IMG/VR virus record: IMGVR_UViG_3300023179_004149
Location: 186,001-250,000 of that record
Strand: one strand, 5' to 3'
Length of the DNA stretch: 64,000 bases
Shown: piece after piece, positions 1 through 64,000 of the stretch
How positions within the stretch are numbered: the stretch's first letter is position 1
How the letters are laid out: every line of letters starts with the position of its first letter
Notes under the pieces: generated by a model
What the model was told of the DNA's origin: nothing
Database searches by the model: none
The model's input: the letters and a program-made list of their open reading frames with translations, nothing else
Program-made: the position numbers and the translations under genes

Positions 1-1
1 A

Positions 2-1069
2 ACTGACGGAGACGGTGAGGAAATGGGTTCAGAAGAAATGACTGCTGGTGATGATGAAGACGATGAAATGGGTGCTGATGATACTTTTAGTGCTGATGAT
101 TCGGATTCTGAAACGGATATAACAGAACCAGAAGTAATTGACTTAACAGACAAAACAGACGATGAGGTTATTAAACATTTTAACCTTATGACTCCAGCCG
201 ACGAAATCGAAGTTATTCAAACGCCAGAAGGTGGTGTTCAAATTAACATAAAACCTTCGAGCGAAGACGAAGAACCAGGGACGGAAGAACCTATGAGCGA
301 TGAGCCAAGTGATGAACCTATGGGTGAAAAACCAGGTGAAGAACCTGATGAGGAATCAACAGAAGAACTAGGCGATGAAGAAGGTGAAGACGATAACGAA
401 AAGATCGCAGAAGAAGCTGGTGAACCAGTTTACGAAATCGAAATCGATGAGGCTGAGGAAGAAGATGAATCAACAACAACAAACATGCATGATGAAAAAC
501 ACATGAAGAATGTGGACCAAGAAGAAACCGTTGATGAAATTAAACATATCCATAACAAAGCCTTAAAACATGTTCAAAATGTTAAAGAAAAAGAGTTACA
601 GGAAAGCTTGGTGACAACTCGCAAAAAGATCCAAGGTTTAATGGCTGAAAACAAACAAAAAGCTAAAGAGTTACAAGATATGACATCTTTAGTTAAAGAA
701 TTTAAGACTAAAGAAGTTGAATACAAATCAGCTATCAAAAATCTTAAAGGTAATTTACAAGAGGTTGCATTATTCACATCGAACCTTTCTTACATCGTAA
801 AATTATTAAGCGAGAACACAACTACTAAGGATGAAAAATTAGACATAATCAAGAGATTTGATAAAGCTAATAATTTATCTGAGTCAAGAGAAATCTACAA
901 CAGTCTTAATTCATTACTTAACGAAAGTAAGAAATCGGCGGATAAAGTAATCGAAGAACACGTTTTTAAAACACAAAAAACAAGTGGCGCTTCTAAAATT
1001 AATGAATCAACCGCTTATAAGAATCCACAACTCGAAAGAATGTTGGATATGATCAATAAAATGAAATAA
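2..1069 (+). CDS. Prohead core scaffold protein (T4 gp22-like), 5' end outside window
   Basis: Frame is open from position 2. Very acidic N-part, coiled-coil C-part, many (L/I)xE motifs, and it lies directly upstream of the major capsid gene as in the T4 gp22-gp23 order. Confidence 0.75.
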   Translation, partial: TDGDGEEMGSEEMTAGDDEDDEMGADDTFSADDSDSETDITEPEVIDLTDKTDDEVIKHFNLMTPADEIEVIQTPEGGVQINIKPSSEDEEPGTEEPMSDEPSDEPMGEKPGEEPDEESTEELGDEEGEDDNEKIAEEAGEPVYEIEIDEAEEEDESTTTNMHDEKHMKNVDQEETVDEIKHIHNKALKHVQNVKEKELQESLVTTRKKIQGLMAENKQKAKELQDMTSLVKEFKTKEVEYKSAIKNLKGNLQEVALFTSNLSYIVKLLSENTTTKDEKLDIIKRFDKANNLSESREIYNSLNSLLNESKKSADKVIEEHVFKTQKTSGASKINESTAYKNPQLERMLDMINKMK

Positions 1070-1100
1070 TAAATCAAAAACAAATCAAAAACACACTAAC

Positions 1101-2756
1101 ATGGGTGCATTATTAGAATCAGGAAAAGTTGGTAACGTGTCGTTAAACCACTTAAAAAGAGTTCGTCAGGACGTTATCAATAGATGGGACAGCTTAGGCC
1201 TCTTAGAAGGTTTAACTGGTCATAGAAAAGAAAACATCGCTCAACTTTATGAAAACCAAGCTTCTTGGATGTTGAACGAATCAACAACATTGGGTACAGA
1301 AGGTTCATTTGAAACTGTTGTATTTCCAATCGTGAGGAGAGTATTCTCAAAATTATTAGCAAACGAAATCGTTTCAGTACAAGCATTAAACTTACCTATT
1401 GGTAAATTGTTCTACTTCGTACCAAAAATTGGTGAATCACGTTTCGATTCAACAAACGCACCGAAATCATTAGCTAACGCTAATATTAACTATGGTGCTG
1501 GTACAGGTTCAACTGGTGGTAACAACATGATGAGTATGGTATCTGGTAACGACTTCTCAGATAACAACAACCTTTATGATGGTTTCTATGGTGATGACGC
1601 TTTCTTTGATAAATCAAAAGGTAAATATACTACTTTAACAGCCTCAACTTACGGTTCGGGTTATACATTTAACTCAACATCAACATCTGGTTTTGCGGTT
1701 GCTAACCAAACTGGTATCACATCTGGTAATACAGGTATTGTAAAATTAACTTTCACAATGGGTAACGGTTTTGATTGGGAAAACATTGAAGACTTTATGT
1801 CATCTATGGTAATCACATCATCTAACCCTTCAGTTTCAGCGGTTGATTTCTATTTCCCAAGTCAGAAATACGGTAATCAGTTAATGGACTCAAACGGTGT
1901 GGTTTATGTTGCAATCCCTAACACAGGTTCAACAACAATAGCAATAACTGGTTTAACAGCTACAGCTAAGCAGTACGCTTCTCTTGAATTAGCTGATGAT
2001 ATGGGCGAAGTTTCTTTCGAACTTAAGTCTGTAACTGTATCAGTTATTGAAAGAAAATTAAGAGCGCAGTGGTCACCAGAACTTGCTCAGGACGTTAGTG
2101 CGTTCCATAACATTGACGCTGAGGCTGAATTAACAGCTTTATTGTCAGAGCAGGTAGCTGCTGAAATCGACAGGGAAATCCTTAAAGACCTTAGAAGAGG
2201 TGCTGCATGGAGATTATACTGGGATTATAAAGGTGCAACAGGTCGTGGTATCGATATTAACGCAGCTGGTGCTTTCTATACTCAGAAAGAATGGAACCAA
2301 ACATTGGTTACAGCAATCAACCAGGTTTCTGCACAGATCCACAAAGCAACATTAAGAGGTGGTGCAAACTTCATCGTATGTTCTGCTGAGGTATCAGCTA
2401 TCTTTGATGACTTGGAATATTTCCACGTATCAAACGCCGCTCCAGATCAGGACAAGTATAACATGGGTATTGAGAGAGTGGGTGCTTTAGCTGGTCGTTA
2501 CCAGGTTTACCGTGACCCTTACTTCCCTGCTGACACGATCCTTATCGGTCACAAAGGTACTTCATTGTTAGATACTGGTTACATCTACGCTCCATATGTA
2601 CCATTGCAATTAACACCAACAATGTATAATCCGTTCACTTTCGCCCCTGTGAAAGGTATCATGACTCGTTACGCTAAGAAGATGGTTAACAACCGTTTCT
2701 ATGGTGTGGTTAAGGTACAGAACGTTGTAACATTCGGTATCGATTCATTCAGATAA
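1101..2756 (+). CDS. gp23: Major capsid protein, T4 gp23-like
   Basis: Motifs FPIVRRVF, VSVQALNLPIGKLFY, RKLRAQWSPELAQD, AEIDREI, YAPYVPLQ, GIMTRYA. The N-terminal region ends MLNE|ST at residue 60, a plausible prohead-protease site. Confidence 0.97.
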   Translation: MGALLESGKVGNVSLNHLKRVRQDVINRWDSLGLLEGLTGHRKENIAQLYENQASWMLNESTTLGTEGSFETVVFPIVRRVFSKLLANEIVSVQALNLPIGKLFYFVPKIGESRFDSTNAPKSLANANINYGAGTGSTGGNNMMSMVSGNDFSDNNNLYDGFYGDDAFFDKSKGKYTTLTASTYGSGYTFNSTSTSGFAVANQTGITSGNTGIVKLTFTMGNGFDWENIEDFMSSMVITSSNPSVSAVDFYFPSQKYGNQLMDSNGVVYVAIPNTGSTTIAITGLTATAKQYASLELADDMGEVSFELKSVTVSVIERKLRAQWSPELAQDVSAFHNIDAEAELTALLSEQVAAEIDREILKDLRRGAAWRLYWDYKGATGRGIDINAAGAFYTQKEWNQTLVTAINQVSAQIHKATLRGGANFIVCSAEVSAIFDDLEYFHVSNAAPDQDKYNMGIERVGALAGRYQVYRDPYFPADTILIGHKGTSLLDTGYIYAPYVPLQLTPTMYNPFTFAPVKGIMTRYAKKMVNNRFYGVVKVQNVVTFGIDSFR

Positions 2757-2776
2757 TCGAATTAACCTTATAATAA

Positions 2777-2802
2777 GAATGGGACTCTTTCGAGTCCCAT
2801 TC
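2777..2802. terminator. Intrinsic terminator (bidirectional) after capsid gene
   Basis: gaatgggactc-tttc-gagtcccattc followed by a T-run, between convergent genes. Confidence 0.85.
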
Positions 2803-2806
2803 CTTT

Positions 2807-3634
2807 TTATAACATCATCTGAACCATTCTTCGTTTCACACGATCAATATATTCCTCTGAAACCAATTCTCTAGAGGTTAATTCATATTTGGTGTTACCC
2901 AGTGATTTAACCATTTTTTTAGCCATTTCCAGACAGGCTAATACATTACTAACCACAACTATCTCATGGGGGCTGTGCATCCTCTCATAGCCGACAGAAT
3001 AGTTAATACAGGTAAAGTCATATAGGCGTTTTAACGCTGATACATCTGTATAAGGATGATTACCTAAACACTTTCTAGAATACCCCCTCATATTCGACTG
3101 GAATATTGGTTCTATTTTCTGAAAAAATTCAGAATCCAATTCAAATAATTGAACCCCATCTGAACGATATGAAATCCAATCATGATACGGCGCATCAAAT
3201 TGAATGGCATATCCCACGTTCTTAAAAAAATTACGATCCGATAAATAAGAACCTAAACAACCAACCTCCTCAGCTACAAAAAAAGCGGCTTTCATTATGT
3301 CGGTGTCTTTTAATATTTCCAAACAAACAAATACGCCAGCTTTATCATCACCGCCAATACCTGTACGTCGACCATCTGGTGTCATTGCGAATAATACATC
3401 ACCAGCGTCACATACATCCATTTCCGTTATAGGGTGTACAGTATCAATATGTGAAACCACACACGGGTAAACCTCAGCCAAGCCCTTTGTAACGTATACG
3501 TTTCCGTATTCATCGGAATATGCCGATAAGTTATGTGCTTGACAATAATCTAGGATATATTGTGTCATTTTGCTTTCTTTGCCCGAGAATGACGGAACGG
3601 ACAGTACATTGATTAATCTTTGTTTTAGTTCCAT
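2807..3634 (-). CDS. Zinc exopeptidase, M20/M28/M42-like
   Basis: HIDTVH, GIGGDDKAG, EEVG, D and C-terminal H metal-ligand motifs. Confidence 0.85.
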   Translation of the reverse strand: MELKQRLINVLSVPSFSGKESKMTQYILDYCQAHNLSAYSDEYGNVYVTKGLAEVYPCVVSHIDTVHPITEMDVCDAGDVLFAMTPDGRRTGIGGDDKAGVFVCLEILKDTDIMKAAFFVAEEVGCLGSYLSDRNFFKNVGYAIQFDAPYHDWISYRSDGVQLFELDSEFFQKIEPIFQSNMRGYSRKCLGNHPYTDVSALKRLYDFTCINYSVGYERMHSPHEIVVVSNVLACLEMAKKMVKSLGNTKYELTSRELVSEEYIDRVKRRMVQMML

Positions 3635-4170
3635 ATAAAATAATTATCTGCGTTAAATTTTACAATATTTCTGGCGTATTGGTTAACAACTGGTTTACCA
3701 GTATTATACGCACCCAACGCCAGCTTCCAGGTTCCATATCGTTTCTTGAGTTGAGATAATAACTTAAGACTTAAATGCACATTTAATTCCGAATTGTTTA
3801 ATAATTCGGACTTAGTTATTTTTTTATCCGAAACCAAATTGGCTGTGGTTAATTTAATTTGCATGGGGCCGTAAGCCTTTGATTTTGATGTGAGTTTGGG
3901 ATTATATTCTAGGTGTAGCGGACCTTTATACCCCGATTCTTTATTTGCGATACCGAAAGCTATATTTACAGGAATGGAATATTCATTAGCATATTTAACT
4001 ATATATGTAAACAACTTTACCGATTCGGGTAATTTATTATAAGTGCTGTCAACACTAACAGAATCAACAACGGCTTCCTTTTTGGTTTCATCGGCGAAAC
4101 CACTTGTCAAAATTGACGACGATAATATCAATACGATAAATAATGATGTAATAAAAAATGTTTTTGTCAT
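3625..4170 (-). CDS. Lytic transglycosylase (SLT domain) with N-terminal signal/anchor
   Basis: IANKESG catalytic Glu, GPMQ, ALGAYNTG motifs. Hydrophobic N-terminus from ATG 4170, downstream of the promoter at 4225-4256. Confidence 0.88.
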   Translation of the reverse strand: MTKTFFITSLFIVLILSSSILTSGFADETKKEAVVDSVSVDSTYNKLPESVKLFTYIVKYANEYSIPVNIAFGIANKESGYKGPLHLEYNPKLTSKSKAYGPMQIKLTTANLVSDKKITKSELLNNSELNVHLSLKLLSQLKKRYGTWKLALGAYNTGKPVVNQYARNIVKFNADNYFIWN

Positions 4171-4224
4171 AAAAAAAATTAGTTTTAAGTTAAAAAAAAT
4201 TGCGTCAGAGTTTTCACCCTGGCG

Positions 4225-4256
4225 CAAATTTAGTAAAAAGTTTAGAATAAACCAAA
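4225..4256 (-). promoter_or_regulatory. Bacteroidota-type promoter for SLT gene
   Basis: Minus strand reads TTTG-N20-TAAATTTG. Confidence 0.7.
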
Positions 4257-4260
4257 TATT

Positions 4261-6414
4261 TTAAAGCAAAATATCGTTTATTGCGTTTATTATTTCATCT
4301 GGTTGGATAGTTCTGGTGCACTCGAACTGGCGATGAGTACCTTTATGTTCTGGGCACCAATCCCAATCACCAGTATTTAATTTTTGTTTATTAAAACACC
4401 CATTACAAGTGTATGGTTTATTGGTAAATATCCTGATACAATCGCTAAATTCAGTGTACGGATTGCTGAAACCAGATATTAACATTGTTTTCGTACCCAA
4501 GGCCCAAGATAACCAACTCAAACCACTCCCAAGACCAATAAAGAGATCTGCGTCCCTAATATCAACCATTCGGTCCTGTATTGATATATCGCCAGTTTTG
4601 TCGATTACTCCAGTTAATGTACCTCCGAGTTTAGCATCTTCCGAATCAACACCCAGTTTTTCCATTGTAAGCATAACCACTTTATAACCTATTGTATTAA
4701 GCCAATTAATGACGGTTTGCCACCCACCTGGGTTATTCCAATACTTTGCATGTGCTGATGCGTGCGGTGCTATCACAACATACTTACCCTCTATCTCCGT
4801 TTTCTTTTTTGGTACTGTTATTTTTGGCCTAATCTCAAGTGCTGGTAGTCCAAGTATTGATGTTGCCGTTTGCTGCAAATGATGCGCTCTAAAATCAGCT
4901 CTATTCAAATCATAATTGATTTTATCGCCATTATAAAACCACCCAATACGATACATAGCGTATAGGTCGTGTACAACTTGGCCAGGTTTAACAAATTCAA
5001 TATCAGGATATTCCGCTTCGAACCAGTCATTATGAAATGTTGAAACTATTATTTTACAATTATGATTTTTTCTAAATTCATCAACAGATGGGAACCAAGC
5101 AAGCGTATCACCCATGGCTTTGGATTCAAAAGCGATGTAAACCCTTTTATCCGATGCGTCATATTTGTGACTATGGATAAGTTGGTTATTTTCGTAAATA
5201 TTAATTAACCAATTAACAAAATACTTCTTATTTGGTCTACACCAATGGTTGGTACTTATTTCTGTTTTATATTCAATAGAATTAGTTTCCTGATTTATAA
5301 ATTCAACAACGTAGTTAGCTGGTTTAGATCCGATTATTTCAACATTAGCACCGCCTACGAAATCAATTTTTATTTCATTCTCATGTGTTTTAATTATGTT
5401 GGTTGAATCTATCTGCGTTTCTTCATAAATTTTGACTAACGATTCTCTCATATTTTTTGGTTTCAATATCTCATTATATATACCAACGAGTTTATTTGTT
5501 ATGTTTTTAAAACTAAAATCAGTCGCTGTGTTAAAAGCGGCTAGATGATAGTAATCATAATTAACATCCACATATTCTATCGCTTTAACAATCTGGTCTA
5601 CATCACGTTCAATTCGATATATACCTGGTAAATTAGTCTCATTTTCGATTGTGGCTAATACTGGCATACCGCAAGCCATAGCCTCAAGTAATGTTAGGTT
5701 AGGATGACCCGCTTCAAGTATTGAAGGGTTCACGAACATTTTATGTGTACTATAAAGATCAACCAATTCTTCTTCATCTGGTTCGGTTACAATAATTAAA
5801 TTGGGATACTCTAAAGCCCATTGATTCTCAGCAAAAAATTCTGAATTATTTTTCGGACCAGCTATTGTTATGGATAAATCCAACCGCATAGCTGCTTTAA
5901 TTGCGTAACCAAATCCCTTTCGATCATAACTACTATCACCAGCCATTCCGTTATTGGCAACACATAATAAATCACGTATTCTAGCACCATAGTTTGACTT
6001 GTTACTTTTTTTGAATATATCAGTATTCACGCCGTGAGATAGGTATTGTACTTTTGGTGAATTAAAATATTTAATCAAGAATCGACCAGGTACCAATGTC
6101 ATCATTGAATTATCTATGGCACGTTTGTTGGTTTTATAACATTCGGAATCTTTACCATAATAATAGGCATGATGATCGTGTAAATGAAATATATAATTAA
6201 CACCATTAGCTTTTAATGTATCACATAAATTGCCAACGTGGCAATGTACAATATCATAATCACCTGGTTTTATTTCACTAGCATATTTAATATCTACGGT
6301 GTGGCCTAATTTTCTTAGGTTTTGTGTGTATTCCCATACGATACGCTCAATTGCACCCCATTTAGGTGGGGGTATAGGGATACCACAACCTGGATTAACT
6401 TGACATATTCTCAT
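4261..6414 (-). CDS. Two-domain glycosyltransferase: GT4-like plus Aah/TibC-like O-heptosyltransferase
   Basis: N-part has PS..EAG.P.L..LEAMACGMPV. C-part has ESKAMGDTLAW, ADLFIGLGSGLSWLSW and the Cys cluster CNGCF...WCP...FECT. Confidence 0.85.
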   Translation of the reverse strand: MRICQVNPGCGIPIPPPKWGAIERIVWEYTQNLRKLGHTVDIKYASEIKPGDYDIVHCHVGNLCDTLKANGVNYIFHLHDHHAYYYGKDSECYKTNKRAIDNSMMTLVPGRFLIKYFNSPKVQYLSHGVNTDIFKKSNKSNYGARIRDLLCVANNGMAGDSSYDRKGFGYAIKAAMRLDLSITIAGPKNNSEFFAENQWALEYPNLIIVTEPDEEELVDLYSTHKMFVNPSILEAGHPNLTLLEAMACGMPVLATIENETNLPGIYRIERDVDQIVKAIEYVDVNYDYYHLAAFNTATDFSFKNITNKLVGIYNEILKPKNMRESLVKIYEETQIDSTNIIKTHENEIKIDFVGGANVEIIGSKPANYVVEFINQETNSIEYKTEISTNHWCRPNKKYFVNWLINIYENNQLIHSHKYDASDKRVYIAFESKAMGDTLAWFPSVDEFRKNHNCKIIVSTFHNDWFEAEYPDIEFVKPGQVVHDLYAMYRIGWFYNGDKINYDLNRADFRAHHLQQTATSILGLPALEIRPKITVPKKKTEIEGKYVVIAPHASAHAKYWNNPGGWQTVINWLNTIGYKVVMLTMEKLGVDSEDAKLGGTLTGVIDKTGDISIQDRMVDIRDADLFIGLGSGLSWLSWALGTKTMLISGFSNPYTEFSDCIRIFTNKPYTCNGCFNKQKLNTGDWDWCPEHKGTHRQFECTRTIQPDEIINAINDILL

Positions 6415-8380
6415 TTATTAATTTTTTAAAGATTCCGTTATTTTTTATTTTTGTGTTCATGTAGTTTTCGTCTACTACAATTTTTCTTTTCAGTTCATTA
6501 TTTTCAGTTAATAAGATTGTATATGTACCGTTTGAGTATTTGAATATTCTATGATACTGGGTAACACTTTTAATTGTTAAGTGCTGATGTAATAATCTCG
6601 TTCCATCAGAATGCATTACTTCTATTAAAACCTCACGATCATCAATAGAATTGCTCGTACTATACCAAATAACAAACTCATTCTCATCGGTGGGTAATAC
6701 GGTAAAATATTCTACCATTGAACATACATCGATAGTACACTCCTTTAACATATCGTAAAACTCAGAATTGGATAATATCAACACATCATTCAACCTATTT
6801 TTAAGTGTGTGATAGAACATATTTTCCAACCCGTTCGATTCAGAACCAACTTTGGTTTTCCAATTATTATAATCACACTCATGATCTATGACTTTGAAAT
6901 TAGATAAGAAGAAATCTATCTCAGTGGCAAACAACACTGTCCTAAAACACACACCTTCATCACCATGGTTTAAATTAAATACCGCTTTTTTGTCGTGGAG
7001 ATTATTAACCAAGGTTAAATAAACACTTTTATCGGTAATATCCATGTCAAAATTTTGACATATTACGTTTTTATACCCTAGAGCCTTAGCTAGAGCTATC
7101 CCGTTGTAATAGTTAGTATAAACCGCAGGGCCGTGATAAATATGATTACCTTCCCCTTTTAAATTAATCTCAACCGAATAATCATTATGTTGATACCAGG
7201 AACGATTATAAAAATCATGATATGTTAGTAAGTTATTTGAATCGTATACCACATATGTTGCTTCATCCTGGAGTTCTTGTGGTACTTTTGCATGTGATGT
7301 TAATATCACATTAAATCCCTGTTTCTTAGCTGAGATGATTGATTTTAATGTTAAATCAATTGAACTCTTGGTTGTCGGGTAAGCTGAAATAATTACAGCG
7401 GTTTTACCCTTATCCGATCGTAACATACTATCTATAATATGTACGTTTTTGTTAAAATCGTTAAAATCCAAATAATGTATTGCATCATAGTTATTAAAAT
7501 AGTTCTTATATACGGGTAGATTATATATTAACGAAGGGATATTCCAAGATATAGCTTCTCTGATAACCAGAGGCATTGTTTCTTTATCAGTAATTGTTCC
7601 TTTTGATGTGAACAGAAATAAGTCCATTGCCGCATAGTACTCATCCACATTATCTTTTTCACCGTGAATAACTACATTGTTTGGTTTGTTTTTCAATAAG
7701 GGTTCCCAATAGTATTTAAAGTTATCGGCCATATTACCTATTGAATGGAATATAACATCTTGGTTCTCGAATTCTTTCGCATATTCAAAAAACTCAGCTT
7801 GGTTTTTTCTTGGAGTAAATAAACCAACATGCAAAACATGTTTCTTACTTGGATCTAAACCTAATTTCGTTAACGCAGCCAATCTATTAGGTCTTTCTTT
7901 AAATTCTATAGGGTATTCTACAACCTCAGAAGGTATGTTTAAAGGCGCTAACATCTCAACCTGGTATTGAGATACCAAAATAAATTTATCTGGCCTAAAA
8001 CGCTTTCTATTGGGATCAAATGACGAATCGTGACAAGTCTCAAATATTTTATAGGTTCTGTCAGCTTTATAAATTTGTAAAGCTATAGAATCACTCATAA
8101 AATATTCTGGCATCTCCTCAAAATGAATTATATCTGGATTGATTTTGGATATTAATTTAATTAATAATCCTTTATCATGACCGTGCGGTATGGTTATCAG
8201 GTTATCACCCAATAACTTTTGGATCTTTTGTTTTTGGACAATTAATTTACCGCCAGTTATATCTTCGTATTCCACAACAAAAATGTTGTATACGTTTTTC
8301 AAAGACTCAACTTTTTTAAGCAGATATTGAGGGAGACCACCTGTCGATAAATGTGGTGCAATAAATAAAATTATTTTCAT
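6395..8380 (-). CDS. Glycosyltransferase (GT4-like) with C-terminal extension
   Basis: HLSTGGLPQY, GLFTPRKNQ, DLFLFTS...ETMPLVIREA motifs. Confidence 0.85.
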   Translation of the reverse strand: MKIILFIAPHLSTGGLPQYLLKKVESLKNVYNIFVVEYEDITGGKLIVQKQKIQKLLGDNLITIPHGHDKGLLIKLISKINPDIIHFEEMPEYFMSDSIALQIYKADRTYKIFETCHDSSFDPNRKRFRPDKFILVSQYQVEMLAPLNIPSEVVEYPIEFKERPNRLAALTKLGLDPSKKHVLHVGLFTPRKNQAEFFEYAKEFENQDVIFHSIGNMADNFKYYWEPLLKNKPNNVVIHGEKDNVDEYYAAMDLFLFTSKGTITDKETMPLVIREAISWNIPSLIYNLPVYKNYFNNYDAIHYLDFNDFNKNVHIIDSMLRSDKGKTAVIISAYPTTKSSIDLTLKSIISAKKQGFNVILTSHAKVPQELQDEATYVVYDSNNLLTYHDFYNRSWYQHNDYSVEINLKGEGNHIYHGPAVYTNYYNGIALAKALGYKNVICQNFDMDITDKSVYLTLVNNLHDKKAVFNLNHGDEGVCFRTVLFATEIDFFLSNFKVIDHECDYNNWKTKVGSESNGLENMFYHTLKNRLNDVLILSNSEFYDMLKECTIDVCSMVEYFTVLPTDENEFVIWYSTSNSIDDREVLIEVMHSDGTRLLHQHLTIKSVTQYHRIFKYSNGTYTILLTENNELKRKIVVDENYMNTKIKNNGIFKKLINENMSS

Positions 8381-8474
8381 TGTCTAGTTTTACTATTCGT
8401 TTATATAAAGGTGTTGAGTATCTTGTTAATTTATCTTTATTAACAAGATACCCAGCAAAAATAAACGCTTAATT

Positions 8475-10934
8475 TTATATTAGTGATACTAATATTTTAT
8501 CTTTTTCTTTATCAAAGATAACACTGAAGTTAGCACTTTCTGGCATACCAGCAACCAATAATTCATCGGACATAGGATCTTCTACATACTTCTGGATAGT
8601 TCTCTGTAATTCTCTAGCACCGTAAGTTCGGTTATAACCCAATTTAGCCAACTTTTCTTTTACGTCTTCTGTTACAGTAAATCTATAGTTGGACTCAGCT
8701 AACCTATCCGACAAATCATTCAGTTGAATATCAACGATTTTTATAATATCTTCTGTGTTCAAATGCTTGAAGAATATAACCTCATCGAGACGATTTAAAA
8801 ACTCTGGTTTGAAGTGTTTCCTAAGGGCTTTTTCAATGATATCCTTGCTGGTATCATCAGATGATTCTGATGCATTAAACCCGATTTTTACTCCGAAGTC
8901 TTGTACTTCTTTTAGACCAGTGTTAGATGTCATAATAATAATGGTATTTTTAAAATTCACCTTTCTACCAGAACCATCGGTAAGATGTCCCTCATCCAAT
9001 AACTGGAGTAGCGTATTGAAAATATCGGGGTGTGCTTTTTCAATCTCATCAAATAAGATAACCGAGTAAGGTTTATTTCTCACTTGTTCGGTTAACTGAC
9101 CACCTTCATTGTAACCAACGTATCCTGGAGGCGCACCGATAAGTTTGGTTACATTGAATTTTTCACCGTATTCAGACATATCGACACGGATAAGAGAATC
9201 TTCAGTACCAAACACCTTTTTACTCAAAACCTTGGCAAGTTCTGTTTTACCAACACCAGATGGGCCTATAAACATAAACGAACCTATGGGTTTATTTTGT
9301 TTGCGGATACCCGTCCTATTTCGTTTGATTGCCGATGCGATCTTTTCAATCGCATCTTGTTGCCCAACAACAGAATTGCTTATTTCTTTATCAATATTGA
9401 TTAAACGTTTGATTTCGTTTTCAGATACCTTAGTAATGGGGACACCTGTCATCATTGATACAACCTCACATATCATTTCGTCATCAACCACCGTTTTTTC
9501 GGTTGAGATGCGATTTTTCCACTCTGCGTTTCTTTTATCGAGTTCAGTAATAACTTTCTTTTCCTGGTCTCTAAGCTCAGCCGCTTTCTCGAAATCCTGG
9601 CTCTTAACAACAAGCTGTTTGTTATCTTTTATTACTTTGAGTCTATCTTCAAGCACCTTAATTTCTTTAGGTGCTTTCAGACTAACCCGAGCACGTGAAC
9701 CCGCTTCATCCATAATATCAATAGCCTTATCTGGAAACTCACGATTTGTGATATACCTATCAGCCAAACGAACAATCTCGTCTATGGCTTCGTCAGTATA
9801 AGTTACATTATGAAAATCTTGGTATTTATCCTTTAAGTTAAGGAGAATTTGTTTTGTTTCAACTAGGGTGGGTGCGTTGATTATAACCCTTTGGAATCTT
9901 CTTTCCAGGGCACCATCCTTTTCGATGTACTCACGATATTCGTCAAGAGTAGTCGCACCTATACATTGTACCTCACCTCTCGCCAAAGCGGGTTTAAATA
10001 CGTTTGCCGCATCTAATGCACCAGCACCATTACCCGCACCAACAAGTGTGTGTAATTCATCCACAAATAAGATAACATTTCTGTTATCACGTACTTCCTC
10101 TAAAAGACCTTTGATCCTTTGTTCAAACTCACCACGATATTTTGTACCCGCAACCATTAAAGTAAGGTCGAGAGCAACAAGGCGCTTACCCTGTAGTGTA
10201 CGAGGACAATCGTTATTTGCTATTTTAACCGCTAACCCTTCGGCTATAGCCGTCTTACCAACACCTGGGTCACCAATTAATACGGGGTTGTTCTTTTTGC
10301 GTCTACTGATGATTTGTGCTACCCTTTCAACCTCAGCTTCTCTACCAATTACTGGGTCAAGTTTACCTTGGGATGCTAATGTTGTGAGATCACGACTGAA
10401 ATTATCTAATATTGGCGTCTTAGATTTTATATTTTTTGAGGATGAAGATGATTCACCACTAGAAGATCCTTTTTTACCAGATTCTTCATCGAAGTAACCA
10501 TCGGTTACGTTGAGTTGTTTCAACCTTCTCTCGATGAAAGGTTTTGTAATGTTACAATCTTTGATGATTTTGATAATTGCCACGTTTAAATCCATTGCAG
10601 TAAGGAAGAATAGTTCTGGGTTTATGTTTTCTTCTTTCTTTTTAATTTTTGAGCACTGCATTAACACCTCCTGTAATAGAGTATCGAAATGCAATATGCT
10701 TTCGTTTGTAATATCGGCTTGTTCGGTCTGTCTTTTGTTAAAATTCTCGATATCCTGGACTAATAGTCCAAAGTCGGAAACCCTCTCGTTAAGAATCTCA
10801 TGAATTATATTATCGGTAGTTAAAATACCGTACAATACGTGTTCAAGTCTTAGTTTAGAATCCTTACAACGAAAAGCTTCATCTTTTGCGGCATTGAACG
10901 CCAGTCTGAGTTCGTTTGACATTTTTTCTTTCAT
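8475..10934 (-). CDS. clpC: ClpC-type Hsp100 ATPase
   Basis: Clp N-domain, two Walker A motifs (GDPGVGKT, GPSGVGKT), UVR-type middle domain (FEKAAELRD), and IGF ClpP-docking loop. Confidence 0.93.
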   Translation of the reverse strand: MKEKMSNELRLAFNAAKDEAFRCKDSKLRLEHVLYGILTTDNIIHEILNERVSDFGLLVQDIENFNKRQTEQADITNESILHFDTLLQEVLMQCSKIKKKEENINPELFFLTAMDLNVAIIKIIKDCNITKPFIERRLKQLNVTDGYFDEESGKKGSSSGESSSSSKNIKSKTPILDNFSRDLTTLASQGKLDPVIGREAEVERVAQIISRRKKNNPVLIGDPGVGKTAIAEGLAVKIANNDCPRTLQGKRLVALDLTLMVAGTKYRGEFEQRIKGLLEEVRDNRNVILFVDELHTLVGAGNGAGALDAANVFKPALARGEVQCIGATTLDEYREYIEKDGALERRFQRVIINAPTLVETKQILLNLKDKYQDFHNVTYTDEAIDEIVRLADRYITNREFPDKAIDIMDEAGSRARVSLKAPKEIKVLEDRLKVIKDNKQLVVKSQDFEKAAELRDQEKKVITELDKRNAEWKNRISTEKTVVDDEMICEVVSMMTGVPITKVSENEIKRLINIDKEISNSVVGQQDAIEKIASAIKRNRTGIRKQNKPIGSFMFIGPSGVGKTELAKVLSKKVFGTEDSLIRVDMSEYGEKFNVTKLIGAPPGYVGYNEGGQLTEQVRNKPYSVILFDEIEKAHPDIFNTLLQLLDEGHLTDGSGRKVNFKNTIIIMTSNTGLKEVQDFGVKIGFNASESSDDTSKDIIEKALRKHFKPEFLNRLDEVIFFKHLNTEDIIKIVDIQLNDLSDRLAESNYRFTVTEDVKEKLAKLGYNRTYGARELQRTIQKYVEDPMSDELLVAGMPESANFSVIFDKEKDKILVSLI

Positions 10935-10953
10935 GCTTTGACTTTATTTTTTA

Positions 10954-11001
10954 CAAAGATAGGTAATTGTTTGACATTTTCAAAATCTTTTTGTATTTTT
11001 G
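10954..11001. promoter_or_regulatory. Overlapping divergent Bacteroidota-type promoters
   Basis: Minus strand TTTG...TATCTTTG (10954-10984) toward clpC. Plus strand TTTG-N20-TATTTTTG (10970-11001) toward 11017. Confidence 0.7.
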
Positions 11002-11016
11002 TAAAAAAAAAAGATT

Positions 11017-11235
11017 GTGGAAAGATTAACGATATGTTACAAGAATGGTTCATTTGAGGAGATTAATGAGGTTTCCACTTATATAATAAGTGGAAACTTC
11101 CTTTTGGTTGAAACCAAAATAGTACCTCAGTCTGAGGATCCCATTATAAACAAAGTTAACACAGTATACTCGCTGAACGAAATCAAATCTTTTTCAGTAA
11201 CAATAAAAACAACTAAATACAATTTAAATGACTAA
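11017..11235 (+). CDS. Hypothetical protein
   Basis: GTG-start ORF just downstream of the promoter, overlapping the next start. Confidence 0.6.
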   Translation: MERLTICYKNGSFEEINEVSTYIISGNFLLVETKIVPQSEDPIINKVNTVYSLNEIKSFSVTIKTTKYNLND

Positions 11236-11482
11236 AAGTAAAAATTACGAAGGTAGCAAGGTAATCTGCGAATACGACAGCTCAAACCTTAAGAGGGGTG
11301 TATATGATACCGAAACAAAAAAATTAACACTTACCTTTAATAATGAGGGTTTATATGAGTATGATGAAGTACCTCATGAAGTGTTTGCTGCGTTAAACCT
11401 GGCTGAGAGTACTGGTAAGTACTTTAACACTAACATCAAAAAGAATTACAGCTACAGAAAAGTAACCCCAGTATCAGCATAA
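11228..11482 (+). CDS. KTSC-domain protein
   Basis: SSNL...YD.ETKKL.LTF....YEY.EVP..VF..L..AES.GKYFN.NIK..Y pattern. Confidence 0.9.
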   Translation: MTKSKNYEGSKVICEYDSSNLKRGVYDTETKKLTLTFNNEGLYEYDEVPHEVFAALNLAESTGKYFNTNIKKNYSYRKVTPVSA

Positions 11483-11715
11483 TGAAAAAGTGTTTATTAA
11501 TACTCGGATTACTTGCGGGTGCGTATATTACGCATATTGTTTGGCTTGAAAAAGCACACAACAAAATTCTTGCTGATAAAGAATATGTTATTGATAGTCT
11601 TGAGGGTGAAACCTCAACCATATCAATCGATATTGGTTGCTACGAAATTATCTTAGATAAGATTAGATCTGTTGATTCTAGTCTTGTTGATAGTGTGATG
11701 AGAAATGTTGAATAA
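11482..11715 (+). CDS. Hypothetical protein with N-terminal hydrophobic segment
   Basis: Coupled ORF (TAATG overlap). Confidence 0.6.
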   Translation: MKKCLLILGLLAGAYITHIVWLEKAHNKILADKEYVIDSLEGETSTISIDIGCYEIILDKIRSVDSSLVDSVMRNVE

Positions 11716-11729
11716 TTAAGCGATAGTAT

Positions 11730-12014
11730 ATGGAAATCATACAAGTTTATCATCCGCTACAAGATAGTAATACAGAACCAAATAAAATGCAATGTATTAA
11801 TGGGGAATATCCTCATTGGCGTGTTAAAACCGAGAACCTAAAAGTGGGCCAAACGTATCAGGAATGGTTAATGAATAAGAAAGTTTATTGTGAGGGGTAT
11901 TTAATTCCTGGTATATATCTGTATGATATTATGCCAGTGTGTGTGGTTGATGGTGAAACAGCATTAACCATAAGATATGCATATATAATACCTAAAGATA
12001 AAAGAACAACATGA
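11730..12014 (+). CDS. Hypothetical protein
   Basis: ORF in a co-directional run. Confidence 0.55.
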   Translation: MEIIQVYHPLQDSNTEPNKMQCINGEYPHWRVKTENLKVGQTYQEWLMNKKVYCEGYLIPGIYLYDIMPVCVVDGETALTIRYAYIIPKDKRTT

Positions 12015-12127
12015 ATAACATAGATAAACAATACAAATCATTACTCCTGGATATCCTAGATAACGGATATACAAAAAAAGATAGGGTGGGTACTGGAACA
12101 ATGTCGGTATTTGAAGGAAAACCATAA
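12011..12127 (+). pseudogene. Truncated thymidylate synthase N-terminal fragment
   Basis: MNNIDKQYKSLLLDILDNGYTKKDRVGTGTMSVFEGKP* matches the N-terminus of the intact thyA about 100 nt downstream. Confidence 0.8.
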
Positions 12128-12222
12128 TGAATATTATAGAAGAGATTTTAATTAAATTTAAAAAGAAAAAAATCTTATTAAAAGAGAATCTGTAATAAAT
12201 AAAGGAATTAATTTATAATATT

Positions 12223-13332
12223 ATGAATCAATTAGATTTAGATTACCAAGCCCTATTAAAAGACATTTTAGAAAATGGCGTGGAGAAAAAAGATAGGACT
12301 GGTACAGGTACATTGAGTGTTTTTGGAAGACAAATTAGGTATAAGTTTAAAGACGGAAAATTTCCCCTGCTCACAACAAAAAAAATGTACTTCAAAGGCA
12401 TCGTAACCGAACTTTTATGGTTTTTACGTGGAGATACAAACATCAAGTACCTTGTGGATAATGACTGTCATATCTGGGATGGTGATGCGTATAAGAGGTA
12501 CTCAGATCATTTTAAAGGTTATGAAGATGTTATGTCAAAAGAGGTATTTATTCACGAAATAAAAACTAATCCTGAGTTTGCAGCGAAGTGGGGCGAATTA
12601 GGACCTATTTACGGTAAGCAGTGGAGAGATTGGACATACTTTACAAGAGAAAATAAGAAAGACATAAAAGGTATTGATGAGTCAGTTTGCGGCGTTGATA
12701 TATGGGATGGTTATGCTTATCTCAGAACTTTAGACCAAATGCAAAAATTAATCAGCGACTTAAAAACAAATCCAGATTCAAGAAGATTGATGGTAAATGC
12801 CTGGAATGTCGGAGAAGTAGATGAAATGGTTTTGCCCCCATGTCATTATGGGTTTCAGGTTTATACCAGAGAACTAACTTGGGAAGAACAAGTTCAATGG
12901 GTTATGAAAAATACTGATGTTGAATGGGAGAATCTCTACATAGTTGAAGAAATTGCTAAACCGTCTACACCGAAACGAGCAATCTCCTTAATGTGGAATC
13001 AGCGCAGTGTTGACACACCATTGGGGTTACCTTTTAATATAGCGTCATACGCCCTATTGTTGGAGATTGTTGGTAAAATGGTTAATATGGTACCAGATGA
13101 ATTGATTGGAACTTTGGGTGATACTCACATCTACCTTAATCAGGTTGATGGTGTTAAAGAACAGTTAACAAAAGAGCCATATGAATTACCAACACTTAAG
13201 ATGGGTAAATCTGATGATTTTTATAAGTCATTATCTGATGATTTATCATTATTAGGTCATTTAGATCCGTCAGACTTCACGATTGAAAATTATCAATCAC
13301 ATCCAACAATAAAATACCCCCTAAGTAATTAA
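12223..13332 (+). CDS. thyA: Thymidylate synthase
   Basis: DRTGTGT, ELLWFLRG, GPIYGKQWR, LPPCH, QRSVD, GLPFNIASY, DTHIY. Continuous frame, no intron. Confidence 0.97.
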   Translation: MNQLDLDYQALLKDILENGVEKKDRTGTGTLSVFGRQIRYKFKDGKFPLLTTKKMYFKGIVTELLWFLRGDTNIKYLVDNDCHIWDGDAYKRYSDHFKGYEDVMSKEVFIHEIKTNPEFAAKWGELGPIYGKQWRDWTYFTRENKKDIKGIDESVCGVDIWDGYAYLRTLDQMQKLISDLKTNPDSRRLMVNAWNVGEVDEMVLPPCHYGFQVYTRELTWEEQVQWVMKNTDVEWENLYIVEEIAKPSTPKRAISLMWNQRSVDTPLGLPFNIASYALLLEIVGKMVNMVPDELIGTLGDTHIYLNQVDGVKEQLTKEPYELPTLKMGKSDDFYKSLSDDLSLLGHLDPSDFTIENYQSHPTIKYPLSN

Positions 13333-13333
13333 T

Positions 13334-13717
13334 ATGGATAAAATATATATAAATCAAGAAATTACTGATTATGTAATTAATAAATACGGTGAAATTGGTC
13401 TCGATCAAATTATTTCAGGTAAGAAGTTATTGTTTATTGATGAAGAATTAATTAAACTAATAACCTCATCATCAGTTGAAATCTCAATACCAGTTAACGA
13501 ACATGATGAACCGTTTAATAACATTCGGTTTGATTTAAAATACTTACTTAGCAAAGTAAAAACAAATACAGTAAGGTTTAAAAACGGTAAATTAAAAATA
13601 CGTTTGAGATCATTAAAACTATATTTTCAATATTTGCGTTCTTATATTAAGTATATATACCTAAAACACGTATTAAAATTAACAATCATACCCAACTATA
13701 AAATACCCATTAAGTAA
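13334..13717 (+). CDS. Hypothetical protein
   Basis: ORF coupled to the thyA stop. Confidence 0.6.
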   Translation: MDKIYINQEITDYVINKYGEIGLDQIISGKKLLFIDEELIKLITSSSVEISIPVNEHDEPFNNIRFDLKYLLSKVKTNTVRFKNGKLKIRLRSLKLYFQYLRSYIKYIYLKHVLKLTIIPNYKIPIK

Positions 13718-13722
13718 TTAAT

Positions 13723-13962
13723 ATGAGTAGAATAAACAGACGAGCATGGACAATAGCCGAGTACGGTAATAGAAATGTTAAAGGGTTATTTGGTATGATG
13801 GACGTCGCCATCAAAGAAAATCTTAGAATAACCGACGATGAATATAATTTCATTGCTGGTGAAATGACCGATGAGGAAATGGATAATGTCTTAGAAGAGA
13901 AACCAACATTTGCACAGCGCAGAAGAATAATTGAAACTTTAAACAAATACATAGAATATTAA
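13723..13962 (+). CDS. Hypothetical protein
   Basis: ORF in a co-directional run. Confidence 0.65.
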   Translation: MSRINRRAWTIAEYGNRNVKGLFGMMDVAIKENLRITDDEYNFIAGEMTDEEMDNVLEEKPTFAQRRRIIETLNKYIEY

Positions 13963-13963
13963 T

Positions 13964-14128
13964 ATGAACGAAGGTTTTAACACTGATTACACGCCAATAA
14001 CGAAAAAACAAACATTCGAGGATAAGATTGGCCGTTATAAGAACACAATGGAGTTTATTAGAACTCTTATTGGGTTTATTCTGTTAACCATTCAGATATT
14101 TGTTTTAATTAAGCTCTATTCTAATTGA
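13964..14128 (+). CDS. Small membrane protein (54 aa, not in ORF track)
   Basis: MNEGFNTDYTPITKKQTFEDKIGRYKNTMEFIRTLIGFILLTIQIFVLIKLYSN. Starts 1 nt after the previous stop and has a C-terminal TM segment. Confidence 0.6.
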   Translation: MNEGFNTDYTPITKKQTFEDKIGRYKNTMEFIRTLIGFILLTIQIFVLIKLYSN

Positions 14129-14167
14129 TCCTTATTATAAATGGAGATATTTATAATAAAATATTAA

Positions 14168-14908
14168 ATGGATTCAATATTAAAGAGTTTTAAACTCCAA
14201 AAACATCTCAACCCAGATATTTGGGACAATGTTGAAACAGATGAGTTTGATCAGATCACATTAAAATCCGATGTAAGATCCGCATTACTTAAAATAGCCA
14301 AAGATTTTGTTGATTCGTTCAATCTTGAAAACCTCGAGATTGATGATGTTGTTATTATTGGTAGTTTGGTCAATTATAACTGGTCAAAATACTCTGACAT
14401 TGATCTACATATCATTTTTGATAAGTCATCCCTTAAATCGGATGAAACGGTGGTTGATGAGTTATTCGACGCTAAAAAGGAAATATATAACGAAAAGCGC
14501 GATATAACCATCAAGGGTTATGACGTTGAATTATACGCCCAGGGTGTTGGTGAAAAAACAGAATCTCTGGGTAAGTATTCCGTACTTTACAACAAATGGG
14601 AAAATATACCAGATAAAGAGAATTTTGAGTTAAATTCTAAGCTAATCATCAGCAAGGTTAAAGTCTTTGAGAAAGAACTGAAAACCATCGAAAAAATGGA
14701 AGATTCGGAAGCAAAAGTCAATAAGATAAAAAAACTCAAGGAAAAGATCAAAAATTATCGCCAGTCTGGTTTAAAGAAAGAAGGTGAATTTAGTAATGAA
14801 AATATCGTTTTTAAATACCTAAGACGCTCAGGTTACATGGGTAGAATCAACGATATTAAAAATACCGCAAAAGATGCGGTATTAACAATAGAAAACTCCG
14901 AACTTTAA
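14168..14908 (+). CDS. Nucleotidyltransferase, Pol-beta superfamily
   Basis: IIGSLVNYNWSKYSDIDLH (hGS...DxD) plus a later DVELY acidic residue. TATTTATA lies upstream. Confidence 0.85.
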   Translation: MDSILKSFKLQKHLNPDIWDNVETDEFDQITLKSDVRSALLKIAKDFVDSFNLENLEIDDVVIIGSLVNYNWSKYSDIDLHIIFDKSSLKSDETVVDELFDAKKEIYNEKRDITIKGYDVELYAQGVGEKTESLGKYSVLYNKWENIPDKENFELNSKLIISKVKVFEKELKTIEKMEDSEAKVNKIKKLKEKIKNYRQSGLKKEGEFSNENIVFKYLRRSGYMGRINDIKNTAKDAVLTIENSEL

Positions 14909-14957
14909 CGAAAAGCTAGATATTTATAGTTAGAATAAATACAAAAAATTTTTAATT

Positions 14958-15965
14958 ATGAGACCAATCGGTTCAGAAAAAATATCAAATGCTGATGATA
15001 AGCTTGCAAGAATAATGGAGATTGCGGGTATTAAAAAGGGTAACATTGAAGAGGTAAAACCATTTATAGGTAAACAATCTTCTGTTTTACATGAAGCGGT
15101 AGCTGCTGATGGTACCGAATTTGCCATTGTTCAAGAATCAAAGCACGTTTATATTAAAAAATTAGTTAATAACGATTATCAATATATGAGTGGCGTTGAA
15201 AATATTCAAGAACACTCTTATTCGTCATATGCTGAAGCTATGAAACATTTGAACCTTATATTCAAAGATATCAACGAAGCTGTCGGCCAAAAGGAGAACA
15301 TCGATATTTTTAAAAAAAAAAGCTTAAATGAGAAGAAGTATGTCTTAAAATTAAAAAAGACAGGATCTGACATGTCAACACCTCAAGGTGGTGATACCGC
15401 ACAAGATTTCACTGAACCAGCCCAGGACACTGCGGCTGGTTCTTCTGCTTCAACAGACCCTGAAATTGCTGATCTCGAAAACGATTTATTGGGCGGTAAT
15501 GCTGGAGCTGATACCTCAGCTGACGCTGGTGCAGAAACACCAACAGATACTGCGGCACCCGCCGATACAACGCCAGCCGAAGGTGGAAATTCATCAGTTG
15601 AAGAAATACAAAAACTAACTGGACAACTTGCTCAGAAAATGAGAGAAGCTGGACAACAAATGCAACCGACTGATTATAAATCGGTTATTAACTCAATACT
15701 TGCTGCGGTTGATATGTCACAAATGTCAGATAAAGATAAAAATGATATTATCAAGAAAGTGAAACAAGGATCAGCCGAAAACGGTGGTGAGATGAATGAA
15801 TACGGTGAGGAATATGGTTATCAAAGCGACAACGATATGTATAACAACGAACCAGCGAGATATATGGCGAGTGGTGGACAGACAATCGGTGAGGATAGTT
15901 TAAATGAAAGGTTAGAAACAATAATAAAGAGAGCTAAAGAAAATGTTCTCAGAAACAAGATCTAA
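14958..15965 (+). CDS. Hypothetical, probable head-associated protein
   Basis: TATTTATA upstream, repeated (L/I/M)NE motifs, acidic low-complexity linker. Confidence 0.6.
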   Translation: MRPIGSEKISNADDKLARIMEIAGIKKGNIEEVKPFIGKQSSVLHEAVAADGTEFAIVQESKHVYIKKLVNNDYQYMSGVENIQEHSYSSYAEAMKHLNLIFKDINEAVGQKENIDIFKKKSLNEKKYVLKLKKTGSDMSTPQGGDTAQDFTEPAQDTAAGSSASTDPEIADLENDLLGGNAGADTSADAGAETPTDTAAPADTTPAEGGNSSVEEIQKLTGQLAQKMREAGQQMQPTDYKSVINSILAAVDMSQMSDKDKNDIIKKVKQGSAENGGEMNEYGEEYGYQSDNDMYNNEPARYMASGGQTIGEDSLNERLETIIKRAKENVLRNKI

Positions 15966-15972
15966 ATTAACA

Positions 15973-18273
15973 ATGAAAACAAAACAAAGTGTTTTAAATG
16001 AGGTTAACGAAATCAGAAGACACCTAAAGATGCAACCATTAACCGAATCTGAGTTAATGGAAAATGAACTATCTCAAATTGATTTAAGTTCATTAAATGA
16101 AGGTTGGTGGGAGAATGCAAAATATGCGTTATCTAAATTGGGTCGTTATAAAGCTGGTGGTAAGATAATGGGTAAAACTCAAACAACATCAAAAGCAAAT
16201 GCTGAGATAGCGGCGTTATTAAATAAAAAGGGTAACGAAGTTATCAAAATGCTCGATGTACAAATTAAAAAAACAAACCCAGAATTCCCAAATAATAAAA
16301 ATCAGGATGATTTCTTAAATACAATAATGGATATAGCCTACGTATATGATTCAATCATTGCGGCGGCAAAAAAATCACCAAATGAACAGGGTTATTTACC
16401 TGTAGATGCCGCTAATGCAATTATCGCCGATCTTGTACTTTACGTTAAAAAATATTTAGATGTTGATTTAACAGCCGCGTTCTCCGTTTTCACGGAAGCC
16501 GTCGAAGATGTTAGGGCTATTGACCCAGCAGGTAAAAGAGCTAATCTCACACAAAAGTTTGCTGATACTAAACAATCAATTAAACAAGGTGATACACAAG
16601 CATATGATAGTTATCGTATGAAAACACTTAAATCCTGGAGGTTACCATTAGCCTTAACGGGTGCGGCTGCTTCGTTTGGTGCTTTAAGTTGGTTAATTGA
16701 ATATATGTTTCCACCAGAACAACTTAGTCAATGGACACCTCAAATAGTCCAAGAAAAAGCACAAGCTATTCTCGGTAATGTAAAACCAGGTGAAGGTTTG
16801 ACTCAGATCATGAATAAAACTCTTGGTACCAGTTTAAACCCAAATTCAAACCCCAAAGATGTGGTTGCTGCATTATCCAAATTAGGTGGTGGTGACGCTA
16901 ATAAGGGTGTTGAAATCATAACACAAAAAGGCGGTATTTTTGCTGACCCAGAAGCGGCGAGAGGTACCCTTACCATGATTGTAAATAACCCAACAGAACA
17001 CGGAACAACACTAAAACAAGTATTTTCGGGTACTTGGGCGGGTACTGGCCGCGCGGCTGGTGACACACTGGTTACATTACCTGGTAGATCATTAGTTGGT
17101 TTAGTAGTTAAGTCCGTTAAAACATGGGTACTTAAAACAACCGCAATTAAAGGAGCGAAAGCAACAATAGCGGCACCAGTGTTAAAAACATTAGGTATTG
17201 CTTTGTTGGCTGGTGGTGCTGTGGTTGCATTAAGTAGATATAAAGGTCGTAAATCGTCAAGAGCTCAAATGTTAAACGATTTAATGCAATATTTACAACC
17301 AGCTCAACCAAATAAACAAAACCCATCAGTAATACCTCAAAACTCATTACCAACAGCTAAACAACAAGTACAATTAGGTGCTGGCAGTCAAACAAATGGA
17401 CAATTACCCACAGCAAAACAACAAGTACAATTAGGCTCTGGTGCTCAAACCGCTGGACAATTACCCGTTGGCCAACAACGAGCACAACTAGGTACTAATA
17501 GTAAGAAATTAACACAGCCTGGTGATATCGATGATATTATGGCATTGATGGAATTTGTAAATCTTAACAAAATATTTGAAGGTTTGGCTGAGAACGTTAG
17601 TGACGATGATATTACTGGAATTATTAATGAAGCATTAAATAAGTCACAACAAAGCGCACTTCAATCAAGTAATCACTCAAAACTATTTAGACAAGTTGCG
17701 AGTGTTATGTTACCTGATACGGTTGAAAAAATAAGAATGGCCTATAGGGAAAAATACGGTCAACCATTGAATCGTATCAAATTAGCTAATTTCTTACAGA
17801 ACTTTTTTAATACATTAGGTAATATGAAAAAGTCTGACGCTATGACTATATTGAGACGTTTTGATGGTAGTGTAACCGACTTTAATAAATTTGTAAATTC
17901 ATTTAAAGCGGATGACGCTGGTGCGAAAACACCATCACAATCTGGTTTAGTTATCGCTGGTTATGATTTAACGAACGTTTCAAAACCAGCACGTGAAGCT
18001 TTATTTAATAAAGCCAAAGAGATATTACAACGTAACAATATGGATCTTAGTAAAGATAATATTGAAGGTGCCATTGGACAGTTAATAGATGATATTAATG
18101 CCAGTGGTAAGAAAAAAATACCGAAAGCAGGAGAAACAGCACCAGAATCAGATGAGGTTCCGCAGCAAAGCGGTACACCACCAGAAAGGGAACCGTATTA
18201 CTCACAGTCAACATCAACAGGTTCGATAGATTATAATAGACCAAACGACACCGATCAAGGTTATAACGGATAA
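15973..18273 (+). CDS. Large hypothetical virion-type protein with hydrophobic segments
   Basis: Leader VLNEVNEIRRHL..LTE..LNE, two Gly/Ala-rich hydrophobic stretches, and internal repeats. Start placed at MKTKQ. Confidence 0.6.
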   Translation: MKTKQSVLNEVNEIRRHLKMQPLTESELMENELSQIDLSSLNEGWWENAKYALSKLGRYKAGGKIMGKTQTTSKANAEIAALLNKKGNEVIKMLDVQIKKTNPEFPNNKNQDDFLNTIMDIAYVYDSIIAAAKKSPNEQGYLPVDAANAIIADLVLYVKKYLDVDLTAAFSVFTEAVEDVRAIDPAGKRANLTQKFADTKQSIKQGDTQAYDSYRMKTLKSWRLPLALTGAAASFGALSWLIEYMFPPEQLSQWTPQIVQEKAQAILGNVKPGEGLTQIMNKTLGTSLNPNSNPKDVVAALSKLGGGDANKGVEIITQKGGIFADPEAARGTLTMIVNNPTEHGTTLKQVFSGTWAGTGRAAGDTLVTLPGRSLVGLVVKSVKTWVLKTTAIKGAKATIAAPVLKTLGIALLAGGAVVALSRYKGRKSSRAQMLNDLMQYLQPAQPNKQNPSVIPQNSLPTAKQQVQLGAGSQTNGQLPTAKQQVQLGSGAQTAGQLPVGQQRAQLGTNSKKLTQPGDIDDIMALMEFVNLNKIFEGLAENVSDDDITGIINEALNKSQQSALQSSNHSKLFRQVASVMLPDTVEKIRMAYREKYGQPLNRIKLANFLQNFFNTLGNMKKSDAMTILRRFDGSVTDFNKFVNSFKADDAGAKTPSQSGLVIAGYDLTNVSKPAREALFNKAKEILQRNNMDLSKDNIEGAIGQLIDDINASGKKKIPKAGETAPESDEVPQQSGTPPEREPYYSQSTSTGSIDYNRPNDTDQGYNG
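17341..17490 (+). repeat. Three in-frame tandem 19-aa repeats (LPTAKQQVQLG...)
   Basis: ttaccaacagctaaacaacaagtacaattagg, a near-identical copy 57 nt later, and a third degenerate copy. Confidence 0.85.
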
Positions 18274-18277
18274 ATAA

Positions 18278-18301
18278 AACCCAGGTATAAAAACCTGGGT
18301 T
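18278..18301 (+). terminator. Intrinsic terminator
   Basis: aacccaggt-ataaaa-acctgggtt plus T-run. Confidence 0.85.
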
Positions 18302-18350
18302 TTTTATTTGTTAGTCTCAGAAAAAATACTTACTATTGTAAAAAAAGATT

Positions 18351-18908
18351 ATGGTAATAGGTATACTCGGACGTAAACGCCACGGAAAAGATACAATAGC
18401 GGATTATTTGGTATCCAAATATGGTTATGATAAGTATAGCTTTGCAACCCCTCTTAAGAGGGGTTGCATGGAACTCTTCGGCTTCACCGAAGAACAGGTC
18501 TTCGGTAATCTTAAAGATGAAGTAGACCCGCTCTGGGGTTGCACACCAAGGTTGATGTTACAGGTACTTGGTACCGAATTGTTGCAGTATGATATTCAAC
18601 GATACATCCCTTCATTTAAAGATGATATAGGTAGAAAAGTATGGCTTAAGTGCTTTAACAGGTATTACACCGCTAACCCAGAAAAAAACCTAACGATAGC
18701 TGATGTTAGATTCTTCCATGAATCGGAAGAAATTAAAGCGCTGGGTGGTATTATAATAAAAGTAGTGAGGCCAGGTATATCAGATGATGATTTCCACGCA
18801 TCTGAGGTGGAAATAGATAGAATGGAGTACGATCATTTGATCGTCAATGATGGTAGTCTCGAAAGCCTCTACTCAAAGGTTGATACTATAATGAATGGAG
18901 TACAATAA
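18351..18908 (+). CDS. Deoxynucleoside monophosphate kinase (T4 gp1-like)
   Basis: GRKRHGKDT P-loop, FATPLK, PRLMLQVLGTE, DVRF..E, H.SE. Confidence 0.9.
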   Translation: MVIGILGRKRHGKDTIADYLVSKYGYDKYSFATPLKRGCMELFGFTEEQVFGNLKDEVDPLWGCTPRLMLQVLGTELLQYDIQRYIPSFKDDIGRKVWLKCFNRYYTANPEKNLTIADVRFFHESEEIKALGGIIIKVVRPGISDDDFHASEVEIDRMEYDHLIVNDGSLESLYSKVDTIMNGVQ

Positions 18909-19272
18909 GTGGAATTGTATTTACGACATATTAAGTTTATATTACAATGAACTACCATTTGTCGTATCTGAATATTTTTGTCGTATTTTTAACTCTCAAA
19001 TCTTGTGTAGATTTCCGATAAAATACAAAACCTTTTTTGACCCTTTTAAAGAGTATAAAGATCATGTAACTTATCTATTTCAAAACATTGGATCCGATAA
19101 CGACGAATATAAGTTCGTCAGGTTGGTATCAATAACCATACTAATTAAATTAAACCAAGAAGAGGAGTGTATGTACAAGTTTTCAAATTTTATACATCCC
19201 ACCAATTGTCATATTGAATGGTTCGATCAGACCCCAGACGGTTATGTGGGAAGATGTACTATTTCGTTTTAG
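18895..19272 (+). CDS. Hypothetical protein
   Basis: ORF overlapping the kinase stop. Confidence 0.55.
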   Translation: MEYNKWNCIYDILSLYYNELPFVVSEYFCRIFNSQILCRFPIKYKTFFDPFKEYKDHVTYLFQNIGSDNDEYKFVRLVSITILIKLNQEEECMYKFSNFIHPTNCHIEWFDQTPDGYVGRCTISF

Positions 19273-19592
19273 AATAAACGTTTATAGTTTTTAAGCGCCT
19301 TATCTAATTTAGATTCATTTATTTGAGACTTTGTTGGTTTAGACTCATTTAATGTTTCACTAATGTGTGTTTCCGTATCGTGGAACTTAGTGTGCATCCC
19401 CGATTGTTCGTCGTCATATTTTTGAATCTGCTGGTTAATGTAACCTTCTGAGTTCTTCTCAATGTCCTTAACGGCCATTTCAAAAAATCTCTTTGCGTAG
19501 GTCAAGTATCTTTCAGATTCGGCTGTTCCGCCGTGTTCCATTGCCTTTTTAAGATTATAATCTAAGGCTGATAATATTTTATCGAATATCAT
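19269..19592 (-). CDS. Hypothetical protein with LNES/INES motifs
   Basis: C-terminal ISETLNESK...INESK. Confidence 0.6.
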   Translation of the reverse strand: MIFDKILSALDYNLKKAMEHGGTAESERYLTYAKRFFEMAVKDIEKNSEGYINQQIQKYDDEQSGMHTKFHDTETHISETLNESKPTKSQINESKLDKALKNYKRLF

Positions 19593-19603
19593 ATTTATAT
19601 GTT

Positions 19604-20239
19604 TTATACCATTTTAGATACTGGTTTATTACTCCAGGTTTTACAAGCCCAATATCTTGCTTTCCAACGAGGGCCAGGGTTTTCGCAATGATGTCTTGCT
19701 CTGAAACTCTTTCTCCTTTTAGGGTTATCTCTTTTTATTTCCATGTTAGGATCACCGAACTCAACCTTAACAACGTTTCCGTTAGCGTTTTTAACATGAA
19801 CCTTATATTTCTTACGGTCACCTTTACTAATTTTACCTAACTGAACCTTCCTACCTTTGTATTCTGCTTCATTTAAGTTTTCTTCGGTTAACATATAGTA
19901 TTCCGATAATGCGTCATTAACGACTTCTTCAAGTATTTCATATGTCATTTGACCTTCACAAATCTGTAAATTAGTGAAATCTAAATCCTCGATTATACCT
20001 TCACCAGTTTCATTAATAATAATCTCATCAATCAATGAGAATATATTTGCATTGGTAATGCTTTCCTTCTTAGATGCTTTAACGGCCTTATCCCAACCTT
20101 TCTTGTCTGGGTAATCCTCATCACCTGGTTTAGCTGGCTTTTCACCACGCTCTCTTTTTTTTCTTATGTTATCCCATAAACCATCTTCTTCGACGGTTTT
20201 TTTAACGGCTTCTTGTAGCTGTTGTTTTGTAATCTTCAT
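19604..20239 (-). CDS. Conserved-type phage hypothetical, probable head protein
   Basis: Modules GLWDNIRKKRERG and LNE|AEYKGRKV...FGDPNM...RKSFRARHHC...ARYWACKTW, separated by (L/I)xE motifs. TATTTATA upstream. Confidence 0.65.
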   Translation of the reverse strand: MKITKQQLQEAVKKTVEEDGLWDNIRKKRERGEKPAKPGDEDYPDKKGWDKAVKASKKESITNANIFSLIDEIIINETGEGIIEDLDFTNLQICEGQMTYEILEEVVNDALSEYYMLTEENLNEAEYKGRKVQLGKISKGDRKKYKVHVKNANGNVVKVEFGDPNMEIKRDNPKRRKSFRARHHCENPGPRWKARYWACKTWSNKPVSKMV

Positions 20240-20275
20240 GGAAAATAATTTATTATAAATAGTCAAATTAAATTA

Positions 20276-20301
20276 AAAAGGTGCCTAAAATGGCACCTTT
20301 T
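20276..20301. terminator. Intrinsic terminator
   Basis: aaaaggtgcc-taaaat-ggcacctttt. Confidence 0.8.
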
Positions 20302-20321
20302 ATCAATTTTTATTAAATATT

Positions 20322-20894
20322 TTACATACCGCTGCTAAATAAAACCTGAGCTTTTTCCAATAAATCATGACTTAATATAACATCACTGATTTCGGGATAA
20401 TCCAGTGTATCTGGTGTTACCAATAAAAACTCGTAGTTACCAGCGTCAACTTGAAATTCCTGAGCGTCATCTGTTACTTTCAATAAATTTTTATTATATT
20501 GATCGTTAACATAACTCATAACCGCCAAAGCTAAATCCTCCTCTGTTACATTGTCTTCCCAACCATCAGCTGGTACCATATATGTACCGTCTTCGTTCGA
20601 TTCCTCTTCTTGAGGAATAGACAAATAATCTTGCATAGCATGATAAATATCACCACCAAAACCATCACCGATACAATATAACACATCACCAGTATCAGGA
20701 TTCTTTAAAAGATATTGGTTATTATCAAACCCAACCATTTGGAATGGTTCTCTAACCACGATAGGTTCACTCATGCTCGGTTCCATGTCATCCATATAAG
20801 CCGACGGATCATCAGGGTGATGAAGTTCGTTTCTCATGGTGTACTCCATAATCATTTGAACCTGGCTCTCTGTTAGTATTAATTTTTTGCTCAT
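20322..20894 (-). CDS. Acidic hypothetical protein with ILTESQV leader
   Basis: MSKKLILTESQVQMIME start, TATTTATA upstream. Confidence 0.65.
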   Translation of the reverse strand: MSKKLILTESQVQMIMEYTMRNELHHPDDPSAYMDDMEPSMSEPIVVREPFQMVGFDNNQYLLKNPDTGDVLYCIGDGFGGDIYHAMQDYLSIPQEEESNEDGTYMVPADGWEDNVTEEDLALAVMSYVNDQYNKNLLKVTDDAQEFQVDAGNYEFLLVTPDTLDYPEISDVILSHDLLEKAQVLFSSGM

Positions 20895-20947
20895 ATTTTT
20901 TATATATAAATAGCGGGAAATAGTATAAAAAACCTCGTGTGGTGTTA

Positions 20948-21739
20948 TTATAAGTTATTTCCGCACTTAGGACAGAATGTCCAAGTATTTTTTCTTATTC
21001 TATATCCGCAACCACTACAATAGTTTTTAATATCGGATGCTTGTACTGGTTCATGGGATTGTGGTAGTATCTTCCAGTTAATACTATGGAATTGATATGA
21101 ATTAAAATTCATATCCACATTTTGTAATTTGGTATTCGAATTAGACCCCTTCTCAAGACGGCCAGTTTCTATGCTCTTACTTCTAAGACCAGAACTACTC
21201 GTATTAAGATGTTGGTTGTTATTGTAATTGCTGGATGATGTTAATGAATAACTATATAACGGATCACCGTTAGCTGTTAATGACCCATTAAAGTGTAAGT
21301 TATCCGAAACTACGGTATTGCTAACGTATGTGCTAATTATTGGGTAATTTAATGTGAAACTACTTATTATTGTCTCATCATAAAATTCAACTTGAACATC
21401 ACCGTTCATAGCAATAGCAGCCACCGCTCCTGAATCGGTCCCATCAACATTATAGGTTGAGAATTTGAATCTTTTTGAATCATCAATGAAACGATCCAAA
21501 TAGATTCTCTGACCTGGTTTAATTACAATACCACGGGTAGAAATGTAATTTCCGTTTATTTTGATTTTAGCCAATACATTAGTTGACCTAGGATTGTAGA
21601 GTTCTATTTCAAACTCATCGTTGTTAGACAAATAAATGGTGGAACCGTTTTGTCTTAATCTGTTTTTACCTTTTGTGATAAAGGCTTCTGGGTACGGCAT
21701 ATAATAAGTACCATACACAGCTGTTGTTGTGTAATTCAT
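20948..21739 (-). CDS. Hypothetical protein with C-terminal zinc ribbon
   Basis: CSGCG...FCPKCG at the C-terminus. Confidence 0.75.
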   Translation of the reverse strand: MNYTTTAVYGTYYMPYPEAFITKGKNRLRQNGSTIYLSNNDEFEIELYNPRSTNVLAKIKINGNYISTRGIVIKPGQRIYLDRFIDDSKRFKFSTYNVDGTDSGAVAAIAMNGDVQVEFYDETIISSFTLNYPIISTYVSNTVVSDNLHFNGSLTANGDPLYSYSLTSSSNYNNNQHLNTSSSGLRSKSIETGRLEKGSNSNTKLQNVDMNFNSYQFHSINWKILPQSHEPVQASDIKNYCSGCGYRIRKNTWTFCPKCGNNL

Positions 21740-21873
21740 TGTTTTCTCGTTTTATATTTTATTATACTAACCTTTTTACCGCTCTTAACGATTCAAGGGC
21801 ATCTTAGTACCCAAGGTTAATAGCCACACGAGGCTTTTTACAATTATAAATATAACCCGATTAAAAATAAACC

Positions 21874-22440
21874 CTATTTTGTCATTCGCATAAAAGCACC
21901 CAAGTCATCAGTTATAGGTTTGAGATGATAAAAAGCATAAAATGCTGATTTATTAAGTTCCCTTAATCTATCGGATAAAACAAGCTCTTGGGTATTAAAC
22001 CCACTAACTATATTAGGTTCACCCAACCCACAAACATAGAATTCTCTCTTATTTACCATACAGATGAATATGGTTTTTTTCAATGTCTTTTTATAGACTA
22101 AAGGAAACAACCCATATGAGAAGGTAACCACGGAAACGTTGTTATTTTTTGTTACCTTCGTGATGAATGATTGTTGGCCAGGCTCAAACTTATTGATGTC
22201 AACAAAATCTAATTGTAGTAATTGTTCAAGCACCACATCACCAGCTAATTGAGTATAAATCTTCTTATACTTTTCAATTTCATTAGTATTGAGCTTTCTG
22301 TTTAACTTTTTTTCATGAGCTCTAATCATGGTACCAACGGCTGTTGCTAATTTCGTGGTATGGTCATCATCTAAAATAACCTTGTTAAATCTACCAATGT
22401 AAGGAACGAAACAAGTATCGTATGTAATTTGGTTAGTCAT
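21874..22440 (-). CDS. Hypothetical protein
   Basis: Long ORF with its own Bacteroidota-type promoter. Confidence 0.65.
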   Translation of the reverse strand: MTNQITYDTCFVPYIGRFNKVILDDDHTTKLATAVGTMIRAHEKKLNRKLNTNEIEKYKKIYTQLAGDVVLEQLLQLDFVDINKFEPGQQSFITKVTKNNNVSVVTFSYGLFPLVYKKTLKKTIFICMVNKREFYVCGLGEPNIVSGFNTQELVLSDRLRELNKSAFYAFYHLKPITDDLGAFMRMTK

Positions 22441-22444
22441 AAAA

Positions 22445-22492
22445 CAAAATTAAACAAAAATTTGGAACTAACCAAATAATTACCTACTTTTG
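22445..22492. promoter_or_regulatory. Overlapping divergent Bacteroidota-type promoters
   Basis: Plus strand TTTG-N20-TACTTTTG (22461-22492). Minus strand TTTG-N20-TAATTTTG (22445-22476). Confidence 0.75.
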
Positions 22493-22508
22493 TTAAAAAA
22501 TAACCGTA

Positions 22509-24953
22509 ATGAATAAACACACAGACGAGCAATTAAAATTTATCAACTTTAAAGAGTCCGATTCCATTGTTCTTTCAGCCACAGCTGGTTCAGGTAAAAC
22601 CTATTCCGCTGTGGGTAGGTTAAATCGAATGATTGCTGACGGTGTGGATCCAACTAAAATCATTTTCTTTAGCTTTACTAATGACGCCGTAAACGAATTA
22701 CGGGCCAGAATTAAGCACGATGTGAAGATAACAACCATACATAGCTTCACCAGTACTTTGTTAGGTAAAATGGGCTTATTTAAGCCAATTGTAACGTTTT
22801 ATGACTTCACTAACTGGTATAAGGAAAAATACAAACCCCATGCTAAGGACCCGATGAAGATTAAAATGGAATATGCCAACACAGTAGATAAATTCTATGA
22901 AGAGGGTAACCAAATATCATCAACCTTCTCAGCTTATAAACTACAGTCGTCAGATGGACTTAAAGTACTAAAACCAAAATACTATGATGAGTACGCCGCT
23001 TTCATCAAAGAAACCAAAAGCCGCGATTTCTCAGATATGTTGATCGACACTGAGAAATATAGCCGAGATCCCAAATACAAACAATTTTTTGAAGGTACAT
23101 ATGAATATATATTCATCGATGAATATCAAGATACCTCAACCTTACAGATGAAAATTTTGTTGACCATCAAAGCTAAACAATATCACTTGATAGGTGACAA
23201 AAATCAATGTATTATTACCAATCAAAGAGTTATAACCGATAATGGTAGTACCTTAATACAAAATTTGAAAGTTGGTGATAATGTATTATCAGCCATGGGG
23301 TGTGGTCGAACAGGTTATAAAAAAGTTATTAATATTAATAAGGGTGTAATATCAGGCGGTATTGTTGAATTAAAAACTAAGAGCGGTAGAACAATAAAAA
23401 CCACACCAAACCACACACATTTTGCACAATTTACGTTCGATAACGAAAATAAATTTTTGGTATACTTAATGTATAAGCGTGGTTATGGCTACCGAATTGG
23501 AAAAACGGAAATTTACCCTAAGCGAAATGTAAAAAATAATTCTGATAGGTTTGGATTTAAGTTTCGCTTAAATCAGGAACACGGTGATAAAATATGGATA
23601 CTAAATTCATATAAAACATTGAATGATGCGTTTTTGGCTGAGGAAACATACTCGTTAGGCTACGGTATACCAACAATGTGTTTTGTTGCCCGAAGCGGAC
23701 AGAGTCAAGACCAGATTGATAATTTATTTAACAACATCGACACTGAATCACGTGCTACCAAACTATTACATGATTTATCCTATTCAATATTACAACCACA
23801 TTTTGTTCCTAGATCACGTAGCGGAGCCGCTACCAATGTAACAGTCACTATGTGTATGGATGGTAGACGTAAAAAACCATTACACACTTTGGAGGTAAAT
23901 GGTATCTCTGATAAGATTAAAGAATATTTTGAGAATAATGGATATTTGACGACAAATAATGGGAAAAATACGGGTTGGCGAATACGTAAACAATCAACTG
24001 ATTTGAGTCAAATCATGAGTTCGGTCACATTAATATCTGATAGTATTAATTTGATATTAAAAACTAAATTGGTTGATAAAACTTATTTACAATTACCTGC
24101 GGCTCAGGTCGTACCTGGTATGTCAGTAATGGTATGGGATGGAGATAAAATTATCATTGACGAAGTCGTTGAAAGAAATAACGTTGCTGTAGATTCAAAC
24201 GATATTTATGATGTTGATGTTGAAGACTCACACAATTTGATTGTAAATGATATTTTCACACATAATTCGATTTATGGCTTCTCGGGCGCCAACTGTGAGG
24301 CCATTGAAAACCTCCTGAAAAAGAATTATAAGACCATTGAGATGAGTTTAACCAAAAACTTTAGATCACATAAAAAAATCGTAGAAAACTCAAACAAATA
24401 TAGTTCTTTGGTTGCAATACCACATCACGAAGAAGATGGGTATATACACTCTGATTTGATCGATGAAGATACAATGTATGACATGATGGATGATGGTAAA
24501 CCATTGGCCATACTAGCACGCACAAACAACGTGATTAAAGAAATTGAAAAACATTGTCTTAAGAAAAAAATAAATATGAGATATTTTAACTATATCTCAC
24601 CATCCGATATAGAAAAGATAAGAGAGGGTAAGATAAACCCATCCTTGAAGAAAAGACTTGAGGCTGTAGCACCGTATCACGGTAACACATTTGGTTTATT
24701 AAAATTCATTGAAGATAACAAAGACTCCGATGTATTCGTTACATCCATACATAAAAGTAAAGGTCGTGAGTTTCCTAGATGTATTATTATAAACTCAGTC
24801 GATCCTGAACTATTAGTGGATCAACCTTATGACTTTGAGGATTATAGCTTTATAAGGGATGATGGAGATATTGACATCGAAGCCCGTAATGTACACTATG
24901 TGGCAGTTACGCGTCCGAAAGAAGAATTATACTTTTTGATATATGAGAAATAA
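22509..24953 (+). CDS. UvrD/Rep-family SF1A helicase, intein-containing
   Basis: ATAGSGKT, IFIDEYQD, GDKNQ|SIYGFSGA split by the intein, KNFRS, SIHKSKGREF, HYVAVTRPK. Confidence 0.92.
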   Translation: MNKHTDEQLKFINFKESDSIVLSATAGSGKTYSAVGRLNRMIADGVDPTKIIFFSFTNDAVNELRARIKHDVKITTIHSFTSTLLGKMGLFKPIVTFYDFTNWYKEKYKPHAKDPMKIKMEYANTVDKFYEEGNQISSTFSAYKLQSSDGLKVLKPKYYDEYAAFIKETKSRDFSDMLIDTEKYSRDPKYKQFFEGTYEYIFIDEYQDTSTLQMKILLTIKAKQYHLIGDKNQCIITNQRVITDNGSTLIQNLKVGDNVLSAMGCGRTGYKKVININKGVISGGIVELKTKSGRTIKTTPNHTHFAQFTFDNENKFLVYLMYKRGYGYRIGKTEIYPKRNVKNNSDRFGFKFRLNQEHGDKIWILNSYKTLNDAFLAEETYSLGYGIPTMCFVARSGQSQDQIDNLFNNIDTESRATKLLHDLSYSILQPHFVPRSRSGAATNVTVTMCMDGRRKKPLHTLEVNGISDKIKEYFENNGYLTTNNGKNTGWRIRKQSTDLSQIMSSVTLISDSINLILKTKLVDKTYLQLPAAQVVPGMSVMVWDGDKIIIDEVVERNNVAVDSNDIYDVDVEDSHNLIVNDIFTHNSIYGFSGANCEAIENLLKKNYKTIEMSLTKNFRSHKKIVENSNKYSSLVAIPHHEEDGYIHSDLIDEDTMYDMMDDGKPLAILARTNNVIKEIEKHCLKKKINMRYFNYISPSDIEKIREGKINPSLKKRLEAVAPYHGNTFGLLKFIEDNKDSDVFVTSIHKSKGREFPRCIIINSVDPELLVDQPYDFEDYSFIRDDGDIDIEARNVHYVAVTRPKEELYFLIYEK
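23208..24266 (+). mobile_element. Intein (353 aa) in helicase motif III
   Basis: Starts CIITNQ, ends ...HNLIVNDIFTHN followed by Ser. Contains TPNH block B and a central VYLM...YRIGKT nuclease-like insert. Confidence 0.92.
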
Positions 24954-24955
24954 AA

Positions 24956-24994
24956 AATAATGGGTGTTCTTATGGCATAAGAACACCCATTATT
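24956..24994. terminator. Bidirectional terminator
   Basis: aataatgggtgttcttat-ggc-ataagaacacccattatt between convergent genes. Confidence 0.88.
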
Positions 24995-25036
24995 TTTGAA
25001 TACAAGTATTTATTTCCTCTTTTTTCGTCCTAACGA

Positions 25037-26008
25037 TTAGTATCTAAGTATCTGTTTCATTCTTGCAATCTGTTCGTTAAGAGCTTTAGACGTTTCGTCT
25101 TCTTCTTCAGGTTCATCATTTTCCATCATATCTTTACCCTCTTCTTCAGTTTCTTCGTACATACCGCATTCATCACATGGTTCACCTTCTGTGTGCATGT
25201 GATCCATACCCATTTCGTGCATATCGTGGTGCATGTCAGACATATCCATACCCTCATCTTCCATACCTGGTTCTTCATTCATCCAAGTTTCATCAACCCA
25301 AGATTCGTCAGTCGGTAAATAACCTTCTTCGTAAACCTTACCTTTAGCGCCAGCTCTTAAAGCCATTTCACTTTGCCCATCTTCTTTCATATTAGGTAAA
25401 CCACTCTTCTTTCCACCAACCTCAGTTGATCCTTTAGGTGATGCTGTTGCTTTTTTAGCTTGATCAAAAGGCTTTTCAACTGGTTTTTTAACCTGTGTTT
25501 CTTGTGGTTTTCCCTTACCACCCGTTTTAGCTTGTTCAAATGGTTTTTCTGTTGGTTTTGGTGCTCTTGTCTCTTGCTTAGTAGCTGTACCGCTCGTAGA
25601 ATTGGCCATTTTTTCTTCACCTGGATTGCTCACGGTTGAAACCTTATGCATATTAACAGTGTGACCCTCGCCAGCTTTAATACCATTCAAAACGTGCTTA
25701 GTTGCTGCGTTTTTAACGACCTCGTCTTCTTTAAGGCCAGGTTTTTTAATACCTGGGTTAGAAACCGTCTTTTGGGACTTTAAATCACCACCCTTCAAAC
25801 CCGATTTAACGTGCTTAGTTGCTGCATTTTTAATACTATCACCACCAGTTTTAGGTAATGAGTTTTCATCTGCCATTGAAGCGTGAGATTCGCCGTCAAC
25901 TTCTTTCATACCTTTTACAATATGTTTTGTGGCGTCTTTGGCAACCGTACCTGCGGTTCCAGGAGTTTTTGTCGCTGGCTTAGGTGCCTGTGTTTTTTTA
26001 GTATCCAT
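25037..26008 (-). CDS. Low-complexity repeat protein ending in leader-like helix
   Basis: Repeats (K)NAATKHV x3, VSNPG x2, EKPF(E/D)QAK x2, an acidic tail, and C-terminal ALNEQIARMKQILRY. Confidence 0.75.
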   Translation of the reverse strand: MDTKKTQAPKPATKTPGTAGTVAKDATKHIVKGMKEVDGESHASMADENSLPKTGGDSIKNAATKHVKSGLKGGDLKSQKTVSNPGIKKPGLKEDEVVKNAATKHVLNGIKAGEGHTVNMHKVSTVSNPGEEKMANSTSGTATKQETRAPKPTEKPFEQAKTGGKGKPQETQVKKPVEKPFDQAKKATASPKGSTEVGGKKSGLPNMKEDGQSEMALRAGAKGKVYEEGYLPTDESWVDETWMNEEPGMEDEGMDMSDMHHDMHEMGMDHMHTEGEPCDECGMYEETEEEGKDMMENDEPEEEDETSKALNEQIARMKQILRY

Positions 26009-26102
26009 AATTTTTTATAAAATTTATTGTTTATATTCAATAAATAGTTTCATTTTAAGGAAAAATCAATAATATTTATTAATAACTAAAAAAGATTCGA
26101 CC

Positions 26103-26255
26103 ATGTATTATTTTTATTTCAGAAATGACCAGAAAAAAGAAAAAATCAACACCACAAACGAATTCACATCTCGTTTAGCGGCAGCCAAGTACTTTGCAAC
26201 CATTAAAAAAATGCAACTTAAAGAATTCTTAAGGTTATTTTCTGTTTCTAAATAA
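26103..26255 (+). CDS. Small hypothetical protein (50 aa, not in ORF track)
   Basis: MYYFYFRNDQKKEKINTTNEFTSRLAAAKYFATIKKMQLKEFLRLFSVSK, with TATTTATT upstream. Confidence 0.6.
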   Translation: MYYFYFRNDQKKEKINTTNEFTSRLAAAKYFATIKKMQLKEFLRLFSVSK

Positions 26256-26296
26256 CTTTCGATTCACATCATATATTTATCTGAAAACCATAGAGA

Positions 26297-26530
26297 ATGT
26301 ACGCTAAAGTATTGAAGCACCTTAATTCCATTAGAGAAGAATTACAAGATATAATCGACGGACAATCAGATAGATTATTAGAATCAACAAAATCCACCCA
26401 ATTACAGGATGATATACAAAGAAATGTAATTGACACAATAACCTCAGCAATAGAAGAGATAGATAACATTATTGACGCTATCGATAGTGATGACTATAAT
26501 GAAACTGATGATTACAACGAAAATTTTTAA
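26297..26530 (+). CDS. Small acidic coiled-coil protein
   Basis: Heptad-like acidic ORF, TATTTATC upstream. Confidence 0.65.
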   Translation: MYAKVLKHLNSIREELQDIIDGQSDRLLESTKSTQLQDDIQRNVIDTITSAIEEIDNIIDAIDSDDYNETDDYNENF

Positions 26531-26533
26531 CCC

Positions 26534-26791
26534 ATGAACCAAAACGAATACGTGGAAGAAGAAGAAATAACCGAAGAAAGTGGATCTGATTCTGGTTCAT
26601 TTGGTAACCCAAAAGGCGCAGGTAAAGTGTGGGATTCTGGCACCAAACGTGGTAAAGCCAACCCAATATCAAATCACGGCGAATGGGAGTCGGGTGTAAC
26701 AAGAGGCCGCGCCAACCCAGTTAAAACCATGGGCGAAGCCCTGGATAATGAATTAAATGAAATGAAAAAGTGGATGACTAAGTTAGATTAA
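26534..26791 (+). CDS. Small protein with two W(D/E)SGxxRGxANP repeats
   Basis: WDSGTKRGKANPI and WESGVTRGRANPV, C-terminal ELNEMKKWMTKLD. Confidence 0.7.
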   Translation: MNQNEYVEEEEITEESGSDSGSFGNPKGAGKVWDSGTKRGKANPISNHGEWESGVTRGRANPVKTMGEALDNELNEMKKWMTKLD

Positions 26792-26802
26792 TCTCCACTT
26801 TT

Positions 26803-27375
26803 TCATTTATTTTCACCTGCGGCGTATTTCACACCCATTATTGTACCAATAATACTGAATGAGTTGGTTAATAATATACCAAACATATTAGACCACGCCG
26901 ATTCCAATAACTTAGTATCGTAATGGTTTACCATGGCAAATACGTACAAACCAGTGGTAACAACACCAACACCAAGAACCACAATCAAAGCCACACGGAC
27001 AATTAATCCGATCAACTCAAATTGTGCCCTTTTCTGATAACTATCCAAATCCTCAACCGCAGCATCCCTCAATTGCTCAGCTTCAAATTTAGCATCCTGG
27101 GCCTCAGTTAAAGCAGCTTTTAATTTATTCATTAACCCAATATTTTCATCCTGGGCTTTGGTTAAGTCGATGTTCTGACTCTGTATCTTTTTGGTAATCT
27201 CAAGGCGTTTTTTTCTTGACTCCGTATCCAAACGCTTAGCCTCATCAAGATACGCCTTGAATTCCTCATCTGAATCCTCCTGGATCAGCTTTAATATATT
27301 ACCCTCAAGAGCAATTCTCTTTGATTTAAAAATCTCCAATAGTTGCTGCTTGGTTTCTTTATTTAAATTAATCAT
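26803..27375 (-). CDS. Coiled-coil membrane protein in two-component operon
   Basis: Coiled-coil N-part and two C-terminal TM segments, coupled to the response regulator stop. Confidence 0.75.
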   Translation of the reverse strand: MINLNKETKQQLLEIFKSKRIALEGNILKLIQEDSDEEFKAYLDEAKRLDTESRKKRLEITKKIQSQNIDLTKAQDENIGLMNKLKAALTEAQDAKFEAEQLRDAAVEDLDSYQKRAQFELIGLIVRVALIVVLGVGVVTTGLYVFAMVNHYDTKLLESAWSNMFGILLTNSFSIIGTIMGVKYAAGENK

Positions 27376-27812
27376 TATTTATATATCTTAAAAGGTGCTG
27401 TTCTATTTTTATATTTTGGGAAATCCTTTCTAAACTCTTCTAACCTGGGCTCAATCTCATCTGATTTTATTATCCAAAATTGCGCACCTGCCTTAACCGC
27501 CTTTGCTTGTTCCTCTGGCTCGTTACTCGATGATATAATACCAATAACAACGTTATTACCATGTTCAAAATTGATTCTTCTTACTAATTCTATACCATCA
27601 AACGATGACCCTATAATGTTTAAGTCCACAAATACACATTCGGGCCTCGATGTTAATTCTTTATATTTTGTTTCAAATAATTTTTCGGCATCATCTGCAC
27701 TATTTATCGACTCTAACGTTAACGTTATATCTAATAAACTACAAGCATCCTCAAATACCAGGTGGAATAAATCCTCGTCATCCACCAAAAGGATCGATTC
27801 AATCATGTTCAT
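27375..27812 (-). CDS. Single-domain response regulator (REC/CheY-like)
   Basis: ILLVDDED, VFVDLNI (phospho-Asp), DGIELV, IISSS, conserved Lys in WIIK. Confidence 0.92.
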   Translation of the reverse strand: MNMIESILLVDDEDLFHLVFEDACSLLDITLTLESINSADDAEKLFETKYKELTSRPECVFVDLNIIGSSFDGIELVRRINFEHGNNVVIGIISSSNEPEEQAKAVKAGAQFWIIKSDEIEPRLEEFRKDFPKYKNRTAPFKIYK

Positions 27813-27814
27813 TT

Positions 27815-29575
27815 TTACTTTAATTTAATTTTCATTTTTGTACCTATCTTATTTTTTTCACATGTGAGAACAAAACCATGTTCTTCCAATATTGCCATGC
27901 ATATATTTAAACCAAGACCTGAGCCAGGCTCCTTCTGTTCTTTTTTCCTCGTGTATGGTTTTGATAACTGTTCAAGATCGGCCTGTTCAATACCTCTACC
28001 GTTATCCTGAATTATCATATCACCATTCTCCATATAAATCTTTACATATTTAGTATTGGAATCATTATATTTTAAACCATTCCTAATTAAGTTATCGATA
28101 GCCGTACAAAACAACGATTCATTAACTTCTGTGGTTACCAAATCATCAATCACCACCTGACTAACATAAGCGGTATTAGATAAATATTTTTTTAATATCT
28201 CTTTTAAATTACATTCAGTCTTTGTTAATACAGCATCCTTTTTTACCAGGTTGGTGAACTCATAAACGCCCCTGTAAACCTTTTGGGTGTGTTCCAAACC
28301 CTCTTTGATTAACTTTAACGGAGCCTCTAACTTTAATTTAGCCGTTATTTCTGGATTAAGTCTTCTTTCCAATGATGAAACACCTCTCGGTATATAAGTA
28401 TTGATGCCAGAATGCATATCATGTCTTAATATCTTTGCGGCGTGTTCGAGATATGTATTCTTTTTTTCTAATTCCTGGGTGTTTTTAATAACATCACTAA
28501 TATCATACCTTATTGACATGAATCCAGTTAAATCACCCCATTCGTCAAATTCGGCTTTGATATTGGTGTCTACGTAGTAAATTTCACCGTTTTTAGCCCT
28601 ATTTGTCACAATAGATGACCATATTTTCTTATCCTTAACGGTTTTTTTGTACATCTCCGCCCAGAACTCTTTAGAATGCTCCCCAGAATTAACAATATGA
28701 TGATCCTTGCCAATCGCTTCTTTAGACTTCCAACCAGAAACCTCCTCAAATCTTTTATTAACATATGTAATTTTACCATGCTTATCCGTTTTTGAAACCA
28801 AAGCGGCAACATTGATAAACTTCTCAAGATCTTTGGTTCTTTTTTGCTCCAAAACATTTTCTTTAACGGAATAAGCAAATGAATATAATGAAGATAATAA
28901 GTGAGCAAAATCTATCTCCGTATCTGTCCAGGTGCGCTGTGTGAAACTTTCAATGCAGATTACACCAATAATATTACCTTTATATATGATAGGAACATCC
29001 AACATCGATTTAACACCCAGTGGTTTTAAATAAACCTCTTTAAAACAAATTGTGGCTGGATGCGTTTCTGCATTGTGAGCCACAACAATATTATCGTTTT
29101 CCAACGCCCTAAAATAAGGTTCAAAATCTTTTCTATATAATACTGCATCAGATTCCCATCTATTTTCGTGAGCCAAATATAATTGTTCACAATAGATCGA
29201 ATTCTTCTTATTATCCTCATATAACCAAATAGAACACCTATCCGCATCAATCGAATCCGCAACGCTCTCGGTTAATTCCTTAGCACCCTGTGAAGTATTA
29301 CCCTCATAAAATAATGGATTATGTGACTGGCCTATTAAAACCCTACTAAGCTTTTCCTTATATTCTTTTTCCTTTTTAATCAATTTGGCGTTAGCCATAT
29401 ATTCTCTCGCCATACCACCGAACACAGGTACGATGAATAAAATAGATATAAACTCAGCCCAACGAGTTGTTGGAGTTGATTGAAAGATACCCAATAAGAC
29501 ATTGATCTTTACATAAAAAAATATGAATAATATTAGAACAGCGAACCAGAAACTAATTTTGGGTAATCCTATCAT
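27815..29575 (-). CDS. Sensor histidine kinase (TM-GAF-PAS-HisKA-HATPase)
   Basis: N-terminal TM helices, GAF (SMLDVPI...IGVIC.E), PAS/PAC (ITYVNKRF...NRAKNGE), RHD His box, NLIRNGLKY, DNGRGI, GSGLGL. Confidence 0.92.
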   Translation of the reverse strand: MIGLPKISFWFAVLILFIFFYVKINVLLGIFQSTPTTRWAEFISILFIVPVFGGMAREYMANAKLIKKEKEYKEKLSRVLIGQSHNPLFYEGNTSQGAKELTESVADSIDADRCSIWLYEDNKKNSIYCEQLYLAHENRWESDAVLYRKDFEPYFRALENDNIVVAHNAETHPATICFKEVYLKPLGVKSMLDVPIIYKGNIIGVICIESFTQRTWTDTEIDFAHLLSSLYSFAYSVKENVLEQKRTKDLEKFINVAALVSKTDKHGKITYVNKRFEEVSGWKSKEAIGKDHHIVNSGEHSKEFWAEMYKKTVKDKKIWSSIVTNRAKNGEIYYVDTNIKAEFDEWGDLTGFMSIRYDISDVIKNTQELEKKNTYLEHAAKILRHDMHSGINTYIPRGVSSLERRLNPEITAKLKLEAPLKLIKEGLEHTQKVYRGVYEFTNLVKKDAVLTKTECNLKEILKKYLSNTAYVSQVVIDDLVTTEVNESLFCTAIDNLIRNGLKYNDSNTKYVKIYMENGDMIIQDNGRGIEQADLEQLSKPYTRKKEQKEPGSGLGLNICMAILEEHGFVLTCEKNKIGTKMKIKLK

Positions 29576-29676
29576 CAGTATAAATTTTTTATAATAAATA
29601 GTCGTGAAATCTTCATTAATACCGAACTATTTATAATAAATTATTTATAAACAAGATCGATAACCAACTCCATAAA

Positions 29677-29858
29677 ATGAATTATCTCATCGGATTTAAA
29701 CAAGACGATAACGATGATGCAAGATTAAACGAATATGTAAGACAACGTGGTAATAAATGGGTTGTGTTATCCAGAAAGGGAAAGTTCTCGGAACCCATGA
29801 CACCAAATCAGATGCCGTAAATCAATTAAAAGCTATAGAAGCAAATAAACACGCCTAA
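29677..29858 (+). CDS. Small protein spanning a -1 frameshift at G_GGA_AAG (not in ORF track)
   Basis: Frame 0 stops at 29820. The -1 frame from 29778-29784 gives ...LNEYVRQRGNKWVVLSRKGKVLGTHDTKSDAVNQLKAIEANKHA, ending 1 nt before the next ATG. Confidence 0.6.
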
Positions 29859-29859
29859 A

Positions 29860-30840
29860 ATGAAAAAAGTAAATTTAAACGAACAAATCGTTAGAATGAG
29901 ATCCATTATGGGGCTCAATGAATCAAAAAGAACCGAAGCAGATGCCCAGAGAATACTCGCTGGCGTTGAAAACGCTGAGACTATAGTAAAACAATTCGCC
30001 CAGGGTGACCAATCAAAAGACCAAAAGAATATACCCATTATGGCATCCATATATAAAAATTTTAACTATACCGATGTTAAAAATATAGTGGATGTTATGA
30101 ACGATTATAATGATTTGGTTACTAAAAATAGGGTTAAACCTATTCAAATAGCCAAGGGTGTTTTATCAATAGGGGATAAATCCTTTAATGATTTTATTAG
30201 GTTTTCTGAATATATTCACGGTGAAAAGAACAAATATGCGGCACCTCAAAAAGGTTCAAGTGTTGATGCTGATTTCATCTCTAATAAAAAACCTATGTGG
30301 TCGGGTAATAATATCGATATCTATGAAGGTGATGAGGTTGGTAAATGTATCGCATACACCATGGGTGGTTTAACTGGTAGAGGTTATAGCTTCTGTATCG
30401 GTCAACCAGGTAATACCGTGTATCAATCTTACAGAGACACCAAAGTTTCATCATTCTATTTCGTGGTGGATAAAAACCACTTTAAAACCAATGAAGACGG
30501 TAGTGTAAATCTTGATGATCCATTACACATTGTGGTGTTCGATAATACACAACACGGTATAGAACTTACAGATGCTAACAACACAACTGGTAAAATCGCT
30601 GAACCATTTGGTACCAATTCAGATATATATGTTGATTATCTTAAAAATAAAGGCGTTCCAGTTGATCAACTCATCAATAAACCAAAAACCGATCAGGAAA
30701 GAAAAGAAGATGAATTGTTAGGTAGACCCAATCCAAGCCTTGAATGGTTTGTAAAATTACCGATTGATTTAAAATCAAAATACATAGGTAGAGGACACCA
30801 ATTAACAAACGATCAATTCGATTATCTCATAGGTAAATAA
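29860..30840 (+). CDS. Leader-tagged hypothetical protein
   Basis: Starts MKKVNLNEQIVRMRSIMGLNE. Contains GRGYSFCIG...YFVVD. Confidence 0.75.
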   Translation: MKKVNLNEQIVRMRSIMGLNESKRTEADAQRILAGVENAETIVKQFAQGDQSKDQKNIPIMASIYKNFNYTDVKNIVDVMNDYNDLVTKNRVKPIQIAKGVLSIGDKSFNDFIRFSEYIHGEKNKYAAPQKGSSVDADFISNKKPMWSGNNIDIYEGDEVGKCIAYTMGGLTGRGYSFCIGQPGNTVYQSYRDTKVSSFYFVVDKNHFKTNEDGSVNLDDPLHIVVFDNTQHGIELTDANNTTGKIAEPFGTNSDIYVDYLKNKGVPVDQLINKPKTDQERKEDELLGRPNPSLEWFVKLPIDLKSKYIGRGHQLTNDQFDYLIGK

Positions 30841-30841
30841 T

Positions 30842-31468
30842 ATGACACCACAAGATTTAATACAACAATATGTCAATACTGGTATCGGTATTCCCAGATA
30901 TCAATTTGATAGATTACCCAATGATTTAAAAAAATCATATATTAGAAAAATGTATATTTCATTGGATTATAAACCATATAATATTGTATATTATTATGGG
31001 GAGTTACCTGAACAAAAACAAATCGAAATTGTTAGTCACGATGGATTTTTAATTGAACACATCAACAACCCAACCGAAGCGGCACAATTGGCTGCCGTTA
31101 CAGAAGATGGTTTAGCTATTAAACATATTAAAAATCCATCGGAACAAGTACAAATTACTGCCGTTAAAAAAGATGGTATTGCAATTAAATATATTGACAA
31201 CCCATCCGAAGAGGTACAATTAACTGCCGTTAAAAAAGATTATCATAGTTTAAAACACATTATACAAAAGAGAATTATACCAAGTGAGGCGGTGCAATTG
31301 GCTGCCGTTAAAAAATTTGGCCCTATGATTGAATACATCTATAACCCATCCGAAACAGTACAATTAGCTGCCGTTAAAGAAAATCGTTTTGCTATTAAAT
31401 ATATTATAAAAAAGGGTATAAAACCGAGTGATGAGGTTTATAAAATTTTTAACCAATATGACAAATAA
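30842..31468 (+). CDS. Repeat protein (DUF4116-like ~22-aa repeats)
   Basis: NPSE.VQL.AVK.DG.AIKYI repeated about 5 times. Family name recalled from memory. Confidence 0.75.
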   Translation: MTPQDLIQQYVNTGIGIPRYQFDRLPNDLKKSYIRKMYISLDYKPYNIVYYYGELPEQKQIEIVSHDGFLIEHINNPTEAAQLAAVTEDGLAIKHIKNPSEQVQITAVKKDGIAIKYIDNPSEEVQLTAVKKDYHSLKHIIQKRIIPSEAVQLAAVKKFGPMIEYIYNPSETVQLAAVKENRFAIKYIIKKGIKPSDEVYKIFNQYDK

Positions 31469-32372
31469 AGATTTAATACACCAATATGTAAGTACAGGTA
31501 CTCAATTACCAGAACACCAATTGACTCAACTCAACACGAACCAATTGAAGAGTTATTTCAGACAACGTATTCTCGCTCAAGAATATGGCGTTGCTTTTCA
31601 ACAATATGAATATTTATTAGCCCCAGATGAAATAAAACCATTCATCATCAAATCAATCGCAAACGATGATGAATTTATTGATTTTTTGAATGGTAAGTCA
31701 CCAGAACGCTACGAAACGGAGGATAGGTATTATCATCGTTATGAACCAAAAATCGATTTCGCCGCCCTTATAAAAATGATATTAGAATCATACACTGAGG
31801 AAACACAAAATCCAAATCTATGGGCTATTAAAGAATTTATTGTTGGGATGGTTAGCACACCAGAAAATCAAAAAATTTATAATATTAAGGCCGACACCCA
31901 AGAGATATATAACATTATGTTGTCAACACCAGATTGTGGAAAAGATAAAACGGAAATGAATTATATATACTATATTTTAAAAACAACAGACACGCTAACC
32001 CCATTTAAAACATTTGCAAAAGATAAATTCGGGGCTTATTTGGAAATATTAAAAAATAAATCAAGTGATGATAAGTGGGAGAAGTTTGGAAACATATTCA
32101 AAACAACACCCATACCAAAACAAATAATAGAATTATCCAATACTTATGATTCTATGGGTGATGCTTTTTTATGGTATATGCCTAATGATGTGTTCTATGG
32201 GTTATTAGATTCTAAACACCCATTACATAGAATTAGCTTAATACCAGAGAAAAAAGTGAAACGGATGCTTCATAACGTATTTACTAAATACACCCAGGGT
32301 AACCCAGAAGAATACGCACAAGGTTTTACCAATCCTAAAGAAGTTATCCAAATTTATAATATGTATTATTAA
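31458..32372 (+). CDS. Hypothetical helical protein with N-terminal module shared with 30842
   Basis: MTNKDLIHQYVSTG vs MTPQDLIQQYVNTG. Confidence 0.7.
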   Translation: MTNKDLIHQYVSTGTQLPEHQLTQLNTNQLKSYFRQRILAQEYGVAFQQYEYLLAPDEIKPFIIKSIANDDEFIDFLNGKSPERYETEDRYYHRYEPKIDFAALIKMILESYTEETQNPNLWAIKEFIVGMVSTPENQKIYNIKADTQEIYNIMLSTPDCGKDKTEMNYIYYILKTTDTLTPFKTFAKDKFGAYLEILKNKSSDDKWEKFGNIFKTTPIPKQIIELSNTYDSMGDAFLWYMPNDVFYGLLDSKHPLHRISLIPEKKVKRMLHNVFTKYTQGNPEEYAQGFTNPKEVIQIYNMYY

Positions 32373-32578
32373 CTTTCCATATAACCCGTCATTTGATCGG
32401 TTGCACCCAAATCTGTACCAGTCCTAATCTCAGCGTCTTCGCCGAATGAATCCCTGAATCCTGGGGGTATTGAGGTGGCACCAACACCAACGGTGTTATC
32501 ACCACCCTCAAGCACATCTGACCATTGTTTGATTTTTTTGATTTCCTGTTCCAATGATATTTTTTCTGTTTTTTTCAT
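32369..32578 (-). CDS. Small protein with leader-like N-terminus
   Basis: SLEQEIKKIKQW...LE, TATTTATT upstream. Confidence 0.6.
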   Translation of the reverse strand: MKKTEKISLEQEIKKIKQWSDVLEGGDNTVGVGATSIPPGFRDSFGEDAEIRTGTDLGATDQMTGYMES

Positions 32579-32646
32579 TTTTTTTGTGTTTTTAAAATAA
32601 ATAGTTGAACTTTGGTCATGAGCATATATTCTTATGATTTGGTAAT

Positions 32647-32670
32647 GGGATAGGGGATAGGGGGCTTGGG
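32647..32670 (+). other. Intergenic G-quadruplex-forming motif
   Basis: GGG-ATA-GGGG-ATA-GGGGG-CTT-GGG in an AT-rich divergent intergenic region. Confidence 0.5.
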
Positions 32671-32691
32671 TATTAAGAACGTGTAAATTTT

Positions 32692-32720
32692 AAAAAAGCG
32701 GGTAAATTACCCGCTTTTTT
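32692..32720. terminator. Terminator-like hairpin
   Basis: aaaaaagcgggt-aaatt-acccgcttttt. Confidence 0.65.
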
Positions 32721-32748
32721 TATATATTTATATGTATAAAACATATAA

Positions 32749-35382
32749 ATGACAATGAAAATTGTAATTACTGAAGAGCAACTTCAAAAATTATCCGAAT
32801 ATATGATTTCAAATAAATTATTTGAGGGTGAGTTTAGGTTAGATACGACCAACACCACACAAATAGATCATATATTTAATATATTTAAACAATCATACGA
32901 GAAATCTACTGGTGGTTCCTGGGATAAATCTAAATTTTTATCAAGAGCTAGTGATTGGTTATTTTTTGGTGATATGGATGGTTTTATTGCGGTAAGACCT
33001 CAGAAATCAGGTTTATACAAGTTAGTGGGTGTGGCTGGCTCACCAAAAAGCATATTAAGCGCTTTGAGTGAAATCGAATCCAAAAACATACCAGTATGGG
33101 GTATGGTTACTCAAAACATACAGACAATGCTCCAAAAGAAAGGATTTATAACACCAACACCCGAGCAATTACAACTACTATACAAATCCATACCATCATC
33201 CGTATTCGGCGGAGCCGAAACTCAGCAGAATCCTGACGGTAGCTTAACGTTAAAATATAACGATGTTGGTGACGCAACAAAATTCTTTGTTGGTAACGAA
33301 ATGTATTTCAATGCAATGAAGACCATGTTTGGGGATAAATTCAACCTGGATGAGGCAAGATCAAACCCAGAAAAAAATCCGAGAGTTACATTCGGGATGT
33401 TCATGGATAATCTGGTAAATAAATATACATATGAAAATATATTTGTGTCATTTAGAAATGATTTACATGTAACAGATGTAAATGTTAATAACAAATACAG
33501 CACCCCAACTGGTGTTTATTCATACCCGCTTATTTCATATTTCAGAAACAAATACGATTTATCCAGGATGGATGAAGGTATGTTCAGAGAAGCATTCCCA
33601 TACCAATCTAAATTACCTTATATGTATTTTATTGTCTTAAAATCACATAACGGTATCCTGGATGAAAACACAACTTTTGAGCAGGTTGTTCCTTACGTTA
33701 AAAAGATAATGGATCTTTATGGTGACATTACACCCGTATATAAAACATGTGAATTATATTTGAATAAAGATTTTAAATCAACATATAATTCTTCCCCTTA
33801 TCATGAAGCACATAACTTTTGGTTATTTCTGTATGAGGTTGCGGCCTATATAACTAAGAATAAAAAACAACATGCGATTAATATTATTTGTACTAAAATA
33901 GGTGTTAATGGCTTTGTTGACTATAAAGGTAACGGATATATCCACCCGTCAGAGCCAAAACAAGCGGTGTTCTTTAGAATTAAACCAATTGCTGATGTTC
34001 TAATTTATAAAACCCAGATAACCAATTCTAATGATAAATTTGAATCATATTTAAAACAATTAAAACCAGGTGTGAAAAATCAGGTGTTGGTGAATAAATT
34101 ATTGGATTTTAACTTAATCTTCAATTACAATCAAGTTAATAGGATCGTTAATGCTTCAACGGATCAGCTCGATACGGCTTTAAGATTAATAATTAAAGAA
34201 GCTAATAAAATGGATCTGTCTAACTCATATATGGATAGTGTATTTTTCGCTGTTACAGAACCAGGTGGTAAAGATAAATTGGCCCTTGCTTTGCTCGATT
34301 CAAAATTAATCTACCACCATTCAATTGTTACGATGCTGGGACACGTATCGGACGAAAATCTTTTTGCTGAAAAACTATTAGAGAAATCGGAAAGTTTTAA
34401 TAATTACAAAATAGTAAACGAAATATTATTTTATTTAAAAGACCCGATTAAAGGGGCTAAAGATATTTTGGCTAAATTGGATCTTGAATTTGCCAGCGTG
34501 GAAATAATACAAATATTGATCGAACATGGTGGTGATGTATTAGCATATTTAATAACAAATAAAGTTTTTGGTAAAGAAAATTATCACGACTTCATTAATA
34601 CAATTCTTACACGTGTTAAAGATAATCTAAAATACTGTGTGTTCCTAATCAAAAAAGAAAATAAAAATATTAGTAGATTGACCTTAGATACTATTTTCTC
34701 ATGGGTTGACCTACCAACAGATAGAGCTAAATTAATGAAAATAGTTCTACAACTATTAGATTATCAACCAAGGCCAGCTATTTTAAAGTTTATATTAAGT
34801 AATAGTCCAGATTTATACAATGTTTTAAATGCGATCTACACCAAACAAAACGGATTTACCGATGAACAATACGTTATGTTATTTACCTCACAATATCTCA
34901 GCGGTAAAAACTATTTCTTTGTTCTTGATAAATGGCTCGAAAAGCTTAAAACTAAAGAAGGCCTTACTGCCGATGAAATATTCTTTAGTGGAACAATTGG
35001 AAATAAAATACGTGGTTTAAGTGACGAGGAAGGGTATGAGAACGTTAGAACAAAATTAATGGATACATACGTCGAATTGGTTAATAAAGTAATATCAAAA
35101 GTTGATGATCCAGTTTTGGTTTATCAAAAATTATTTAAACTCAATTTTATTTCAGCTGATAAATTATTGATCAAACTCATCACACAAATTAGTCCAGAAA
35201 ACGGAGAAATGTTAGCTAATGATATCCAGGATAAAAAGGGTGCTGATATGTTCAACCCTATTTATGCATTCTCTAATAAACTAACTGATGAATTAAATAA
35301 CGCAAAAACAAATAAAACATACGATATCCTAAAACGCATGGATAATGTGATCGAAGCCTTTTATAACGTAACCAATTTATAA
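32749..35382 (+). CDS. Multi-domain probable head-packaged protein
   Basis: Leader MKIVITEEQLQKLSE...LFE, internal NLDE|ARSNPE, a module ending GFVD.KG.GYIHPSEP.Q.VFF (possibly ART-like), and helical repeats. Confidence 0.7.
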   Translation: MTMKIVITEEQLQKLSEYMISNKLFEGEFRLDTTNTTQIDHIFNIFKQSYEKSTGGSWDKSKFLSRASDWLFFGDMDGFIAVRPQKSGLYKLVGVAGSPKSILSALSEIESKNIPVWGMVTQNIQTMLQKKGFITPTPEQLQLLYKSIPSSVFGGAETQQNPDGSLTLKYNDVGDATKFFVGNEMYFNAMKTMFGDKFNLDEARSNPEKNPRVTFGMFMDNLVNKYTYENIFVSFRNDLHVTDVNVNNKYSTPTGVYSYPLISYFRNKYDLSRMDEGMFREAFPYQSKLPYMYFIVLKSHNGILDENTTFEQVVPYVKKIMDLYGDITPVYKTCELYLNKDFKSTYNSSPYHEAHNFWLFLYEVAAYITKNKKQHAINIICTKIGVNGFVDYKGNGYIHPSEPKQAVFFRIKPIADVLIYKTQITNSNDKFESYLKQLKPGVKNQVLVNKLLDFNLIFNYNQVNRIVNASTDQLDTALRLIIKEANKMDLSNSYMDSVFFAVTEPGGKDKLALALLDSKLIYHHSIVTMLGHVSDENLFAEKLLEKSESFNNYKIVNEILFYLKDPIKGAKDILAKLDLEFASVEIIQILIEHGGDVLAYLITNKVFGKENYHDFINTILTRVKDNLKYCVFLIKKENKNISRLTLDTIFSWVDLPTDRAKLMKIVLQLLDYQPRPAILKFILSNSPDLYNVLNAIYTKQNGFTDEQYVMLFTSQYLSGKNYFFVLDKWLEKLKTKEGLTADEIFFSGTIGNKIRGLSDEEGYENVRTKLMDTYVELVNKVISKVDDPVLVYQKLFKLNFISADKLLIKLITQISPENGEMLANDIQDKKGADMFNPIYAFSNKLTDELNNAKTNKTYDILKRMDNVIEAFYNVTNL

Positions 35383-35383
35383 C

Positions 35384-36502
35384 ATGAAACTAAACGAACA
35401 AATATCAAGAATGAAATCCATCATGGGTATCAAAGAATCTATACGTGCTTCCGAAGCAACAAACCAAATAGATTCAATCTTAACCGTATTACACGGTAAG
35501 AGAAACCTGGCATTCATTACATTTGGTGATCTAAATCCAACAAATAAACAAACGGTGACTAAACTAATCAACTCAGACCCCTCTTTAAACTCAATACACG
35601 TCAAAAAGAATCCTCTTATGGGATTTGTGATATATAGAGAGGGACACGAGAAAGAAGCCCAGGAATTGGCTAATTTGGCCAATAGATACGGTGGTTATTT
35701 ATCCGTGGATGCAACCAAAGAAGATTCAATCAGAATCGGACAATTGCTCGATTACGATCCTCAAGATATTCAAGATTATATAAACAAACATTATGATGAA
35801 TATGGCGTGAATATTCGCACTGGTAACTTGTTTGAATTTGATTCACCCGATCAAAACCCATCCGCTATTTCAGTTCTGGGGTTGGATGAGGTGGCTAAAA
35901 CAGTGAGTGATTTACCTGCCGATACTGGCCTATACCACCAAACAAATATTAATATTGGAGACCAGTTTGTGTTATACTCAGCATCAGAAGATAAAGTCTA
36001 TGGTGGGATTAATATATATAATACAGATGAAGACCCTAATGTTTATATGGTGTCACGTGTGTCAGCCAACGAAAGTTTCGGCCCCCTATTGTATGATATG
36101 ATGTTATCATACGTATATCCTAAACCACTCATTCCAGATCGCAATACGATATCAAAAGATGCAATAAAGGTTTGGACATATTATTTCAATAATAGAAATG
36201 ATATAAAAAAGGAACCAATAGATATTGATGATCAATTATATAGCACAATCTATCCCTACGAACGAGAAATCGATCCCGATGTTCTAAAAGATCTACTTTT
36301 TGAACCCGAATACAAAGATACAATACACGAGTTGGATATCTATAATTCCAAATATATCGGAAAACCTTTGAATATACAACCGCTGTTAATTAACGCCAAT
36401 AAACAACTAAAATTAAAAAATGTAAACCTAAACGACTTAATCAGTAGATCGGGTAAGCATTACGACCAATCAAAAGGTGTACCCAGTGATTACGACATAT
36501 GA
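35384..36502 (+). CDS. Leader-tagged two-module protein, C-terminal GNAT-like
   Basis: MKLNEQISRMKSIMGIKE, internal LFE/LDE, VSRVSANESFGPLLYD...SKDAIKVW. Confidence 0.7.
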   Translation: MKLNEQISRMKSIMGIKESIRASEATNQIDSILTVLHGKRNLAFITFGDLNPTNKQTVTKLINSDPSLNSIHVKKNPLMGFVIYREGHEKEAQELANLANRYGGYLSVDATKEDSIRIGQLLDYDPQDIQDYINKHYDEYGVNIRTGNLFEFDSPDQNPSAISVLGLDEVAKTVSDLPADTGLYHQTNINIGDQFVLYSASEDKVYGGINIYNTDEDPNVYMVSRVSANESFGPLLYDMMLSYVYPKPLIPDRNTISKDAIKVWTYYFNNRNDIKKEPIDIDDQLYSTIYPYEREIDPDVLKDLLFEPEYKDTIHELDIYNSKYIGKPLNIQPLLINANKQLKLKNVNLNDLISRSGKHYDQSKGVPSDYDI

Positions 36503-36900
36503 AACTTAACGAACAAATAACAAAAATGAAATCTATGATGGGACTAAAAGAAAATATCCAATACTATGGAATTGTTAACCCAGAAGATAGAAATTGGCTC
36601 AGAATCAAAGGAAGAAAATCCTATAGCGGCGGCGAACTCTCACCAATCATCATAGATGGCGTTATGGTCGGTGGAATACATATAGATAAAATGTCGGGCG
36701 TGTGGGGTATCGATTATCTCGAAATTAAACCAGAATTCCAAAACAAAGGTACCCTAAGAAAAATCATATACGATCAAGCTGACGATGGTGTGGTTAAATT
36801 CATTAGCGCAAGCGATGAACTCCAACAAAAATTAACTACCTATGGTGAAGTAACAACCGATCCAAACACGGATATAACAACATTAACTATTACAAAATGA
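36499..36900 (+). CDS. Leader-tagged GNAT-like acetyltransferase
   Basis: MKLNEQITKMKSMMGLKE, IDYLEIKPEFQNKG (motif A-like). Confidence 0.7.
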   Translation: MKLNEQITKMKSMMGLKENIQYYGIVNPEDRNWLRIKGRKSYSGGELSPIIIDGVMVGGIHIDKMSGVWGIDYLEIKPEFQNKGTLRKIIYDQADDGVVKFISASDELQQKLTTYGEVTTDPNTDITTLTITK

Positions 36901-37517
36901 ACCTTAACGAACAATTAAATATAATGAAAACCATGATGGGTATCAAAGAAGATGATATAATCATCGATAAAAATCCCAACATTATGCACTTTTTTCATGG
37001 TGGTGACCTGGATGAGGTTAAACAAGACCTCATCCAAAGATCCGACAGACAAGTTCATGGCCCTGGCCTTTATCTTACAACAAATTGGGAGAGAGCAAAG
37101 AAATACGCCAAAGGCGGTAGAAAAATGTATATTGTGTCTGTGGAGAAAGGCAATAATCTCGATGATAAAGACATCGATATGGTTGCGCTCACACAATTCC
37201 TTAAACAAAACCTTTCACCCAAAAAAGTACAATATGTGCTCGATAGAGCCAATACCAGATTGCACGGTGGTAAAATACCAGCTTATATCGTTAATAACAT
37301 ACTTATAGATAGCGGATTCCTCAAATCAAATTTTTCATTAATGTGGAAAACATTCCTTATAGGTGTCGGCATTGATTACGTTCTTGATGAAACAGCTTTC
37401 GGCGGCGAAGGACAAATGATGGTATTATACAACACCAATAAAATAAAAAATATCAGGAGAATCATGCCAAATGATAAACTTCCAACATACGATTTAAGAC
37501 CATACAATGAAACTTAA
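36897..37517 (+). CDS. Leader-tagged ADP-ribosyltransferase-fold protein
   Basis: MNLNEQLNIMKTMMGIKE, FFHGG...GPGLYLTT...AKKYA. Confidence 0.7.
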   Translation: MNLNEQLNIMKTMMGIKEDDIIIDKNPNIMHFFHGGDLDEVKQDLIQRSDRQVHGPGLYLTTNWERAKKYAKGGRKMYIVSVEKGNNLDDKDIDMVALTQFLKQNLSPKKVQYVLDRANTRLHGGKIPAYIVNNILIDSGFLKSNFSLMWKTFLIGVGIDYVLDETAFGGEGQMMVLYNTNKIKNIRRIMPNDKLPTYDLRPYNET

Positions 37518-38409
37518 CGAACAACTGAATAAAATGAAATCAATGATGGGATTACAAACCATCAACGAATACGTCACACAACATGATGTATATCTTCGTG
37601 ACTATTTTAATATGACCGAAGAGCAAAAGAAAAACTCTTTGCCCTTTATGTACCCATGGTTGTTCAGCGATTTTCTTGAAGAAAAAGATATCGAATTTAA
37701 AAGACCAACAAAAGCTTATTTTGATGCTTACGGTGAAGAACAACCTGGTGATGAATATGAGGATTATGAAATCGTTGATATCTTACAACACAAAGATAAA
37801 CCAGTGTTCGACGCTTTCGCCGATTATCTTTTTGATAAAGTGGAACGCAATGAACTTTCGGTTGACGATACAGAATATCCAGCCTGGTCATATATAACAC
37901 ACCCAAAATTGATAACAAACCAATGGTTAATACACTTCACCGAAGAACCATGGAAAATAGCTCGTGAAGGATTCACACGTGGTGTATCTGAATTAGACAA
38001 GTTGCACCTAACAACAAGACTCGGCGAATTCGATAAAAAATACGGCGGCTATAACTTCGCATTTAGAGCCGATATATATAAAAGATACGCAAGAAGAGGT
38101 TATATGCACGGAGGCGGATATAAATACGGAAACGAAGCAGTTATGTTCATTGGATCTGGTATAGAAGTCATACACCACGGCGATGAAGAACCACAAGTAA
38201 TCTTCTGGGGTAAAAAAGCAAGAAATATCGTGCCGATAACACAGGAATACGGCGACGACTATGCGGTACACAATATTAAAAAAGGCGGTATTGTTTACAA
38301 AAGCCAAGACCTGGACGACGTGGTTTCTTGGGTTATGAGAAACTATGATAGATATAAAAATGTGATTCAATACGAACCCACAAGAACAAAAGAACCTGAC
38401 AAATATTAA
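37507..38409 (+). CDS. Leader-tagged protein, possible ART fold
   Basis: MKLNEQLNKMKSMMGL..INE, WLIHFT...EGF...GYNFAF...EEPQVIF. Confidence 0.6.
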   Translation: MKLNEQLNKMKSMMGLQTINEYVTQHDVYLRDYFNMTEEQKKNSLPFMYPWLFSDFLEEKDIEFKRPTKAYFDAYGEEQPGDEYEDYEIVDILQHKDKPVFDAFADYLFDKVERNELSVDDTEYPAWSYITHPKLITNQWLIHFTEEPWKIAREGFTRGVSELDKLHLTTRLGEFDKKYGGYNFAFRADIYKRYARRGYMHGGGYKYGNEAVMFIGSGIEVIHHGDEEPQVIFWGKKARNIVPITQEYGDDYAVHNIKKGGIVYKSQDLDDVVSWVMRNYDRYKNVIQYEPTRTKEPDKY

Positions 38410-38410
38410 T

Positions 38411-38995
38411 ATGAACCTTAACGAACAAATCTCCAGGATAAAAGAAATGATGGACATAAACGAAGCACTTCAACCCATCACCGTTTATCACGGATCCAAT
38501 ACCAAAATCACAAACTTCGTGGATGACTTTGTGGGCGGAGAACAAGCCAACGACCTGGAAGGGCCTGGCATATACTTCACAACAATAGCGGAAAATGCCG
38601 AATATTTTGGAACATACGTACATGAAGTAACAATAACACCAAGAAAACTACTAACCGAAAGCCCAAATGGGGGCACCACCATCGAATTAACAAAATTAGC
38701 CAAAATGGCACCCGATTGGGAAAGCACAGCTCAAAATTGGGACGAAAACCCACAGATAGGTTTAAATAAAGCTATCAGAGACTTTATTTCATATAACCAC
38801 AACCAAAAAGATAGGTTCCTACAGGTATGGATAGACTTCTATAAAAATGACCCAGTGGATTATGTTAGAAACTGTGTTAAACTCGGATATGATGGTATCG
38901 TTGTTAATAGAGATGTTATAGACGGAAAACGACTTAAACACTATATCATATATAACCCAAGCATAATACAAATAAAAAAAGTAACCCAGGTATAA
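38411..38995 (+). CDS. Leader-tagged ADP-ribosyltransferase-fold protein (ART-PolyVal-like)
   Basis: MNLNEQISRIKEMMDINE, VYHGS...GPGIYFTT..ENAEYF...GYDGIVV...YIIYNP..IQI. Confidence 0.8.
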   Translation: MNLNEQISRIKEMMDINEALQPITVYHGSNTKITNFVDDFVGGEQANDLEGPGIYFTTIAENAEYFGTYVHEVTITPRKLLTESPNGGTTIELTKLAKMAPDWESTAQNWDENPQIGLNKAIRDFISYNHNQKDRFLQVWIDFYKNDPVDYVRNCVKLGYDGIVVNRDVIDGKRLKHYIIYNPSIIQIKKVTQV

Positions 38996-39004
38996 CCCTG
39001 GGTT
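38983..39004. terminator. Bidirectional terminator
   Basis: aacccagg-tataa-cctgggtt between convergent genes. Confidence 0.75.
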
Positions 39005-39016
39005 TTATTTTTAATT

Positions 39017-41602
39017 TTACTCTAATGCGTTTAATACTTTTTCCTTTATTGTTTGAACACGATTATGATTCGATTTCGCCATCTTTTCAACAATCAAAGC
39101 CCTCAACCGATCAGCCACCTTAGGGTCCTTCAATCTATATACCTTTAATAACGAATCGTACTTACCCAATAAAGATTGATCCTCATCCGATATACCAATC
39201 AAATTATAAAACACATACCCATTAACCAATTGTAAAACCCTATCCTTACCAATTTGATCCTTTAGTTTGATGAACCGTTGAACAATCTCATCATCTGATT
39301 CCTTCTTAACATTTAATTCTTTATATAATGGTTCCAATTCAGCGCCAACCAAATCAAAATACATCTCCCTCAACTCAGCTGGAAACTTATTAACAACAAA
39401 CGGCGATATGGTCTTAACTATCGTATCGGTTAACACATGGACAATATGTTTGATAACATCAAACCCCTTGTTTTTGTTAAATAAACCAAATAACACATCG
39501 TATCGACCATGATTTATCAATTCCCTGACATAAATGTCTGTGTTCATGTTATTAATCGTTCTACCATGATACAAGACACCAAAGGCATCCTCAACAAGAA
39601 CATCCAAAGATTGTGACCAATATGATTCCATCCCCTTCAACACACCCCTTTCATTACGATACTTTAACTCATACTCCGTTAACCACCCAATCACAAAATT
39701 CTTAAACTTCTGATTGAACACCCCATAATAAGGCCCAGTAAAATGACAATAAATACCAGAGGCAAATCTACCAAGAGGATCCTTAATATTCCAATCACCC
39801 TCCTTTATTAAATAAAAAACAAAACTATTATCCCTTATCATATTGCCAACACCCGCACCATAACCTTCACCACCATCATCAATAGTTGATTTGATCATCG
39901 TTTGCTTTATATCCTTAATACCAGAAAGATTCTCACATGTGCTAAAATGATCACTATCTCCCATATTTGCAATATCATGCGAATGCCTGGATATAACAGC
40001 ATACATCTTACCTTCACCACCAGCCCTGGTCATCGAATCCAAATAACTCGTGTATCTTTTCAATAAACCAACATCATACTTTTGCAATAACTTGGTTAAT
40101 TTAACCTCCTGGTTACTCTTCTCATCCTTCACCTTGTTACCGTCAAAATCAACCAACACAAAACCATTATCGGCAATAACACGATCAATATCATGCCTTA
40201 ACTTATCACTAATATTAACATCCAAATTTAAAGTCGGTGTTTTCCTGGTCGGCGTAATCATCTTCCCAGTATCGAGATCATAATATAAACGATATACATT
40301 CTTACCAAATAAATTATCCATATTAGCATCAAAACGCTTTTGATAGGCCCTGGCTTGCTTGGATAAATTCAACTCAATGGCCTCACCCAACCACATCACC
40401 CCCCTCATGCGGGAAACCTCTTCATTTAATTTATTTAACGTCTCTTCTGCAAATTCTAATGACTCTTTCTCATTATCATCAAGCTCTCTATTAATACCAC
40501 TTATAACTTTTCGTATTATATCCTCTTCCCACCTAAACGCATACAACACATACGATAACAAACTCTCACCACGCCTAATAATTCTCTTATCATATATTAT
40601 TTTCATTAAGTTATAATTAATTATCATCTTAATGTTTTTATCCGTTATGTTATTGGCCATATCAGGGTCTTCAATTAATTTGGTATGTAATGATTGCAAA
40701 TAAACTTTCTTTAACTCATCTCGCAACCCATCAAAATCAAAAAACCAATTATAATACCTCTTAACCAAAACCTTGCTACGTTCCAAAGGCATCGAGTTTA
40801 ACTCATCCATCTGTTTCTTATCATAAATTACATCATTTGATAATAACCTGTTTTCTAATGAGTCGTGTGTTCCAATAACACCTTTCTTATTTATATTAAT
40901 AAATAAGGTGTTTATATCAACAGACTTCATATCACCATCAATCTTATTAAGATCATAGATAACCGAACCATGTAACGTATTATCCCAATCCCAAACACCT
41001 GAAACATTAACACCATTATAGCCATTCCACTCCATAATCCTGGTGGAAAATGAAGCCGAACTACTGGCTTGCGTTTTATTATACATCGAATTAAAATCAC
41101 TCGCGGCTTGTTTTAACATATTGATAAACTCACGATACTTTGGAACCTTTAAACCCAAATAACTTAAATTATTAACAACAACCAAATACCGCTTGCTTAT
41201 ATCGCCATGCCCATATAAAAAACTATAAAATATATCATTCAACTCCTTCAATGTGTTAAATAACCACTTACCTTGTTCATTGCTCTTTACTCGATATAAA
41301 TTTTTATAGAAATCCATATTAACCCTATAAACACTATCACCAACCTGAATCAACCCAGACATATCCTTAAAAGCAGATCCATATTTTTTATCATAATCAG
41401 CTTTATCCCTTAACTTATAAGTTGAAAAATACATACCCGAACCAAAGTGACCCGTGCCCCTACCTTGCATTCTCCATATGTTATCAGAACCATACGGTTT
41501 TAAATTAGATAAATTAACACTACCCGAATGATAGTTGTAATCGGCCTCAATTAATAAAACCATTTTTTTTATTTGTTGTAACTCAGAAAGTAACTTATCC
41601 AT
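39017..41602 (-). CDS. Fused two-cassette leader-tagged polyprotein, N-module ART-like
   Basis: N-leader LLSELQQIKKMV.LIE, YHSG...GHFGSGMYFST, and a second internal leader LNKLNEEVSRMRGVMWLGE at 40391-40438. Confidence 0.75.
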   Translation of the reverse strand: MDKLLSELQQIKKMVLLIEADYNYHSGSVNLSNLKPYGSDNIWRMQGRGTGHFGSGMYFSTYKLRDKADYDKKYGSAFKDMSGLIQVGDSVYRVNMDFYKNLYRVKSNEQGKWLFNTLKELNDIFYSFLYGHGDISKRYLVVVNNLSYLGLKVPKYREFINMLKQAASDFNSMYNKTQASSSASFSTRIMEWNGYNGVNVSGVWDWDNTLHGSVIYDLNKIDGDMKSVDINTLFININKKGVIGTHDSLENRLLSNDVIYDKKQMDELNSMPLERSKVLVKRYYNWFFDFDGLRDELKKVYLQSLHTKLIEDPDMANNITDKNIKMIINYNLMKIIYDKRIIRRGESLLSYVLYAFRWEEDIIRKVISGINRELDDNEKESLEFAEETLNKLNEEVSRMRGVMWLGEAIELNLSKQARAYQKRFDANMDNLFGKNVYRLYYDLDTGKMITPTRKTPTLNLDVNISDKLRHDIDRVIADNGFVLVDFDGNKVKDEKSNQEVKLTKLLQKYDVGLLKRYTSYLDSMTRAGGEGKMYAVISRHSHDIANMGDSDHFSTCENLSGIKDIKQTMIKSTIDDGGEGYGAGVGNMIRDNSFVFYLIKEGDWNIKDPLGRFASGIYCHFTGPYYGVFNQKFKNFVIGWLTEYELKYRNERGVLKGMESYWSQSLDVLVEDAFGVLYHGRTINNMNTDIYVRELINHGRYDVLFGLFNKNKGFDVIKHIVHVLTDTIVKTISPFVVNKFPAELREMYFDLVGAELEPLYKELNVKKESDDEIVQRFIKLKDQIGKDRVLQLVNGYVFYNLIGISDEDQSLLGKYDSLLKVYRLKDPKVADRLRALIVEKMAKSNHNRVQTIKEKVLNALE

Positions 41603-41605
41603 ACA

Positions 41606-42850
41606 CTATTTTAATTTATCAAACTCTCTATCATAAGAAGATTTTTCATCCAACGGATTCTTTAGATGATTGGTTACATAATCCTCAAATCGGAAAAAAG
41701 CACCATTAATTTTATTCAAAAGATCTTCTGAAATATCTGGCGTTATTTTTAAAGGTTCATTAACCTCATTCAAACCCATAACCTTTTTTATTTGATTAAG
41801 CCCCTCATCTAACATATCTGAACTAATACCTAAAGTATTTAAATACTTATTAAAATCCATATCATACACTTCATACCATTTAATGTTGTTACTCAAATAT
41901 AAAGAATAACTATCTGGTAAATAGGTCATCAAAAACCTAGCATCATCAATATCCATGTTAAAATCCATTATAACATACACATACCCCAAACCAGCATAAT
42001 CTTCCCAATAATTCTCACTACCAACTTGTGCAAAACACCAATTACTATAACAACCCAATTGCTGCATAGCCTCATAATCATTAACCTTGATTACCAGAAC
42101 ATCGTTTTTATCATATACCAAATCAGCATCAAGATTCGGCAATAAATCCAAAACATGTTTACGACCCGTTTCAGCGCCATCACCAATATAACTCATGGTC
42201 TTACTCAAATGATCAAAACCCGCAACAATATCTTTAAAACTCCTACCACTACGAAATAGTTTAGGCAACATCTCATCGTGTTTTTTCTTAGGTAAAGCCT
42301 GTAATATTTTATTAATAACCCTCAACCCCTCATACACTTTTTTAAAATTATATGAAATAAACTGTTGGTAATTCGGGTCGGCTGTATCAATGTTATATAT
42401 ATATTCTTTAATTGGTTTCATCATATTACGCTTAATAATATCTGATAATTTACCCCAACTTTTAACCAAATAACTCCTTTCCTTTAACATCTCATATAAA
42501 GACATTACATGAAATCTATTATCCTGGGTTTCATATTTGTAGTCGGTTAAATTACCTGGAACAGGAAATAATTGTTTATCATACACTCTTACTAAATCGT
42601 AAAAATCCGCAACAATATCCATATTCCTCTCAGTATATTTACTCTGGTCAGATTCAAACCTATTCATCTGATAATAAAAATCAGTAACCAACTTCGTAAA
42701 ATTATTACCGTTTGTAAGATCAACAATAGCTTCCTTGACACGAGGCTCTAACTTACCCGAATTAAAATAAACTTTATCGGCTAATTGAACATTCTCATTC
42801 AAACCCATCATTACCCTCATACGGAAAACTTGCTCGTTTAATTTATTCAT
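41606..42850 (-). CDS. Leader-tagged hypothetical protein
   Basis: MNKLNEQVFRMRVMMGLNE, LGCYSNWCF module, internal LDEGLNQIKKVMGLNE near the C-terminus. Confidence 0.75.
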   Translation of the reverse strand: MNKLNEQVFRMRVMMGLNENVQLADKVYFNSGKLEPRVKEAIVDLTNGNNFTKLVTDFYYQMNRFESDQSKYTERNMDIVADFYDLVRVYDKQLFPVPGNLTDYKYETQDNRFHVMSLYEMLKERSYLVKSWGKLSDIIKRNMMKPIKEYIYNIDTADPNYQQFISYNFKKVYEGLRVINKILQALPKKKHDEMLPKLFRSGRSFKDIVAGFDHLSKTMSYIGDGAETGRKHVLDLLPNLDADLVYDKNDVLVIKVNDYEAMQQLGCYSNWCFAQVGSENYWEDYAGLGYVYVIMDFNMDIDDARFLMTYLPDSYSLYLSNNIKWYEVYDMDFNKYLNTLGISSDMLDEGLNQIKKVMGLNEVNEPLKITPDISEDLLNKINGAFFRFEDYVTNHLKNPLDEKSSYDREFDKLK

Positions 42851-43453
42851 TTATACTCCACTAAAACTTAATTGGTTATTATCATTTATATATAAATCAA
42901 CTGACCCCATATCACGTGATGCTTTCATTAATATATTCTCGTCCTCATCATCATAACCCCTATCAAAAAAACCAGCACCGTGACCATTACGTGTCAACCA
43001 AAAGTCATGACCAAGTTGTTCAGCACCAAACTCATTAATCGCCCTATGAATTAAATCCTCACCACATAACTGAATGAATTTCTTAATACCTATATAAGCA
43101 TCAATTAACGAATCTGACTCAATATCTTCACGACTGAATGATACAATACCCTTATTATTCAACTGCGATGTTAATCTAATTAATTTATCCAATTCGGTAT
43201 CATCCTCATCCTCATCATCGTCGTCATAAACACTATCATCACCTTGTTCATCTCTCAAAGATTCCTCCTCAGTCCATAATGCCGCTTCAATATACCCCAT
43301 CAATATCTTATTTATAATATCGGTAGATATATCAGATTCGTCTAATACACTACCATCATCCTGAATATCCTTGGCAAATTGATACCTACCCGAATTTTCA
43401 GATATACCCATTATCGCCCTCATGCGGGACACTTGTTCATTTAATTTATTCAT
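42851..43453 (-). CDS. Leader-tagged hypothetical protein (GHDFWLTRNGHGAGF motif)
   Basis: Start reassigned to MNKLNEQVSRMRAIMGISE at 43453. Confidence 0.75.
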   Translation of the reverse strand: MNKLNEQVSRMRAIMGISENSGRYQFAKDIQDDGSVLDESDISTDIINKILMGYIEAALWTEEESLRDEQGDDSVYDDDDEDEDDTELDKLIRLTSQLNNKGIVSFSREDIESDSLIDAYIGIKKFIQLCGEDLIHRAINEFGAEQLGHDFWLTRNGHGAGFFDRGYDDEDENILMKASRDMGSVDLYINDNNQLSFSGV

Positions 43454-43466
43454 AACGATATCAATT

Positions 43467-44081
43467 TTATTTTGTTTCATAATTATCTGGTACCAGGTTA
43501 CTAAGATGCTCCACAAACGTATCAAACTCGAAAAATTTGGGATTGTATTTATATGGTACCTCTTTACCATCTGGACGTAAAACAACAACTTTATAATCAC
43601 TAAATTTACTATGAGTATCTCTAAATCCAGATATAATATCCACAATATAGGAATAATGATTCGTATCAGTTAATATAATTCTGAATTTGATCCTATCTGG
43701 TGTATTCTCGAATATATTAACCTTCACCACAACAGCTTTAACGTCACCAATATTTATTGTTTTACCCACATATGAATTAATTAGATCCTCTGAAAATATA
43801 CCAGATACATACCAGTGCTTATTCCCTGATTTATCAAGAATTGGTTTAAAATCACCAAACTCCAAATCTATAGGTTCACCAGAAACATCAACATCCGCAA
43901 CATCCGATTTTTTAAAATTACCAAATCTGCCAACTTTATCATCTGGCTTTAACTTCTTCCTGGTAGTGTCAAGATTCTTGGTCTTATTCCAATACCAATC
44001 AGAATCATCCCAAGATTCACTTAACCCCATCATCCGCCTGATGTTTTGAATCTCCTCATTTAATGTTTGTTTCTGTTTCAT
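43467..44081 (-). CDS. Leader-tagged hypothetical protein
   Basis: MKQKQTLNEEIQNIRRMMGLSE. Confidence 0.75.
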   Translation of the reverse strand: MKQKQTLNEEIQNIRRMMGLSESWDDSDWYWNKTKNLDTTRKKLKPDDKVGRFGNFKKSDVADVDVSGEPIDLEFGDFKPILDKSGNKHWYVSGIFSEDLINSYVGKTINIGDVKAVVVKVNIFENTPDRIKFRIILTDTNHYSYIVDIISGFRDTHSKFSDYKVVVLRPDGKEVPYKYNPKFFEFDTFVEHLSNLVPDNYETK

Positions 44082-44082
44082 A

Positions 44083-44190
44083 TTACTTTAATTCACTTAT
44101 GATTCTTTGATTTTCCCAGATACGTTTCAAATTCTTTAATACGTTCTTTCTAATCTTATTCTTTTTTTGCTTGGGTTTTGCTTTTGCCAT
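44083..44190 (-). CDS. Small basic peptide (35 aa)
   Basis: MAKAKPKQKKNKIRKNVLKNLKRIWENQRIISELK, TATTTATG upstream, stop 1 nt before the next ATG. Confidence 0.55.
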   Translation of the reverse strand: MAKAKPKQKKNKIRKNVLKNLKRIWENQRIISELK

Positions 44191-44235
44191 AATATAACTT
44201 TTACTACTCATAAATATAAAAAAATCCACAATAAA

Positions 44236-44267
44236 TTTGCCTATGCACCAAAATATTCGTATATTTG
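44236..44267 (+). promoter_or_regulatory. Bacteroidota-type promoter
   Basis: TTTG-N20-TATATTTG, ATG at 44275. Confidence 0.75.
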
Positions 44268-44274
44268 CTCCGTT

Positions 44275-45627
44275 ATGGCACGGTACATCGAAATAGAAAG
44301 AAAAGAAGCGGAAAAAGAAAAGGCTTACCAAGAAGCCCTGGATCGCCACGCACTGGAACGTAAAGTAAACAGAGCTAAAACAGCACAACTAGTTGAATGG
44401 ATCTGCTCAAACAAACTCAAACCAACCAACTACCTCTATACTTCCAATAACTTCGATCTTTGGAGCACCATGGAAGTAACCGCCACATTATGCCGCAAAT
44501 CCGATAAATTCAAAAAAATCGCAACTCATATAGCAGAATGGGCCCCTAACTTCTATGAAAATAGGGATAACATACTAGCCCTCAGAGGTATCTCAGAAGT
44601 TTATTCAGAAAGACTCAGAAACATAGAAGATTGGGAACCAAAAAAACTTAATCACAAATCTATACTCATCGAAATCCTAAACCACCTATTCACCAATTAC
44701 CAATCACCCCAATTCCTCATTAACGGATTTATCAACAATAACCATGAGTCAATGCTGCTCTTTATACACCTGGGACAAGGTAAGTCCATGAAAACATGGC
44801 CATTTATCCCAGAATTTAATATACCCAAAAAAGCACTACACCACCTCTACACCACACCAAACTATTGCACATATAACGAAGCTTTCAGAAGAGCACAAAT
44901 TATTCACCTCGGCGGAGATGATAAACTCTTCCGACTCCTTATGTCAACAAAACTCGAACACCACACCAATAATATTAATAAACACAGAGCCAAAGACGAA
45001 CCATTCTGGGAATCGGTTATCAAATTCTTTATCGAACACCAAATGATGAACCCAGATAAAGTAGGTGAAATTATCGACTATATCTACGACCAAAAATTTG
45101 CCCTTAAAAGAAAACCAGGACCTAACGGTACAACGGTGAACGAACCAGATCAACCCAACTTTACCATGAAAGGTAGAACACCAATGTCACTGATCCAACA
45201 GTCAGATGATTGGCACTACTTTGTCGCCATGAATAAAAAACGTGAGGAAGACCCTAAAGAATGGGAACCAATCGATCTACCTGATTGGGAATGGAAAGAA
45301 GGTGAAGAAAATAACTTCGCTAAAATGAGATACAACATCACCCAGCTCACAAAAACCAAAGAACTTATCGCAGAAGGTAATAAAATGCACCACTGTGTCG
45401 CCACTTATGCCAGCTCATGTATTAAGAAATGGTGCTCCATCTTCTCGTTCCGTGTAACCAACCACACCCAGGGCAAATTCGATGAACCAGAAGTAACCCT
45501 GGAAATCAGATCTAAAACCATAGTACAGGCCAGAGGTAAATACAACAGAACACCTCACCCACACTATATGCAAATGATCAAATCATGGGCCGATATTAAC
45601 GGAGTGAAATTCTCAAATTATATGTAA
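44275..45627 (+). CDS. PcfJ-like domain protein
   Basis: C-terminal L..EG.KMHHCVATY...IFSFR...TLEI....IVQARGKYN pattern. Family name recalled from memory. Confidence 0.8.
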   Translation: MARYIEIERKEAEKEKAYQEALDRHALERKVNRAKTAQLVEWICSNKLKPTNYLYTSNNFDLWSTMEVTATLCRKSDKFKKIATHIAEWAPNFYENRDNILALRGISEVYSERLRNIEDWEPKKLNHKSILIEILNHLFTNYQSPQFLINGFINNNHESMLLFIHLGQGKSMKTWPFIPEFNIPKKALHHLYTTPNYCTYNEAFRRAQIIHLGGDDKLFRLLMSTKLEHHTNNINKHRAKDEPFWESVIKFFIEHQMMNPDKVGEIIDYIYDQKFALKRKPGPNGTTVNEPDQPNFTMKGRTPMSLIQQSDDWHYFVAMNKKREEDPKEWEPIDLPDWEWKEGEENNFAKMRYNITQLTKTKELIAEGNKMHHCVATYASSCIKKWCSIFSFRVTNHTQGKFDEPEVTLEIRSKTIVQARGKYNRTPHPHYMQMIKSWADINGVKFSNYM

Positions 45628-45653
45628 AAATGAACCTATTTATAATAAAAAAT

Positions 45654-46187
45654 ATGGTACTTACAGAACAAATAAATAGGATTAAAGAAATGATGGGATT
45701 AGATCCCAAAAAACGATTTGAGTATAAACCCATCACATATGAAGAATTTGATGACGCACTATCAGATATCTCCACATTAAACCTGGAAGACGATCAACTG
45801 GGTATACCTGAATTTAATCAGAATACCGATAATTTTTTATTACGAATCGATGACATCGACCTCTATATAAAAAATAGACAACAGTTACCAGAAAGTGGCC
45901 CCTATGAATTATTAATTGATAATAACGATGGCGATACCATAGGTTTCATTCGCGGAACCAAATTTAATAACATCCTTTCATTTAATCTCGTATATATTGC
46001 ACCAGAAGAAAGAGGTAATGGCATCGGTACCAGTATCTACCAATACTTTTTGAACCACGGTTATATAATGAAGACCGATAAGGAAATTAGTGATTCCACT
46101 CATTCCATATATACTAACCTCGCAAAATCTGAATATACGCCCATTATGTTCGCCGATCATAGAGTGGGACTGATTAAATCATCATAA
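45654..46187 (+). CDS. Leader-tagged GNAT-like acetyltransferase
   Basis: MVLTEQINRIKEMMGL, LVYIAPEERGNGIGTSIY (motif A), TATTTATA upstream. Confidence 0.8.
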   Translation: MVLTEQINRIKEMMGLDPKKRFEYKPITYEEFDDALSDISTLNLEDDQLGIPEFNQNTDNFLLRIDDIDLYIKNRQQLPESGPYELLIDNNDGDTIGFIRGTKFNNILSFNLVYIAPEERGNGIGTSIYQYFLNHGYIMKTDKEISDSTHSIYTNLAKSEYTPIMFADHRVGLIKSS

Positions 46188-46199
46188 ATTTTCCCAGAA

Positions 46200-46360
46200 A
46201 TTTTTTTGAAAAACCAAACCCAAATAAAACAAAGGTCGATTTTCTGAAAAAAACCAACCCCAAAATTTTTTTTTGAAAATAATTCACATAGATATTTGAC
46301 CCCCTTATACGCCCTCCGCCCCTCCCCTATGGGAGGGGGATACGGGGGAGGGGAGGGGTA
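46200..46360. other. Candidate replication origin or packaging element
   Basis: Two A/C-tract direct repeats, then a C-tract block and a G-tract block with the hairpin CCCCTCCC-CTAT-GGGAGGGG, at an apparent strand-skew switch. Confidence 0.4.
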
Positions 46361-46373
46361 TATATTAGTATTT

Positions 46374-46481
46374 TTACTTATGAGGATAAAATAATATAAA
46401 GCTAATTAGTATAGCTGATACAGATAGAAAAATTCCGAATATGGCACTGGCTGCCATGAATAATATTAGTTTCTTGTCCAT
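46374..46481 (-). CDS. Small membrane peptide (35 aa, not in ORF track)
   Basis: MDKKLILFMAASAIFGIFLSVSAILISFILFYPHK. Confidence 0.45.
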   Translation of the reverse strand: MDKKLILFMAASAIFGIFLSVSAILISFILFYPHK

Positions 46482-46591
46482 ATGTTAATAACGCATTTTG
46501 AGGTGGTAAATTTCGTTTCTTTCGGTTGGTTGGTACTTTGCCCTACCTTGCTATATTTGCGCTTAATTTTAGGCAAATAATGAGGTAAAAA

Positions 46592-46618
46592 CAAGGTAGG
46601 GTATTTAACCCTACCTTG
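46592..46618 (-). terminator. Intrinsic terminator
   Basis: caaggtaggg-N7-ccctaccttg with a T-run on the minus strand. Confidence 0.8.
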
Positions 46619-46631
46619 CTACCTTTACATA

Positions 46632-47303
46632 TTAGGCGAGTTCTAATGTTTCGCCCTTACTGGTAAATGAAGTTAACACATTATCAATTTTGAATGTGCG
46701 TAGGTCTTCTTTACGTAGGGTATCACGTATTATGTTTTTTGCTACAGTAAGGGGAGCGCTGGCGACTTTTTTATATTCGCCCTTTACTGTTGTTTCCTTG
46801 CTTACTTTTTTACCGAATATAAGCAAGTTATTTGTAGATGTGTTAAACCATAATACAGGGTTAAGTTTGATATTATTATTTTCCCTATCTGTTGGTTGTT
46901 GGTCGGTTTGTTTCATTTCGATTAATGCCGTAGGCAACAAATCCAAAATTTCGTTATATGGTTGGGTTGGGTTGGCAAATTTTTTCAGGTCGTATTTACC
47001 AAAATTGTGGCTCATTACCTTTTCTCTTAATACGTCCTTTATCGTATCAATATCGTAGCTATGTAGTGTTAAACTATCTTTGTTTAACATATTTTCATAG
47101 CTGATACCTATGTTAACCACGTAGTTAGCAAGTTCGGTGTTATCCGAATTATCGCTATTATAGTCCTTAATACTGATAAACTTTGCGCCCTTTACAGTTG
47201 TGGCGTCAATAAGTTTAAACAGGTCGGTACGACTTAAATTGGGATAGGCGGAAAGAATAGCCAAAATTGTTTGTTCCTGAATAGTGAATGTTTGTTGTAA
47301 CAT
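46632..47303 (-). CDS. Hypothetical protein
   Basis: Long ORF, start placed at MLQQTF. Confidence 0.7.
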   Translation of the reverse strand: MLQQTFTIQEQTILAILSAYPNLSRTDLFKLIDATTVKGAKFISIKDYNSDNSDNTELANYVVNIGISYENMLNKDSLTLHSYDIDTIKDVLREKVMSHNFGKYDLKKFANPTQPYNEILDLLPTALIEMKQTDQQPTDRENNNIKLNPVLWFNTSTNNLLIFGKKVSKETTVKGEYKKVASAPLTVAKNIIRDTLRKEDLRTFKIDNVLTSFTSKGETLELA

Positions 47304-47458
47304 AAAAAAAGTTTTAGGTAACTGCGACATTGCAATTACACCACAAAGGTCTAATTTATTTTTGAATTTTCGCAATCTATTTTGTTAAAAAGTTGTTAAA
47401 GAAAAATGACTCTGATATATACCAGAGTCATGTTAGATATTTAAAAATTTAAATATAT

Positions 47459-48241
47459 TTAAAATTCACAATCTCGGTCTAAGGTCTTAACAACAAATTC
47501 AGAGTTTTCTATATTATTAATTCTTACCTTTTTATACTTTAACCCGACTATCACACCTTTGGCGTCTAAATAGCGTAAATCTGAATAGTCACCATTGATT
47601 ACTGTAAACCCTTTAAACTTTTTAGGTATATGTTTTTCAAATACCACTGCCACATTCATATTATTGTTTAGTGCTATTTGGCATTCATGCCAGTTTTTAC
47701 CACTATATGAAAATGTCAGATGATAGTTTTTATACTTAGATAAAAGTTTATATCTGTTGACTACTTTCGTATAATCATAAAATTGTATGTTTGGGAGTAA
47801 CTGGAGTATATTAAAATCTTCTAATTTGAAACTCTCAGGCGATATATCTGAAGTTCCGTTAATACGAACCGAAAAATTATATCCTTTACTGTCAGCCATA
47901 TTCTTATATGCTATAATTTCCGCATATAGCCATTGCATAAAGAATTTTCTGTTATTAAAAAAAAGTTTGGTTTTTTCAATCCTTGCACGGTTGATAGTGT
48001 TTTCATGTATATCTATTCTGTTATGTCCGCTTTCATTCAGGCATAGACGTTTGCATTCAACCGTATGTTTGGGGCAAACATTGAATCCTGATAGGTCGGC
48101 GGGTGCTAAATACAATACATAGGTTAATGTATTCAATACCTTACTTTTGGCTATCTTTGAAGATAGTGATACGCCTCCCAAATATGATAATTTTGTATCA
48201 CGTTTGGCTTGCGCTCGGTTGGTGAATTTTAAGTCAGTCAT
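47459..48241 (-). CDS. GP88-like protein
   Basis: LYLAPA...NVCP...C...CL..SG, RINGTSDI, FYDYTK, HLTFSYS, GD.SDLRYLD..GVIVGLK. Family name recalled from memory. Confidence 0.75.
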   Translation of the reverse strand: MTDLKFTNRAQAKRDTKLSYLGGVSLSSKIAKSKVLNTLTYVLYLAPADLSGFNVCPKHTVECKRLCLNESGHNRIDIHENTINRARIEKTKLFFNNRKFFMQWLYAEIIAYKNMADSKGYNFSVRINGTSDISPESFKLEDFNILQLLPNIQFYDYTKVVNRYKLLSKYKNYHLTFSYSGKNWHECQIALNNNMNVAVVFEKHIPKKFKGFTVINGDYSDLRYLDAKGVIVGLKYKKVRINNIENSEFVVKTLDRDCEF

Positions 48242-48395
48242 AATAAAGTTGTTTGTTGTGACTGCAAAGGTACAACTTATTTTGGTATTACCAACAAATA
48301 GTTTGAATATTTTTATTTTTAAATTAAAAAAGGCGCCGTATATAATACAGCACCTTACTTGAGTAGATAGGGATATAGGTTAACAACAAACAAAG

Positions 48396-48581
48396 TTAAT
48401 AATTATGATTGAATACGCCATTATGTGGCATGGGGTTATGGTATGAGTACAATGTGCTTACATTAAAATCCCTGCACCATGTATTGAAGTCAGGTCTGTT
48501 TTCAGGTGTTACTGTGCTTTTGATTTGCACACCTTTTGCCACCTTTGGGGCTGTCTCTTTTTTAAGTTTGAAAAATAGCAT
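48396..48581 (-). CDS. Small hypothetical protein
   Basis: Starts MLFFKLKK downstream of a promoter cassette. Confidence 0.6.
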   Translation of the reverse strand: MLFFKLKKETAPKVAKGVQIKSTVTPENRPDFNTWCRDFNVSTLYSYHNPMPHNGVFNHNY

Positions 48582-48641
48582 GTTTGTTGAATTTAAAGTG
48601 CAAAGATAAGGCGGATATTTCAATCCGCCAAATCTTTTTTG

Positions 48642-48958
48642 TTAATGGAATGTTAAGGTGTTTAAACTATCCTTAGCCACATAATTGTTGGAACCACCAG
48701 TAAAATCTGAATAGTTTTTAGCGGTACGGTATAGTAATTTATCGTATGCAAAATGCCTTACATCTGAACAAGACATATAGTAGATTTGTCCGTTCGGAGC
48801 TGTAAAGAAACCACTGAAAATGTAGAAACCGTAATTGAATTGAATTTCGGTACAACCCAACTTAATTAATTCAGCTGTGATACGTTTGAACTCTTTACGT
48901 ACCCATGACTTAAATTCTGAAGATAAGTCTGAACCACTGTAATTTTTACGCTTCATAT
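48642..48958 (-). CDS. Hypothetical protein
   Basis: Starts MKRKNYSG downstream of a promoter cassette. Confidence 0.7.
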
Positions 48959-49029
48959 GTTTGTTGTTTAGACTGCAAAGGTAAGGTGGATTATTCAATC
49001 CACCAAACCCCCGCAATGTTAATTCAATG

Positions 49030-49602
49030 TTAACGTATTCCGTATACATTCAGGTACAAATTAACTTTTGACCCTTTATAATATTCTTTATATTCATTGA
49101 TTTTTTCAATCATTTGTTCTGTTGTGGTAAACGTCACATCGGGTTTAACTTCAAGTCCTAAATTAGTAATATCGGTATCATTCCACCTGTAAGGGTATAG
49201 GGTTACTGTTATACCCTTATCCCGTAATTGTTCGATTGTGAGTGCATTTTTAATGGCTTTCTTATAGAAAGAAAGGTACTTACCGAATGTGGTATTACGG
49301 GTTGAATTTGGGCTAATTGCTATACCTGAATACCAACCAAAACTTTTATCATTGTATTCACCATTATTGTTATTAACAAGACCATCTCTGTATTCTGTAA
49401 TGCTACTCAAAAGGTCAGTAATAGGGGTAATTAAACCATTTTTGGTGTGTGCGTATGTATTACCCCATTCCCTTACCCTCCTCGTACTTCTACCCCTTAT
49501 ATCTGTTTCGTATAGATTATTGCAACCTTGTTCCAATAATGGTAGTACCGCATTGTCGCCCACCTTAATGAATTGAGCTTTGTAAAGAATTGTGTAACTC
49601 AT
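49030..49602 (-). CDS. Hypothetical protein
   Basis: Promoter cassette at 49625. Confidence 0.7.
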   Translation of the reverse strand: MSYTILYKAQFIKVGDNAVLPLLEQGCNNLYETDIRGRSTRRVREWGNTYAHTKNGLITPITDLLSSITEYRDGLVNNNNGEYNDKSFGWYSGIAISPNSTRNTTFGKYLSFYKKAIKNALTIEQLRDKGITVTLYPYRWNDTDITNLGLEVKPDVTFTTTEQMIEKINEYKEYYKGSKVNLYLNVYGIR

Positions 49603-49729
49603 ATGTTTGTTGTTTTTGTTACTGCAAAGGTAGGGAGTATTACCGACAATTCCAACACCTCAACATATATTTTTTTCTGTGATCCCCTGGGGCTTCACCT
49701 GGTTGTGATCCTGACTGATAAACTAAAAG

Positions 49730-49782
49730 GGCTCTCGACTGGGATCGAACCAGTATGGTGTAGTTTTGATATTACCAACACC
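49730..49782 (-). pseudogene. tRNA remnant (T-arm plus preceding hairpin)
   Basis: ACTGG-TTCGATC-CCAGT T-arm and a GGTGT/ACACC hairpin. No D-arm or pairing acceptor 5' strand. Confidence 0.45.
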
Positions 49783-49808
49783 CCCAACACATATTTTTTT
49801 CCGTGTTT

Positions 49809-50021
49809 TTACGGTTTTATATGTGGTTTTAAATCGTGGGCCGTTAACTCGTTTAGGGTTAATATTTCTTCGTATTTACACACTTTAGGGTCTGGTTGGT
49901 GCATCACATCCAACCACGTACTAACACCATGTGTATCTCCGTTGATACCGACTGATATCTCAATCTTGTATTTTTCCAGTAGGGCGTGTAGTTCTTTAAT
50001 AAATTCATTGCGGTTATCCAT
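49809..50021 (-). CDS. Small hypothetical protein
   Basis: Promoter cassette at 50048. Confidence 0.65.
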   Translation of the reverse strand: MDNRNEFIKELHALLEKYKIEISVGINGDTHGVSTWLDVMHQPDPKVCKYEEILTLNELTAHDLKPHIKP

Positions 50022-50272
50022 GACTTGTCGTGTTGTCTAAACTATCACAAAGGTACAACTTTTTTGACTAATCCTATACCCAAAAAAAAATATATTTCTT
50101 TTTATAATAGTTGAAACCATCTGGCGGATCTGGGGACTATATTTGCCAGGCTGATAAACTAAAAGGGCCGATCTGTTAAGATCAACCCTTTAGCATATGG
50201 AACAACAAACAAGTATGATTAATAGAGGGGTAGAGCCGCAAATACTACCATTTACCCGCATCCTCTATTTAG

Positions 50273-50355
50273 TGGTCAGGACAGGAGTCGAACCTGTGAC
50301 CCAATACCGACCAGCGGACCTCTTAGTTGTGCTCTACCAACTGAGCTACCTGACC
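50273..50355 (-). tRNA. tRNA-like RNA with enlarged, non-canonical anticodon arm (no assignable anticodon)
   Basis: Acceptor GGTCAGG/CCTGACC, D-arm GCTC-AGTTGGTA-GAGC, T-arm ACAGG-TTCGACT-CCTGT, 28 nt in place of the 17-nt anticodon arm, own promoter at 50367-50397. Confidence 0.65.
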
Positions 50356-50458
50356 AAATTAAATAACAAAGATAGGGTTTATAGGTCAACCAACAAATGT
50401 TACCGCAAAGGTAAGGTGGATTATTGAATCCACCAAACCCTGCAATGTTAAGGTTGTG

Positions 50459-50812
50459 TTAATTGAATTGTTCCGCCCACTTGTTGCAAGTTGCTTTATC
50501 AATCCATCGGATAAGCGGAGTAATTTCCTCAACTGTGGTTTTACAGTCAACACTATCACCCTCCTTGTCAGTACCAATAATCAGGATATTACCCACAATA
50601 GGGTAGTTCCAATCGGGCATCATTACACCGCCCTCAAACGGGTGAAATAAACCCTCATCATCGGCATAGATGGTATCACCGTTATCAAACTCAAGAGGGC
50701 ATGTAAAACAGGTACATTCGTTACCAATAGCCTCGTAAATGGCTGATAAACCCTTACCCAACTCAATCTGGGTGATTGTCTTGTTTGCTGAATCAATCTT
50801 AATTGCTTTCAT
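50459..50812 (-). CDS. DUF3846-like protein
   Basis: LSAIYEAIG...IYADDEG...PIVGNILIIG.D.EG. Family name recalled from memory. Confidence 0.65.
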   Translation of the reverse strand: MKAIKIDSANKTITQIELGKGLSAIYEAIGNECTCFTCPLEFDNGDTIYADDEGLFHPFEGGVMMPDWNYPIVGNILIIGTDKEGDSVDCKTTVEEITPLIRWIDKATCNKWAEQFN

Positions 50813-50867
50813 ATCGTTTGTTAATTTTGTTACTGCAAAGGTAAGGTGTATTCAACACCCACCAAAT

Positions 50868-51338
50868 TTATTTTGTTAAGTTTGTGTTAATACTCCATTT
50901 GATAAGATAATCGGAGTTGAATGTGTTGCAACACATACCGCACGATTCGAACTGCATCAGGTTTGGTTTTTTATGCCTCCTGTGGGTATGACCATTGGGG
51001 CATACGCCAATATACCGTGGCTCTGGTTTTGTTACTTCACTTGAGTAACACCTATTACCGTCACAACCAATTTCGATAGCTTTAGCCCTCCAGACAGCAT
51101 TATGACCATGTTTGAAACCAACTAAGGCATGTGCTATCTCATGCAGTATGGTATTGCGCACTTGGCTTTCATCATTAAGTTTAACCAGATGGTGGGATAG
51201 GCTTATTTTTTTTAGGTCGTAGTTACAAGCACCAAACCTACGTTTAGCGTTATCGAATGAGAACCGCCAACCAGAGGCTATAAGGTTGTGTTGTTTCATT
51301 AGCTCGTTAGCCAATGTTTCCGCTTTGAATAAATCCAT
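50868..51338 (-). CDS. SprT-like zinc metalloprotease
   Basis: RRFGAC, NTILHEIAHAL, GH...W. Confidence 0.85.
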   Translation of the reverse strand: MDLFKAETLANELMKQHNLIASGWRFSFDNAKRRFGACNYDLKKISLSHHLVKLNDESQVRNTILHEIAHALVGFKHGHNAVWRAKAIEIGCDGNRCYSSEVTKPEPRYIGVCPNGHTHRRHKKPNLMQFESCGMCCNTFNSDYLIKWSINTNLTK

Positions 51339-51390
51339 ATGTTTGTTGTTTAGACAGCAAAGGTAAACTAACTTTCCGATACCACCAAAT

Positions 51391-51666
51391 TTATTTTTTA
51401 CGGTAGTCAGCAATAACATTTACCTTATAACCACGTTCGGCGGCGCGTTTAAGGAAGTCATCATAAAAACCTAGATTACACTGCCCTTGTTTACCGTTAT
51501 TAAGTTTGCGATTAATATTCGCTGGGTCATACCAAAAAGAATCCCAGTATTGTTTTGTTAATTTGGTTGAACCATCCATAACAGTCACATCCTCTCGGAT
51601 AATAACATTAAACACATTACGTTCAGTAGGATAATAAGTATCGGGAAATGGTGTTGTCTCACTCAT
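51391..51666 (-). CDS. Hypothetical protein
   Basis: Promoter cassette at 51674. Confidence 0.6.
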   Translation of the reverse strand: MSETTPFPDTYYPTERNVFNVIIREDVTVMDGSTKLTKQYWDSFWYDPANINRKLNNGKQGQCNLGFYDDFLKRAAERGYKVNVIADYRKK

Positions 51667-51728
51667 AATACCACAAAGGTAAGCTAATTTAATGGGGTTA
51701 CCAAATTAATTTGGTAACCCCCATAAAT

Positions 51729-52535
51729 CTATTCAATTTCGCTCACGACTTCAGAAGACGTTAACATTGCAAGTATGTCATCGCAAGATAGTTTATTTTC
51801 CAACAACGATTTGCAGAATTTGTATAATTCGTTTGTTGAATTATCGGGTATTAATTTCATGGCTTTACGTAATTCAACCATTGAATTAATATTACCGAAT
51901 TCTTCATCCATTGTTTTCTTTGTTACCTTTTTGCCAGTTTTTTTGGCGTTATCCAGAGCCGTTTCAACTTTTTCAAGTAGAACAGCTTCATCCAAAGATT
52001 TGTTGGATTTAATAACATCCATGACCAAAGTTGCACTTATTTCGTTTTCACGTATACGATTCTTCAACTTGGTTGGCACATCACTTAAGATGAGCATATT
52101 ATATATGTGTGTTTCAGTAACACCCAAATTAGTTGAAATTTCTTTCACTGTTAATCCGCAATTACGCAAACGGTTAATCAGCGTACTTTCCTCCAGTGGG
52201 GTGAGTCGTTTACCGTCATTGCACACAAACATATCAACCAACCTTCTTTCTTCTGAAGGGGCTTTTTCAGATACGAAAGGCACACGAATTTCAATACCTT
52301 GTTCAATTAAAAGCATACACGCCTTTAACCTGCGATGACCATCAGTTAGATAATATTCTCCGTTTTTTTTGTATCCACGAAGATTAACTCTAACCCCATT
52401 TTCTTTAATGGATTCAGCTAGGGCTGTAATATCACCATAATCTTCACGAACATTGAATCCATCAATAACATTAATGGCCCTCGGGTCAACGTGAAACATA
52501 TCGCTGCGTCGTTCAATTAATAATGTGTTTTCCAT
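51729..52535 (-). CDS. ParB/Srx-like N-terminal domain protein with HTH
   Basis: FNVR...LAESIKENG...LTDGHRRLKA, then a KEIS.NLG HTH-like segment. Confidence 0.85.
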   Translation of the reverse strand: MENTLLIERRSDMFHVDPRAINVIDGFNVREDYGDITALAESIKENGVRVNLRGYKKNGEYYLTDGHRRLKACMLLIEQGIEIRVPFVSEKAPSEERRLVDMFVCNDGKRLTPLEESTLINRLRNCGLTVKEISTNLGVTETHIYNMLILSDVPTKLKNRIRENEISATLVMDVIKSNKSLDEAVLLEKVETALDNAKKTGKKVTKKTMDEEFGNINSMVELRKAMKLIPDNSTNELYKFCKSLLENKLSCDDILAMLTSSEVVSEIE

Positions 52536-52677
52536 ATATTTTTCTTTGCACAAAGGTAACTAACTTTCTGATACCGCCAACTTTTTTATTGTTAAGTCAT
52601 TGTTAACTTTCCTGGTGTGGATCCATGCGGAATAAAAAGGTCGGGGTTTCTACCCCGACCCTTGGATTCATATATGG

Positions 52678-52878
52678 CTATTCTTTTAGTGCATCAATAA
52701 ACGCCTTCTTACATTTATAGTGTATGTAAATAGCCCTTGCCGAAAAGAAGCGACAAGATACGGGCGTATCTTTGCTCCTTATCTTTTCACCGCAATGTTC
52801 ACATGAATGTCCACGATTTACGGTTACTATGTCGGCGCCGATAAAGTCCTTTTTTTTATATATCTTTTTCATTGTCAT
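52678..52878 (-). CDS. Small zinc-finger-like protein
   Basis: CEHCGE...HYKC, overlapping the upstream stop. Confidence 0.55.
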   Translation of the reverse strand: MTMKKIYKKKDFIGADIVTVNRGHSCEHCGEKIRSKDTPVSCRFFSARAIYIHYKCKKAFIDALKE

Positions 52879-53191
52879 CCGTATATTCATCCTCAGGGTC
52901 AAACGATTCAGTTTCGGGTTCAGGTTCTGTTACCGCTTCCAGTTCTTTTATCTCTTTGGCTGATAACTTAACTTCTTGTGGCACATCGTCCAAAACATCC
53001 TCATCCAGTTCATCTAAAATGAAAGATGTCTTAACGGGTTCAACCTTAATGGGTTCAACCTCTACGGGTTCTACAATCTTGTTGGTTGGTGGTCGGTGTG
53101 TTACCGAATACCTTACCATTGGTTTGGGTTGCCATTTTTTGTTGCCGTGGTCAAGCTCTTTGCTGAATTCGTATGGCTTTGTAGCTTCCAT
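52856..53191 (-). CDS. Acidic hypothetical protein
   Basis: Promoter cassette at 53218. Confidence 0.65.
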   Translation of the reverse strand: MEATKPYEFSKELDHGNKKWQPKPMVRYSVTHRPPTNKIVEPVEVEPIKVEPVKTSFILDELDEDVLDDVPQEVKLSAKEIKELEAVTEPEPETESFDPEDEYTDDNEKDI

Positions 53192-53311
53192 TGTTTTTCA
53201 ATTTTGTTTTGTTAGTGCAAAGGTAAGGTGTATTCAACACCCCACCAAATTTATTTTTGTTAAAGGAAATAAAAAATGCCAGGTGGTGAGCCTGGCATTT
53301 AGTTTAGATGG

Positions 53312-53926
53312 TTACTTTTGCGCCATCCTTATTACTTCATCGGGAATGTCGATACCCAGTTCTTTCAGGTTGGTATTCAGTATGCGGTCACCCTTATTCA
53401 TCTTTGGTAAGATGTTGGTGATGATTGATTGTTTAACCGCTCGTGCGCCGAAGTGATGAACACAATCAACTAAGTTCTTATTGGCCTTAATGAACTTGTG
53501 TAGTGTGTATTTGTATTTGGTTTCATCACCAACACATATACCTTTAACCATATCCTTTTTTAGTTTAGCTGCGAATTGTTTAGCCGCTTTTGCCAATAGG
53601 ATTTCCTCTATCAGCAGGTATATTATCTGCTCGACCTGTGTGTGTAGTTTAATATGGGTTGGCTCCTTCATAAAACCCCAACCGTTATCGAACAGGAATT
53701 GGTTCATATTAAGTTCAATACACATCTTCTCAATGTGGTCTTTAGCTTCCGAGTTCAGCTGTATATCAATTTCTCCGCCGTAACCGTCGTCATTGTAGTA
53801 ACCCACCTTTTTCTTTCTGAGGTAAACGTCGGCGAACAGCCCCATAAGGTCATGCCCGAAACCATCCTTTACGTTCTTTACAGATAGCTGTTCCTTGACA
53901 GCATTCAACATGGTTTGTTTATCCAT
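53312..53926 (-). CDS. Hypothetical protein
   Basis: Start MDKQTML downstream of the cassette at 53945. Confidence 0.7.
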   Translation of the reverse strand: MDKQTMLNAVKEQLSVKNVKDGFGHDLMGLFADVYLRKKKVGYYNDDGYGGEIDIQLNSEAKDHIEKMCIELNMNQFLFDNGWGFMKEPTHIKLHTQVEQIIYLLIEEILLAKAAKQFAAKLKKDMVKGICVGDETKYKYTLHKFIKANKNLVDCVHHFGARAVKQSIITNILPKMNKGDRILNTNLKELGIDIPDEVIRMAQK

Positions 53927-54037
53927 TGCTTTCGATTTAGAATACAAAGGTATGTAAAAAAGTTAAACCACCAAATTTATTTTAGGTGATCGTGTATTCA
54001 AACAAAACAGGGTGGTAACCACCCTGTTTTGAATACT

Positions 54038-54406
54038 TTATGCGTAGTTTTTCATTTTATCTGCACCGTAAGCAATAACCACATCATCCCAACAACATGT
54101 ACCTTTATATGGGTTATTTTCAGAATCAACCCATTCAGCCCAATCTTCAACGTATGCAAACATATCCACATACTCCACAGCCCATTGATGGAGTATATCC
54201 AGACAAGCTATGTAGCCAATATTCTCTTTCTCATACAGCTCTTTCATGTAGTTGTCGGAGAGAATGATTGCAACCAGAGCCACCTCTTTAGCATAATCAT
54301 TTATCTTGTCCTTCACCAGATTAGTTAGCTCGGCATCTGGTGCAATGTTGCCCATGTTAACCACTTTGGCGACTATCTGGTCTGGTAATGTAATTGCGAA
54401 TGACAT
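54038..54406 (-). CDS. Hypothetical protein
   Basis: Start MSFAITL downstream of the cassette at 54428. Confidence 0.7.
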   Translation of the reverse strand: MSFAITLPDQIVAKVVNMGNIAPDAELTNLVKDKINDYAKEVALVAIILSDNYMKELYEKENIGYIACLDILHQWAVEYVDMFAYVEDWAEWVDSENNPYKGTCCWDDVVIAYGADKMKNYA

Positions 54407-54465
54407 TGTGTTGTTGTTTTGTTTCAGCAAAGGTAAATTAACTTTCTGATACCACCAAATTTATT

Positions 54466-54672
54466 TTATTCGGTTTCAACGGGAATAATACGGCAATGAT
54501 CCGCCAATTCATCCAGAGGTATACGTCCGCTGTTTGAGGAATAATAACCCTGTCGTTCATATCGTTTAGCCCATTCTTTCTGGGCCGCCTCAGCCTCTTG
54601 TGGTGTGTCCCAAACCTCGTCAAATGATATGGAGAAACCATCTGGGCTTAATACGTCATACTTAGTAGCCAT
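54466..54672 (-). CDS. Small hypothetical protein
   Basis: Cassette at 54693. Confidence 0.7.
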   Translation of the reverse strand: MATKYDVLSPDGFSISFDEVWDTPQEAEAAQKEWAKRYERQGYYSSNSGRIPLDELADHCRIIPVETE

Positions 54673-54802
54673 GCTGTTTTCGATTTAGAATGCAAAGGTA
54701 AAATAACTTTATTACACCACCAAATTAAATTTGGTTTATCTGGTGATCTCCCTGGCAACCAGAATACAAAAAGAAATGGTGGGCTATTAACCCACCATTC
54801 AC

Positions 54803-55501
54803 TTAGCTTTCAGCCACCAGAAGTGTCCTGTATTCATTTTCGGTAAGATGCCTTACACTACCTGTACCGTTGGTATCGTATGGCTTAATGAGAATACAAT
54901 CACCCTGCCTGATTATCTTCTCAATGTTAGCCATGTTAACATTGGTTTGGATTGTCCACGATATGGCTTCTATTGCTGTTACTTTCTTCTCGGCAAGTTT
55001 CAGGTCTTCCGAATAACCCCATTCATGGTTATTCGGGTGGTTGTTCTTATACACGTCCCAGAGGTCAACCCAGATAAAATAGTTCCTGTCGGTTGATGTG
55101 TCCTTACACTTGATGAAGTAACAGTTCTTTGTTTCACGCCACGAATTTTGTACACCCTCATTGAAGTGCTTACCGTCCACACGATACAACTCATAAGTAT
55201 CGTCAAACTCAACGGTCTTAATAGTCCCGTCTTCCATTACCCACGTTGTTGTCTTGCGTATGGTTTCGCTGTTAATCAACGTAGGCTTTACTTCCTCTGC
55301 CAGACGTTCCAAACCCATACAAAGCACACCAACACGCCTGTGTTCAAGGTTCGGTAGTGTTGCTATCTCGGCAAAAGTCATAGGCTTAATTTCATCCCAA
55401 AAGTCTTCCAACTGTGGGTATGGGCATGTCTTGTGTTGCAGTTTCAGCAGTCGGCAACCCTCATTGAATGGAAATGTGGTATTATGAATAACTATTTTCA
55501 T
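54803..55501 (-). CDS. Hypothetical protein (DUF6745-like)
   Basis: I...NLEHRRV, YFIKCKDTSTDRNYF..V, AIEAISW. Family name recalled from memory. Confidence 0.6.
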   Translation of the reverse strand: MKIVIHNTTFPFNEGCRLLKLQHKTCPYPQLEDFWDEIKPMTFAEIATLPNLEHRRVGVLCMGLERLAEEVKPTLINSETIRKTTTWVMEDGTIKTVEFDDTYELYRVDGKHFNEGVQNSWRETKNCYFIKCKDTSTDRNYFIWVDLWDVYKNNHPNNHEWGYSEDLKLAEKKVTAIEAISWTIQTNVNMANIEKIIRQGDCILIKPYDTNGTGSVRHLTENEYRTLLVAES

Positions 55502-55530
55502 TTAAATTGTTTTTGGTATGTTAACGGATA

Positions 55531-56217
55531 TTATTCATCGTCCTTAAAGACTGTTATGCTGTTGGTGATGTAAAGGATAAGGTTGTTACCCTCTACTGTC
55601 AGGTCGGTAACTTCGTTCATATCACCGTCAGTATTGGTGGTGAATGTGTACCAGTCCTGTAACTCACCTTCAACATTCTCACCATTATCATGTGGGTTGT
55701 AATCCCTCACAAACTCGTCAATCCTATTTTCCAAGTCGGCAAGGATAGCTTCTTCTTCATCGGACATAAGAAAGTCATGCTTGAAGTTTATGGCAATACC
55801 AGCATCATAACCACCATTGATGTTCAGGATATGTTCCCTAACAAAGGCTGCTTCAACATCGTCAAGCGCACACTCAACTTTGCTTGTATGGCTTTCAGAC
55901 CATTCAGATGTTGCTGATTTGGAGAATGAGAAATCCCATTCTTCCTCGTTCTCGCTATCCTCATCCAGAGTTACCGTAACCGTACCCGCTTCACCGCAGT
56001 AATGACCGTCAGAATCAACATAGAAGCTCACCCTGTTATACACTTCATCTTCAAGGTAGTCCTCAACCTCTTTAGGGGCTTTACAATCGTTACCATCCGC
56101 ATCGGAAAACTCCCATTGAGTATCGCCCATACTATCACCACCGCAGGTGAATATGAACCTCGCTTCACCGAGGTTGTTCTCTTTCCAGAGTTTAATTATA
56201 TCGTTTCTTTCAGACAT
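55531..56217 (-). CDS. Acidic hypothetical protein (DUF6878-like N-part)
   Basis: FTCGGDSMG motif. Family name recalled from memory. Confidence 0.55.
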   Translation of the reverse strand: MSERNDIIKLWKENNLGEARFIFTCGGDSMGDTQWEFSDADGNDCKAPKEVEDYLEDEVYNRVSFYVDSDGHYCGEAGTVTVTLDEDSENEEEWDFSFSKSATSEWSESHTSKVECALDDVEAAFVREHILNINGGYDAGIAINFKHDFLMSDEEEAILADLENRIDEFVRDYNPHDNGENVEGELQDWYTFTTNTDGDMNEVTDLTVEGNNLILYITNSITVFKDDE

Positions 56218-56606
56218 GATAATTTTTCTTTGAACTCGTTAGCAATTTGTGTCGCTTCTGGGTTGTTAACGTCCTTTACACCGTTACACATCCATGCTTC
56301 CACCGTCATGTGGCGTAGGTAATCTTGTGGTGTCGGCACGAACTTCATTCGGAAATCCTCTAAGATATGCAACATGGCAATATCAACCGTATCAACACTC
56401 TTACCGTCAGAGTTAGTAATGTTATACCCGAATATCTTTGGAATGATATTGTAGGCGAACCATGTGTTGTGAGTGAGGAAACGTGAGGTGTTGTTATTCA
56501 TAGCACCCTTTGGGCTATCAATAAGTTCGTGGATTGCCAGATAGTCCTCTGGTTTGCCACCCCAACGCTTAACGCTTGATTTTGAGTGGATAAGTGGATT
56601 TGCCAT
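56196..56606 (-). CDS. DUF6915-like protein
   Basis: MANPLIHSKSS..RWGG.PEDYL.IH..ID, HN.WF, ITNSDG, HILED...PT..DYL. Family name recalled from memory. Confidence 0.7.
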   Translation of the reverse strand: MANPLIHSKSSVKRWGGKPEDYLAIHELIDSPKGAMNNNTSRFLTHNTWFAYNIIPKIFGYNITNSDGKSVDTVDIAMLHILEDFRMKFVPTPQDYLRHMTVEAWMCNGVKDVNNPEATQIANEFKEKLSCLKETI

Positions 56607-56660
56607 GTTGTTGTGTTTTGTTTATGCAAAGGTAATTAACTTTCTGATACCACCAAAATA

Positions 56661-56924
56661 TTAATCACATATCTGGGTGATAGACCTTTGGAATGGATTA
56701 TATTCAACTTGTCGTCCCATTACCCAATCACCCCTGTCAACTTTCAGGGCTTTGTGTTCGTTGCTGAACGAGCCATCTGGCTGCTCATGTCTTAGTACGC
56801 TATCGTCTTTCACCACAACCTTGCCAAACTGTGGGTTGGCTGTGTCGGTTGCAAACGAGCCGTACAATGTGTGCTGATTAGCACCTTCCCCCTTCAAAAG
56901 GGTGTGTTTTGTCATGTGTTGCAT
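56661..56924 (-). CDS. Small His-containing beta-type hypothetical protein
   Basis: KGEG.NQH, LRHEQ...EHKAL.V..G.W...QVEY.P. Confidence 0.65.
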   Translation of the reverse strand: MQHMTKHTLLKGEGANQHTLYGSFATDTANPQFGKVVVKDDSVLRHEQPDGSFSNEHKALKVDRGDWVMGRQVEYNPFQRSITQICD

Positions 56925-56978
56925 ATTGTATATTGTTTTGTTCTGCAAAGGTAATAAAAGAAAATTAAACCACCAAAT

Positions 56979-57203
56979 TTAATTTATCTGGCTTATCTGG
57001 CGACCATACGCCCAATGTCCGTTATCAAGGTCAACAGTAATATTACCATTCTTTACCGTTGCCCAATCAACCGAATCAACAGGTTTACCATACTTCTCAC
57101 CAGACTTACACACCTCAATACCTTCCACTTTAGCAGTCTTGGCTGGTTCGCTACCGAAACCACCACGCCATAATACTGCGTCTCCTACTTTAAGTTTTGC
57201 CAT
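56979..57203 (-). CDS. Small hypothetical protein
   Basis: Cassette at 57223. Confidence 0.7.
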   Translation of the reverse strand: MAKLKVGDAVLWRGGFGSEPAKTAKVEGIEVCKSGEKYGKPVDSVDWATVKNGNITVDLDNGHWAYGRQISQIN

Positions 57204-57345
57204 TTGTTTATGATTTAGATTGCAAAGGTAAACTAACTTTCTGATACCACCAAATTTATTTTATTCTGGGGATCTACCAGGTGCCTTAAAATGAGATAGG
57301 GTTAACCGTTAAAGTTAACCCATACCCCACCAAAACACAACTTCT

Positions 57346-57780
57346 TTATGTTGTGACCTCTTCCGTTTTATACTTTTTAATAAAGTCGGCGGGGTCCCCA
57401 TCGAACAATACTTTTTTCGGCACATCGATACACTTCATGGTGAGTTTCTTGGTATCATCGTCATATATAACGTGGTAATGGTAATCCTCCCACATATCCT
57501 TATCACCTCCACGGTATACATAGATACCACCCGCACCATCTTTGAAGTCTTTAATGAACTGGGCTATGAGACAATTAAACCCGTTAAACACCCTCTGGTC
57601 TCCCAAACCCACACCATTCACCATTTTACCGCTTAGAAGGAATTCAGCAAGCTCGAGGCCATGACCTTTGGGGTAGCCGTCATAGTGACGGTATACTGTT
57701 ACTATCTTTTCGGTTTTTTTCTTTTGTTTCTCATTATCCGTCCATGTCTGGATAAACGTTGTGAGTGCTCTTGTACCCAT
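57346..57780 (-). CDS. Phage hypothetical protein (MGTR...YRHYDGYP)
   Basis: Cassette at 57800. Confidence 0.75.
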   Translation of the reverse strand: MGTRALTTFIQTWTDNEKQKKKTEKIVTVYRHYDGYPKGHGLELAEFLLSGKMVNGVGLGDQRVFNGFNCLIAQFIKDFKDGAGGIYVYRGGDKDMWEDYHYHVIYDDDTKKLTMKCIDVPKKVLFDGDPADFIKKYKTEEVTT

Positions 57781-57809
57781 GTGTTTTTGATTTAGATAGC
57801 AAAGATAAA

Positions 57810-58076
57810 TTAACTTTCCGATACCACCAAATTTAATTTGGTGGGTTTATACAAGGTTCTTTTCGGTGCGTAAGTGGTATTTACATACGTAGCTCCCCGT
57901 ATACCATGAGTGTTTAGGTAATGCTCCATGTATCTCTTATCATCTTTTCGAATTCTCATAGCTGAAGTCATCCTGGTGGTGTATTCAACGCCATAATTTG
58001 TTAACCTAAGGATCTTTTCACCTCTCTTTGAGGATAGCCCCTCAACCCATACAACATAGTATTCAACCCTCCCCAT
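57810..58076 (-). CDS. Hypothetical protein
   Basis: Coupled to the upstream stop, runs into the next promoter. Confidence 0.55.
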   Translation of the reverse strand: MGRVEYYVVWVEGLSSKRGEKILRLTNYGVEYTTRMTSAMRIRKDDKRYMEHYLNTHGIRGATYVNTTYAPKRTLYKPTKLNLVVSES

Positions 58077-58077
58077 A

Positions 58078-58371
58078 TTACCAAATGTTTTTTAAGTTTG
58101 TTTTAGTCTTTATCCACTCCATAATCTGGTCGGCATAGTAACTGGTGGTTAAGTCACCCAGAAACATAAACAACCCACGGGGTGCATCGCTATTATTCGT
58201 ATTGAATGTAGCTCTGGTGAATTCCTTCGCCTTACTCTGGTCACTGCTTTTACGTGTACCTGTAGACATATCCCACTCCTTACCGATAACAGTAATATTA
58301 TCACCTTTGGTGTCAACAGTGATAACCCCACCCTTACATAGCTCTCCGAGCTTCCAAGTTTTAGTTGCCAT
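58078..58371 (-). CDS. Hypothetical protein
   Basis: Start MATKTW downstream of the -7 box at 58391. Confidence 0.7.
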   Translation of the reverse strand: MATKTWKLGELCKGGVITVDTKGDNITVIGKEWDMSTGTRKSSDQSKAKEFTRATFNTNNSDAPRGLFMFLGDLTTSYYADQIMEWIKTKTNLKNIW

Positions 58372-58480
58372 ATCGCTTTTGATTATGGTGCAAATGTATA
58401 ACAACTTTGCCAGAAAAAAAAATTAATTTTATTTTGTTGATTCGAATAAGATTCGTAACTTTACTTAAAATTCAAAGGTT

Positions 58481-58714
58481 ATGGCAAAAAACACAAGCAT
58501 TACACCAAGCCAAGTTAAGGCGATAAAAACGGTGGTTAGACAGTACATCTCTGATGAACGCAGGGGTTGTTCAGAGTGTCTACTGGATGAGGGTATTGTC
58601 GATGAAGACGATGAAGACATCGATTCTATGACAGATGAAGAATTCTATGAAAAGTATCATGCTGATTATGACCACATCTGGTTTTATTTGTATGAGTTAT
58701 CACAAATAGAATAA
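58481..58714 (+). CDS. Small acidic hypothetical protein
   Basis: First gene of the rightward arm. Confidence 0.65.
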   Translation: MAKNTSITPSQVKAIKTVVRQYISDERRGCSECLLDEGIVDEDDEDIDSMTDEEFYEKYHADYDHIWFYLYELSQIE

Positions 58715-58876
58715 ATTTGGTGGTTAGAAATAACCACCTTATTTTTGTGTCCTTAAGTGATAAACAACATGGCTAAAATATTCTCAGCTCCGTCCAGGAT
58801 TAAAAGGATCTCACTAAAAATAAATTTGGTGGTTAACTTTTTTATTCCTACATTTGCATTCTAATTAGGTAAAATA

Positions 58877-59098
58877 ATGAACACAGCTTTAACGAACTAC
58901 ATTATTAATTCAATACACGAAGGTTACACTGTTGCACAATCTAAATTATTGCGTAACACATATAACTTAACAAGGCATGGTCAAAAAATGATTGTGTTTC
59001 AAGGATGGCAATCCGACAATACGGGGTGGTACGCCTGCTTAGTTGATAATCACGGGGCTTCTGGTGCGCGAACCAGCGAACCAATAAAAATTGCATAA
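58877..59098 (+). CDS. Small hypothetical protein
   Basis: Cassette at 58825-58856. Confidence 0.6.
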   Translation: MNTALTNYIINSIHEGYTVAQSKLLRNTYNLTRHGQKMIVFQGWQSDNTGWYACLVDNHGASGARTSEPIKIA

Positions 59099-59120
59099 GA
59101 CACCATCAAAAACAAAAAAC

Positions 59121-59315
59121 ATGAAACCAGCAGAACAAACTTACAACGCAATTGATGAGCAAGTAAAGGCGTTAACAAACGAAATTTGCGAGAAACTTTT
59201 ACCAAACGGCACAACCTTTATGCAGCGGCTATTTGTTGCTAATACTTTGAAAAGGATGGCTCAGACCACAAAAATGGAAATGGTCAAACATATGACCACC
59301 AAATTCAACGTTTAG
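59121..59315 (+). CDS. Small hypothetical protein
   Basis: A-rich 5'UTR then MKPAEQ. Confidence 0.6.
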   Translation: MKPAEQTYNAIDEQVKALTNEICEKLLPNGTTFMQRLFVANTLKRMAQTTKMEMVKHMTTKFNV

Positions 59316-59392
59316 GCTAAGGTAGCCTAACAAAGTAAAAATAAATTTGGCGGTTAACTTTTTTATGCTTACCTTTGCAAAAACACAACAGT

Positions 59393-59644
59393 ATGCAACT
59401 CTTAAACGTAATCAGTATTCATAACGGTATCGTGCACGCCATTCACTCCTTCGCGGTACACAACCATGATGAACATCCGAATTTACCAGTGGAAGAGGCG
59501 GAGAAAACATTCGAGGAAGAAATCAGGTCTTATGCTTCTGATGTAACCGATGAGGATATTGAAGATGCAATCGAAAACGGCTCATGGGATGATAATAACG
59601 GACATGAGGTATTATTAACGTGGTCAACAACCGTAAACGAATAA
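59393..59644 (+). CDS. Small acidic hypothetical protein
   Basis: Start MQLLNV downstream of the cassette at 59346-59377. Confidence 0.65.
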   Translation: MQLLNVISIHNGIVHAIHSFAVHNHDEHPNLPVEEAEKTFEEEIRSYASDVTDEDIEDAIENGSWDDNNGHEVLLTWSTTVNE

Positions 59645-59645
59645 T

Positions 59646-59954
59646 ATGGCAATGACAGGACACTTTCTGGACTTCTTCTTAGAAGTGGCCAGAGTAAGAG
59701 GCAACATGATTGCCGAAATCTATTCAATGACCAACGGCGGTTCTGACATTACCTGTAACGACGGCGATTTTGCCATCAGCAGAAAGGATGATGAATATAC
59801 CATTGCTACGGTGTTCCATTCACCTATCGACGATAAAACGTATGTGAAAGCAGATGACGGTACGGTGTTTGAAATCAGTGAGCTTTCAACCGATGACCTT
59901 GTAGCTCTTTATGAATTCGTGTTCGGGTATCTGCACCCCGATCAAAGCGAATAA
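59646..59954 (+). CDS. Hypothetical protein
   Basis: Coupled ORF. Confidence 0.65.
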   Translation: MAMTGHFLDFFLEVARVRGNMIAEIYSMTNGGSDITCNDGDFAISRKDDEYTIATVFHSPIDDKTYVKADDGTVFEISELSTDDLVALYEFVFGYLHPDQSE

Positions 59955-59978
59955 TTACATCTTTAACAACAACACATA

Positions 59979-60164
59979 ATGGGCACACTGGAAAAAATAA
60001 AAGCGCATGGGCAAGAACTCTGCCTGCGACTGAAAGCGGGGGAAAAGCTAACAGCTGATGAACTTGCTACCGCTAATATGTACCTATCGCTTTATGGGGG
60101 TAAAGCGGGGAATGCTGGCAAACGCATCACCACTGAAACAAAGCAAAGAAACAAGGCGAGGTAA
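59979..60164 (+). CDS. Small hypothetical protein
   Basis: A-rich UTR, co-directional run. Confidence 0.55.
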   Translation: MGTLEKIKAHGQELCLRLKAGEKLTADELATANMYLSLYGGKAGNAGKRITTETKQRNKAR

Positions 60165-60177
60165 CGAATAACAACAT

Positions 60178-60348
60178 ATGAAACCAACAATCTATAGTGT
60201 GGTAACTCTCCGTAGGCTCATCCAGAAGAATCAATCCAAGGAATTGGGGGTGTTTTACGGTAAATATGATTTACGTGGTAAAGCCTTTCGTGAATTGAAT
60301 AGATTTATGCTAGAACAACATTTACAACTTTTAAAATCCGCAATATGA
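60178..60348 (+). CDS. Small hypothetical protein (56 aa, not in ORF track)
   Basis: MKPTIYSVVTLRRLIQKNQSKELG..., with an ATGA overlap with the next gene. Confidence 0.55.
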   Translation: MKPTIYSVVTLRRLIQKNQSKELGVFYGKYDLRGKAFRELNRFMLEQHLQLLKSAI

Positions 60349-60533
60349 ACCACACAGTAGCAATGGCAATAGTAAAATCAGTTTATCCAAAAGCAACTTA
60401 TGTGAAATTTGTAAATTCTGAATATTTACATCATATTCGATTATACACGAATTCTTATCCATATATCAGAAGTCTCGGCGTAAGCGACATTTCTGAAGAG
60501 AATGCATGGATTGACGCCGCAAAAAAGATTTAA
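60345..60533 (+). CDS. Small hypothetical protein
   Basis: Coupled ORF. Confidence 0.55.
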   Translation: MNHTVAMAIVKSVYPKATYVKFVNSEYLHHIRLYTNSYPYIRSLGVSDISEENAWIDAAKKI

Positions 60534-60690
60534 ACAACCAAATAAATACCATAGCGGCGACTTATACCCACAACACACCAAACTTGTAATGGATCGGCTT
60601 TGGGTTATTTTTGAAATATGGTTTGGTTATGTCAATAAAAAGATTTAATTTTACAACGCAATATTGCAAATACAATTAAATTTTATCACA

Positions 60691-61320
60691 TTGCACAAAG
60701 GAGTAATACTCATCGTTAAGGCTGATGATGCCAACGAAGCACAAGAGAAGGTGGAAGAATTCCTCGAGATGTACAACGGAGTGGTTTGGGACTGGTACGT
60801 AATCGGTGGAAGGTGGTCTGGCATACTGAACAAACTGAATCAACGGTTTTTGACCGCTGCGAATCGGTTCATGGCTAAAAAATGCAAGGTTAAGACCAAA
60901 GAACTCAGGGTAACCGATAAACTATTGAAAGAATGTGCCAATGACCTTAATGCTATCTGGGAAAAGATGGGTGGCACAGGTAGTAACCCTTATGAACGTA
61001 AGTGCGGCACTGACATTATGCCACTATCTGAGTGTACCGATATTGTAAAGAAGTGGAAGCGTGACCTTGTAAAAGAAGCTAACAAAGCGTTTCGCCAGCT
61101 CTGCATAGAGCGTAAAAAAGAACGTGAAGCCCGTATGCGCGGAGATAAACACTGCGGTTTTTTATCTGCGTACCATGCAGGTTTGTACAAGGATGCGGTG
61201 TTTGATAGTTTCTGCTTCGAGAGCAATACTTATGACATTGATGTTTCCACAAATGACCCAACCAAAGCACTGGATAACCCAGAAGGTCGCTGGGCGGTGA
61301 TTGTCGACCTACACAATTAA
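60691..61320 (+). CDS. Phage hypothetical protein (WDWYVIGGRWSG motif)
   Basis: Probable TTG start giving MHKGVILIVKA. Confidence 0.7.
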   Translation: MHKGVILIVKADDANEAQEKVEEFLEMYNGVVWDWYVIGGRWSGILNKLNQRFLTAANRFMAKKCKVKTKELRVTDKLLKECANDLNAIWEKMGGTGSNPYERKCGTDIMPLSECTDIVKKWKRDLVKEANKAFRQLCIERKKEREARMRGDKHCGFLSAYHAGLYKDAVFDSFCFESNTYDIDVSTNDPTKALDNPEGRWAVIVDLHN

Positions 61321-61335
61321 TATCTACACTTCTAT

Positions 61336-61366
61336 AACTGGTGTGGGTGTCTCGCTCACACCAGTT
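61336..61366 (+). terminator. Intrinsic terminator
   Basis: aactggtgtg...cacaccagtt plus T-run. Confidence 0.8.
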
Positions 61367-61404
61367 TTTTTATCTCTTTATTTTCATTAACAAACAAATC
61401 CACA

Positions 61405-61512
61405 ATGGCCAAATCAAGTTCGAAAGTAAAAATCACCAAAACATCTTACTCTTTCACCAGGAAACCAAAGCTTAAACAGGGTGGTATACCGAAACCCAGC
61501 AAAAAAAGATGA
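61405..61512 (+). CDS. Small basic peptide (35 aa, not in ORF track)
   Basis: MAKSSSKVKITKTSYSFTRKPKLKQGGIPKPSKKR after an A/C-rich UTR. Confidence 0.4.
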   Translation: MAKSSSKVKITKTSYSFTRKPKLKQGGIPKPSKKR

Positions 61513-61591
61513 CCAGACTCTTGGTTCTGTGGTATACAAAAACAATTTGGTGGTTTCAAAATAATTTCCTACTTTTGTAAAAAATTTAAAT

Positions 61592-62200
61592 ATGCTTACG
61601 TTTGAAGTTGTTTCAGGTGAGATTGTTATTAGTGACCCGTGTTATAGCATTGAACCGCCTACCTGGTGTGCTGGTACGGTAAAAGCAAAGAACGGCACTT
61701 GGGGTGTCTATTATCAAACGGATGACAGGGGTGACCACATTACAGAAATCTGGGCTTATAGCCTCGATGCTGCGGTGAACCGCCCACACATCCCAGATGA
61801 ACTCACTCAAGCACCACCTCTACCGTTCATTAATGGCGTTGATTCTGGACAGCTCGGTTACTTTGACCGTAGTCACTATCGAAACGATGATTCCGCCAAA
61901 GAACTGGCTAAATACGACTTTGGTGAGGGATATAATTCTCAACCTGGTGATGAGTGGTATCGTGCTATGTGTGAAATCACTTTAAGTAATGAAAGTTTCG
62001 GCGTTACCCCTCACGGTGTAGTTAGCTCGTCAGGTTTTGGTGATGGCTCATACAAAACGCAAGGTATCTTCAACGAAGATGGTGAATGTATCGGTTTACG
62101 TACCGTGTTTATTGAGCAAGATTACGCCGATGATGAGGAAGATTGGTGGGCTCATGAAGAAATACCAGAAGAAGATGAAGACGACGATGACGATAATTAG
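61592..62200 (+). CDS. DUF4241-like acidic protein
   Basis: SGEIVISDPCY, GVDSGQ, SSGFGDGSY. Family name recalled from memory. Confidence 0.7.
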   Translation: MLTFEVVSGEIVISDPCYSIEPPTWCAGTVKAKNGTWGVYYQTDDRGDHITEIWAYSLDAAVNRPHIPDELTQAPPLPFINGVDSGQLGYFDRSHYRNDDSAKELAKYDFGEGYNSQPGDEWYRAMCEITLSNESFGVTPHGVVSSSGFGDGSYKTQGIFNEDGECIGLRTVFIEQDYADDEEDWWAHEEIPEEDEDDDDDN

Positions 62201-62488
62201 CAACCCTACTTTTGCAAAATAACCCCCAAGATAGAAACCTTGGGGGTTATTATTTTTTTTACCAGGATCCAAAATAATTTTGGTAATCCAAAAATTGATT
62301 GTATATTTGTGATGTTATTACTGAAAAAGGTAACGGGCGCACTATGAAACGTGTGAGGAGTTCTAAGTGATCTTATCTTGTTATATTACAAAAAGAAATA
62401 TACAAAATAATATTTGGTGGTGTTGAAAACTCGTTATACATTTGCACAAGAAAACTTAATTATCTCACACTAAAATAAAAACATCGTT

Positions 62489-62977
62489 ATGGTACGTACA
62501 AGATTAACACCAGAGCAGAGAGTACAGGTAGTAACCCTTGCCAATCAGGGTGTGAAACAAGTTGACATAGCCAGAAAATACGGCGTAAGCGAGGCATTGA
62601 TATCATATCATATTACTAAGGCTAAACAAGCCAGAGCCTCTATGACACCAGCCCAGAAAGCATGGGAAACAAGGCGCAAAAACGCCGAACCACATGCCCA
62701 GCCACAGGCGGAAGTAGCCGATGAGGTATCGACACTCTCTCCGCAACAGAAAGCGTGGATAACAAGGCGCAGAGCTGCCATGACACCTGCACAGAAAGCA
62801 TGGGAAACCAGGAAAGCCCAGAACGCCGAAAAGGTAAACAAGCGCACTCGCAAGGTTGCCATACTCGAATCGTTCACCTTCAATGGTACGGTAAAGGTAG
62901 ATAAGGAACTCCTGAAATACCTGCATCGCCATCCAAGTGGTAAGGAAGTAATCTTTGCCAAAACAAAGGTAGGCTAA
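62489..62977 (+). CDS. HTH DNA-binding protein with three KAW(E/I)TRR repeats
   Basis: LTPEQR..V..L..QG....DIARKYGVS...IS HTH, then TPAQKAWETRR, SPQQKAWITRR, TPAQKAWETRK. Confidence 0.75.
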   Translation: MVRTRLTPEQRVQVVTLANQGVKQVDIARKYGVSEALISYHITKAKQARASMTPAQKAWETRRKNAEPHAQPQAEVADEVSTLSPQQKAWITRRRAAMTPAQKAWETRKAQNAEKVNKRTRKVAILESFTFNGTVKVDKELLKYLHRHPSGKEVIFAKTKVG

Positions 62978-63061
62978 ACAAATGGGGAGATTAATTTCTC
63001 CCCACTAAAATTTGGAAAATTAAGTTTCTTATACTAAATTTGCATCCTAAATCAAAACACA

Positions 63062-63808
63062 ATGTTTCATTTCTCATTAGCATCATCAGACAGCAAAGCA
63101 AAAGCAAGGGAGTATTGTGCATCATTCTACAACGGCGAACCTGTATTGTCGGTATCATCTAATACCTTCGGCGAAGTACCTGTATTCTTCGGCGCAGCCA
63201 ATAAAGGTCAGCGTTTCGATTGTGTTGAAATTGACCGTACCACATTCTTATCTGGTCTAAGACCATATAACGAATTGAAGAAGCAATACCCTACTCTTAC
63301 TTACCAGAACAAAGATGTGTTCGATATGGATTTCTCCCAATACAAACGCATCAATCTGGATTTCTGCGGCAACCTGAACAATGCCTTAATGTTCAACCTG
63401 TTCAAACACCTGAAAGACTTTAATGGTAAGGTTTTCATAACTTTGCTGCGTGGTCGGGAACAGTTTGATGTTAGCCACTATGGTGCTAAAAGCAATGCAC
63501 ATTTCAGGGATGTTATCTTTCCCCAGATGATTAAGACCTTTACTGGTCTGGATGTGTACCTGCCTCGCCATGACTATGAGAACTATAAAGAAGGTAGCTC
63601 CAAAGCCTCTCACATGATGATATATTCTTTTATCAGGAATGAAAAAGATGTAAAGGCGAGGGAACACAATAAGAGAAACAGCGATAATATAGATGCTATA
63701 TACAACTATATCGACACACATGAAACATATTGTGTCATGGATGTTGTGAAAGCAACTGGCATCGATAAGGAAACGGTTGAACATTACTTTAAAAAATACC
63801 AACTTTAA
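63062..63808 (+). CDS. Hypothetical protein, possible SAM-dependent methyltransferase fold
   Basis: FDCVEID, NKDVF, INLDFCG resemble class I MTase motifs II-IV, but no clear motif I. Confidence 0.45.
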   Translation: MFHFSLASSDSKAKAREYCASFYNGEPVLSVSSNTFGEVPVFFGAANKGQRFDCVEIDRTTFLSGLRPYNELKKQYPTLTYQNKDVFDMDFSQYKRINLDFCGNLNNALMFNLFKHLKDFNGKVFITLLRGREQFDVSHYGAKSNAHFRDVIFPQMIKTFTGLDVYLPRHDYENYKEGSSKASHMMIYSFIRNEKDVKAREHNKRNSDNIDAIYNYIDTHETYCVMDVVKATGIDKETVEHYFKKYQL

Positions 63809-63812
63809 TTTT

Positions 63813-64000
63813 ATGGGTTACTGTACAGCCTACAAACTTACGGTTCACGTACCACAGGGTGAACCTGTTAATGAGAAAGCCATCCTGGCTGAACTCAAAA
63901 AGAAGAACACGCCAGAACGGGATGCTGAACTCCTGAATCAGTTGAAGCATCAACCCGTTACGGCTCGTTCAATTATTCAGGAACTACGAGAAACAAACCC
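63813..64000 (+). CDS. Hypothetical protein, 3' end outside window
   Basis: MGYCTAYKLTVH..., open to the window end. Confidence 0.6.
   Translation, partial: MGYCTAYKLTVHVPQGEPVNEKAILAELKKKNTPERDAELLNQLKHQPVTARSIIQELRETN

Follow-up and report, generated by a model that had tools for sequence, protein, structure and literature searches.

The locus and its shared leader

The genome analysed in our study belongs to a T4-like jumbo phage of 320,934 bp (~321 kb) from freshwater (lake water), and the window, that is, the whole 64,000-nucleotide stretch of it that was examined, carries the gene of a T4 gp23-type major capsid protein at positions 1101-2756 on the + strand (Pfam Gp23, 256 bits). A gp21-type prohead protease is encoded just upstream of the window (genome positions 183695-185221), with a Peptidase_S77 match of 31.9 bits (cut-off 27) at genome positions 184955-185221. 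Further into the window, a 16-kb cluster (29860-46187) includes at least 10 proteins that begin with the same leader, a helical segment of about 18 residues with the consensus M(K/N)LNEQ(I/L/V)x(R/K)(M/I)(K/R)xxMG(L/I)xE. Our leader HMM identified 11 strong copies (32-39 bits), every one of them within this cluster (Table 1). None of the RNA runs searched contained the locus.

Table 1. Features of the leader-bearing cluster and the candidate domains (window positions).
Position	Strand	Feature	Details
29860..30840	+	Leader-bearing ORF, 326 aa, first gene of the cluster	Leader HMM 37.0 bits; no Pfam match
33391..34023	+	Middle (aa 215-425) of the 877-aa ORF 32749-35382	ORF without leader
35384-36502	+	Leader-bearing ORF, 372 aa	Leader HMM 39.3 bits; counterpart is a module of the L003 1507-aa protein
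36499-36900	+	Leader-bearing ORF, 133 aa, weak GNAT-like	Leader HMM 37.8 bits; counterpart is a module of the L003 1507-aa protein
36897..37517	+	ORF 36897, 206 aa	Leader aa 1-18 (MNLNEQLNIMKTMMGIKE), then ART-PolyVal/DUF3990-like ART domain
37507..38409	+	ORF 37507, 300 aa, leader-bearing cargo	ART status without support
38411..38995	+	ORF 38411, 194 aa	Leader aa 1-18 (MNLNEQISRIKEMMDINE), then ART-PolyVal domain
39017-41602	-	861-aa ORF	N-terminus at 41602
40919..41551	-	N-module (aa 18-228 of the 861-aa ORF)	Probable divergent ART-PolyVal-like domain
40433..40870	-	Helical-repeat domain (aa 245-390 of the 861-aa ORF)	
40373..40432	-	Internal leader copy (aa 391-410 of the 861-aa ORF, NKLNEEVSRMRGVMWLGEA)	Leader HMM 33.3 bits, E 2.3e-9; regular expression
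39020-40372	-	C-terminal module (aa 411-861 of the 861-aa ORF)	No Pfam match
41606-42850	-	Leader-bearing ORF, 414 aa, second leader-like copy near aa 349	Leader HMM 37.1 bits
42851-43453	-	Leader-bearing ORF	Leader HMM 37.8 bits
43467-44081	-	Leader-bearing ORF	Leader HMM 32.3 bits
45630..46187	+	Leader-bearing GNAT acetyltransferase, 185 aa	Acetyltransf_1 24.1 bits (cut-off 20.7); leader HMM 36.6 bits

In nine of the 11 copies the leader ends directly in [LI]xE; in ORF 37507 an INE lies three residues further on, and the leader of the acetyltransferase at 45630 has no L/I-x-E. The motif L/I-x-E is short, and chance occurrences of it are common. The leader is conserved at the peptide level, with synonymous changes, and among the + strand genes it is also fairly conserved as DNA. 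The cargo parts behind it are mutually unrelated, so that a short N-terminal propeptide is common to otherwise unrelated proteins, as in the internal proteins of T4. It stands immediately N-terminal to all three domains of the ADP-ribosyltransferase (ART) type described below, and the 861-aa ORF, which has at least three modules (ART-like, helical and C-terminal), carries a further copy at the boundary between its ART-like half and its C-terminal module. Homologues of these proteins in other phages have different leaders, which likewise end in LxE just before the domain. In a related phage (L003), a single 1507-aa polyvalent protein combines ART-PolyVal, a module like that of ORF 35384, GNAT, CCA-adding and HAD_SAK domains.

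Two ADP-ribosyltransferase domains and a probable third

The initial annotation had pointed out an H-G / G.G.Y pattern in three of the ORFs, taking it as the mark of the ART-PolyVal family. We searched the regular expression H[GSN]-x(12-45)-G.G.Y[FLIM].[ST] in every stop-to-stop ORF of 50 aa or more in the whole genome (1660 ORFs), and exactly three of them match, namely ORF 36897, ORF 38411 and the 861-aa ORF, against a chance level of 0.05 matches on average and one at most in 200 composition-preserving shuffles. The pattern is real, and the three ORFs were confirmed as open reading frames. All three domains present the same order of elements: a His in strand 1, G-x-G-x-Y in strand 2, a helical insert, G-[YI]-[DN]-G and a terminal hydrophobic strand.

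ORF 38411 scores 39.1 bits against ART-PolyVal (PF18760; gathering threshold 31.2) over profile positions 5-134 of 140, matches PHROG 25279 with an E-value of 4.5e-29 and has homologues in 15 viral contigs. Its translation contains YHGS (H27), GPGIYFTT (Y55) and GYDGI (D161), as well as H177, and H27, Y55 and D161 correspond to the ART-PolyVal triad of His in strand 1, Tyr in strand 2 and Asp in strand 5, where the equation of the GYDG Asp with the strand-5 Asp is our own assignment. Judged by sequence, ORF 38411 is a bona fide ART-PolyVal domain.

The motifs of ORF 36897 are FHGG (H34), GPGLYLTT (Y59), KKYA and GIDY (D160), together with E171 and a helical insert at aa ~95-156, and the same triad is found at H34, Y59 and D160, with strand positions taken from its AF2 model. 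It falls below both the ART-PolyVal threshold (16.3 bits over profile positions 1-66; cut-off 31.2) and that of DUF3990. The hhalign comparison with the ORF 38411 family gives Prob 95.9% and E 5.8e-9; without the insert the Prob is 96.9%. Its AF2 model (pLDDT 84.6) has structural matches only to ART folds, and its core is the split beta-sheet of known ARTs; the nearest structures are a cyanophage ejection protein (9k3a_B, the best), AcrIF11, cholix, diphtheria and PARP domains. A structure prediction had been proposed as a check of the initial annotation, and for this ORF it yields a confident ART fold. We consider ORF 36897 a clear homologue, a divergent paralogue of ORF 38411 with a predicted ART fold.

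In the 861-aa ORF, a degenerate leader (aa 1-19, ..LLIE) comes before the N-module. This module contains NYHSG (H25), GSGMYFST (Y58) and GYNGV (N196), as well as D207 and H211; H25 and Y58 of the triad are thus present, and the Asp position is occupied by N196. No Pfam match at E<=1 was obtained for any of 35 members (the N-module and 34 homologues), and a PDB sequence search gave no match. The ESM-atlas features reach 0.92 to ART-PolyVal clusters, with structure rows of ART-PolyVal/DUF3990, and the ESM model gives a TM of 0.38-0.43. The AF2 model of aa 1-390 of the ORF has a pLDDT of 81, and its PDB lists are filled by the attached helical domain; in an Atlas shape search with the AF2 N-module, DUF3990 and ART-PolyVal clusters come next after its own family (124-142 aligned residues, rmsd 4.6-5.8). 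A BFVD match to ART-PolyVal has an E-value of 0.095, and hhalign of the family, broadened by divergent members with GYDG/GYEG, against ART-PolyVal gives a Prob of only 64% (E 6e-5). The family is large (477 representatives at E<=1e-3) and has no Pfam model; its members occur in proteins of 1.4-4.4 kaa, many of them inside giant polyvalent proteins, and are fused to CCA-adding enzyme, AAA_33 kinase, nucleoside deoxyribosyltransferase-like and canonical ART-PolyVal domains. The N-module is probably a distant relative of ART-PolyVal.

These results agree with the earlier reading of the pattern as an ART-PolyVal mark: one ORF exceeds the Pfam threshold, a second is its homologue with a predicted ART fold, and the N-module is a probable distant relative. 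The phage thus encodes two certain and one probable ADP-ribosyltransferase-type domains. They are H-Y-D domains of the ART-PolyVal / DUF3990 / AcrIF11 lineage, which within the superfamily lies on the diphtheria/PARP side. The initial annotation had counted three to four such domains and had named ORF 37507 and the middle of the 877-aa ORF as weaker candidates. Three were borne out; both weaker candidates lack the pattern and any profile support. ORF 37507, from an abundant family (278 homologues, no Pfam model), gave no Pfam or PDB match and no hhalign signal, an Arr-ms HMM found no match in the genome, and its ESM features reach only 0.86, below threshold, to Arr-ms and PARP/DarT clusters. 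For the middle of the 877-aa ORF every profile is silent (no Pfam match, no ART profile match, no relatives in viral contigs). Because the former offers only a sub-threshold language-model lead and the latter nothing, we count three such domains instead of four or five.

A proposed packaged and injected set, and its alternatives

In T4, gp21 cuts after L/I-X-E, and a capsid-targeting sequence (CTS) of 10 residues is enough for packaging (PMC9026906). Since the ART-type proteins share one leader that resembles such a capsid-targeting and protease-cleavage tag, they are probably packed in the head and injected. We propose that the leader, like the capsid-targeting sequence of T4 internal proteins, would bring each protein into the prohead, that the gp21-type protease would remove it after the terminal L/I-x-E, and that the mature enzymes would be injected together with the DNA. 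With NAD+ as donor, ORFs 36897 and 38411 would then each ADP-ribosylate a different set of host molecules, their non-homologous helical inserts setting the target, as has been proposed for AcrIF11. Because the N-module lacks the family Asp, it is possibly not a standard transferase; it could have transferase activity of an altered chemistry, or bind NAD or ADP-ribose without catalysis. We consider this reading as a whole reasonably probable. The earlier idea that the domains are cargo gains indirect support from a leader that ends in the T4 prohead-protease motif and from the gp21- and gp23-type genes. NADase activity, action against host defences, particular targets and a Bacteroidota host, which the initial annotation also raised, are putative.

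Chance resemblance between unrelated ORFs has a practically negligible probability as the source of the shared motif: pairwise BLAST between them gives little similarity outside the leader, as such an origin would have it, but the excess of matches over the shuffles and the concurring Pfam, hhalign and fold results oppose it, and for ORFs 36897 and 38411 it is already refuted. We regard it as rather unlikely that the ARTs, although real, are unpackaged cytoplasmic early or middle proteins of take-over or anti-defence (cf. AcrIF11 and T4 ModA/ModB), whose leader would, for instance, form a helix for assembly or oligomerisation, direct localisation, or be left over from repeated gene duplication or recombination at a shared 5' cassette. 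The position of the cluster is in keeping with this, since genes of metabolism and replication separate it from the head genes, ~27 kb away, and so is the lack of enrichment of the T4 late-promoter motif TATAAATA (15 occurrences against 12.3 expected); the DNA-level conservation of the leader among the + strand genes is as expected from recent duplication or gene conversion, and the paper searched on AcrIF11, the closest characterised structural relative, does not describe it as a virion protein. However, whole-gene duplication does not explain the leader, because the cargo domains are mutually unrelated, and packaging is favoured by the recurrence of the leader at an internal module boundary, by the unrelated leaders elsewhere that also end in LxE right before the same domains, and by the matching protease encoded in the genome.

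Two further alternatives concern activity rather than location. That the three domains are NAD+ glycohydrolases, depleting or reshaping the host NAD+ pool or destroying NAD-derived immune signals, would suit the NAD+ hydrolysis performed by many ART-fold proteins, the NADAR gene present in this genome and the fusion of an ORF 37507-type domain to a NUDIX ADP-ribose pyrophosphatase in another genome. We consider it very unlikely, since AcrIF11, PARPs, cholix and DT, the closest relatives to have been characterised, are transferases acting on macromolecular targets, the differing helical inserts of the three paralogues suit different targets better than one small-molecule substrate, and neither an NAD salvage gene (NAPRTase) nor a Macro domain was found when looked for in the genome. 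It is also unlikely that the N-module is an ART-derived pseudo-enzyme, binding NAD+, ADP-ribose or a host factor, or serving structurally in the ejected protein mass. Of 164 aligned domains of its family, 140 have Asn at the GYDG Asp position, 13 have E, 6 D, 4 Q and 1 S, and the best structural relative of its sister ORF 36897 is a structural ejection protein for which the paper, as far as searched, describes no catalysis. Nevertheless, H25 and Y58 are invariant (120/120 and 154/154 aligned, of 186), and together with the G-S-G-x-Y-F-S-T loop, E191, D207 and H211 they are very strongly conserved, as expected for an active site; PARPs without the catalytic Glu are still mono-transferases.

Comparison with known systems

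ART-PolyVal (PF18760) is the H-Y-D ADP-ribosyltransferase domain of the polyvalent proteins of phages and conjugative elements (Iyer et al. 2017, PMC5512222). ORF 38411 is a member by Pfam score and ORF 36897 a clear homologue, and their homologues elsewhere lie in true multidomain polyvalent proteins; here, in contrast, they are separate small single-domain ORFs, and the N-module heads a larger ORF, each with its own leader instead of one giant polypeptide. ORF 36897 and the N-module also fall below the Pfam model, and in the N-module subfamily Asn takes the place of the catalytic Asp. DUF3990 (PF13151) matches the N-terminal halves of ORF 36897 (19.6 bits) and ORF 38411 (15.9 bits) below threshold, and the shapes closest to the N-module include DUF3990 clusters, but none of the three domains reaches the 32.2-bit cut-off, and DUF3990 proteins are mostly bacterial and often HTH-fused.

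AcrIF11 (PDB 6KYF), with 12-13% identity, is a phage/plasmid ADP-ribosyltransferase that modifies Cas8f/Csy1 and has no such leader; nothing we found carries its CRISPR target over to the phage domains. The cyanophage A4 pre-ejectosome protein (PDB 9K3A chain B; 11-14% identity) is a capsid-internal ejection protein, the similarity being to one domain of a very large podovirus protein, and its paper, as far as searched, does not describe an ART domain or activity.

With T4 IPI-III and Alt, our cluster shares a short N-terminal propeptide on unrelated cargo, its L/I-x-E end, a gp21-type protease and a gp23-type capsid. The leader, at ~18 residues, is about twice as long as the 10-residue CTS of T4, and the likeness that we claim is one of N-terminal position and L/I-x-E end. 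Alt is a packaged ART, whereas the proteins here are putatively packaged and cleaved. The initial annotation had drawn the parallel with Alt, of which only the packaging analogy holds: the Alt / VIP2 active site (Arg, Ser-Thr-Ser, Glu-x-Glu) is absent from all three domains, where His and Tyr occupy the first two of these positions. Alt is of the R-S-E clade and the domains here are H-Y-D and not its relatives, in line with Iyer et al., who place ART-PolyVal and Alt in different clades (PMC5512222). The packaging of ARTs and polyvalent proteins in phage heads is a prediction already established in the literature (PMC5512222; PMC9503650), and the leader-tagged ART domains of this phage would be a variation on that known phage strategy.

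ADP-ribosyltransferase-type domains of the cluster

When a regular expression for the combined H-G/G.G.Y pattern was run over the 1660 ORFs of the whole genome, it matched ORF 36897, ORF 38411 and the 861-aa ORF that starts at 41602, and no others, against a mean of 0.05 matches in shuffled sequences; the pattern is therefore not due to chance. The motifs read from the translations are present as the initial annotation had described them. Its count of three to four domains of the ADP-ribosyltransferase (ART) type has to be narrowed: two ART-PolyVal-type domains are certain (ORFs 36897 and 38411), one is probable (the N-module of the 861-aa ORF), and the other two candidates, ORF 37507 and the middle of ORF 32749, are without support.

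Table. Features of the window and of the source genome (window coordinates unless marked as genome)
Feature	Coordinates	Strand	Motifs or matches	Remarks
ORF 36897, 206 aa	36897-37517	+	FHGG (H34, strand-1 His); GPGLYLTT (Y59, G.G.Y loop); GIDY (D160, third motif); E171	
ORF 38411, 194 aa	38411-38995	+	YHGS (H27, strand-1 His); GPGIYFTT (Y55, G.G.Y loop); GYDGI (D161, third motif); H177	
861-aa ORF, N-terminus	39017-41602	-	NYHSG (H25, His); GSGMYFST (Y58, loop); GYNGV (N196, third motif); D207, H211	N-module aa 18-228 (40919-41551)
ORF 37507, 300 aa	37507-38409	+		
ORF 32749, 877 aa	32749-35382			
gp23-type major capsid protein	1101-2756		Pfam Gp23, 256 bits	
gp21-type prohead protease	genome 183695-185221		Peptidase_S77, 31.9 bits (cut-off 27)	just upstream of the window
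Two multi-domain glycosyltransferases (717, 661 aa), ClpB-like double AAA+ ATPase (819 aa)	4261-10934	-		adjoin the capsid gene
UvrD-type helicase with intein	22509-24953	+	Intein_splicing	match between helicase halves
GAF-PAS-HATPase_c sensor histidine kinase	27815-29575	-		immediately upstream of the leader cluster, opposite strand
PcfJ-like protein	44275-45627	+	PF14284, 59 bits	mid-cluster, without leader
NADAR-domain gene	genome 11848-12279	-	165 bits	

ORF 38411 scores 39.1 bits against Pfam ART-PolyVal (threshold 31.2) over close to the whole profile and also matches PHROG 25279; relatives with 38-70% identity were found on 15 viral contigs. A decayed homologue was observed in a 190-kb viral contig of a related phage (L002, 9981-10285), where the frame is broken directly after the leader, the N-terminal peptide of about 18 residues common to ORFs of the cluster; an 84-aa ORF is left without the helical insert or GYDG, and the adjacent ORFs bear the same leader.

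The Pfam matches of ORF 36897 stay below threshold and cover the N-terminal half of each model, DUF3990 at 19.6 bits and ART-PolyVal at 16.3 bits. Across its 12 homologues (36-68% identity), H34, G35, G36, R51, G57, Y59 and T62 are fixed, and D160 and Y161 nearly so. The AlphaFold2 model built from the homologue alignment (pLDDT 84.6, pTM 0.80) places H34 at the end of strand 1, Y59 in strand 2, and D160 at the opening of the strand that follows a helical insert (aa 95-156), and the arrangement reported for ART-PolyVal by Iyer et al. is likewise H-Y-D (PMC5512222). Foldseek searches of the PDB with this model returned the internal ejection protein of cyanophage A4 (9k3a_B, E 8.8e-5) and AcrIF11 (6kyf, E 3.1e-4), then PARP4, cholix toxin, diphtheria toxin, RhsP2, tankyrases, Tpt1, ParT and MbcT. 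The hhalign comparison of its family profile with the alignment of ORF 38411 relatives gave Prob 95.9% (E 5.8e-9, 123 columns), or 96.9% without the helical inserts, and the ORF 38411 family HMM picks up ORF 36897 in the ORF set of the genome (E 1.7e-5). Because the H-Y-D arrangement of the model is accompanied by these Foldseek, hhalign and HMM results, ORF 36897 is, as judged from predicted fold and profiles, a divergent ART-PolyVal-type ART. With ORF 38411 above the Pfam threshold and ORF 36897 joined to it by hhalign, the H-G/G.G.Y pattern does mark domains of this type, as the initial annotation held.

The first 390 residues of the 861-aa ORF have 35 relatives, and in multidomain relatives the N-module is located at the N-terminus, in the middle or at the C-terminus, fused to PolyA_pol/CCA-adding, AAA_33 or nucleoside deoxyribosyltransferase-like domains and, in protein P0026, to a canonical ART-PolyVal domain. 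Strongly conserved in the family are H25, P36-Y37, G51-x-F-G-S-G-x-Y-F-S-T, E191, N-G-V-N-V, D207 and H-G-S-V-I-Y; no member matches any Pfam model or any PDB sequence. In the AlphaFold2 model of these residues (pLDDT 81), aa 18-228 form a core rich in strands that carries a three-helix insert, and aa 245-390 form a helical-repeat domain of their own; since this domain filled the lists of the three PDB fold searches, the core was hardly probed by them, and their outcome does not count against an ART fold. The fold comparison proposed in the initial annotation recovered ART folds for ORF 36897, and for the N-module it gave PDB lists occupied by the helical domain.

Compared directly with the ART-PolyVal profile, the narrow N-module alignment gave no significant match (Prob 1.7-2.8%), and hhalign against the ORF 38411 family rose from 2-3% to Prob 64% (E 6e-5) only once divergent members were added. 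These members read L-G-[YF]-[DEQ]-G-[IV]-D-V at the place where the N-module subfamily reads N-G-Y-N-G-V-N-V, and this is the L-G-Y-D-G-I motif of ART-PolyVal. At the Asp position, the 164 aligned family domains carry N (140), E (13), D (6), Q (4) or S (1), and H25, Y58 and D207 are essentially invariant among them. In the ESM Atlas, aa 1-235 retrieved ART-PolyVal clusters as the top named matches by language-model features (0.92, 170-174 shared features, 17 of 30 matches), and ART-PolyVal and DUF3990 clusters by structure (TM 0.38-0.43). DUF3990 and ART-PolyVal clusters also rank next after the N-module's own family in a shape search with the AlphaFold2 model, and BFVD gave weak matches (E 0.003-0.3) to annotated ART-PolyVal proteins and cyanopodovirus ejection proteins. 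Taken from sequence and predicted structure, the N-module is very likely a distant ART-PolyVal offshoot in whose subfamily the Asp has changed to Asn. When the whole library was searched with a profile of its core, at least 477 cluster representatives were found (E<=1e-3), 99 of them at E<=1e-30, including proteins of 1.4-4.4 kaa; ten tail members had no Pfam match in the matched part.

ORF 37507 belongs to an abundant phage family (278 matches at >=43% identity). As an ART it finds no Pfam match in 41 members, no PDB sequence match and an hhalign Prob of 2.2% or less to all three ART-family profiles, and an Arr-ms HMM finds nothing in the genome; its sole ART lead, rated as a lead only, is a language-model similarity of 0.86 to Arr-ms and PARP/DarT clusters. 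Elsewhere this domain is fused to GNAT (P0143) or to NUDIX, annotated as ADP-ribose pyrophosphatase (P0079), and because of the latter fusion a link to NAD or ADP-ribose is conceivable. The middle of ORF 32749 has no Pfam match, no HMM or hhalign signal and no viral relatives. The present evidence does not justify counting either as an ART.

Outside the window, leader-like N-termini were also observed at a second small locus (genome 20344-21407; L023, 342-1411). Its 206-aa ORF (MNKLNEALKKIKTMIALIE...) has a kinase-like glycine loop, and its 142-aa ORF (MQELLNEINNIKKWMVILGE..., genome 20970-21407) has LMHNT, GYYAT and LGYDVII motifs and a weak match to the ART-PolyVal HMM (E 0.015-0.03); Pfam gave no match. 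In protein P0115, the ORF 37507-type domain is fused to a small N-terminal segment whose first residues are like the N-terminal part of this 142-aa ORF.

Source virus and shared leader

The source record is rated complete (320,934 bp, G+C 34.5%) and was assembled from lake water, with fragments also found in freshwater metagenomes of eight studies; no near-identical DNA was found in the phage collection. All ORFs were translated with genetic code table 11 only. From its gp23-type and gp21-type head genes, the virus is identified as a T4-like jumbo phage. The Peptidase_S77 match of the prohead protease (L004, L005) comes in two parts, separated by about 1.1 kb, inside a single 603-aa open frame, which suggests a large insertion, either an intein or an extra domain. 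The remainder of the window encodes, besides the glycosyltransferases, ClpB-like ATPase, UvrD helicase and histidine kinase, a thymidylate synthase. The NADAR gene (L024) is the sole other gene of NAD/ADP-ribose systems found in the genome, where searches for Macro and NAPRTase genes found none; a search for an S21 gene was also negative, giving no link to the bS21-encoding Bacteroidetes jumbo phages. Just upstream of the PcfJ-like gene there is a TAnnTTTG element (TATATTTG), which we take to resemble the -7 box of Bacteroidota promoters and which may be a weak hint at a Bacteroidota host.

The logic of the cluster comes from its leader. Its consensus, M(K/N)LNEQ(I/L/V)x(R/K)(M/I)(K/R)xxMG(L/I)xE (short form MKLNEQISRMKSMMGLxE), was found at eleven ORF starts, including one inside the 861-aa ORF, and genome-wide searches by regular expression and leader HMM located strong copies (32-39 bits) only at 29860-46187, that is, in 16 kb of the 321-kb genome and about 27 kb from the head genes. 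The protein parts downstream are mutually unrelated, and the leader is conserved as a peptide, as synonymous differences between copies show. It is predicted by AlphaFold2 to be a helix and ends in [LI]-x-E in nine of the eleven cases; in ORF 37507, I-N-E follows three residues later. At the start of the 861-aa ORF the leader is degenerate and ends in L-I-E; a complete copy, with WLGE at aa 407, occupies aa 391-410 and borders the C-terminal module. In other phages, homologues of ORFs 38411 and 37507 begin with leaders that differ from this one, are basic and amphipathic, and again have L-x-E right before the domain.

T4 Alt is processed at both ends. Three weaker leader-like motifs (leader-HMM E 0.003-0.03) were also observed at or near C-termini, in 25037-26008 (-; ALNEQIARMKQILRY), in genome 272815-273204 (+; LSEHINKMKKLMGLLSD) and at aa ~349 of 41606-42850 (-; LNQIKKVMGLNE), and by the Alt precedent they could be C-terminal propeptides. 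In T4, the cleavage site of gp21 in head proteins lies after L/I-X-E, and foreign proteins enter the head when they carry just the first ten residues of IPIII (PMC9026906). Because the genome has gp21-type and gp23-type genes, the simplest reading by analogy is that the leader targets proteins to the capsid as a propeptide and is cut off by the prohead protease. It would bring the precursor into the prohead, the gp21-type protease would cut it off after L/I-x-E, and the trimmed domains would be injected into the host; the ART-type domains are probably capsid-loaded and injected. The T4 late promoter (TATAAATA) was not enriched, and no T4-type late promoter signal was found; the locus also turned up in no RNA run.

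Polyvalent modules and known systems

A 357-kb phage contig (L003, 9221-13744, +) encodes a 1507-aa polyvalent protein that joins an ORF 38411-type ART-PolyVal domain to GNAT, CCA-adding enzyme (PolyA_pol) and HAD_SAK (HAD 'Swiss Army Knife RNA repair') domains and to a stretch that, judged by eye, is like ORF 35384 (35384-36502), with L-x-E sites in the interdomain linkers. The separate leader-tagged ORFs of our window therefore have their counterparts in the modules of a classical polyvalent protein from another phage. That ARTs and polyvalent proteins are packaged in the head is an established prediction of comparative genomics (PMC5512222, PMC9503650), one that has rarely been tested. Three modest but concrete points are new: a polyvalent repertoire divided, in a T4-like phage, among single ORFs that each bear a leader; its link to the gp21-type cleavage motif; and a large ART-like family, missing from Pfam and frequent in giant phage proteins, that is here recognized as a probable ART-PolyVal offshoot whose catalytic position is changed.

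A broader reading, which we regard as unlikely, is that a T4-like jumbo lineage broke a polyvalent repertoire into separately encoded modules, with a portable leader that would load each one and mark its gp21 site, also between fused modules, and that the Asp-to-Asn change would give the very large, ART-derived N-module family a non-canonical role, perhaps binding or sequestering NAD-derived immune signals or modifying nucleic acids, and not ordinary protein ADP-ribosylation. Were this reading true, injected effectors would be loaded by a general code that could be engineered. Should the leader function in the proposed way, it would carry the T4 capsid-targeting principle over to uncultured freshwater jumbo phages and account for the exchange of injected effectors as cassettes between them. 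The locus offers compact, single-domain, naturally separated ART domains, each with a recognizable leader, so that cargo loading and release, ART targets and the role of the inserts are directly testable.

T4 Alt is the experimental precedent for the packaging of an ART. However, it belongs to the R-S-E clade, different from that of our three domains, and is therefore an analogue and not a relative; the parallel drawn in the initial annotation may apply to packaging and does not extend to kinship. By predicted structure, the closest characterized relative is AcrIF11, which ADP-ribosylates a CRISPR surveillance protein and requires a His, a Tyr (replaced by Phe in one homologue) and Asp/Glu residues; its helical region is poorly conserved, and target recognition by this region has been suggested by its authors. 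Our three domains share the same core but have unrelated helical inserts, which would fit three different targets.

What the first reader, a model, noticed from the sequence alone, without database searches (positions are those of the whole stretch)
40391..43453. Leader-coding DNA acts as a repeat and has produced fused polyproteins
Seen: the 861-aa ORF has an internal leader LNKLNEEVSRMRGVMWLGE (40391-40438). Its DNA (ccctcatgcgggaaacctcttcatttaatttatt on +) is nearly identical to the real start at 43453 (ccctcatgcgggacacttgttcatttaatttatt), with ATG replaced by TTA. The 414-aa ORF has another internal leader (LDEGLNQIKKVMGLNE, ~41767-41812) followed by only ~50 aa. Inference: cassettes are gained, fused and truncated by recombination at the leader, and the maturation protease would cut fusions back into single domains.
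Basis: partly seen in the sequence, partly recalled or inferred. Interest (0 to 1): 0.6.

Follow-up and report, generated by a model that had tools for sequence, protein, structure and literature searches.

The report
Fused head-cargo genes in T4-like jumbo phage
A 321-kb T4-like phage carries a fast-changing row of genes that all start with the same short peptide, probably a tag for packing into the phage head, and neighbouring genes have fused so that the second gene's tag now sits inside a longer protein.

Summary
The 861-aa ORF (39017-41602, minus strand) has an internal leader at 40382-40435. The 414-aa ORF (41606-42850, minus strand) has one at 41765-41815.

The genome is a 320,934-bp T4-type virus record with a gp21-type prohead protease and a gp23 capsid protein. 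At least 12 genes in the window start with an ~18-residue peptide (LNEQ..RMK..MG[LI]xE). This fits a capsid-targeting propeptide ending in a protease site, which is inferred, not shown.

Both long ORFs are derived fusions of genes that stand alone elsewhere:
- **The halves of the 861-aa ORF** have 468 and 25 stand-alone homologues. No other protein among 1.84 billion representatives holds both.
- **The join** sits exactly where the closest homologues of the first half end. A small deletion of stop plus ATG fits better than "ATG became TTA".
- **The 52-aa tail of the 414-aa ORF** is the remnant of a ~300-aa NUDIX-bearing module, still intact in a close relative (L056).

L056 has different cassettes and a third fusion. 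Three of six breakpoints lie at a cassette start or leader 5' edge. A block with tenfold lower dS starts at a leader's first codon. Recombination within leaders and protease cutting remain unproven. I rate this a new variant of a known kind (T4 internal proteins, polyvalent proteins).

The parts
39017..41602 (-). 861-aa ORF, an in-frame fusion of two cargo genes (A then B)
   Evidence: each half has stand-alone homologues; no other protein holds both halves
41546..41602 (-). Degenerate N-terminal leader of the 861-aa ORF (residues 1-19, ends L-I-E)
   Evidence: predicted helix followed by a low-confidence linker in model mea2d1c7c95d4
40436..41545 (-). Domain A (residues 20-389), the YNYH family; it ends exactly where the closest stand-alone homologues end
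   Evidence: no known fold found
40382..40435 (-). Internal leader (residues 390-407): the former N-terminal leader of gene B without its Met, still ending L-G-E
39020..40381 (-). Domain B (residues 408-861), the INLNLSK family
   Evidence: homologues start at this point, directly after a short N-terminal peptide ending in Glu
41606..42850 (-). 414-aa ORF: leader, domain C, internal leader, then a 52-aa remnant of module Y
41765..41815 (-). Internal leader of the 414-aa ORF (residues 346-362, Met retained, ends L-N-E); homologous to the N-terminal leader of a stand-alone gene in L057
41609..41764 (-). 52-aa remnant of module Y. Compared with L056 it has one 316-nt and two 12-nt in-frame deletions and has lost the NUDIX domain
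42851..43453 (-). Gene D (200 aa, phrog_1915), leader at 43397-43453; in L056 it is fused behind a 313-aa domain X
43467..44081 (-). 204-aa leader-bearing cassette, absent from L056
35384..38995 (+). Five abutting or overlapping leader-bearing cargo genes (372, 133, 206, 300 and 194 aa); the last is an ART-PolyVal ADP-ribosyltransferase
29860..30840 (+). 326-aa leader-bearing gene at the left edge of the array
45630..46187 (+). GNAT acetyltransferase with a leader at 45654-45704
38983..39004 (.). Hairpin between the convergent ART gene and the 861-aa ORF; homology with L056 resumes here
1101..2756 (+). gp23-type major capsid protein; its N-terminal region contains an M-L-N-E-S site resembling the leader ends

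Best explanation
The window lies in a T4-type jumbo phage. Between about 29.8 and 46.2 kb it holds a hyperplastic array of cargo genes for enzymes such as an ADP-ribosyltransferase, a GNAT and other effector-like proteins.

Each cargo gene starts with an ~18-residue helical peptide (LNEQ..RMK..MG[LI]xE). I take this peptide for the counterpart of the T4 capsid-targeting sequence. It would dock the protein to the scaffold core and then be cut off after its final Glu by the gp21-type prohead protease.

The genes abut or overlap, for example TAA directly followed by ATG. A deletion of a few bases can therefore remove a stop codon, with or without the next start codon, and weld two cargo genes together. 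The second gene's leader is left as an internal linker. This happened at least three times in this lineage:
- A~B, in the window only.
- C~Y, in both the window and relative L056, with Y later eroded to 52 aa in the window.
- X~D, in L056 only.

The internal leaders still end in [LI]-x-E, so the protease probably separates the fused halves inside the prohead.

Cassettes are also replaced between close relatives, with edges at cassette starts (leader 5' ends) and at the terminator.

Shown: the fusions, their derived state, the cassette turnover and the breakpoint positions. Inferred: packaging, cleavage and any role of leader DNA in recombination.
For: **T4-type head genes.**
- PF03420 prohead protease and PF07068 gp23 are found in the window's own genome.

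**Leader distribution.**
- The leader sits at the N-terminus of 11 further genes in the window and one elsewhere in the genome.
- In IMG/VR it is N-terminal in nearly all of 55 matches.

**The leader behaves as a lineage-specific propeptide.**
- The same cargo families carry at least four different short N-terminal peptide types in different lineages.
- A Glu lies 0-2 residues before the conserved start in all 107 A-family proteins that have the start motif near the N-terminus, and exactly 1 residue before it in all 22 such B-family proteins.
- The structure models show a leader helix followed by a low-confidence linker.

**Fusions are derived.**
- There are 468 stand-alone A homologues and 25 stand-alone B homologues.
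- The three closest A homologues end exactly at the residue aligned with L389.
- The exhaustive search found 198 cluster representatives, and none but the window's own protein matches both halves.
- C and Y are separate leader-bearing genes in L057. Y's N-terminal leader aligns with the internal leader, 41% identity over 190 aa, E 3e-39.
- D stands alone in the window but is fused in L056.

**Cassette turnover.**
- L056 shares the flanking genes at dS 0.4-0.8 and the D-C block at dS 0.05-0.12.
- That block starts at the third base of D's ATG.

**T4 paradigm.**
- Diverse internal proteins share only a capsid-targeting sequence that gp21 removes, and cleavage is C-terminal to Glu (PMC3012670, PMC9026906).
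Against: - There are no virion proteomics or expression data, so packaging and cleavage rest on analogy.
- The leader has no sequence similarity to the 10-residue T4 capsid-targeting sequence and is about twice as long.
- Two leaders (at 37507 and 45654) lack the Glu at the usual position.
- The internal leader of the 861-aa ORF is degenerate: 16 bits against 33-39, with W in place of the conserved G. It may no longer function.
- Only one close relative was available, a 7.6-kb contig.
Confidence: 0.7

Rival explanations
1. One reading: the leader-coding DNA is itself the recombination substrate. Homologous exchange between leader copies drives cassette gain, fusion and truncation, much as PeSL elements or integron sites do.
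For: - Leader DNA forms the first and third direct-repeat families in the array.
- The block of low dS begins at the first codon of a leader.
- BP1, BP2 and BP6 lie at a cassette start or leader 5' edge.
- Partial leaders occur at ORF ends: L056 domain X starts with five leader-like residues, and leader-like C-termini occur at 25040-25084, at genome 273151-273198 and in G002.
- PeSL-mediated shuffling in T4-type phages is a precedent (PMC2839356).
Against: - Leader copies are 62-79% identical, with exact runs of 15 nt or less.
- Breakpoints lie at the leader's 5' edge, not inside it, and no chimeric leader was seen.
- A gene start and a leader start cannot be told apart.
- BP3 is a 9-nt microhomology deletion and BP5 lies at a terminator hairpin.
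- The A~B join needs only a 4-6 nt deletion.
- The leader-like end of the 414-aa ORF also resembles an internal stretch of gene D (family D14).
Confidence: 0.3
2. The fusions are stable two-domain proteins that are not cut. The internal leader is decaying into a plain linker. This would be a step toward the large polyvalent proteins of other phages.
For: - The internal leader of the 861-aa ORF scores 16 bits against 33-39 for N-terminal ones.
- Domain A occurs inside larger multi-domain proteins of up to 1800 aa in other lineages.
- The neighbouring cargo domains (ART-PolyVal, GNAT, ParB_N, PcfJ, NUDIX, kinase-like) are of the kinds listed for polyvalent proteins (PMC5512222).
Against: - All three internal leaders keep the [LI]-x-E site.
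- In the multi-domain relatives a Glu still precedes the A-domain start.
- Propeptides of this protease class carry few cleavage determinants besides Glu.
Confidence: 0.25
3. The fused ORFs are assembly or sequencing artefacts of a metagenomic contig.
For: The record is a metagenome assembly, and the join could not be checked in reads.
Against: - The C~Y fusion, with the same internal leader, is present in an independent assembly, L056.
- The A~B join is a clean in-frame difference with no frameshift, inside an 861-codon open frame in DNA of 35% G+C.
- L056 shows a third fusion of the same kind.
Confidence: 0.05

Closest known systems
T4 internal proteins (IPI, IPII, IPIII) with their capsid-targeting sequence, processed by the gp21 prohead protease
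   Same: - A T4-type head module with an S77 protease and gp23.
- Otherwise unrelated, fast-evolving proteins share only a short N-terminal peptide that ends in a hydrophobic-x-Glu site.
- The locus is highly variable between relatives (PMC3012670, PMC9026906).
   Different: - The peptide is about 18 residues rather than 10 and has no sequence similarity to the T4 one.
- It heads at least 13 genes rather than 3.
- The cargo is mostly enzyme-sized (130-450 aa).
- Natural tandem fusions with internal leaders are seen.
- Packaging and cleavage are untested here.
Polyvalent proteins of phages and conjugative elements (Iyer et al. 2017, PMC5512222)
   Same: - A similar domain repertoire occurs in the neighbourhood: ART-PolyVal, GNAT, ParB_N, kinase-like, PcfJ, NUDIX.
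- Delivery with the DNA is predicted.
- Several effector modules are joined in one polypeptide and then released by proteolysis.
   Different: - Here most modules are separate genes, each with its own leader.
- The fusions hold only two modules.
- There is no embedded peptidase. Release would depend on the prohead protease acting at retained leaders.
PeSL-mediated modular shuffling in hyperplastic regions of T4-type phages (Arbiol et al. 2010, PMC2839356)
   Same: - A short repeated element stands at the start of each cassette in a hyperplastic region.
- Insertions, deletions and replacements between close relatives are bounded by that element.
   Different: - The repeated element here is coding (the leader), not an intergenic promoter plus stem-loop.
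- The cassettes abut with no intergenic spacer.
- Recombination at the element was not demonstrated.
Propeptide-bearing ejection and inner-body proteins of phiKZ-like giant phages (201phi2-1, phiKZ, SPN3US)
   Same: Many head-internal proteins are cleaved after Glu by a gp21-related protease, and the propeptides have few other determinants (PMC9026906, PMC5694885).
   Different: - The head lineage differs, and the cleavage motif there is S/A-x-E.
- No shared leader of this kind and no cassette array has been described for those phages.

Membership tests
T4-type capsid-targeting propeptide system | The phage encodes a T4-type prohead protease (Peptidase_S77) and a gp23 capsid protein | tested here: met
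   PF03420 at 31.9 bits in the genome search and 50.4 bits on the ORF; PF07068 at 221 bits. The protease gene is interrupted by an intein.
T4-type capsid-targeting propeptide system | A short N-terminal peptide shared by otherwise unrelated proteins | tested here: met
   Twelve genes in the window start with it: 11 with the typical leader plus the degenerate one heading the 861-aa ORF. One more lies elsewhere in the genome. The mature parts are unrelated.
T4-type capsid-targeting propeptide system | The peptide ends in the protease site (hydrophobic-x-Glu), directly before the conserved mature start | tested here: met
   10 of 12 N-terminal leaders in the window and all 3 internal ones end in [LI]-x-E. 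A Glu lies 0-2 residues before the conserved start in all 129 A- and B-family homologues that have the start motif near the N-terminus.
T4-type capsid-targeting propeptide system | Sequence homology to the T4 capsid-targeting sequence (10 residues) | tested here: not met
   The leader is 18-19 residues. It shows no resemblance to the T4 peptide, whose sequence I know from memory only; its length comes. This makes it analogous, not a family member by sequence.
T4-type capsid-targeting propeptide system | Proteins are found in the head and are cleaved at the site | not testable with these tools
   Needs virion mass spectrometry.
Polyvalent proteins | Two to fifteen effector domains of the known repertoire in one polypeptide | tested here: inconclusive
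   The 861-aa ORF has two modules, but neither matches Pfam, PHROGs or a PDB fold. L056's C~Y carries NUDIX. Repertoire domains occur in neighbouring genes.
Polyvalent proteins | An embedded peptidase (often a zincin-like MPTase) | tested here: not met
   No peptidase family was found in either fusion.
PeSL-type cassettes | An intergenic early promoter plus stem-loop in front of each cassette | tested here: not met
   Cassettes abut or overlap, from an 11-nt overlap to a 13-nt spacer. Only one hairpin was seen, at 38983-39004 between convergent genes.

The most novel reading that the evidence does not exclude
The leader is a portable, lineage-specific address label, and its coding DNA also acts as a cassette boundary. 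Phages of this clade would swap leader-tagged effector genes at these boundaries. Occasional loss of the stop between cassettes would build protease-separable polyproteins. This would be a stepwise natural route from T4-style internal-protein cassettes to the giant polyvalent proteins of other phages. The extreme C-poor coding strand shared by all cassettes of the variable block, including those unique to either relative, would mark a common mobile pool.
Probability: 0.3. Interest if true: 0.75.

Novelty: new variant of a known kind. Interest (0 to 1): 0.55.

Why it matters
If the leader is a capsid-targeting propeptide, this phage packs a dozen or more enzymes into its head for delivery with the DNA. 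That is far more than T4. The leader would then give a simple sequence rule for listing injected effectors in uncultured jumbo phages.

The fusions show how multi-effector polyproteins can arise from single cassettes and still be taken apart by the head protease.

The leader could also serve as a packaging tag for foreign proteins, as the T4 sequence already does.

Tried and rejected
**Searches that found nothing useful**
- DNA and protein searches of the phage collection gave only distant matches to the B half, 21-29% identity in Dickeya, Ralstonia and Agrobacterium jumbo phages. The A half gave none.
- IMG/VR scans with either half found no close relative.
- The metagenome scan returned only L056's contig and the window's own contig.
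- Three contigs carrying A or B homologues had no DNA on file.
- A text search for the leader motif in papers found nothing.

**Cargo function**
- Pfam and PHROGs gave nothing for domains A, B, C, X or Z.
- Profile searches of PDB sequences gave nothing.
- Foldseek had no match at E 0.001 or better for either model.
- VIA-align on model A gave only generic helical-repeat matches, Z 5.4 or lower, to residues 247-388. The N-terminal alpha/beta part of A was not searched on its own.

**Other checks**
- The T4 late-promoter motif TATAAATA is not enriched in the window.
No read-level check of the join was made, and read laying was not used.
The coordinates were recomputed from references instead.

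**Readings I considered and set aside**
- That different leader codon choices in the plus- and minus-strand groups show gene conversion. The whole minus-strand block has a C-poor coding strand, which explains the difference.
- That the last five codons of the 414-aa ORF are a leader fragment. The motif is rare (13 sites in the window), but the same stretch also resembles an internal part of gene D (family D14). I leave it open.
Full report
**1. What the window is**

The window is bases 186001-250000 of a single 320,934-bp virus record with 34.5% G+C.

The genome encodes a T4-type prohead protease (Peptidase_S77) just left of the window. It also encodes a gp23-type major capsid protein at window 1101-2756. 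An acidic ORF at 23-1069, rich in [LIV]-x-E sites, precedes the capsid gene and may be the scaffold; I did not test that assignment. This is a T4-like jumbo phage from a metagenome.

**2. The observation**

I built a profile from ten N-terminal leaders and ran it over the six-frame translation of the whole genome. The results were:
- 11 N-terminal copies in the window, at 31-39 bits.
- One weaker N-terminal copy elsewhere in the genome, on a kinase-like ORF.
- Two leader-like C-termini.

The repeat finder, run without any prior, lists the leader DNA as families D1 (7 copies) and D3 (3 copies, one of them the internal leader).

**3. What the leader is**

All leaders read roughly M-x-LNEQ-x-x-[RK]-[MI]-[KR]-x-x-M-G-[LI]-x-E. 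The proteins behind them are unrelated to each other. They include:
- an ART-PolyVal ADP-ribosyltransferase,
- a GNAT acetyltransferase,
- a weak DUF3990 match,
- a phrog_1915 protein,
- several proteins with no family match.

A pattern scan of IMG/VR found the same peptide in 48 loci (55 matches). It lies 2-5 residues after a Met in nearly every case.

The strongest argument for a removable address peptide comes from the homologues of three cargo families, A, B and C. The same conserved mature domain is headed by at least four different short peptide types in different lineages. In all 107 A-family and all 22 B-family proteins that have the conserved start motif near the N-terminus, a Glu lies 0-2 residues before that start. 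The peptide therefore follows the phage lineage and not the cargo, and it ends in Glu.

The capsid protein's own N-terminal region contains M-L-N-E-S, which resembles the leader ends. The structure models show the leader as a helix followed by a low-confidence linker.

In T4, diverse internal proteins share only a capsid-targeting sequence that docks them to the scaffold core. The gp21 protease removes it by cutting after Glu (PMC3012670; PMC9026906). That the leader here plays this role is an inference. It has no sequence similarity to the T4 peptide.

**4. The 861-aa ORF is a derived fusion**

The N-terminal half (A) has 468 homologues. Most are 380-425 aa and cover 93-100% of the query. The C-terminal half (B) has 25 homologues, mostly 450-500 aa.

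In distant jumbo phages the B homologues also begin at the protein's N-terminus.

The three closest A homologues end at exactly the column aligned with L389 of the 861-aa ORF. The next residue, N390, is the second residue of a typical leader. So the TTA codon is the last codon of gene A, and gene B's ATG is missing.

The neighbouring gene junction at 42848-42853 reads TAA directly followed by ATG. Loss of those six bases would give the observed join. A 4-nt deletion from an overlapping stop-start arrangement would do so too.

An exhaustive HMMER search of 1.84 billion cluster representatives found 198 related proteins. None but the window's own matches both halves. The fusion is recent and, as far as these data go, unique.

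**5. The 414-aa ORF**

Its stand-alone homologues are 345-368 aa and end a few residues before the internal leader.

A 92%-identical protein, P0146, is 663 aa long. After the same internal leader it continues into a module of about 300 aa (Y) that ends in a NUDIX domain.

In another relative, L057, C and Y are separate genes. Y's own N-terminal leader aligns residue for residue with the internal leader: 41% identity over 190 aa, E 3e-39. This is direct evidence that an N-terminal leader became internal. In this case the Met is retained.

The window's 52-aa tail is what remains of Y after several changes:
- a 316-nt in-frame deletion between 9-nt direct repeats,
- two 12-nt deletions,
- loss of everything beyond residue 409.

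**6. Comparison with the close relative L056**

L056 is a 7,645-bp contig. Its locus runs in the orientation of the window's minus strand. The shared genes are GNAT, PcfJ, a small ORF, D, C and the ART. The differences are:
- **204-aa cassette.** The window has it. L056 has a 313-aa domain X in that place, fused in frame to D through D's leader, again without its Met.
- **861-aa fusion.** The window has it. L056 has the intact Y-NUDIX module plus a 330-aa cassette Z.
- **Gene upstream of the ART.** L056 has a ParB_N gene and the window has a 300-aa gene.

The breakpoints, in window coordinates, are:

| Breakpoint | Position | Location |
|---|---|---|
| BP1 | 44077 | Just after the start codon of the first cassette |
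| BP2 | 43451 | Third base of D's ATG |
| BP3 | about 41724-41748 | 9-nt microhomology deletion |
| BP4 | 41624 | Inside the Y remnant; whether leader-like codons follow it is left open |
| BP5 | 39014 | Right after the stop codon, next to the shared hairpin at 38983-39004 |
| BP6 | 38404 | 7 nt upstream of the ART start |

Synonymous divergence is 0.40-0.83 in the flanking genes. It is 0.046 in D and 0.12 in C, and the high identity is uniform from 43451 to 41724. This block was therefore exchanged recently, and its left edge is the first codon of a leader.

A more distant relative, G002, has only about 4 kb where the window has 16 kb, and it lacks A, B, C, D and PcfJ in that interval.

**7. 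What remains unproven**

Leader copies are 62-79% identical, with exact runs of at most 15 nt. That is poor substrate for homologous exchange.

All leader-associated breakpoints lie at the 5' edge, which is also the gene start. I saw no chimeric leader.

Selection for intact genes, together with tight gene packing, could give the same picture. I therefore rate "recombination at the leader" as possible (about 0.3). I rate [quoted passage not shown] as the better-supported account.

Cleavage of the fusions is likely, because all three internal leaders keep [LI]-x-E. It is untested, and the internal leader of the 861-aa ORF has drifted.

**8. Relation to what is known**

The system works like the T4 internal-protein and capsid-targeting-sequence system. 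It differs in using a longer, unrelated peptide, in the number of tagged genes, and in showing natural tandem fusions.

The cargo repertoire in this array and in L056 (ART-PolyVal, GNAT, ParB_N, NUDIX, PcfJ), plus the kinase-like leader-bearing ORF elsewhere in the genome, is of the kind described for polyvalent proteins (PMC5512222). Domain A occurs inside proteins of up to 1800 aa in other lineages, often still preceded by a Glu. The fusions here look like early steps toward such proteins.

PeSL shuffling in T4-type phages (PMC2839356) is the closest described cassette mechanism. Its intergenic promoter plus stem-loop is absent here.

I found no paper that mentions this leader motif.

**9. 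Limits**

- Only one close relative exists in the collections searched.
- The functions of A, B, C, X and Z remain unknown.

Noticed in passing
L004:97-1899 (genome 183551-185353, just left of the window): The gp21-type prohead protease gene is interrupted by an intein with a LAGLIDADG endonuclease domain. The Peptidase_S77 match is split around it.
   Followed up: partly
window 22509-24953 (+): A UvrD-like helicase also carries an intein, with Intein_splicing and Hint matches between the helicase motifs.
   Followed up: no
window 39017-44081: The variable cassette block has an extreme GC skew: -0.41 to -0.43 on the + strand across 39001-43500 (-0.30 in the next window, which runs past the block's end), and a coding strand with about 10% C. 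Only one other place in the 321-kb genome reaches this level. Cassettes unique to L056 (X, Z) and the A homologue in L057 show the same skew, but the flanking ART, PcfJ and GNAT genes do not.
   Followed up: partly
genome 257861-261025 (-), outside the window: A tandem family of six small paralogous ORFs with similar N-termini. Five of the six have the opposite coding-strand skew, G-poor at -0.34 to -0.59.
   Followed up: no
window 25040-25084 (-); genome 273151-273198 (+); G002 162779-163219 (-): Leader-like peptides sit at the very C-terminus of three proteins: a 323-aa Lys-rich and acidic protein, a 130-aa ParB-like protein, and a 154-aa protein in relative G002. They may be relics of fusions or C-terminal targeting peptides. 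T4 Alt is reported to have a C-terminal propeptide.
   Followed up: partly
window 32749-35382 (+) and genome 172712 (+): A second N-terminal peptide type (M-K-I-V-I-T-E-E-Q-L...) heads an 877-aa ORF and a 215-aa ORF. The same type heads A- and B-family homologues in other phage lineages, so this genome may use two address peptides.
   Followed up: partly
window 27375-29575 (-): The phage encodes a GAF-PAS histidine kinase and a response regulator next to the array. Both are conserved in relatives L057 and G002.
   Followed up: no
window 30842-32372 (+): Two adjacent paralogous ORFs with DUF4116 repeats. They contain a 144-nt tandem repeat (family D2) and share similar 5' ends (family D4).
   Followed up: no
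L014 (IMG/VR contig of 129,722 bp, bases 346-380): Another internal leader without a Met, preceded by at least 115 open codons that run off the contig end. This is probably a further fusion in an unrelated contig.
   Followed up: partly
window 23-1069 (+): The acidic ORF before the capsid gene, possibly the scaffold, ends in a Met- and Lys-rich helix-like stretch that loosely resembles the leader. It might be the docking partner, or the likeness may be chance.
   Followed up: no

What the first reader, a model, noticed from the sequence alone, without database searches (positions are those of the whole stretch)
46190..46360. C-tract/G-tract element at an apparent strand-skew switch: candidate origin or pac site
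Seen: in a convergent gap, A/C-rich direct repeats (tt.gaaaaa(aa)ccaa(a)ccc at ~46205 and ~46244) precede a GC island with C-runs then five G-runs (GGG-A-GGGGG-ATAC-GGGGG-A-GGGG-A-GGGG) and an 8-bp hairpin. By eye, genes at 36-46 kb use C/A-ending codons on + and T/G-ending codons on -, while minus-strand genes right of 46.4 kb use many C-ending codons. This suggests the + strand changes from C-rich to less so here. Established: a C-to-G skew switch marks bidirectional origins. The skew was not computed.
Basis: partly seen in the sequence, partly recalled or inferred. Interest (0 to 1): 0.6.

Follow-up and report, generated by a model that had tools for sequence, protein, structure and literature searches.

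The report
Conserved phage element bounding a strand-skew domain
A unique, conserved non-coding element in a 321-kb freshwater jumbo phage sits exactly where a 10-20 kb stretch of one-sided, mitochondria-like strand bias stops, which fits a one-way replication start site better than a packaging site or a plain terminator, but this is not proven.

Summary
Window 46190-46360 lies in a convergent gap of a 320,934-bp jumbo-phage genome. It holds two A/C-rich repeats, a C-run tract, an 8-bp hairpin and five G-runs.

- **Uniqueness.** It is the densest G/C-run cluster and the most stable 70-nt fold in the genome. All its motifs are single-copy.
- **Conservation.** The element sits at the same syntenic spot in ten related phage contigs, including ones whose neighbouring gene is only 46-52% identical. 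Conserved sequence blocks keep a fixed spacing. There is no RNA covariation, Rfam hit or conserved reading frame.
- **Raw skew.** Whole-genome GC skew follows gene orientation and has no extremum here.
- **Third-position skew.** Codon third positions show a strong bias (+ strand C>G, A>T) in genes of both orientations. It grows over about 20 kb toward the element and stops there. Eight of nine related loci show the same pattern.

The polarity fits DNA synthesis that starts at the element and runs leftward, displacing the minus strand. This resembles T4 oriF, ColE1 or the mtDNA D-loop. I rate this reading at 0.4.

Rivals are a strong terminator, a genome end or pac site, and a recombination boundary. 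No raw reads or RNA data were available to decide.

The parts
46193..46213 (+). Repeat copy 1 (CCCAGAAA, T-run, GAAAA)
   Evidence: Direct-repeat families D2 and D3. The motif is found only at this locus in the 321-kb genome and is present in relatives.
46232..46243 (+). Conserved block AAGGTCGATTTT between the two repeat copies
   Evidence: Aligned in 8 of 9 relatives (alignment A1).
46258..46288 (+). Repeat copy 2 plus the conserved GAAAATAATTCA block
   Evidence: The T-run, AA and TTC columns are invariant in 10 sequences.
46295..46304 (+). Invariant block TTTGACCCCC
   Evidence: Invariant or nearly so in 10 sequences. Single copy in the genome.
46300..46327 (+). C-run tract, which is a G4-type motif on the - strand. 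It is a variable spacer of fixed length (26-27 nt) between the two invariant blocks.
   Evidence: It stays C-rich in 8 of 9 relatives but its sequence is only 25-67% conserved.
46319..46338 (.). 8-bp hairpin core CCCCTCCC / GGGAGGGG with a CTAT loop
   Evidence: The pairing is broken in L009, L007b and L016 while the G side is kept.
46328..46343 (+). Conserved block TATGGGAGGGGGATAC
   Evidence: 87-100% identical in 7 of 9 relatives.
46331..46358 (+). Five G-runs, a canonical G4-type motif on the + strand
   Evidence: A + strand G4 motif is present in 5 of 9 relatives.
46374..46481 (-). 35-aa hydrophobic ORF. It is the last leftward transcription unit and runs into the element.
   Evidence: It is conserved next to the element in L004, L006, L007, L008, L009 and L012.
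46592..46618 (-). Ordinary intrinsic terminator (11-bp stem plus T-run) of the 247-aa gene, listed for contrast with the element
   Evidence: Inverted repeat I4 and the sequence itself.
46632..47375 (-). Conserved 222-247-aa protein that is always next to the element; function unknown
   Evidence: It is 71-75% identical in relatives whose PcfJ-like gene is 46-52% identical. The AlphaFold2 model has pLDDT 83 and no fold match.
44266..45627 (+). PcfJ-like gene, the syntenic left-hand marker of the element
   Evidence: PF14284, E = 6e-16. Synteny shown.
25037..46187 (.). Strand-asymmetry domain. The + strand has C>G and A>T at third codon positions in genes of both orientations, and the bias grows toward the element.
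   Evidence: Spearman rho is -0.70 (p = 4e-4). Both + and - genes differ from the rest of the genome (p about 4e-5 and 3e-5).

Best explanation
The element is a cis-acting DNA site at which DNA synthesis starts and runs mainly in one direction, leftward toward lower coordinates.

**Shown**
- It is a single-copy, sequence-conserved, non-coding module. It has 2-3 copies of a 20-nt motif set in A/T tracts, then two invariant blocks held 26-27 nt apart by a C-rich spacer, then G-runs.
- It sits at the 3' end of a 12-kb array of leftward early genes driven by host-type promoters.
- Immediately to its left, for about 10-20 kb, the minus strand is strongly G+T-rich whatever the gene orientation. The bias is strongest next to the element and absent to its right. 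This holds in the window and in 8 of 9 related loci.

**Inferred**
- That composition is the signature of a strand that spends time single-stranded. It resembles the mtDNA heavy strand or a bacterial leading strand.
- A nascent strand started at the element and extended leftward would displace the parental minus strand, and the part nearest the start would be exposed longest.

**Most likely priming route (inferred)**
- Leftward transcription of the 35-aa ORF unit enters the element.
- The RNA copied from the C-run tract is G-rich and forms a stable RNA-DNA hybrid, or pauses at the very stable hairpin.
- Its 3' end, at the edge of the A/T-rich repeats, primes the phage B-family polymerase. This is how T4 oriF/oriG, ColE1 and the mtDNA heavy-strand origin work.
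- A site-specific nick would give the same footprint.
- The GC hairpin and G4-prone tract may also end both convergent transcription units and hinder a rightward fork.
For: - **Uniqueness.**
- **Conservation.** The element keeps its synteny in ten related contigs, down to relatives with 46% PcfJ identity. It has invariant blocks and fixed spacing.
- **Orientation-independent bias in the window.** Third-position bias left of the element does not depend on gene orientation. It is graded, with rho = -0.70 and p = 4e-4.
- **Same bias in relatives.** Over ten loci and within 10 kb to the left, 41 of 42 + genes and 22 of 23 - genes have negative plus-oriented GC3 skew. To the right, 35 of 97 do.
- **Exact switch point.** The gap itself switches at the hairpin centre: GC skew is -0.55 over 46188-46330 and +0.91 over 46331-46373.
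- **Leftward early transcription.** Eleven Bacteroidota-type promoters lie at 48.9-59.4 kb, ten of them leftward.
- **C-runs as template for G-rich RNA.** Present in 8 of 9 relatives. The one lineage with few C-runs (L016) has the weakest bias.
- **DnaA boxes.** The L016/L019 lineage carries two perfect and one near-perfect DnaA box 47-97 nt from the element.
- **Precedent.** T4 oriF/oriG consist of a promoter plus an A+T-rich unwinding element, and an R-loop primes one-directional leading-strand synthesis (PMC3016281).
Against: - No direct evidence of initiation exists. Only assembled contigs were available, so there was no coverage gradient and no RNA data.
- The site is at a transcriptional convergence. 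The active T4 origins lie at divergences (PMC3016281).
- Replication genes are far away: PolB at 143 kb, DnaB at 100 kb.
- The site is not a genome-wide skew extremum. A second and larger third-position switch, with iteron-like repeats, lies at genome 257.5 kb.
- DnaA boxes are absent in 9 of 10 lineages.
- The skew magnitude (up to -0.85) is unusually large for a replication effect.
- The left domain is also a hypervariable gene island, so a compositional cause linked to that island cannot be excluded.
- The polarised substitution spectrum was inconclusive.
Confidence: 0.4

Rival explanations
1. The element is an unusually strong two-way transcription terminator or insulator. It separates the leftward early array from the rightward PcfJ/GNAT genes. 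The strand bias to its left would be an unrelated property of that gene island.
For: It lies in a convergent gap directly after two stop codons. It has the most stable hairpin in the genome. In the window a T-rich stretch follows it on the + strand.
Against: - The terminator scan does not flag it, and relatives have no T-run after the stem.
- Other convergent gaps manage with a compact 8-bp stem flanked by A and T runs, for example 38983-39004.
- Selection acts on sequence blocks and their spacing, not on pairing. The stem is broken in L009, L007b and L016, and there is no covariation.
- A terminator does not explain the 100 nt of conserved repeats or a bias that flips with gene orientation.
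Confidence: 0.2
2. The element is a physical genome end or packaging start (cos, pac, or the junction of inverted terminal repeats). The C-tract and G-tract would be the two termini joined in circular or concatemeric DNA.
For: - Repeated motifs in bent A/T-tract DNA next to a GC-rich, partly symmetric core resemble lambda cosB-cosN (own knowledge).
- Three independent assemblies (L006, L020, L021) and one Logan contig end inside the C/G tract.
- End-initiated strand displacement from both ends would give the observed polarities (inference).
Against: - Thirteen contigs run straight through the element.
- TerL is 57 kb away.
- The arms are imperfect and are not conserved as a palindrome.
- 5'-to-3' resection from an end here predicts the opposite bias (inference).
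- Contig breaks are expected anyway at GC-run hairpins and at strain-variable junctions.
Confidence: 0.12
3. The element is a recombination hotspot or cassette boundary. It marks the edge of a hypervariable island of injected-protein genes and promotes exchange of that island between strains.
For: - Runs from three other studies hold 100%-identical DNA only to the right of 46357 and nothing to the left.
- L007 has two partial copies of the element flanking a two-gene insertion.
- The window lacks about 45 nt that relatives carry on the right flank.
- Contigs break here.
Against: - No recombinase or homing-nuclease gene was seen among the genes next to the element.
- Exchange alone does not create a strand bias that ignores gene orientation and grows toward the site.
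- This reading may be a consequence of an initiation or fragile site rather than an alternative to it.
Confidence: 0.12
4. The element encodes a small structured non-coding RNA.
For: It is a conserved non-coding sequence with strong predicted folding.
Against: - There is no Rfam match near any gathering score.
- The consensus fold keeps only 5 invariant C-G pairs with no compensatory change.
- No host-type promoter is conserved on either strand (reading).
- An RNA gene does not explain the flanking strand bias.
Confidence: 0.06

Closest known systems
Phage T4 oriF/oriG (R-loop origins)
   Same: A compact site of about 100 nt. [quoted passage not shown]
   Different: The T4 origins use a MotA middle promoter and lie at transcriptional divergences. 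They have no C-run/G-run hairpin. No R-loop has been shown here.
ColE1 RNA II origin and the mtDNA heavy-strand origin with CSB II (own knowledge)
   Same: G-rich RNA over a C-rich template stabilises a hybrid that becomes the primer. Replication is one-way. In mtDNA the displaced strand acquires a graded G+T-rich bias, like the minus strand left of the element.
   Different: The polymerases and genome scale differ. Here the bias covers only 10-20 kb of 321 kb. Which strand carries the G-runs is not constant among relatives.
Iteron origins with an adjacent GC-rich segment or palindrome (lambda ori, RK2 oriV; own knowledge)
   Same: Repeated short motifs, an A/T-rich stretch and then a GC-rich or palindromic segment.
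   Different: There are only 2-3 repeats, spaced about 66 nt apart. No initiator gene was recognised beside it. DnaA boxes occur in one lineage only.
Lambda cos (cosB-cosN) and pac sites such as SPP1 and P1 (own knowledge)
   Same: Repeated binding motifs in bent DNA beside a GC-rich, partly symmetric core. Some contigs end here.
   Different: It is not next to the terminase genes. Most contigs cross it. Termini could not be tested.
Rho-independent terminators of this same genome
   Same: A GC-rich stem at the end of convergent genes.
   Different: The genome's own terminators are 7-13-bp stems followed directly by a T-run. The element is about 190 nt, lacks the T-run in relatives, and is conserved in sequence rather than in pairing.

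Membership tests
Bidirectional origin marked by a genome-wide skew extremum | Global extremum of cumulative GC skew at the site | tested here: not met
   Raw cumulative skew turns at about 134.8 kb and follows gene orientation. The cumulative third-position minimum is at genome 257,471. The element sits only at a shallow local minimum.
Bidirectional origin marked by a genome-wide skew extremum | Sign switch from C-rich to G-rich on the + strand, independent of gene orientation | tested here: met
   This holds locally. Left of the element both + and - genes are C3- and A3-rich on the + strand. Right of it the bias is weakly reversed.
Iteron or DnaA-box origin | Cluster of repeated initiator-binding motifs or DnaA boxes | tested here: inconclusive
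   There are 2-3 copies of a 20-nt motif. DnaA boxes occur only in the L016/L019 lineage.
Iteron or DnaA-box origin | Initiator or replication genes adjacent | tested here: not met
   PolB is at 143 kb and DnaB at 100 kb. Neighbouring genes have no known function or fold.
Transcript-primed (R-loop) origin | Transcription directed into the element | tested here: inconclusive
   A leftward early promoter array and the 35-aa ORF unit end at the element. No RNA run holds the locus.
Transcript-primed (R-loop) origin | G-rich RNA over a C-rich template, followed by an A+T-rich unwinding region | tested here: met
   The C-run tract 46300-46327 is followed leftward by DNA of 25% GC. C-runs are present in 8 of 9 relatives.
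Transcript-primed (R-loop) origin | Persistent RNA-DNA hybrid and one-directional leading-strand start | not testable with these tools
   There is only the indirect footprint of a one-sided, graded strand bias.
Intrinsic terminator | GC-rich stem followed at once by a T/U-run | tested here: not met
   The stem is present. The scan does not call it, and relatives lack the T-run.
pac/cos packaging site | Defined DNA ends or read-start pile-up at the site | not testable with these tools
   All runs were served as contigs. Four contigs end in the element and thirteen cross it.
pac/cos packaging site | Location beside the terminase genes | tested here: not met
   The only Terminase_6N match is at genome 174.9 kb.
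G-quadruplex-forming sequence | Four or more G-runs of at least 3 with loops of 1-7 | tested here: met
   46331-46358 on the + strand and 46300-46327 on the - strand. Folding was not tested.
G-quadruplex-forming sequence | Motif kept on the same strand in relatives | tested here: inconclusive
   On the + strand it is kept in 5 of 9 relatives. On the - strand it is kept in 7 of 9 with loops up to 12.
Known RNA family (Rfam) | Covariance-model match or compensatory base changes | tested here: not met
   The best Rfam scores are 16-24 bits against gathering scores of 50 or more. None of the 5 consensus pairs covaries.

The most novel reading that the evidence does not exclude
Jumbo phages of freshwater Bacteroidota carry a mitochondrial-D-loop-like origin. 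An early transcript forms a G-rich RNA-DNA hybrid at a C-tract and primes one-way strand displacement. This leaves 10-20 kb of one strand single-stranded long enough to imprint mtDNA-strength skew. The exposed stretch coincides with the island of leader-tagged, probably injected effector genes, so the origin would double as a local mutator for the phage's counter-defence arsenal.
Probability: 0.15. Interest if true: 0.85.

Novelty: new variant of a known kind. Interest (0 to 1): 0.62.

Why it matters
Replication origins and genome ends of uncultured jumbo phages are essentially unmapped. This work pairs a conserved, single-copy cis element with a conserved, orientation-independent strand-bias footprint. 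That gives a concrete coordinate to test by coverage profiling, DRIP or plasmid-origin assays. If the reading holds, local third-position skew becomes a way to find one-way origins in metagenomic phage genomes where whole-genome skew only mirrors transcription. It would also link replication mechanics to accelerated evolution of an effector gene island.

Tried and rejected
**Searches that found nothing useful**
- Rfam at a permissive E-value gave only chance-level hits.
- The consensus RNA fold showed no covariation.
- Reading frames across the element are not conserved: the TTG-started frame stops in L008 and another frame stops in L015 (reading).
- Host-type (TTTG / TAnnTTTG) and sigma-70-type promoters are not conserved on either strand of the core.
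- No T7-like RNA polymerase, multisubunit RNA polymerase beta or bS21 was detected in the genome. The T7-like search also rang in no control genome, so it is uninformative.
- The cultured-phage database gave one weak, unrelated hit.
- Single-protein scans of viral contigs found no relatives.
- The exact hairpin and the two-block pattern are absent from other viral contigs, apart from one relative. They are also absent from 185,579 bacterial genomes.

**Neighbouring genes**
- Pfam and PHROGs gave no function.
- The conserved 222-aa neighbour folds confidently but has no significant structural match: Foldseek E is at least 0.19 and VIA Z is at most 3.9.

**Analyses that did not decide**
- The polarised substitution spectrum in flanking genes was uninterpretable without better rooting and composition correction.
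- Laying public runs returned only contigs, so there is no coverage, read-start or strand information.

**Readings rejected on polarity**
- A replication terminus here predicts a G/T-rich + strand on the left, the opposite of what is seen.
- End resection predicts the same wrong polarity.

Full report
**Context.** The window is bases 186,001-250,000 of a 320,934-bp virus record. Its GC content is 34.5%. Its two ends repeat 126 nt, as a circular assembly path would. No cultured phage is close. Small genes right of the finding are each preceded by a repeated promoter of the TTTG / TAnnTTTG type that is typical of Bacteroidota (own knowledge). Eleven exact copies lie at window 48.9-59.4 kb, ten of them leftward. 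The host is therefore probably a freshwater Bacteroidota bacterium. No phage RNA polymerase was detected.

**The observation.**
- The gap is convergent: a GNAT-like + gene ends at 46187 and a 35-aa hydrophobic - ORF ends at 46374.
- Two A/C-rich repeat copies lie at 46193-46213 and 46258-46279.
- A C-run tract lies at 46300-46327.
- An 8-bp hairpin pairs 46319-46326 with 46331-46338.
- Five G-runs lie at 46331-46358.

The genome holds only three G4-type motifs, and two of them abut here. There are eight runs of four or more G or C within 100 nt, against at most three elsewhere. It is the most stable of 32,087 sliding 70-nt folds, although that stability follows from its composition (z = -1.45 against shuffles). 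All its motifs occur nowhere else in the genome.

**Conservation.** I used the GP88-like and PcfJ-like flanking proteins to find relatives. This recovered the same gap in ten related metagenomic contigs, some from genomes of 346-359 kb.

The element is always there, between the PcfJ-like gene and a conserved 222-aa protein gene. This holds even where PcfJ is only 46-52% identical. The conserved parts are:
- the repeat motif, in 2-3 copies;
- a GGTCGATTTT block;
- an AGAAATAATTCA block;
- TTTGACCCCC;
- a C-rich spacer of fixed length (26-27 nt) but variable sequence;
- TATGGGAGGGGGATAC;
- further G-runs.

The hairpin pairing is not what is conserved. It is broken in three relatives while the G-side sequence is kept. 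The consensus fold retains five invariant C-G pairs with no compensatory change. Rfam finds nothing, reading frames are not conserved, and the pattern is absent from 185,579 bacterial genomes. The element is therefore a selected DNA-level (or possibly RNA-level) site, not a gene.

It is also more than a terminator. This genome's terminators are 7-13-bp stems followed directly by a T-run, and another convergent gap needs only 21 nt. The element lacks a T-run in relatives.

**Skew.** Whole-genome raw GC and AT skew follow gene orientation, with the main turn at about 134.8 kb, and show no extremum at 232.3 kb. Codon third positions, read on the + strand, are near zero over most of the genome.

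From about window 25 kb to 46.2 kb they are strongly C>G and A>T in genes of both orientations. Paralogous leader-tagged genes on opposite strands have opposite coding-strand bias. The cause therefore tracks the DNA strand, not transcription or codon preference.
- The bias grows toward the element: rho = -0.70, p = 4e-4.
- Both + genes (median -0.33 against -0.04) and - genes (median -0.38 against 0.00) differ from the rest of the genome.
- It stops at the hairpin centre: GC skew is -0.55 over 46188-46330 and +0.91 over 46331-46373.
- To the right it is weakly reversed, +0.15 to +0.29 for 5 kb, and then nil.
- Cumulative third-position skew falls most steeply from 210 to 232.3 kb. It reaches a shallow local minimum at the element and its global minimum at 257.47 kb.

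The same one-sided, graded domain ending at the element appears in L008, L009, L012, L013, L014, L015, L004 and L007, with values down to -0.85. It is weak only in L016. Pooled within 10 kb to the left, 41 of 42 + genes and 22 of 23 - genes have negative plus-oriented GC3 skew. To the right, 35 of 97 do.

**Interpretation.** A G+T-rich minus strand, strongest beside a fixed site and decaying leftward, is what is expected if the parental minus strand is displaced and left single-stranded by DNA synthesis that starts at the element and moves left. The same logic explains mtDNA heavy-strand and bacterial leading-strand bias (own knowledge). A terminus, or 5'-to-3' resection from a DNA end, predicts the opposite sign.

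The architecture suggests transcript priming as in T4 oriF/oriG, which consist of a promoter plus an A+T-rich unwinding element with one-directional leading-strand synthesis (PMC3016281). ColE1 and mtDNA CSB II work similarly (own knowledge). The relevant features here are:
- leftward early transcription ends here;
- the C-tract would template a G-rich RNA;
- an A/T-rich repeat region lies just downstream.

One lineage adds two perfect and one near-perfect DnaA box beside the element. None of this is direct evidence, and a site-specific nick would leave the same footprint. I put this reading at 0.4.

**Other facts bearing on rivals.**
- Public runs from three other studies hold 100%-identical DNA only to the right of 46357.
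- L007 has two partial copies of the element around a two-gene insertion.
- Contigs L006, L020 and L021, plus one Logan contig, end inside the C/G tract. Thirteen contigs cross it.

These facts fit a strain-level mosaic boundary, an assembly-hostile sequence or, less likely, physical ends. TerL is 57 kb away, and PolB and DnaB are also distant. The conserved 222-aa neighbour is a candidate binding protein, but it has no recognisable fold.

**Limits.** No step needed referral.

**Verdict.** The feature is real, unique and conserved. The skew switch is real but local and one-sided. The origin reading is favoured over the pac reading, in a modified one-way form, and remains unproven.

Noticed in passing
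window 29860-46187: At least eleven genes on both strands begin with one shared N-terminal leader (LNEQ.., then M-G-L/I-x-E). One copy is internal in the 861-aa protein. One of these proteins is ART-PolyVal (PF18760) and one is GNAT-like, and relatives add NUDIX and ParB_N. The leader looks like a capsid-targeting, protease-cleaved signal on proteins injected with the DNA.
   Followed up: partly
window 48900-59400: There are eleven exact copies of a Bacteroidota-type promoter (TTTGGTGG, spacer, TTACCTTTGC). Each overlaps a short hairpin and precedes a small gene. Ten point leftward and one rightward, at 59369. They resemble the promoter-stem-loop cassettes of T4 hyperplastic regions.
   Followed up: partly
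genome 257,481-257,860 (outside the window, 7.5 kb beyond its right end): This is another convergent gap. It has GAATTC-type repeats and three GTTGYATTCA repeats. It lies at the global minimum of cumulative third-position GC skew and is flanked by genes with extreme C3 bias. It is a second origin-like candidate.
   Followed up: partly
window 32647-32670: This is the only other G4-type motif in the genome. It lies upstream of a small minus-strand ORF inside the skewed domain, where the bias briefly drops to about zero.
   Followed up: no
window 46357 onward; L006:7972, L020:11020, L021:8181: Three other studies hold 100%-identical DNA only to the right of the element. Three independent assemblies break inside the C/G tract. 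The cause could be a strain-level mosaic boundary or an assembly-hostile sequence.
   Followed up: partly
L007:9584-9848 and L007:10395-10525: Two partial copies of the element flank an insertion of two small genes. The left copy keeps the C-tract half and the right copy keeps the G-tract half.
   Followed up: partly
L016:3990-4040 and L019:1640-1700: Two perfect and one one-mismatch DnaA box (TTATCCACA) lie within 50 nt, immediately right of the element. This occurs in this lineage only.
   Followed up: yes
window 46632-47375 (-): This 222-247-aa protein is always next to the element. It is much better conserved than its neighbours (71-75% identity where PcfJ is 46-52%) and is restricted to this phage group (29 database hits). 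It has a confident AlphaFold2 model but no fold match.
   Followed up: yes
window 27815-29575 (-): The phage encodes a GAF-PAS histidine kinase. Relatives carry it together with a response regulator at the far edge of the skewed domain.
   Followed up: no
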